Of a stretch of 40,483 nt of DNA, positions 1 through 40,483 are shown piece after piece (within the stretch, counting starts at the first letter, position 1; every line of letters starts with the position of its first letter). Location: the NCBI GenBank assembly GCA_009103225.1, contig RHPI01002888.1:297916-338398 (forward strand), read 5' to 3'. A program made the position numbers and the translations under genes. The notes under the pieces were generated by a model. The model was not told where the DNA came from. It saw only the letters and a list, made by a program, of their open reading frames with translations, and did not search any database. The stretch comes from Chlorokybus atmophyticus (lineage: Eukaryota > Plantae > Mesostigma and Chlorokybus algae).

Positions 1-12336: not shown

Positions 12337-12960
12337 TGTAACAGCCTGGAGCATTTCCTGTATCTTATTGTACATAAAGCACTTGCTTTGCCTTTTTTGC
12401 TGGCTTAATGAAGGCTTTTGTAAAGCTTTATTGGGCCCTTTTTATGCCGGCTCGGCTGCAGCGCGCAACTGCGCCCGCGGCCTACCCAATAGCAGCTGCC
12501 TATCAGCGGCGTGACCTATTGCCAGGCAGCAGTGATGTCGTTGCTGAGTGAACCTGCGCTGTGCAGTGCCAGGTGACGCGGACTGCACAATGCGCCAACC
12601 CGACGCGAGTGGCAGCAGCCTGCGCTTGAACTCGTCCCTTAAATTTAATAGTGAATATATATTGCCTGTAAATTAAGCTATTTCCTTGTGCTTGCATAAT
12701 AGGCAAAACCCCTGTGTAATACCAACTTTAGCTTGCTGCTCTCTACTACTGTGAGTATGCTGGTGTATGCTTAAGAGAGGCGTAATTCAAGGCACACTGT
12801 TGCGTTCTTGCTTGGCGTGGGAAGTAGTCTTCGTTTTCGTGTGCGTGCTCGATGCGTGCGTGCGTGCTCGGGAGGAGGCAAGGTTTTAGTGTGAAGATTG
12901 TGCTCAGCTGCACACATGTGTTGTATGAGTGCTGTGTATGCGAGCACAAGCATCGTTATA
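12337..12960 (+). repeat. 5' LTR of decayed chromovirus
   Basis: Aligns with 17346-18000 and is followed by a PBS. Confidence 0.9.
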
Positions 12961-13837
12961 ATGGTATCGAAACCCTTGAAAGGGTTGGGTTTCTTGTTTT
13001 AAGGGAATTTTAACTATAACTTTGGTGTGTGAGGTAATTTTCTGTTTATGAACGCTACCATGGATGATGCAAGTGTTGTGGAGCTTCAGCAAGTGCTGGT
13101 GGCTGCTCATGAGGAGCTGCACCGTGTTCAAGCATCTGCGCAAGCTCAAGCGGCACAATTTTTAGAAATCTTTGAGCAAGAGCGCGCGGCTATGCCTATC
13201 GCTGCACCTGTGGCTCTTCCACCAGCCTCTCGTCATGTGAAAGTGCCAAAACGGAAGCCACTCAAGGGGCAGAGGGATGGTGACTGCGTAAAGGAGTGGG
13301 TGTTTGCTGTCTCTTTATGGTTGAAGCTCACCAAGGTACCCGTACATCTCCATGTCGATGTGGCTGCTACTTTCTTTCAAGGAGCTCTCCTTGCGCTGCG
13401 CTTGTGTGGTAGCGTCATCGTTGTGCTCGTGTGGCAGCTGGTCTTGAGGTTCTCTTTGTCACCGTGGCTGAGCTGGCCGCTGAGGTGAACAAACAGTTCG
13501 TACCGGTGCAAAGCATGAAGACGGCACGCAATCAGCTCTCTAAACTTGTGCAAACGCAGTCCATGATGGCCTACACATCTGCATTTCAGCGTCTTGCGCT
13601 CTCCATACCCAACATGACTGAGGAGGAGCAGCTGGACCGCTACACGCGCGGTTGAAGACTTTTTGTTGAAAGGAAGTTGAGCTGTGTTGAGAACGCCAAG
13701 TCTCTTGCAGAGGCCATTCGCATCGCCGAGCGTACGGACGTGTTGTATTTCAAGGATACTGTCAAAGACGTTGATTGTGAGCGCTTCACTCAGTCACAAG
13801 GAGGTTCGTATCGCTCATACCCCCCCCCCCCCCCCCC

Positions 13838-14158
13838 NNNNNNNNNNNNNNNNNNNNNNNNNNNNNNNNNNNNNNNNNNNNNNNNNNNNNNNNNNNNNNN
13901 NNNNNNNNNNNNNNNNNNNNNNNNNNNNNNNNNNNNNNNNNNNNNNNNNNNNNNNNNNNNNNNNNNNNNNNNNNNNNNNNNNNNNNNNNNNNNNNNNNNN
14001 NNNNNNNNNNNNNNNNNNNNNNNNNNNNNNNNNNNNNNNNNNNNNNNNNNNNNNNNNNNNNNNNNNNNNNNNNNNNNNNNNNNNNNNNNNNNNNNNNNNN
14101 NNNNNNNNNNNNNNNNNNNNNNNNNNNNNNNNNNNNNNNNNNNNNNNNNNNNNNNNNN
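13838..14158. other. Assembly gap (N run) flanked by poly-C, inside gag
   Basis: 321 N with C homopolymers on both sides. Confidence 0.99.
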
Positions 14159-17146
14159 CCCCCCCCCCCCCCCCCCCGGAACTGGTTCAGGAAATGCACC
14201 ATTGGAGTTGGGTGTTCTTCATGTTTTGAAGGATGGGTGTGAAGGGTTGGGAAGATGCCAAGGCAGTTTGGAAGTGTTGGGAGTGCTCTTTTACTGAACA
14301 TCTGCGCTCCACCTGCCCCATCTTCAAGGCAAAGTCGGCTGCACATGCACGCAACGCGCGCGGTGGTGGACGTGTGAATACGGTGGAGGAGGAGATGTTG
14401 CAGTCGGGAAATGGCTCACCTCAGTAGTTAAGGCTGCTGCTGGGGTCAAGACGGAGCCTCATTTTTATATTAACAATTCAGAACCTTTCGTGTATGCGCC
14501 GATGACTGTTGGCGGCATGTGCGGCGCAACTAGGACGCGGAACGGTGTGGTTCGTGTGCCCTGAGGCGAGGCAGTTGCTGACAGTCATGGCCATGGTTCA
14601 GGAGGGTGATGAGCCTTGGGTGGAATGCAAATTGCTACTCGATAGCGGCGCGAACAGCAACTTCATGAATTGGGAGGTTGCGCGTCGACACAAGTGGCTC
14701 TTGTGGATGAATGCCGGCTCCGTGACTCTTGCAGACGGCCGTGCACCGGAGCTACAAAGCTGCACAAAGAGCTTGAAGTCCACGTGGGGATAATGGAGGA
14801 TAGCCTACGGTTTTGCTGCATCGAGCTCGGCAACGGCTTTGGGGCTACCTTGGTTTTAGACATCATGTGTATGATATATATGTATATGATATAACCCCGC
14901 CATTGATTGAAGGAAGCGCCTATTTGCTGCCGCGGAAGGTGGTGGTATGGCTATGACTTGCTTGGATGCTTTTTCCCGTTGTGTTTAGTTCAAGAGCATG
15001 TGAGCTGCGTCGCAGCTGCCAGTAATGCACCAAATGCGCGTGAGGTGCATGGCGTGAAAGCGTTTCAGCAAGATGCACAACAACATGCTTCTAGCTTGAG
15101 AGGGAGGGCTCCGGAGCTGGTGTCACAAGTTTCTGAGGCTGAGATGGAGCAGATCTGGTCCGGAAATGACGTGAAGGATGCATGGTTGTGTTTGGGGCGT
15201 GACACACCGTCAAAGTCAGATCCGAAGCTGGTTGGCACTGGTGTGGAGGAACCGAGGAACCGTTTGGAAGACCCTGAAGTGCAGAAGTTGCTTGAGGAGT
15301 TTAAAAACATCATGGTGGACGGTTTACCATCTGGTTTGCCACCCGCGCGCAGCGTTGATCACCATGTTGAGCTCGTTAAGGGCTTCACAAGCCGCCTTGC
15401 ACAAGCCGCTGTACAGACCGGTGTACAAGTTGTCTCCGGCTGAGCTCGAGGAGGCGGAGCGACAAGTTGGGGACCCGCTGCAATGTGGATACATTAAGCC
15501 TAGCAAGTCTCCTTATGGTGCACCTATCTTGTTTGTGCGCAAGACAGGAGCCTTGCGCATGTGCGTTAAGTACCGGCCGCGCAACAACATCACGAAAAAG
15601 AATGTCTTTCCTTTGCCTCGCATTGATGTTATTGGAGCAGCTTGAAGGTGCTGAGTTCTTCACAAGCTTGGACCTAGCTGGCGGCTACCATCAGATCCGC
15701 GTAGCACCCGAGGACATCGAAGAAAAGAAAACGGCATTTATTGCTCGCTATGGCCATTTCGAGTGGTTGGTGATGTCGTTCAGAATGACCAACGCTCCAG
15801 CAACCTTTTAAGCCTGGATGACCGGTGTCTTTGCTGACCTGATTGGCATGGGTGTCCTTAAATACCTCAATGACATTCTCGTGTACACAAAGAGCAAGAG
15901 CGTGCACATGGCGTTGCTATGTGAGGTGATGCAGCGTCTACGTGCAAACAAGTTGTTCGCTTAGAGCATTAAGTGCCGTTTCTTGTTGCAAAAGGTACAG
16001 TACCTCTTGCAGCTTGTCTCCAAGAAAGGGATCAAGGCGGACCCTAACAAGATTGCAGCGGTGCGCGATTGAACTACCCCGAAGAACGTGAAGGATGTCA
16101 TGTCATTCCTAGGGCTGGCTGGCTATCATCGCAAGTTTGTGAGAGGCTTCTTGCACTTGGCATCACTATTGACGGCATTGTTGGAGAAGGGGGTGAGCTG
16201 GTCAGAGGCTGCAATAAAGGCGTTTTTTAATTTGAAAGCGGCCTTAACATCAGCACCCATGCTGGTGCATCCCAACATGCAATTGCCCTTTGTGGTGGCG
16301 TGTGACGCTTTTGATAAGGCCATCGAAACTGTTTTGCAGCAAGATCACGGCAACGGCTTGCAACCGGTGGCATTTTTCAGCAAGAAGTTGAGTGGAGCCG
16401 AGCTCAACTATTCCGTTCATGAGAAGGAATTGCTGGCGCAAGTGCTGTCGCTACGACAATGGCGTTGTTTGCTTGAGGCCAAGCGCTTCACACTTGAAAC
16501 GGACCACTTGCCATTGAGATTCCTTCAAACGCATCCTCATCTCTTACGACGGCAAGCTTGTTGGCTTGAGCTCTTCCAACTCCTCGACTTCGTCAAGTAC
16601 AAGCCTGGCTATTCGAACAAGGTTGCATTTGGGAAGACATGCTAGAGCTCATTGAGTTCACCATCAACAACCACAAGAGTGCAAGCACGGGCGTAACACC
16701 TTTTCTCATGAACTATGGGCAACATCCGTTGACGCCGTTCACGGCATGGGCGCCTAGCATGCAATGTTTAGATGTAGAGGCTGTGGATGGCTTTGTTGAG
16801 AAGTGTGCGGACATCAGCAAGGCAGCTCGTGAGGCTCTAATTGTGGCACACAATAGGAAAAAGCAATACGCCAATACGCATCGCAAGCATGTTGTCTCTT
16901 TGGAGGGTAATTGTGTGATGCTTATTACAAAGCATGTGCAACCGGTCGCAAGTGTGCGCAAGCTGAGTGAGCGACAGTTGAGGCCTTTTTGCAATGATAA
17001 AGGTCATTTCGGAGGTAGCCTACAAGCTGGAGCTGCCCGATACCATGCACGTGCACCCCGTTTTTCATGTCTCGCTCCTTAAAGCTTACAAGGGGGAGCT
17101 GCCACCTCGTCCGCCTCCGGTTGTAGTTTAAGAGGGCCAATCTGAG

Positions 17147-17298
17147 TGGGAGGTGGAGGCAATCATAAAGGACAAGCTGATGGGAGGTGTGCGCAAGTAC
17201 TTGGTGAAGTGGCACGGCTATACGATGCACGAGGTGACGTACGAACCCAAGATTAGCTTCACCAATGCTAAACACATTCTGCAGGAGTACAAGGCAAG
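17147..17298 (+). pseudogene. Chromodomain at C-terminus of decayed pol
   Basis: WEVEAIIKDKLMGGVRKYLVKWHGYTMHEVTYEP matches the chromodomain pattern (EVE.I...YLVKW.GY...TWEP). Confidence 0.88.
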
Positions 17299-17345
17299 AG
17301 GAGGCACCCGTCAGCTTCGAGGACGAAGCTCCAGGGGGGAAGGGG

Positions 17346-18000
17346 TGTAACAGCCTGGAGCATTTCCTGTATTTTATTGTACATACAGCACTTGCTTTGC
17401 GCTTGCTGGCTTAATGAAGGCTTTCGTAAAGATTTATGAGGCCCTGTTTGCGCCGGCTCGGCTGCAGCGCGCGACTGCGCCTGCGACCTACCCAGTATCA
17501 GCTGCCTGCTGGCGACGTGACCTATTGCCAGGCAGCAGTGACGTCGTTGCTTGACTTGACCCGCGCTGTGCAAAGCCAGGTGACGCGGACTGCACATTCA
17601 GATGCCGGCGTGTGACGCGGATTGCACAATGCGCCGACGCGAGTGGCAGCAGCCTGCGCTTGGACTCGTCCCTTGAATTTGATAGTGAATATATTACCTG
17701 TAATTTAGGCTGCTATTTCCTAGTGCTTGTATTATAGGGTAAACCCCTGTGTAAGACCAAATTTAGCTTTCTGCTCTCCACTGTGAGTATGCTGGTGTAT
17801 GCTTGAGAGAGGCGTGATCCAAGACACACTGCTGCGATCTTGCTTGGCGTGGGAAGTAGTAGTGTTCGTGTCCGTGTGCGTGCTCGATGCGTGCGTGCGT
17901 GCGCGGGAGAAGGCAAGGTTCTGGTGTAAAGACTGTGCTCAGCTTCACACATGTGTTGTATGACTTGTGCGCTGCGTATGTGAGCACGAGCATCGTTACA
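17346..18000 (+). repeat. 3' LTR of decayed chromovirus
   Basis: Preceded by polypurine tract AGGGGGGAAGGGG, ends CGTTACA, and is followed by the TSD. Confidence 0.9.
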
Positions 18001-19126
18001 CCAAGGCTCCCAAGCTCAAGGACTGACTGTACGAGCAGACCACTTAGGTATATCATAACTCTCATACAATCATGTTGTCAACATAGCAGCCTGAAGGTAA
18101 ATCATGCCTTGCCTGTTAGGCGTGACACATATGACATGCGAGGTTTAGATTTCTTGGTCCATGTGCTATGTTTGGAATATTATTTCTATCTTGCGTGTCA
18201 GCTGTCGTAAATATGGCAATGAGCACGTCTTACGCCAGTCAGCCTTTGGGGCATGTGCTCAACCATGTAGTAAGTTGTCTCTTAATCCCAAATGTAAAAG
18301 GCTGAAAGCGTGAACCAGCCGCCGCAGCCGGTTAGCCTTAGCAGCAAGCAAAGCCCCTCACCGCCATGGACATTCAGTAGTGCATTCGCGTGCTGATCAT
18401 CATGCAAGCTGCCAACAGCACAACACTCACAATGTTACCATTAACTTTGTTCCACGTAATGTAATGTACTGGCGGAGCAGTTATTATTATAAAGACGTAA
18501 GATCTTTATTGGTATGATTGTTCTAATTTACCACATAAAGATTATAAAAGCTAGTTTCAGAACAATAGCGGTTGCAGATTATAGACAAAAGTGAAATTGG
18601 GGCTTGGGATAAGGCAAGGTAATCAGTTGGAGAACAATTTGCAACAATGATGATAAAATCTTTAATGATAAGCACTACGATGCCTGGTAAATCGCAGCGC
18701 GTGTTTCCCTTGTTTCCCCCACCAAAAACTGTCCAAAAATATTGCAACAAGGAAAGCTTATCATTAAAACTTATTTGTATGCTATCGAAACTTGTCAGTT
18801 GACCTTTATGTGTTGATAATGTAAAGTATATGAGGCATTAACACTGTAACTTACAACATGCATGCCTCATTATCAACGTGTGCTCATTATTATCAAGATG
18901 TTACATATATACCTGAATAATCATTACAAAGGATAATTTAACATGCTAATTCTACAAACCATAGATTTCGTGTCTCATAACCAATGGACTTATAATTTGT
19001 TTATTAACACATATGTGCTGTGTATCAATTGAGCATTACAATGTATACGATAGCCGGGGAATTCGTTATCATGTTATCATAAGTATATCGTATAAGATTA
19101 AAACGTATTGAATTGTACATATATAT

Positions 19127-19131
<5 letters not shown>

Positions 19132-19197
<66 letters not shown>
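19132..19197 (+). repeat. (GT)n microsatellite
   Basis: Perfect GT run. Confidence 0.97.
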
Positions 19198-19198
<1 letters not shown>

Positions 19199-19449
19199 TA
19201 TATACATTCAATTGGTATACATTATTATTTATATATATACACACATTATGCATTTTCATATGACATAAGGCATCATGTTGCTTGATGTCCATGTTAAAAT
19301 GATGATTGACCACTTTGTGTTGCGGCCTGCATTGCCATATGCTGTTATGGGACGTACATGGGATATGTGGCTCTTCGCGTAGTATGCTAAACATTCAGTA
19401 CAAATACAAAGCACAAAACTTTTACTTTGACTTCCAAAGTCTTAAGGAG

Positions 19450-19483
19450 TCTCCAATCATTATAAGCTTATAATGATTGGAGA
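19450..19483. repeat. 34-bp perfect palindrome
   Basis: TCTCCAATCATTATAAGCTTATAATGATTGGAGA equals its own reverse complement. Confidence 0.96.
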
Positions 19484-20353
19484 TCTTCTTGAGGTTTAAC
19501 AATATGATACTGTCATACCTTATCACCAATGAAAAAAATTGCTTTTCGAGCATAAGAACTTGTTGAAGCCACTACAATTACTTAAAACAAATACACGTTG
19601 CTTGTACAAGCAACGTGGCTAGACAAGTTAATAGAAGCAAAAAGTAGAGCGCAATGTGTATGTTGATAAAAACAGCATGAATTTGTATGTGTTGCTGTCA
19701 GGGTGCTTAACACAAGATCTATGTTAATGGTGGTGTTTTATGACATCTATAATGTACTTGGTTTTGTATAGGGCAAGACTTGATCACGGATCATGGAAAT
19801 AATGCATGCAATATAACTTGCGTAATTATGTCAACTTGACAAGTACATATAGGCTTCCCCAATCCAACAACTCCGGATAAAATTACCCCGTAAAAGTTGT
19901 TACTTGCAAAAGACCAACCATTAAACAAATTAAAGTTGTTAACCAAGAAAATGTTTTTGTACAAATCAAAGGCTTGAAATGTGAGGTTAGTCGAACAACA
20001 GGGGCATGCCAAGTTAATAACATATTATGTTTCTCTAAAATATATATAACGGAGTTTATGTAGAATATTGCAGCTTATATACAATATGAGTGTTTACCAC
20101 GCAAGCAAGGGATCACATGGCTTGATATACGCATTACAAGCTAAGACTCTTAATCACGACATAACTACTCTTTTGGACGCTGCAAAAGCCTTTGCGAAAG
20201 AGTGGTACTTAAAGCACTATTCTCATAAGCAATAAGGGAATCCTGTATTCCCTGTTGATGGGGGCCCAAGTAGTACAGTGAAAAGCAACCGGGTACATGT
20301 GACTTCCATAATGTCAGAAGGTTGTACTTGGTACATAGTACGCCAACATCGAC

Positions 20354-20723
20354 AAGTGCATACCATTGGGAACGCGCATATGTATGTATGCACTTATCGC
20401 ATTCATGCATATTCGATAAATGCATAAACTATGCATTTATCCAATTTACGCGCATATAGTATGCACTTAAGCTTGGCATAAGTGCATGATCTATGCATTT
20501 ATTGAGTGACCCTGATCTTGAGGTACGTGACTACATGTACAATCGTAATCAAGATACATATAAGTCATAGTGTATCTGTCACCTAAGTGTAATCCATTTT
20601 GACAAGTGCATAGACGCATTCAAGGGTATGCTCTTAACGCACAGGTGTTAGCCCTGACGACGTCGGTGACGGCCAAATGGATGAACCAAACGCGGATATG
20701 CACTTATCGGATATGCATTTATC
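20354..20723. repeat. Dispersed array of ~10 TATGCAYTTAT(C) motifs in both orientations
   Basis: Copies at about 20354, 20387, 20415, 20430, 20460, 20478, 20492, 20604, 20697 and 20712. These include inverted pairs and a tandem 15-bp repeat at 20694-20723. Confidence 0.85.
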
Positions 20724-20913
20724 GAGGTTAGACTGTCCACTTGTAAGCGTCCTGCGTCCGCCCAGCCGCGTAGTTGTCCGCCTTCAGTTGCTTCACGGCA
20801 CAGCTTCTGTGACAATGCTGTTGGATACAAGCATTGTGCACTCAGTGTCCACACGCACGGCCTGAGGCCGAAGCCACTCGGAGATCAAGCTCGATTCTGA
20901 CTTGGGCGGCGTC

Positions 20914-23696
20914 ATGGACCTCATGCAGCTTCTGTACGGCCTGGTCCTCCTCGCCGCCGCCTCCTGGCTGCTGCTACTGCGCAAGAGCAATGCTACCTCC
21001 TCATCTAAGCTGCCGCCACCACCTGGCCCACCCGGCATCCCTGTCCTGGGCCATCTCCACCTGGTCAGCACCATAGCTGTGGTCCCTGTCCCTGTCATGC
21101 ATGGCCATGATGTTCACACTGTCCTTCTTGTCCTCCTCCTCCTCCTTCTCAGTTGGGGAAGGCGCCGCACAGAGTGGTGGAGGGGTGGGTTAAGAAGTAC
21201 GGCCCCCTGGTGCAGCTGAGGTTCGGTTCCATCCCTGTGGTGGTGGTGGCCGATCCCGCCGCCGTGGAGGAGGTCTTCGCCAAGCATGCCGCCGCCTCCA
21301 ACACAAGACCAAGACCACTGCCTGCCGCAATCGTACGTAGGGCTTTAAGACTTGTGTTTTCAATCAAGTCCTTTTCTGCCTTTTAGTGCATAACATAATA
21401 CATCAAACGTCAACACATCAGGATTTGGTAGAACATGGTGGGCAGAATGTTGGGATGGCTGAGTATGGCGAGTATTGGAAGCAGCTGCGTCGCATCATCC
21501 ACATGCACTTCCTATCCAAGAAGCAGACTCAGCAGTCTGAGGAGCGCATCAAGACAGAAGCGCAGCTACTCCTGCAGCGGGTCGCCAAGGTGAGTGTGTG
21601 GGTGTAGGTGTAGGTGTGGATGCTGGCGTGGACGTGTCTTGTCAATTACTGCATTATGTGCGCGTGGGCATGCGGGCGCGGGCGCATGTGCATGTGTGTG
21701 TGTGAAAGAGAGTGGGCACAAGTGCATGTGCGCGAGTGAAAAGTGATGTGCATGTGCATGTGTGTATGTCAAAGTGAGTGCACGCACACGCGCGTGCGTC
21801 AGTCAGAGAGAGTGCAAGTCATGTTGTTCTCTTCTGTGAGCAGCATGCGCAAAGAGGGGAGTTGATTGATCCGTCGCTTGAGTGCTCGCTGCTGACATCA
21901 AATGTGATATGGTCTTTCTTGTTCGGCAAGAGGTGCGTGGCGTGCATGAGACAAAAGCAAAAAAAAGACAACAACACAACTTTACTGTCCCCACAACCAC
22001 AATCATGCTGATACATCGTTGCTGCAGGCATGAAAGAAGTGACAAGGAGTTTCTGGAATTAACAAGCAGCATTGATCACCTGTTTGACGCCATGGCAGCT
22101 GGCACAGGTAACATGACTGCTGTAGAGTATATTATGCTACTACTATTCTCTCTGAAGCACTTATTAATGCTGATGATATTGCATCGGTACAGGTTTGGCG
22201 GACTATATCCCATGGCTGGCTCTTCTTCCCAACAAGAAGTTGCGAGACTTGGTCCCTTGGAAGAACAAATTCGAACAGGTCAGAACCTTACCTGTTCCAA
22301 TGGGTGACAATGCTTTGTTATTGCATACAGCACTTCATCATGTTGAACTACATGTAACTCGTCTGTGCGTGCATGTGTGCATGCGCAGATTTTATATAAC
22401 AACATCGCCCTCGTAAAGAAGGGATATACCAAAGGCAGTCCGGTGACCAACTTGATGGAGCACTTGATCAACGTGCAGGTGAGTATGTGATCTCATGGTG
22501 TAAACTATGTCCATCCCAACATTGGCAATGATTTGGGTAACCGTCTTGATGCAGGATGAGGAGAAGTTAACAGATTTGCAAGTAATGCTCCTCGGCAGCG
22601 ACATGATCACGGCGGGGACGGAGACGACAAGCACGGCACTGCGATTTGCACTGCCGCTTCTGGCTAGCTATCCTGAAACGCAGCGAGCTCTGCAGGTGAG
22701 CGGTGTTACATGTTAGAAGCATTGACATACTGGCAGTCATACCCGCATACGCATGCGTGTGTGCGTGCGATGCGCACGCACGCTTTGACAGACAGGCACG
22801 CACACGTGCATGCACAGTTATCTGCAATGATGTTGTTGGCTATTTCCAGGAGGAGATTGAGAAGGTTGTCGGGCGCAACCGTCTCCCAATCGTCGACGAC
22901 TTCAACAAGATGCCTCTGCTTCATTCCTTTATCAAAGAGTCCCTGCGCTACAAAGTAAGTATCAGGCTACCAACACTCCCACAAAACTGGACTCACAACT
23001 CCCTGCGCAGCCCATTCATGCCTACGGCCTCCCACACGCCACGAGCAAAGACTTGGAGATGATGGGTCATTCCATCAAGAAGGGCACGCAGCTGCTGTTG
23101 GACAATTGGACTCTCATGAGAAGCGACAAGTACTGGGACGAGCCCGAGAAGTTCAAGCCGGAGCGCTTTGTGGCTGATGGACCTCAGGTGAACAAGCGTT
23201 ACTGTGTCTATGTGTGCACGCGCATGTGTGTGTGTGTATGCGTGTGTGCTTGTACTTGTGCGTGTCTGCGTGCGTGCATATACATACACACACGCGCACA
23301 CGCATTGATTTCATCTTCATCAGTTGCGTTGGGTGTATGTGTGTACACGCGAGCATGCTTGCGCTAGTGAGGGCGAGTGCGTGCTTGTAGGCATGCAGAT
23401 TTGTGCACGCGCACACGTGCAAATCTCTCACTCCTCACCACTTCTTTCTCTTGCAGTTCAAAGCGTTGAACCCCGCCTTCATTCCCTGGAGCACGGGCCG
23501 CCGCATCTGCCCCGGCATGCTGCTGTCGCAGAACGAGCTTCTCATCACGCTGAGTTACGTGCTACACTGCTTTGACGTCGCCACGCCGAACGGGAAACCC
23601 AGCGTGCCCAATGAACACTACGGCCTCACGCTCATGCCGGAACCGTATGAACTGAAGTTTGCTATCCGGCCGGGAGCTGAGCAATTGTTTGCATGA
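20914..23696 (+). CDS. Cytochrome P450 (clan-71-like), paralog B; 11 exons, ~501 aa
   Basis: Exons 20914-21063, 21153-21332, 21422-21589, 21844-21932, 22028-22107, 22193-22278, 22389-22478, 22555-22695, 22850-22954, 23011-23187 and 23457-23696. Intron positions and phases match paralog A. Motifs: PPPPGPPG, WKQLRR, AGTETT, ESLR, KPERF, PWSTGRRICPG. Confidence 0.93.
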
Positions 23697-24049
23697 AGTG
23701 TGTGCGTATATATCTCATGTAAAGTATCATTAGGGTTTGTGTATGTATATGTTGGGGTAACTGGCAGGCAAAAATTGCTAGGAGAAGCTGTATAGACAAG
23801 TGTCGGGGTTGGCTCACTACTCAGGGGATGTTTTCATTGGCTTGAGAGCATCTTTGGCATGTACTGTTGGGGTGCATGACTGGATACCAGAGTTACTGAA
23901 CTGTGCAACGTTTGTTTAGCGATCATTGCCTTGATTCACGCATGCTTTTGAGGCCGAGTAAACGGACACTATTCCTACGCACTTTGTGCCACGGGATGCA
24001 CAATAGGCCACCGTGGCAACCATGCTTATTTGATAGCTTATCAGATACA

Positions 24050-24740
24050 TGGATTGGCAGCGGTTGAAGTAGCCCACCTGGCTTTTGGTTACTGGCCTTC
24101 ACTCTCTTTGACTCTTTGACAAATGTCGCACAAGGCTACGTAGTTGCGCACGTTGCTATGCATCTCTCGCCAATAACAACGATGCTTCAAGCTTGCCAAT
24201 GTCCTCTCTAGCCCTTGGTGTCTAGCAATGGGGACATCATGCGCTTCCTTCATCGAGTGTACCCTCATATGTTGGATGATATGGATGTACATGCGCCCGT
24301 GGTGCAAAAGAAGTCCGTCCTTCAATGCCCAGTGATCGCTTGCATTCGGACCCTTTTCGTTTAACTCTTGCATCTTGCTTCTTCCTTCCACATCTTCATG
24401 TAACACGTCTTGTATCTGGTCTACCCACTCAGGCTGCACTTGCGCGAGGACCTCCATCGCATTCACTCGACTCATGCTTCGACCACACTATTGGACGTAC
24501 CGGGCTTGTACTCGATGTCAAAGTTGAAAAGCTGAAAGAACTCCAACCATCGTGCTTGTCTCTGACATAAATGAGGCTGTGTTTGTAAGTACCTCAGTGG
24601 AGAATGATCCGTCTCAAGCACGAACTTCTTGTCTTCTAGGAAACAACGCCATTGTCGTAATGTCATTACTTGCGCCAAGAGCTCCTTCTCGTGCACGGGG
24701 TAGTTCAGCTCCGCATCACTCATTTTCTTGTTAAACAGAC
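24050..24740 (-). mobile_element. Chromovirus pol relic (RNase H C-terminus to integrase zinc finger)
   Basis: ELNYPVHEKELLAQV...ETDHSPL...HQGLERTLASLKHRCYWREMH...CDICQR closely parallels about 39270-39940 of the intact plus-strand element, and is frameshifted. Confidence 0.9.
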
Positions 24741-24846
24741 TGTGTCGTAGTGCACACAGTCAACAAGCCACCCCCCCTGAGATTCTGGGGTAGCCCTCTG
24801 CTCCAGAACTCAGTTCCTACCGACTGTGTGGGGGACCGTTGATGCG

Positions 24847-24981
24847 GCAGTCATCGCACTAGTACTCCCACAAGGGTACTGCGTCCAGTGGAGGGTCAAG
24901 GCAGTAGCAGTGCATGCCTTGATTACAGCCGTCGCATAACATCATCAATGGGTCGTCGTCGGCGCTGCCACACTTCTCGCA
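24847..24981 (-). pseudogene. PHD finger at pol C-terminus
   Basis: CEKCGSADDDPLMMLCDGCNQGMHCYCLDPPLDAVPLWEY*CDDC fits C4HC3. A TAG at 24859-24861 replaces the conserved Trp. Confidence 0.9.
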
Positions 24982-26239
24982 TCGGGTGCTGCGCAGCGGA
25001 CGCGGGTGCTGGATCTTGGTGAAGCCAGCAATGTAAGGGAGATGACAGGGCGCGCAGTTGACCATGTTGTCCTTCATGCGCTCGCCTCGTTGTCCCAACA
25101 GGTCCAGTACCCCTGTGGGGTGCACCTTCAATACCTTGTAGATAGCACGCCCGACGGAGGTATCGAGGGTGTCGCGTGTAGACGCCATACGGTAGACGAA
25201 GTCTCCTGACTCGAAGCGGCGCTCCCGCTCCTTGTAGAAACCACTGCGCACACGCTCGTAACGCAGCGTGTCGCGGTGCTGCGCGATGCGCAGGTTGTTG
25301 AAGGCCATGGGGACTGTGTGTTCGAACAGCGCACTGCGCACTGTTAGATCATACAACATGTCGTCAGGGTTGTCGAGATTGTCCACCACTCTGTCGACCT
25401 CCTGCTGTGCGCGGAAAGGGAGCAATGGCTGCCTTGAACAGTAGATAGTATGGGCTGTACTCTCGCAGGGCTGCCTGCTTGGACAGCCGGTAGCCCATTG
25501 CTACCCATGGGAGGTGATCATCCCAGGTATTCTTCTCGTAGGCGAGGACGTACTTGCGCAGTGCCTTCTTGATGGTCTGCACGGTACGCTCGGCGAGGCC
25601 GTCGGCCTGCGGGTGGTCGCGTGAGGTGCGACGGTGGTCGATGAAGCATCTGTCGATAAGCTTGTCGAAGGCTCCTCTGAACTCCGTACCCTGGTCGGTG
25701 ATGACTTCAGCGCAGCTGCCGAAGCGTCCGAGTACATGGGAGAGGAAAGCCTGGGCTACTCCCTCACTGCTCTTGTCGGGCAGGGGCACCAGCTCCACCC
25801 ACTTGGAGAAGTGCTCGATCATGACGAGGATGTAGCGGTTGCCTCGCGCTGAGGGCGCTAGGTCTCCGAGGATGTCCAGTCCCCAGCGGTAGAACAACCC
25901 GGAAATGGGAAGGGGATGCAAGGTGGCATTGCGCGTGTTGAGGCTGGCGCGAACCATGTCACACTGCTGACAGTTGCTGACGAACTCCCGCACCTGTCTG
26001 TGCACCCCATACCACCAGTATTGGGTCCTGACAAGGCTGACCGTGCGCTTGACACCGAAGTGCCCGAGCTCGGTGTGAAGGGAGGAGATGATGCCTTCAC
26101 GTGCAGCTGGTGTGGGGACCTCCTGATCTGCATCTTGTATCCGTCGATACAGCCTGTCGTTGGCCCAGCGGTGACGCTGAGTGCGTTGCCGGACGCGGTC
26201 CTTCTCGCGTGCGCTCATGCCTGCTGGAAGTTGTCCAGT
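24982..26239 (-). pseudogene. Gypsy integrase (HHCC + DDE core)
   Basis: HTELGHFG...CQQC; GLDILG; TDQGTEF; HPQADGLAERTVQTIK. One frameshift near 25430; separated from RT-RH by a single in-frame TAG at 26240-26242. Confidence 0.93.
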
Positions 26240-28147
26240 CTAAAGCAGTGCGAGGGATGGCTCGTCCAGCCAGATGTCTTGTCGTGTGTCGGTGGGTGCC
26301 AGCTCCTCATCATCCACCTCAGGGTCGCCAGCGATTGCTTCTTCTGATAAAGGATCGGTGGTGGTGATGGCGGGCTCGAGAGCAGGCATGTCCCCGTCTG
26401 CTGCTGCCTCAGCGATTTGAGTCCTGCGTCCTGAGCGTAGCGCAGCGACAGCGAACATGGTGGCCACACCTGAAGGTGCAGCTGTAGGACCCAACTCATG
26501 TCGGGCGCCTGTGGCGTCGTTGGTGCTGAGGTGGGGGTTACGGCTGAGGCCATCCGCATCCTGGTTGGCAAGGCCTGCGCGGTGTTCCACCTCGAAGTCG
26601 TACTCCTGGAGCAGCAGCGCCCATCGTGCTAACTTTCCTGTCAGGTGCTGATTGTTCATTAACCACTTGAGGGGTTGATGGTCAGTGACCAGTTGGAACT
26701 GCCGTCCAAACAGGAAGGGTCGGAAGAAGGAGATGGCCCACACTGCGGCGAGACACTCCCCTTCGTAGCTGCTGTAGTTGGCCTCAGCACTGTTGTTGCT
26801 GCGGCTGGCGTACGACACTACGCGCTCCTTCTTGTTGTTGTCATGCTGTACGAGCACGGCCCCCATGCCGAGCTTGCTCCAGTCTGTGTGCAGGATGAAC
26901 GACCTGGTGTAGTCAGGGCGTTGCAGAATGGGAGCTGTGGTGAGGCGGAGCTTCAGCTCCTGAAAGGCCTCATGTTGTGCCTCCTTCCACAAGAACTCGG
27001 TGTCCTTCTTCAGAAGTTCGTTGAGAGGCCTTGCGATCTTGGCAAAGTCCTTGACAAACCGGCGGTAATGGTTGGCAAGGCCGAGGAAGGCCCGCAGCCG
27101 CGTGAGGTCTGTGGGGGCAGGGATAGCCACCAGTGCCTCCACTTTGGCCTGCTGTACGTACACATCATGGGGCACAATCATGTGTCCTAGGTAGGGTACC
27201 TTGTGGGTGAAGAAGGTGCACTTGTCAGGGTGCACCGTCATCCCGACTTCCTTCAGCCTCTGTAGCACCTCTTCGATGTGCTGGAGATGCTCCTCATTGC
27301 TGTGACTGAAGATGAGGATGTCGTCGATGTAGCAGCGTGCGAAGTCCAACCCCTTGAGGGCTTTGTCCATGACGCGCTGGAACTTGGCCGGAGCGTTCTT
27401 CAGTCCGAAGGGCATGACCTTCCACTGGTACAGCTGCCGGTTTCCCCAGAAGGAAGTCTTGTGCTTGTCCTCCTCCTTGATGGCGATCTGGTTGTACCCT
27501 TGGCGCATATCCAGGATACTAAAGACTGTGCATTCTCCTACATCGTCAAAGATGCCTTCTGCGGTAGGCATTGGATACATGTCCTGCTTGGTCTTGTTGT
27601 TGAGGGGGCGATAGTCGCCACACATGCGCCGGTCTGTCCAGTTGCCTGCTGAATCTTTCTTCAGGGGCATGACGGTCGCGGCCGCAAAGTCCGATGTGGA
27701 CTCCTCGATCAGGCCTGCATCTAGCAGCGCCTTGCACCTCTGTTCCACCAAATCTTCTTCTAGCTTGGAGAGGCGGTACTGTCTTCTGAACACCGGTTCG
27801 GTGTCCACTAGTTCAATGTCCATCTGGTATGCTGAGCAGATGCCCAGCTCCTTCACACTGAAGCTGAATTGGCTCCTCCACTTGTTGAGGAGAGCCTCGA
27901 GTTGCTCTCGAGTCTGGCCTGTGGCCAGCGGTCCAATGGCGTGGGACCACGAGGTAGCATTGGCGACCACTGGAATGTCTTCCACAGTGACTGCTGCCTG
28001 CTCCTCCATATGGGCGGTCTCGAGGGCGGTGTGTGCTGCTTTGGTCTCCGAAAAGCGAGCAATCCACCCCCCAGCCAGGTGTTCGAGCTCCTGGAAGGAC
28101 ACATGGCGGTCCTGGAAAGCAAAGCACATTTCCAAGTACCACACCAT
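26240..28147 (-). CDS. Gypsy reverse transcriptase + RNase H (part of pol)
   Basis: 635-aa open frame with RMCGDYRPLN, LDMRQGYNQ, MPFGLKNAP, YIDD, HTDWS and TDHQPL motifs. Confidence 0.95.
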   Translation of the reverse strand: MVWYLEMCFAFQDRHVSFQELEHLAGGWIARFSETKAAHTALETAHMEEQAAVTVEDIPVVANATSWSHAIGPLATGQTREQLEALLNKWRSQFSFSVKELGICSAYQMDIELVDTEPVFRRQYRLSKLEEDLVEQRCKALLDAGLIEESTSDFAAATVMPLKKDSAGNWTDRRMCGDYRPLNNKTKQDMYPMPTAEGIFDDVGECTVFSILDMRQGYNQIAIKEEDKHKTSFWGNRQLYQWKVMPFGLKNAPAKFQRVMDKALKGLDFARCYIDDILIFSHSNEEHLQHIEEVLQRLKEVGMTVHPDKCTFFTHKVPYLGHMIVPHDVYVQQAKVEALVAIPAPTDLTRLRAFLGLANHYRRFVKDFAKIARPLNELLKKDTEFLWKEAQHEAFQELKLRLTTAPILQRPDYTRSFILHTDWSKLGMGAVLVQHDNNKKERVVSYASRSNNSAEANYSSYEGECLAAVWAISFFRPFLFGRQFQLVTDHQPLKWLMNNQHLTGKLARWALLLQEYDFEVEHRAGLANQDADGLSRNPHLSTNDATGARHELGPTAAPSGVATMFAVAALRSGRRTQIAEAAADGDMPALEPAITTTDPLSEEAIAGDPEVDDEELAPTDTRQDIWLDEPSLALL

Positions 28148-28153
28148 GCTGTT

Positions 28154-28888
28154 TTAATCCATGGCGCGCCCTAACAACTGACACTGTTGACTGATTGTCA
28201 GCGTGGAGCCTGTGATGCTGCCTGAAAAGAATCCCGTAGCACGCTCGCGCTCACGGGCATTGGGTTCTTCCAGCTGTCCAGTGTTGGAGTCTAACACCAT
28301 GCCGTCGCCTCCATTGCGGAACGCGTAGGAGCCTGGATAGGATACAAGTGTGGGTAATGCGCGGCGCCTGACCAGGCTGGTTGCACTGGTAGAAGTGGTG
28401 GCGGTCAAGGCGTGTGACCGGTTGCGATGTGCCAGGGTCCAGGATGTCATCGACGACGAGATTTCGTGGCCGATTGCTGTATAGGTATTTTGCCAGAAAC
28501 AGGTCCTCCACAATGGCCAGATTGGTCCACTTGGCGCGGACGCGGTGTGCGCGAGATCCATGACGCGCGGCGTTGATTTTGAGAGGATGCCCCAGCAAGG
28601 AGCATACTTGTCGATAGGCCTTGGCGACGTGATGCCGCTTGTCATCCTCGGAGTGCACATTCTCGATGATGTACCCCAAGGGCCTAGCGATCTGACTGGT
28701 CTGCAGGAGTTTGATGACTCTCATTAGCTCCCAGAACGGCTGTAGGCGAGGATCAGAGAGCCCGTGGCCTCTGCCTGCCCTGGAGTGCCCTTGACACTCC
28801 CATCGTGCTATCAGCAGGCCAATGTTGCCGTCGCCTGCAGGTGATCCTTGGTAATCCAGCGGATGTCCTGCGGCAGAGCCTTCTGGCT
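28154..28888 (-). pseudogene. C5 DNA cytosine methyltransferase domain (DNMT3-like), formerly fused in frame to RT
   Basis: LPQDIR; motif IV LLIARWECQGHSRAG (Cys 28794-28796); motif VI YIIENV (28656-28664); motif VIII GSRAHRVRAKWTN; motif IX ERERATGF; motif X LLGRAMD. Frameshifts near 28830 and 28370; the TAA at 28154-28156 is in frame with the RT ORF. Motif I was not found. Confidence 0.85.
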
Positions 28889-29032
28889 CCCTAGCTACAT
28901 GCTACATGAGTGGTACAATAGCTAGCAGTAGGCTGGGGCTCGCGCGGTCTTCATGCTGGTAGCCCGGGCGTGGGGCTGGGTGTAGGCATGCTCGAGAAGG
29001 ACTGGCATGCGAGGGTAGATGGCATGACAGCT
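28889..29032. repeat. 144-bp direct repeat of 34459-34602 (start of the putative LTR)
   Basis: 143/144 identical by manual alignment. Confidence 0.93.
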
Positions 29033-29181
29033 GTCGTGCCTGCCATGGTCGAGGGCAACCTTGTCTCGGACAGGCTGCGGAGGAGTGCTAGTGCTGCACG
29101 CATGCTAGTGCCGTGCATTGCATTGGAGTCATGTAAGCAAAAGACAACCCCCCAATCGTGGGCATAGGCTTGAAGATGAGC

Positions 29182-30258
29182 CTACGCGGTGTTCAGTGCA
29201 GTGGACGAGCCGATGCCGCTCGCCACCTTTGTGGTATCTTCCAATCGGTGTTGAGTGAGTGCTGGAAGGGTGTGAACCTCTGGTAGCGGGAAGACGCGAT
29301 CATCGCGGGCGACACGCGTGGTGCGCTCCCCCCCCCGCCCGAAGGTGATGGTAGTGGGGTCTGCTCCGTGCAGGATGGTTTCCCATGCTCGCTCAGCTTG
29401 CTTACCAGTTGGGACAGCCTGAGTGACGTCGAGAGCGGGCAGAGTGGCTGCGCGTGTCGCTGCAGAGACAGCGGGCTCGACGATGGCAATTGTGGCAGTT
29501 GCGACGGTACCGGTCGGTGGTGCGAGAATTGTCTCAACGCCTACGGACAGAGGCACTGCTGCAGTGGGAAGTGCACCGCCCACTGGTGCAGATTCGGTAG
29601 AGATGACGGCTGTTGCCATTGTGCTCACCAGTGTCGGCGTCCCGGTGTCCATCGGTGTACCAGGTTGTGGTGCAACTGGAGTGGGTGCTGCTGACATTGG
29701 TGGAGTCGACGTTGTAGCCGGTGTGGCTGTTGCTGCGGAGGCAGCACCACTGGTGGCTTCGGAGGAGGTGCCTGCTGATGTTGTTGCAGCTTCCCCTCGT
29801 GCTCGTCGTGATGGTTGCACGCGGAACCGAGTGTTTCTGTCTCTCTCGCGTTTTGCAGCCATCAGCGCCCATCGGGCAGCGTAGCAGGCGCGGTAGTCCT
29901 GCTCCTTGTTTTCCTCCAAGCGTGCCATACGCGCCATGAGGGCTGCCATATGATCATCAGCTGGTGGGTTGGCTGAAGCCTTGGCGGCAACAGTGGCAGC
30001 GCGCGGACGTGTCTCTGGTCCCTTACGCTGAGGAGGTCTGTTCTTCCCCCTGTAGCCTTGCTCTTCCTTGCGAACACTGGCGTTGTTGTTGTTGTTACTG
30101 CCACCAGCGTTGTTGCTGTTGTGGGCTCCAGTGTTGTTGCTATTGTAGCCACTGAAGTGGTTGCCAGTGTGGCCTCCAGTGTTGTTGCTGTTGTAGCCAC
30201 TGAAGTTGTTGCCAGTGTGGCCTGCAGTGTTGTTGCTGTTGTAGCCACCGGAGTAGTT
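29182..30258 (-). pseudogene. C-terminal part of gag of the DNMT-Gypsy (low complexity), cut off by Copia insertion
   Basis: Joins in frame with 33735-32299 (...SYNH|NYSGGY...) once the Copia and one TSD copy are removed. Confidence 0.85.
30127..30246 (-). repeat. 48-bp coding tandem repeat (~2.5 units) encoding YNSNNT(A/G)GHTGN(N/H)FSG
   Basis: Direct reading of the units and their translation. Confidence 0.88.
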
Positions 30259-30263
30259 GTGGT

Positions 30264-32298
30264 TGTTGAAGGTATTACATGGGTGATGCTTGTATCCGGT
30301 CAGCTTGCCCTTCATACAGGAGTCGAGGGCCGAAGGTACCAGGAAGAAGCGCGTGGACTTCAGACTTAGCAAGACGGTCGAGTCATGACGGACTCCGGAG
30401 CAGGCTGCTTAGTAGAGCCTTGAGAGAAATCGCGTAGCTTTGTGAATACGTAAGCTTAGCAGGCGTGGCTTAGCTTGTTGAAAAGCTCTGGTTGTGAGCT
30501 AGACAGCGTAGCTTACAGAACAGCAATCGGCTGAGTATAACGCACGCGGTGCTTGCCAATGTAGACGTGTGTAGAGACTGGCGGTGTATAAAGCCCAGAC
30601 TTGTTGCAATGAAGATAAGAGGTCACGATGTAGCATATGTGCGGATGCTATGGCGGCAGTAGCAGTCATGCTCTTGTGTTGATGTTGTTGGCGTGTCACT
30701 TGCACGTGTGTATGTCAACAGGTTATGGGCCCACACATGCTTGTGTAGGTTGATGGAGTGTGTTACAATTGTATGTATAGCTGTAGTTGCTTTGTGGTAG
30801 TGTGGGGTTGTGAGGTCTGTGAGCAGAGAGGCCACCAGCATGGACAGCTTGAAGATTGCAATTGGACTACTGTACGTTGACGACTACAACACTTGGAGTG
30901 TGAAGATGGAGCTACTACTGGCCCACAAGGAGATGCGGAAGTACATGGATCAAGAGGAGGAGATGATGGAGATCTTCTGGTGACTGAAGAAGAGTACGTG
31001 AAGTACTTGGTAGAGGAGGCGTCCTTGATACGTAGGAGCTGAAGATGTCAGCTCGTGTTGCTGAGTGCGAGGAGTACTTGGTGGAGCGTGGTGAAGCGCT
31101 CTGAGGAATGCGAGAGGCAACCCGTGGTAAGCACGTTGATGTGCTTGGTGGAAGGAAGGGGAGCAGATGGCAACCCTTGAGGTCGAGCACGGTGGAGTGT
31201 TTAATGGACCTTCTGAGAAGGGGAGCGAGGGCATACCTTGGTGAAGCACGCTAAAGTGCTTGGTACTTTGGTTGAAGCATGTGGAGTGCTTAGCTGAAGG
31301 TGCATGCGAGGAAGCGTGATGAGCATCCTGGAAGCGTGATCACTTGGAAGCTGGACATGGAGCATCCTGGAGGCGTGAAGCTTGGAGGCTATAAGCAGAA
31401 GCATGTGGACGTGGACATGAAGATGGCCATGGTGTGCGCAAGGTTGCTACATTGACAAGGGTGGTTGAGGATGGAGTTGCAAGATACCACAAGGTCATGA
31501 GTAACAAGGAGGCACAAGTAGGTTGCGATTGCGGAGCCCGTGGGAGCTGCAAGTGGTGGAAAGCAAGTTGACCAGAGGAGTCATGGGCTGATACCAGCGG
31601 CGGAGGCACGTCAACGAGGACAGATGCAGCGGGTGCATGAAGGCAACATGCATGTACAGCAAGGAGCAAGGTTGGTGGTCAACCATGAGGCTCGAGTTGC
31701 TGTGGATGTGAATGACTTCAAGATCATCCATGAGAAGCATGGAGGCATGAGACAAAAAAAGGTGAAGGCTTGCATGAGAGCAAGCGGTGTGCGTGAGTAA
31801 TGGAGGAGCTGATGTTGAAGGACAAGCTGCCCGCGTGGGAGTGTTGAAGGTATTACATGGGTGATGCTTGTATCCGGTCAGCTTGCCCTTCATACAGGAG
31901 TCGAGGGCCGAAGGTACCAGGAAGAAGCGCGTGGACTTCAGACTTAGCAAGACGGTCGAGTCATGACGGACTCCGGAGCAGGCTGCTTAGTAGAGCCTTG
32001 AGAGAAATCGCGTAGCTTTGTGAATACGTAAGCTTAGCAGGCGTGGCTTAGCTTGTTGAAAAGCTCTGGTTGTGAGCTAGACAGCGTAGCTTACAGAACA
32101 GCAATCGGCTGAGTATAGCGCACGCGGTGCTTGCCAATGTAGACGTGTGTAGAGACTGGCGGGGTATAAAGCCCAGACTTGTTGCAATGAAGATAAGAGG
32201 TCACGATGTAGCATGTGTGCGGATGCTATGGCGGCAGTAGCAGTCATGCTCTTGTGTTGATGTTGTTGGCGTGTCACATGCACGTGTGTATGTCAACA
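30264..32298 (+). mobile_element. Non-autonomous Ty1/Copia LTR element (internally deleted)
   Basis: 457-bp LTRs 30264-30720 and 31842-32298 (TGTTG...CAACA, 4 mismatches), TSD GTGGT, PBS GGTTATGGGCCC at 30721, PPT GCGTGGGAG, and a short Copia gag start MDSLKIAIGLLYVDDYNTWSVKMELLL at 30840-30983. Confidence 0.93.
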
Positions 32299-33735
32299 GT
32301 GGTTGTAGCTGTGGGCGGGCCTCAACTCTGGGAACTTGAGCCAGCAGACTGACTCCAAATGACCAGTCTTGTGACAGTGGTCGCAAACCAAAGTTGAGTA
32401 TTCTTCGGTGCACTCCTTTTGGTAGTGCCCATGCCGTCCACAGCGATGACACAGCACAGGGGCAGCAAGTGCAGCATGAGCTGACCGTTTCCCTTTGTCG
32501 CGTGCTGGTGGAGCGTCCCGGCCACGGTCGCGGCGAGGAGGCTCAGTTGTCGTGCTGACTACAGGCCGTGCGGCGCTGAAGTTGGTGTTCAGCACGTCCT
32601 TCTCATACACCAAGCGCTTGTGGATGGCTTGTGCAGTCTCGAAGGCTTCTTTGAGGGTGTAGCCAAGGGGCCTGCTGTAGTTCAGAGTCAGGCGTGTCGA
32701 CTCGCTCAGAGCAGCATCCAACTCATTGACGTATATCACTGCAGCAGCCTCCTCACTGACAATCTTGTAGTCAGTGTCCTTCAGCAGACCTTCCAGTCTG
32801 GAGTACAAGCGGAGGGGATCCTCATTGGGCTTGCGTCGGAAGCGTCTCAGCTCCTCAACCTTGCTGGTGGTCTGAGGAGGGAAGGTACGGCGCAGGGCAG
32901 CGTACAGGTCCTTGAGTGGAGAATCAGAGATGGCAGCACCTACGGTGATGGCTGGTGCGCGCAGTGCTACTGACCCGAGGGTGAAAGCGCTGCCTCCTGC
33001 ACGAGAGCCAGGCGTTGCTGGAGGTAAAGGAGTACCCCACTCTGCGACTGCCGCTTGCTGTACAGCTCTTTGTTCCTCAATGATGATGGCAGAACGGTCA
33101 AGGATGCGGACTCGACGTGTGGGCTCCTTGGACTCAACTTCTGCAGGGGTCAAGTTGACAAGTACCAGCTCTGGTTCCTCCTCCTCTGCCTGCTTGAGAG
33201 CTGCAGCTATGGACAAGCCTGTTACTGCACCTGAAGTGGCAGGTGGAACGACACCTGCTGGACGGTGCAGAGATGCAGATGCTATGGTGCTGGCAAGCTC
33301 GCCATAGCCGTCTACTCGATGCAGTTCAGCAACGGACTTCCATACATCGTGTGCTTTATGATCAAGATACTGAGCAGCAATGTGGAAAGAGATCTCATCT
33401 GACCAGTCTTTGTTCTTCAGAGCTTGCTGCCGCATCTTGGAGTGGAACTTGATGATGAACTCATCCAGCGAGGTGGTGCCGGCACGTCCGGAGAAGCGCA
33501 GGGATGTGGTTGAATTGGAAGACTCCATCTCGTTGTCGTCGCTGTCCGATGATAGTGGAGAAGCTTGATGACGAGGAGTAGAGTGGAGCGGGGTGAAGCT
33601 GGAGATGGAGCGCGAGCCTCTGCTGCTGCGGTCGATGCTCCCGTCACTGGTCCGCTCGTAGGTGAGGTTGGTGGTTGGGCTCCAACTGCTGAGGTCACCC
33701 TCGTCTATTGGGGAGAACGGGGTGGGCCTGCTCAT
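32299..33735 (-). pseudogene. N-terminal part of gag of the DNMT-Gypsy, two CCHC knuckles
   Basis: RFSG...LDEF capsid-like motif; CHRCGRHGHYQKEC and CDHCHKTGHLESVC. Confidence 0.85.
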
Positions 33736-33929
33736 ACAGCTGGTCCAGAGGTGAAAGGGTAGAGTGCTTGTGCTCTACCGCCTATCCTGATGCTGTTACC
33801 ACCCAACACACTAGTGCTTGTGCGCACTATGTGATGACAATGATATCGAATGCCCAGCGATCTATCCCTGGGTGCAGACTGCACTATCTGATGCAGATTG
33901 CAACACACTCACTTGTGCAAAGTGGGTGA

Positions 33930-34599
33930 CACTGTCAGTCAACAAGCCACTACGTTAGGTAGTGCTGTGGACACAGTTCTTTGCATGAGTGGATAGAATG
34001 ATACACTGTTAAGTGAGGTGAATGAGTGTGCAACACGTGGATACAACACCCTGACTACTCAAACAACACACCACCGTCAAGCTCACAGCAATGACAGGCA
34101 CAGTGCACAAGAGCATGCACCGTGTCTCACGCAGTAAGGGAATTCTTGGCAACCGGGGCAGCGTGCTTCCAGTTCAAGTCGCTTCACAAGCTCTTTAGAA
34201 ACAGAGTCTTTACTTCTTAGTACTCCTAGTACTCACAGTACTCACTTACAGTGTCACCAGCCAGTCTGGTGACGTGACTTCCTACTTATACATGTCAAAT
34301 CATGACTGTGCAGTGCCACGCGGGCACTAGGCCAACGGTCACATCGAGGCCTCATGCTATTTTGGAAATCTCCTAAGACTCGATATAGCACATGTGTTCT
34401 TAACAGACTTACAACTAATCAGCTACGCGCGGTCCCTACAGACAGGTCTATAAAGTAGCCCTAGCTACATGCTACATGAGTGGTACAGTAGCTAGCAGTA
34501 GGCTGGGGCTCGCGCGGTCTTCATGCTGGTAGCCCGGGCGTGGGGCTGGGTGTAGGCATGCTCGAGAAGGACTGGCATGCGAGGGTAGATGGCATGACA
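33930..34599 (-). repeat. Putative 5' LTR of the DNMT-Gypsy
   Basis: Begins TGTCA at the junction with chromovirus sequence, contains a TATAAG and a GT-rich distal part, and lies upstream of gag. The inner boundary is uncertain. Confidence 0.55.
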
Positions 34600-34602
34600 G
34601 CT

Positions 34603-35670
34603 TTCTCACGCACCACGCACAACCATGCACCTTTCGACTTTATTGGGAATAGCAACTTCATTAACTCCGCGTATGACACCTGAGGAATTGCAGACATACC
34701 GGGCTGTTTACCTCTTTTAAAGTCCACTCCCACAATGCTTGCATTTTCCTTTGCCGTGATTGCCCTGCATCATCCTAACGCAGCTGCACAACCGCCCATG
34801 CCGTCGTGCTGGGGTGGTCTTTAGCTTCAATGGGGCAATTGCGTAAGCCATGTATGGTCTCTCCATGAATGGTGAGCACGTGTTGCCTCCAATCAATGCT
34901 TGGATTGTGTTTATGTAGCCACGGTAGACCCAAAACTCCATCGAACCCGTTCTCCAATGTGATGCAGCAAGATCGCATACGCTCACTTGACCAATGCGGA
35001 CTTGCAGCTCTTTGGTCATTAATGACATTCCTTCAGTCTCGACCATTCTCTTCCATCAGCGAGCCCGACTTCTCCTCCACGCCACGGCGAGAGCCATCCG
35101 AATCGCCGTGCAACAACTTCCGCCATGAAATTGCTATTTGCTCCACTATCAATCATCAACTTGCACTCTCTCCATCTTTCTCCACCGTATCGAATGCGTG
35201 CTCGGACTCCTAAGTACTTTCGTGCTTCTTCACTAGCATAACTCACCACCATTCGAGTATACATTGTTACCATGCCTCCGTGGTCATAAATCTTCTTGCT
35301 CGAGCAACGTGTTGCACAATCCGGGCATGCTTGAGGCTACTTCCCATCCTCAGTATTAGCCTCTGCACTTACTGAGGGCAATCGTTTCCCTGCCGCACGC
35401 CGTTTTGCTCTATCGCGTTCACGCTGTTGCAACGTATGTCTCGACTAGGCGCATCTCCTCGCGCACTCCTTGGACAGTTAAAGACCAGATGTGCAGTGGA
35501 GTCACACACGTAACACTTACGCACAGCACCAGCTGGACGCCGCTCAGCGTTCCGCAGCACGTCTTCTAAGGATGACGGGGTGCGTGGCGGTGTCGAACAC
35601 ACCATCACCTTCTGCTTCAACCTCGACGCAACCCAAGCACCTGCGCGCTGCCCACGCCGTTATACGCGTC
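34603..35670 (-). mobile_element. Chromovirus relic: gag C-terminus (CYVCDSTAHLVFNC) + protease (LMIDSGANSNF)
   Basis: Parallels about 37300-38120 of the plus-strand element and is frameshifted. Same orientation and family as 24050-24740. Confidence 0.9.
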
Positions 35671-36342
35671 TGTAACAGTCAAGGCCAAATTCTGTGATTT
35701 TCATGGCCGTTTTAGGCCTTATTTGTAAGGTACATGTTTTTAATGACTTGTGGTGGATATCGGTGAGTTATGAGTCTGCCGCGGATATCGACCGGGGCCC
35801 CAAGACCAGTCCGGAAGGTGCCAGAAAACGGAGGGCCAGTCGAGAAGGGCTCGACCAGATTTCTGGAAGGGCCTGGCGCCAAGTAGTATAACTTGACCAT
35901 ATGAGCAGCAAATTAGGAGATCTTTGGTGCGTTGGAAAGGTCTAGAAGTGTACTACAAGATTCTGCAAGAATATCTTAGCTTCTAGGTCCGTCTAGCGCT
36001 AGAATCGTCTAGACAGTAGCATGTGCAGACTGGTAGGTATAAAAGTGACATTCTACAATTTGCAATACAACCTTTAGCTCCCTAGTTTCTGGTGTGCAAG
36101 CTTGGTGGTGGTTAGCAGGGGTTGCTAGCGTGTGGCTACCGGTGTGTGCTTGCTTGTGTGACGATCCAAGGCGCTACACAAGTCGGTGTGTAGCTTCGAG
36201 CGCATGCGCGTGCGTACGCGAGTGGCGGGGCGCGCGTGTGTGCTTGGCAGAGGGGGCAAGGTTCCGGTGTGAATACCGTGTCTTGGTGAGAGGGTTGTGG
36301 ATTGGACCAACTCACAGGTGACAAGGCACGAGCACCGTCACA
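35671..36342 (+). repeat. 5' LTR
   Basis: TGTAACA...GTCACA, followed 2 nt later by a tRNA-iMet-like PBS. The distal part resembles the LTRs of the 12337-18000 element. Confidence 0.85.
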
Positions 36343-36436
36343 ACTGGTATCGGAGCACGGTTTACGAAGGTGAGAGAGGAAGTGTGTGGGCGTTTACACT
36401 TTTCATTCGGAAGCGGAGTGTAGTGTGTTAGTGGAG

Positions 36437-37465
36437 ATGGAGGATGCTCGCATGGAAGAGCTTCAAGCTGCCATCTTGGCACTGAGGGAAGAGCTTCATC
36501 ACACTCAAGCGGCGGCACAAGCACAACGCGAGGCGTATGAGCATGCGATGGCGCGTGTACAAATTCCCATGGCATCAAGCTCGCGCGTGCATGTGAAGGT
36601 GCCAAAGCCCAAGCCATTCAGGGGTCAACGTGATGGAGATGCAGTGGATGAATGGATTTTTCAAGTATCGTCTTGGTTGAAGCTCACGGAGGTGCCCACG
36701 CATCTGCACGTGGAGGTTGCAGCGACATTGCTTGAAGGTGCAGCACTTGTGTGGTGGAGGCATCGATGTACGCGTGTTGCAAACGGGTTGGCGCTACCAT
36801 TGACCACCATGGAAGAGTTGGCACTGGAGGTCAGGCATCAATTTGTTCCCGTTGAGAGCGTGAAGGCCGCACGCGACAAACTTGCAGCCCTTGTGCAAAT
36901 GGGGTCGGTGATGGCGTACACGGCCGCGTTTCAGCGATTGGTGATGTCCATACCCAATATGACCGAGGAGGAGCAGTTGGACAGGTATACACGTGGTTTA
37001 AAACCTTTGGGGCGTAAAGAAGTGGAGCTACGGGACCCGAAGACACTCGCGGAGGCTATACGCATCGCGGAGCGTCTCGACGCGTTGTACTTCAAGTCCA
37101 CCACAAGAAACACTGACTGGAGGCAAAGGCATGGTGATCAGCCCCGGGGAGGCTTTCAACATGCATGGAGACGAGGAGAACCAAGTTCAGCACTTGCCAA
37201 TGGAGGTGGAGCTGACTCTGGGCCTGCACCAATGGAGGTGGGTGCCATACACACGCATGGAAGTGAGGCGAAGCACGGCGGACGTGGTGAAAGAGGTAAA
37301 GGTGTGCGCAAGTGTTATGCGTGTGGGTCGACGGAGCATTTGGCGTACGGATGCCCCAAACGAAGCACGCAAAGGCCAACACCGGATGGCAACCCTCGCC
37401 GTGATCGTCGCGTCAACACCATGGAGCAAAATGGCGTGGAGCAGGAAAACGACTTCCCCCAGTAG
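36437..37465 (+). CDS. Gag (retrotransposon gag domain + CCHC knuckle)
   Basis: PKPFRGQRD...DEWIF; QMGSVMAYTAAFQRL; YTRGLK; CYACGSTEHLAYGC. Confidence 0.92.
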   Translation: MEDARMEELQAAILALREELHHTQAAAQAQREAYEHAMARVQIPMASSSRVHVKVPKPKPFRGQRDGDAVDEWIFQVSSWLKLTEVPTHLHVEVAATLLEGAALVWWRHRCTRVANGLALPLTTMEELALEVRHQFVPVESVKAARDKLAALVQMGSVMAYTAAFQRLVMSIPNMTEEEQLDRYTRGLKPLGRKEVELRDPKTLAEAIRIAERLDALYFKSTTRNTDWRQRHGDQPRGGFQHAWRRGEPSSALANGGGADSGPAPMEVGAIHTHGSEAKHGGRGERGKGVRKCYACGSTEHLAYGCPKRSTQRPTPDGNPRRDRRVNTMEQNGVEQENDFPQ

Positions 37466-37486
37466 GTGAGGAGGCTACTGCTGGGG
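37444..37486 (+). promoter_or_regulatory. Predicted -1 programmed ribosomal frameshift signal (G GAA AAC + hairpin)
   Basis: Slippery-type heptamer 5 codons before the gag stop, pol in the -1 frame, and a downstream stem CCCC-CAGTAG / CTACTG-CT-GGGG. Equivalent sites occur in two other copies. Confidence 0.7.
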
Positions 37487-40483
37487 ATAGGAAGGAGCCT
37501 CATGCACGGACGGATGCTGTGACATTTCCATTAAAGAAGCAAGAAGAGATGGCTTTGAACGCGCCAATGGTGGTGAGTTATGCAAACGAGGAGACAACAA
37601 AGTACTTCGGGCTTCGAGCACACATTTGCGATGACCAAGGACGATGGAGAGAGTGTAAGCTCATGATTGATAGCGGTGCCAACAGCAACTTCATGAGTAT
37701 TGATATCGCGCGGCGTTACGGTTGGCTTTCGTCATTACGAGGAGGTGAAGTGAAGCTCGCTGATGGAGAGCCACCCTCTGGAGGTGATGGCGCTGCGTTT
37801 ATGACCAAAGAGTTGTGCGTTCGCATTGGGAAGATGAAGGAGAGCATGCGATTTTGCTGCATCACCCTACGGAACGGGTTTGATGGGATTTTGGGACTAC
37901 CGTGGCTATGGCAACATAATCCAGCCATCAATTGGAGGAAGCGCGTGCTCACCATCGAGCGAAACGGTGGAGAGTCCATTCAAGCTGCATCGGACGTCAT
38001 CGAGGCGCGGCACGCACAATTAGGTGGTACGACAATTGCCCAGATCTCTTATGTGCAATTGAGGAAGTTATTGTCTCCACGGAAGGCAAAGGCTGCATGG
38101 TTGTGCGTGGTGCGCGAAAACACTGCAAAGTCAGCACCGGAGCTGAGTGACGATGTTCAGACGGCTACTATGGACCCCGAGGTGTGTAAACTTGTTAAAG
38201 AATACCAAGATATCATGGTGGACGGACTTCCATCTGGTCTACCACCTCCACGGAGCGTAGACCACCGTGTGGAGCTGATTGAGGGCGTGCACAAGCCACC
38301 GTATCGACCCGTATACAAGTTGTCACCTTTGGAACTGGAAGAGGCCGAGAGGCAGGTGGCGGACTTGCTGAAAAGAGGCTACATCAGGCCTAGTAAGTCC
38401 CCCTATGGTGCACCTATTTTGTTTGTACGAAAGAAGAACGGGAGCTTGCGCATGTGCGTCGACTACCGAGCTCTCAACAACATCACGAAGAGGAATTGCT
38501 TTCCACTCCCACGTATCGACGAGTTGCTGGAGCAATTGCAAGGTGCGCAGTACTTCACAACACTTGATCTTGCTGGAGGTTATCACCAAATTCGCATCGC
38601 GCCCGAGGATGTGGAGAAAACAGCTTTTAACACACGTTATGGGCACTACGAGTGGTTGGTCATGTCCTTCGGACTTACGAACGCACCGGCAACATTTCAA
38701 ACGCTTATGAACAGCGTTTTTGCTGACTTGATTGGTAAGGGAGTCCTCGTGTACCTCGACGACATTTTGGTGTACGCGACAACAAAGGAGGAGCACGTGG
38801 CACTTCTACGGCGCGTGTTGCAGCGTTTGCGCGAACACAAGTTGTACGCCCAGCTACAGAAGTGCAAATTCTTGCTTCGAGAGGTGGAGTACCTAGGCCA
38901 CATTGTGTCGCATGAAGGCATCAAGCCGGACCCCAACAAAGTGCAGGTGGTGCGCGAGTGGGCTGCCCCGACCAATGTAAAGGAGGTGATGTCCTTTTTA
39001 GGCCTTGCGGGGTATTATCGCAAGTTTATTATGGGGTTTTCGCGCATAGCTGCTCCCTTGACTACCCTACTCAAGAAGGGAAAGCATTGGAGCTGGTCAG
39101 CAACAGAGGAACATGCATTTGCTGCGTTGAAGAAGGCGCTGACGGAGGCACCAGTCCTGGCTCACCCCAACATGGAAAAGACATTTATTTTGGCTTGCGA
39201 CGCGTCCGACACAGCCGTAGGAGCTGTTTTGCAGCAAGACCATGGCAACGGCCTTCAACCAGTAGCATTCTTCAGCAAAAAGATGAGTGGTGCGGAGCTG
39301 AATTACCCCGTGCACGAGAAGGAACTTTTAGCGCAAGTCATGGCGCTACGACAATGGCGTTGTTTTTTGGAAGGCAAAAAGTTCGTGCTTGAGACGGATC
39401 ACTCTCCACTGAGGTACTTACAAACACAACCTCATCTGAGTCGCAGACAAGCTCGATGGCTTGAGTTCTTTCAACTTTTTGACTTCGATATCAAGTACAA
39501 GCCCGGTACGTCAAATGGTGTTGCTGACGCGCTGAGCCGGCTTAATGCAATTGAGGCACTCGCTCAAGTGCAGCCCGAGTGGACCGACCAGATTCGGCAA
39601 GTGCTTCGTGAAGACACGGAGGGTATGAAAGTGTTGCAAGAGCTGGAAAATACAGCTACGGACACAAGTGGGCACTGGTCAATGCGCGACGGGCTGCTGT
39701 GGCACCATGGGCGCTTGTACATCCCCAACGTCGCGCATATCCGTGTGAAGTTGCTGAAGGAAGCTCATGACGTGCCCATTGCTGGTCACCAAGGGTTGGA
39801 AAGGACTTTGGCAAGCTTAAAACAGCGTTTTTACTGGCGAGAGATGCATCGCGATGTGCGCGACTACGTGGCGTTGTGCGACGCATGCCAAAGGGTGAAG
39901 GCAAGCAACCAAAAGCCAGGTGGGTTGCTGCAACCTCTCCCTGTGCCATTGTCCAAGTGGGAGCAAGTTACCATGGACTTTATCACGGGGCTACCAAAGA
40001 CAAAAGAAGGGTACGACGCTATACTTGTGTTCGTCGATAAAACCAGCAAAATGGTACGCTTGGCACCGTGTAGTGAGTCTTGCACGGCACCGGAGGCAGC
40101 ACGCTTGTTCGTGAAGCATGTATTTCGTTCTCATGGATTACCACGAAGCATTGTGAGTGATCGCGACCCGCGCTTTACAAGTAAGTTTTGGGAGGCGCTG
40201 CATAGTGCACTGGGTACCACACTGAAGTTTAGCACGGCATTCCACCCGCAAACTGATGGGCAAACGGAGCGGGCCAACCGTGTGATCGAGGACATGCTGC
40301 GTTGCTACGTTAACGCGCGACAACACAATTGGGAGGAGCTGCTTGAGTTGGTTGAGTTTGCGATCAACAACCACCACAATGCAAGGACAGGTGTCACCCC
40401 CTTCCTTATGAACTACGGGCAACATCCATTGACACCGTTGACGGCATGGACACCGCGACGACATGACGTGCGTGTGGAGGCAG
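37450..40483 (+). CDS. Pol (protease, RT, RNase H, integrase), -1 frame to gag, open to window end
   Basis: Manually translated with no stops: IDSGA, RMCVDYRALN, YLDD, CDASD, HQG...CDAC, MDF, SDRD, QTERANR. Confidence 0.93.

Follow-up and report, generated by a model that had tools for sequence, protein, structure and literature searches.

Retrotransposons that carry their own cytosine methyltransferase are a known class, as was noted when the present locus was first annotated, with examples from the dinoflagellate Symbiodinium and the charophyte Klebsormidium (PMC5890265). KnitGypsy-Dnmt3 was described in 2018 from Klebsormidium nitens by de Mendoza et al. as an element that combines DIRS-like repeats with Gypsy domains (PMC5890265). 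A 2026 preprint names the kind "streptophytes (Gypsy-DNMT3)" (bioRxiv 10.64898/2026.05.21.726589), and both this preprint and a 2025 paper (PMC12344493) speak of streptophytes in general; the accessible text of PMC11244446 adds nothing further on Gypsy-DNMT3. Cytosine methylation is the main tool of host defense against transposons.

A 40,483-nucleotide stretch of DNA (the window) was analyzed from Chlorokybus atmophyticus, a streptophyte alga of the lower-branching grade (PMC10796333). The region under study holds the methyltransferase of a Ty3/Gypsy element, one dead and rearranged copy of a family with many copies in Chlorokybus. The element is a Gypsy-DNMT3 of the KnitGypsy-Dnmt3 kind, likened to it by description and placed in a tree built without Klebsormidium sequences, since the protein searches recovered none named as Klebsormidium.

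The element in the window

The domains of the element (Table 1) follow the Gypsy order of reverse transcriptase (RT), RNase H (RH), and integrase (IN). The DNA methyltransferase (DNMT) lies in the Pol ORF, has no introns, and is in frame with RT save for one stop. The chromodomain that follows the integrase of chromoviruses is absent, and a PHD finger is found there instead. The tyrosine recombinase of DIRS elements is also absent; the integrase produced rve and H2C2 matches with DDE residues. The 5' repeat A and its internal copy match over 144 nt with 1 mismatch, and its start motif is common to the window and to repeat A of 11 metagenome loci. This copy cannot transpose.

The gag region is interrupted by a young, non-autonomous copia-like element, with LTRs that are 99.1% identical, only a gag remnant inside, and a primer binding site that we take to be of the half-tRNA-iMet type. 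Family contigs join across this insertion. Elsewhere in the window there are three tandem, intron-rich cytochrome P450 genes (700-3280, 9076-10470, and 20914-23693). Two of the three match Chlorokybus models Chrsp180S02881 and Chrsp180S02882. One P450 exon, at a distance of 4.4 kb from the DNMT, has 100% identity over 80 residues to the latter, whose label carries the prefix used for Chlorokybus atmophyticus (PMC10796333). Plain Ty3/Gypsy elements occupy 35671-40483 and 13234-16782 on the plus strand. The first of these combines uninterrupted reading frames for gag and pol with a TGGTATC primer site near 36347 and contigs of high depth, and so probably belongs to a young family.

Table 1. Features of the DNMT-bearing element and of the DNA that immediately flanks it, in the 5' to 3' direction of the element
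Feature	Position	Strand	Remarks
Older plain Gypsy, gag-end/protease fragment	34603..35424	-	About 1.1 kb of its RT gone
5' terminal repeat A	33794..34599	-	Starts TGTCATG at 34599; inner end between about 33950 and 33794
gag 5' part with zinc knuckle	32300..33774	-	493-codon ORF; zf-CCHC E 1.1e-3
Nested non-autonomous copia-like element in gag	30264..32299	+	458-bp LTRs, 4 differences; 5-bp target duplication
gag 3' low-complexity tail	29236..30263	-	Family contigs extend it by about 1 kb absent from the window
Displaced repeat B tail and GC spacer of the B-A junction	29030..29233	-	End CACGACA (29038-29032); family-contig joint, junction motif
Displaced first 141 nt of second repeat A	28889..29029	-	Joined to DNMT via 4-nt microhomology 28889-28892
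DNMT3-type C5 methyltransferase remnant	28157..28888	-	Motifs II/III to X, without motif I
II/III-like motif LPQDIRWI	28876-28853	-	Translation
Motif IV WECQG, catalytic Cys	28802-28788	-	Translation
Motif VI IIENV	28670-28656	-	Translation
Motif VIII HRVR	28547-28536	-	Translation
Motif IX ERERATGF	28252-28229	-	Translation
Motif X LLGRAMD	28177-28157	-	Translation
In-frame TAA between DNMT and RT	28154-28156	-	Family contigs differ at this site
Linker, reverse transcriptase, and RNase H	26240..28153	-	RVT_1 E 1e-34; RT_RNaseH E 5e-37; RT YIDD at 27331-27320; ORF ends in a stop
DDE integrase, H2C2 zinc finger and rve core	25000..26239	-	Frameshift at about 25435
C-terminal PHD finger	24841..24993	-	PF00628 E 2e-7; stop near its end
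G-rich polypurine tract	24777-24771	-	G5-7 run at equivalent place in relatives
Head of repeat B	24770-24735	-	Copy breaks off at 24735
Older plain Gypsy, RNase H-integrase fragment	24043..24741	-	Host of the DNMT-element insertion

A DNMT3-type methyltransferase remnant

Translation of the minus strand revealed a DNMT remnant in three pieces directly upstream of the Gypsy RT. The original prediction of ordered C5 methyltransferase motifs IV, VI, VIII, IX, and X was borne out: all five were found in canonical order, followed by the single predicted in-frame TAA and then, in frame, by the RT-RNase H ORF. Frameshifts occur at about 28832 and about 28363, and there is an in-frame 3-base gap at about 28431. 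PF00145 matched the middle frame alone with E values of 5.5e-4 to 7.6e-4, under the Pfam curated cut-off, and the C-terminal frame produced no Pfam match. After frame repair the match to a C5 methyltransferase profile is strong. A profile of 28 intact relatives, from which the window copy was left out, matched the DNMT read-through, in which X stands for every break, with an E value of 4e-86, and among 880 six-frame segments of the window it matched two DNMT frames only. The read-through has 50% identity to P0002 and 48% to P0030.

The DNMT3-like style noted at the outset was upheld by these relatives. A six-row profile of relatives found human DNMT3A first in the PDB (E 4e-16), with DNMT3C and DNMT3B next and M.HhaI (E 3e-9) and DRM2 (E 6e-5) lower. 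A model of the P0001 DNMT domain (pLDDT 72, pTM 0.74, shallow alignment) fits DNMT3 chains in every listed row, with a best TM of 0.68. The assignment rests on the relatives' profile and fold because the middle frame of the window alone has weak PDB matches (best M.HaeIII, E 0.03). Judged by profile and model, the methyltransferase is DNMT3-type and unpermuted; the permuted order of DRM enzymes, with motifs VI-X before I-V, was not found. Fold and motif order are the same in host DNMT3A, 3B, and 3C, and these enzymes and plant DRM2 have about 20-24% identity to the element DNMT. Unlike host DNMT3 and DRM2, the element DNMT is part of a polyprotein and lacks PWWP and ADD domains, and it is not permuted like DRM.

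Family contigs and rearrangement of this copy

Parts of the element are present in four of the seven listed runs (X1-X4); the listing contains no RNA run with the element, which says nothing about its expression. Contigs from X1 and X2 tile the element at about 97-99% identity while the unique flanks are barely covered, indicating a multi-copy family. The window and these contigs disagree at six places: the stop between DNMT and RT, both DNMT frameshifts, the stop after RNase H, the integrase frameshift, and the PHD stop. Past 28892, they run on into sequence that by eye resembles the stretch before motif II/III of intact relatives. A 1219-nt X2 contig, of which 252 nt aligned to the window, extends the gag tail past 29236. 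No single contig spans the element, and the pieces together suggest an intact copy of the Chlorokybus family.

In X1 (depth 104.5) and X4, family contigs join position 24735, just past the PHD finger and the G7 tract, to 29233, and a loose end in X2 matches the same joint. The piece from 29233 to 28889 is therefore material from the 3' end, and in the window copy this displaced piece took the place of the protease and the start of the DNMT. The inactivation that had been attributed to two frameshifts, a stop, and loss of motif I is confirmed for the first three changes, whereas motif I was replaced together with the protease by the displaced piece (28889-29233) and did not decay. The rest of the 3' end of the element is missing from the window copy. 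Contig depth was 92 over repeat B in X1 compared to 53-59 over the DNMT, and 60 over B in X2 compared to 32-56 in the deeper contigs. Both comparisons would fit two copies of B per element, but depth is not equal to copy number and is given no weight here.

The order of gag, B-A piece, and DNMT in the window might also come from misassembly of a repeat rather than from a true rearrangement. The family is highly repetitive, and the joints specific to this copy occur in no listed X1-X4 contig, though the runs barely cover the unique flanks. We consider misassembly unlikely: the joints sit at 4-nt microhomology and at positions that complement each other (24735 and 29233), the old Gypsy on the two sides aligns in one orientation, and a nested insertion as well as point changes are peculiar to this copy.

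Pol architecture and phylogeny of relatives

The middle frame of the DNMT identified five proteins at 47-50% identity, all with PF00145, one with RT-RH-IN, and three with an upstream protease. DNMT fusions in a single ORF include P0001, P0017, P0030, P0074, and P0098, among others. When 126 proteins were ranked by RT-RH score, every one of the 30 closest had a DNMT, a PHD finger, or both; a Closterium model and Marchantia MARPO_0091s0058 are among them. The latter (P0072) is a DNMT-RT-RH fusion of this clade in Marchantia polymorpha, a genetically tractable land plant. In 59 metagenome loci, the DNMT is followed by RT in 28 of the 36 with room for it and preceded by a protease in 30 of 35. The Pol order of the relatives is accordingly read from sequence as PR-DNMT-RT-RH-IN-PHD, and the protease of the Chlorokybus family would by comparison also be placed before the DNMT. 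The ancestral Pol proposed in the original prediction (DNMT-RT-RH-IN-PHD) had the domain order right and omitted the protease that precedes the DNMT in relatives.

A quick RT-RH tree of 71 rows placed all 35 DNMT-bearing and 12 PHD-bearing rows on one branch (SH-aLRT 100), apart from 24 others, which comprise 22 hand-chosen Gypsies and two from the window. Matches shorter than 330 residues (300 for the two window Gypsies) were left out. Since rows were gathered by similarity to the window element, the tree shows a clade and not its limits. DNMT and RT distances are correlated over 29 elements (r 0.94), with 0 of 2000 permutations as high; six elements were left out because their matches were too short. 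Near-copies inflate this correlation, which is 0.74 for 350 more distant pairs. These distances show a long co-descent of DNMT and RT.

The catalytic Cys of motif IV and the EN of motif VI are both conserved in 29 of 29 elements. Sixteen of 66 pairs, all of them relatives and not members of the Chlorokybus family, passed the dS filter. The sole unbroken pair among them, L002/L006, has a dN/dS of 0.11, and the other 15, every one involving decayed copies, range from 0.41 to 0.62. The 12 PHD-only proteins were considered as cases of DNMT loss, which was rejected: in 11 the sequence begins 50-192 residues ahead of the RT core, and the remaining one carries a relic. The clade member P0116 has an open Pol frame in which residues from about 174 to 480, ahead of RT, form a degenerate DNMT-like relic that lacks the catalytic motif. 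The E value of this relic is 2.5e-5 in a comparison with one sequence and 0.006 in a comparison with the set of 126 proteins; the match covers residues 174-242, and the remainder was judged by eye. Catalysis is therefore dispensable in some lineages.

These relatives also bear on whether the window copy alone captured a host DNMT3 fragment with no role in the element, which is scarcely credible even though the break and rearrangement of this copy fall right where the DNMT begins: the family contigs carry the DNMT and its start unbroken, many intact relatives have an intronless fusion in a single frame, and DNMT and RT diverge together.

An exhaustive profile search (E up to 1e-30) recovered 442 clusters at 50% identity and a second, more diverse architecture, RT-RH-DNMT-IN-PHD. 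Among the best 150 library matches, RT precedes the DNMT in 45, and the 54 with at least 450 residues downstream have integrase after the DNMT in 51 cases and RT in 2. Most long proteins among these 150 (P0129-P0272) have this order and not PR-DNMT-RT. The GxxC motif is mostly intact in the second architecture; among the best 150 it reads GWECQ in 58 and GWPCQ in 34, and was not found in 22. In a quick tree of 92 rows, from which 20 earlier rows were dropped, one branch (SH-aLRT 100) within the DNMT/PHD group unites the 41 that have a long RT match. Because the RT-RH-DNMT-IN branch nests inside this group, the DNMT has shifted its position within Pol at least once, in one direction or the other.

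Split repeats, internal junction, and target duplications

The original description of an LTR retrotransposon holds for a Gypsy retrotransposon and fails for two ordinary LTRs. A pair of canonical LTRs combined with a tRNA primer site was considered and rejected, as no such site follows repeat A and the relative L032 shows split repeats. L032 (1679-10805) is complete and consists of A, coding region, G-rich tract, B, A, and B. Its termini read TGTCATG and CACGACA, and a 4-bp target duplication flanks it. Exact 4-bp target duplications occur in three of the four loci with both ends: AAGG (L032), TTCA (L025), and CACA (L033). The end consensus of the relatives is TGTCATG...CA(C/T)GACA. The internal B-A junction consists of two element ends joined by two bases, forming a near-palindrome. 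It follows the PHD finger in L002 (8654), L006 (8233), and L032, which are three of 12 loci with PHD; seven of the other nine have B and no A after B. L025 (4843-14170) is arranged A-coding-B with a target duplication and could reflect B-B recombination, assembly collapse, or direct integration.

For the Chlorokybus family, repeat A, the polypurine tract (PPT) with B, and the B-A junction (29038-29023 in the window) were found, and the last B is not within the window. The family probably has an A-coding-PPT-B-A-B plan, with ends that its integrase would recognize. A 15-nt word is common to inner repeat A (33936-33950) and the start of repeat B (24757-24771; blast E 0.13), and a similar word occurs near the end of A in L032; this shared word might serve strand transfer. 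The conservation of the B-A junction suggests that replication follows neither the standard LTR route nor that of DIRS. One might speculate that a circle cut at the B-A junction would give the A-coding-B-A-B plan. There is precedent for a palindromic end-to-end junction as an integrase substrate in foamy virus, where palindromic LTR-LTR junctions are reportedly cleaved by the viral integrase (PMC1180852). The comparison is an analogy only, as the foamy-virus junction forms in unintegrated circles whereas the B-A junction is fixed inside the integrated element.

Possible roles of the methyltransferase

We lean, with some reserve, toward a Ty3/Gypsy family with a Pol of protease (by comparison with relatives), DNMT3, RT, RNase H, integrase, and PHD finger, in which the DNMT methylates CG sites of freshly made double-stranded copies of the element, while reverse transcription proceeds or right after it. 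As a part of Pol, the DNMT would be packaged beside RT and would be the first to meet the cDNA. The PHD finger at the integrase end might read histone H3 tails and so affect site choice. A rough parallel is the ADD domain, which reads H3 tails for animal DNMT3. A new copy would arrive with a CG-only mark, like active genes in Klebsormidium, where CG methylation is found on active gene bodies and CHG and CHH methylation on silent elements (PMC5890265). Since CG marks active gene bodies in that alga, cDNA with CG marks would look like a host gene. In favor of this reading, DNMT3s borne by retrotransposons of Symbiodinium showed de novo CG methylation in yeast (PMC5890265). Against it, KnitGypsy-Dnmt3 copies in Klebsormidium carry CHG and CHH methylation (PMC5890265), and the negative yeast result for the KnitGypsy-Dnmt3 domain and the relic of P0116, both taken up below, weigh in the same direction.

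Synonymous sites of the Chlorokybus DNMT family have lost CG (odds ratio 0.24) and kept CWG (1.56). The CWG odds ratio is 2.4 in host P450 exons and 0.29-0.34 in the three plain Gypsies of the window. In counts, CWG was kept at 208 of 253 synonymous sites in the DNMT family (24859-33774), compared to 54/129, 35/82, and 17/56 in the plain Gypsies (14542-16782, 24043-24741, and 36437-40482, respectively). Loss of CG is not specific to the DNMT family, with odds ratios of 0.31-0.45 in host exons and plain Gypsies. All 15 of the 15 metagenome relatives lack CWG retention (0.16-0.61), and escape from CHG methylation is therefore not a general feature. Both results count against the reading of CG self-methylation. 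Differences between the window copy and the contigs give an unpolarised hint: of 10 sites where the family lost C, 6 are CG, and of 22 sites where this copy lost C, 2 are CG and 8 are CHG (p 0.005), with contexts hand-picked among 40 of 59 and 40 of 1244 rows.

The same conserved catalytic motifs would serve a DNMT that acts mainly after insertion or in trans, silencing its own promoter, sister copies, or competitors, and thereby slowing transposition and sparing the host. This option was raised by de Mendoza et al. (PMC5890265), and the PHD finger could tether the protein to chromatin. The position of the DNMT within Pol, between protease and RT, favors access to cDNA in the particle, and a multi-copy family with 97-99% identical contigs implies recent spread; we regard such action after insertion or in trans as rather improbable. 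Lower again we place a non-catalytic role, in which the DNMT is a DNA- or nucleosome-binding module (DNMT3L-like) or a shield of the cDNA against editing, with methyl transfer in second place. Expressed on its own in yeast, the KnitGypsy-Dnmt3 domain left the DNA unmethylated, a result its authors deem inconclusive (PMC5890265), and P0116 keeps its relic in an open frame, but invariance of the motif IV Cys and motif VI EN in all 29 elements and the presence of GxxC in most of the best 150 library matches argue against this role.

Self-methylation of new copies could be part of a wider scheme, doubtful as a whole: an old, large Gypsy superclade reaching from Chlorokybus to liverworts (442 clusters) would pair a DNMT3 writer with a PHD reader and would have moved the DNMT to a second Pol site; its integrase would open a circle at the palindromic end-GC-end junction to give A-coding-B-A-B and 4-bp duplications; and CG self-methylation of the circle would disguise new copies as genes and, in Chlorokybus, spare them CHG silencing. 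With the Chlorokybus family, the question why a retrotransposon keeps a de novo methyltransferase becomes testable through methylome and extrachromosomal-DNA data.

Comparison with known systems

Phygy and Selgy (Neumann et al. 2019, PMC6317226) are likewise chromodomain-free Gypsy elements of non-seed plants with little non-coding interior. They differ from the element described here in that a methyltransferase is unmentioned in the accessible text of that paper, and Phygy prefers NCGN targets, a pattern that AAGG, TTCA, and CACA of the relatives do not fit. EpiLTRs of Cymbomonas and Euglena have a DNMT4-related domain with Dam and a chromodomain (bioRxiv 10.64898/2026.05.21.726589), whereas the window element has no Dam or chromodomain match. 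SymbioDIRS-Dnmt3 and SymbioLINE-Dnmt of Symbiodinium also carry a retrotransposon-borne cytosine methyltransferase, and SymbioDIRS-Dnmt3 shares both a DNMT3 in Pol and A-coding-B-A-B repeats; these elements use tyrosine recombinase or LINE machinery in place of the DDE integrase and PHD finger found here (PMC5890265).

KnitGypsy-Dnmt3 likewise has an intronless, unpermuted DNMT3-type domain in a Gypsy Pol ORF, conserved catalytic residues, purifying selection, and a streptophyte alga as host (PMC5890265). Its DIRS-like split repeats with Gypsy domains (PMC5890265) have a complete counterpart in the relative L032 and a probable one in the Chlorokybus family. Its host is Klebsormidium nitens, compared to Chlorokybus with relatives in Closterium and Marchantia. 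The accessible text of PMC5890265 leaves a PHD finger, 4-bp target duplications, an end-to-end junction, and a second DNMT position unmentioned; outside the figures, "PHD" is absent from the main text and supplements and "TSD" from the supplements. A literature search found no paper on this element in Chlorokybus, its PHD finger, its junction, or the second DNMT position, and figures, supplementary trees, and preprint supplements may include some of the taxa.

Recent amplification in one of the earliest-diverging streptophyte lineages, together with relatives in both Zygnematophyceae and a model liverwort, points to an element as old as streptophytes or to transfer between them. As a broken copy, the window element is unremarkable; what it contributes is an extension of the clade to a streptophyte that diverged very early and testable leads on ends, domain position, and CHG retention. 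Beyond the accessible accounts of the systems above, the analysis adds the very early-diverging host, the PHD finger, split repeats with 4-bp duplications in relatives and an internal junction that the Chlorokybus family shares with them, a large nested clade with the DNMT between RNase H and integrase, and CHG sites that this family retains and neighboring Gypsies have lost.
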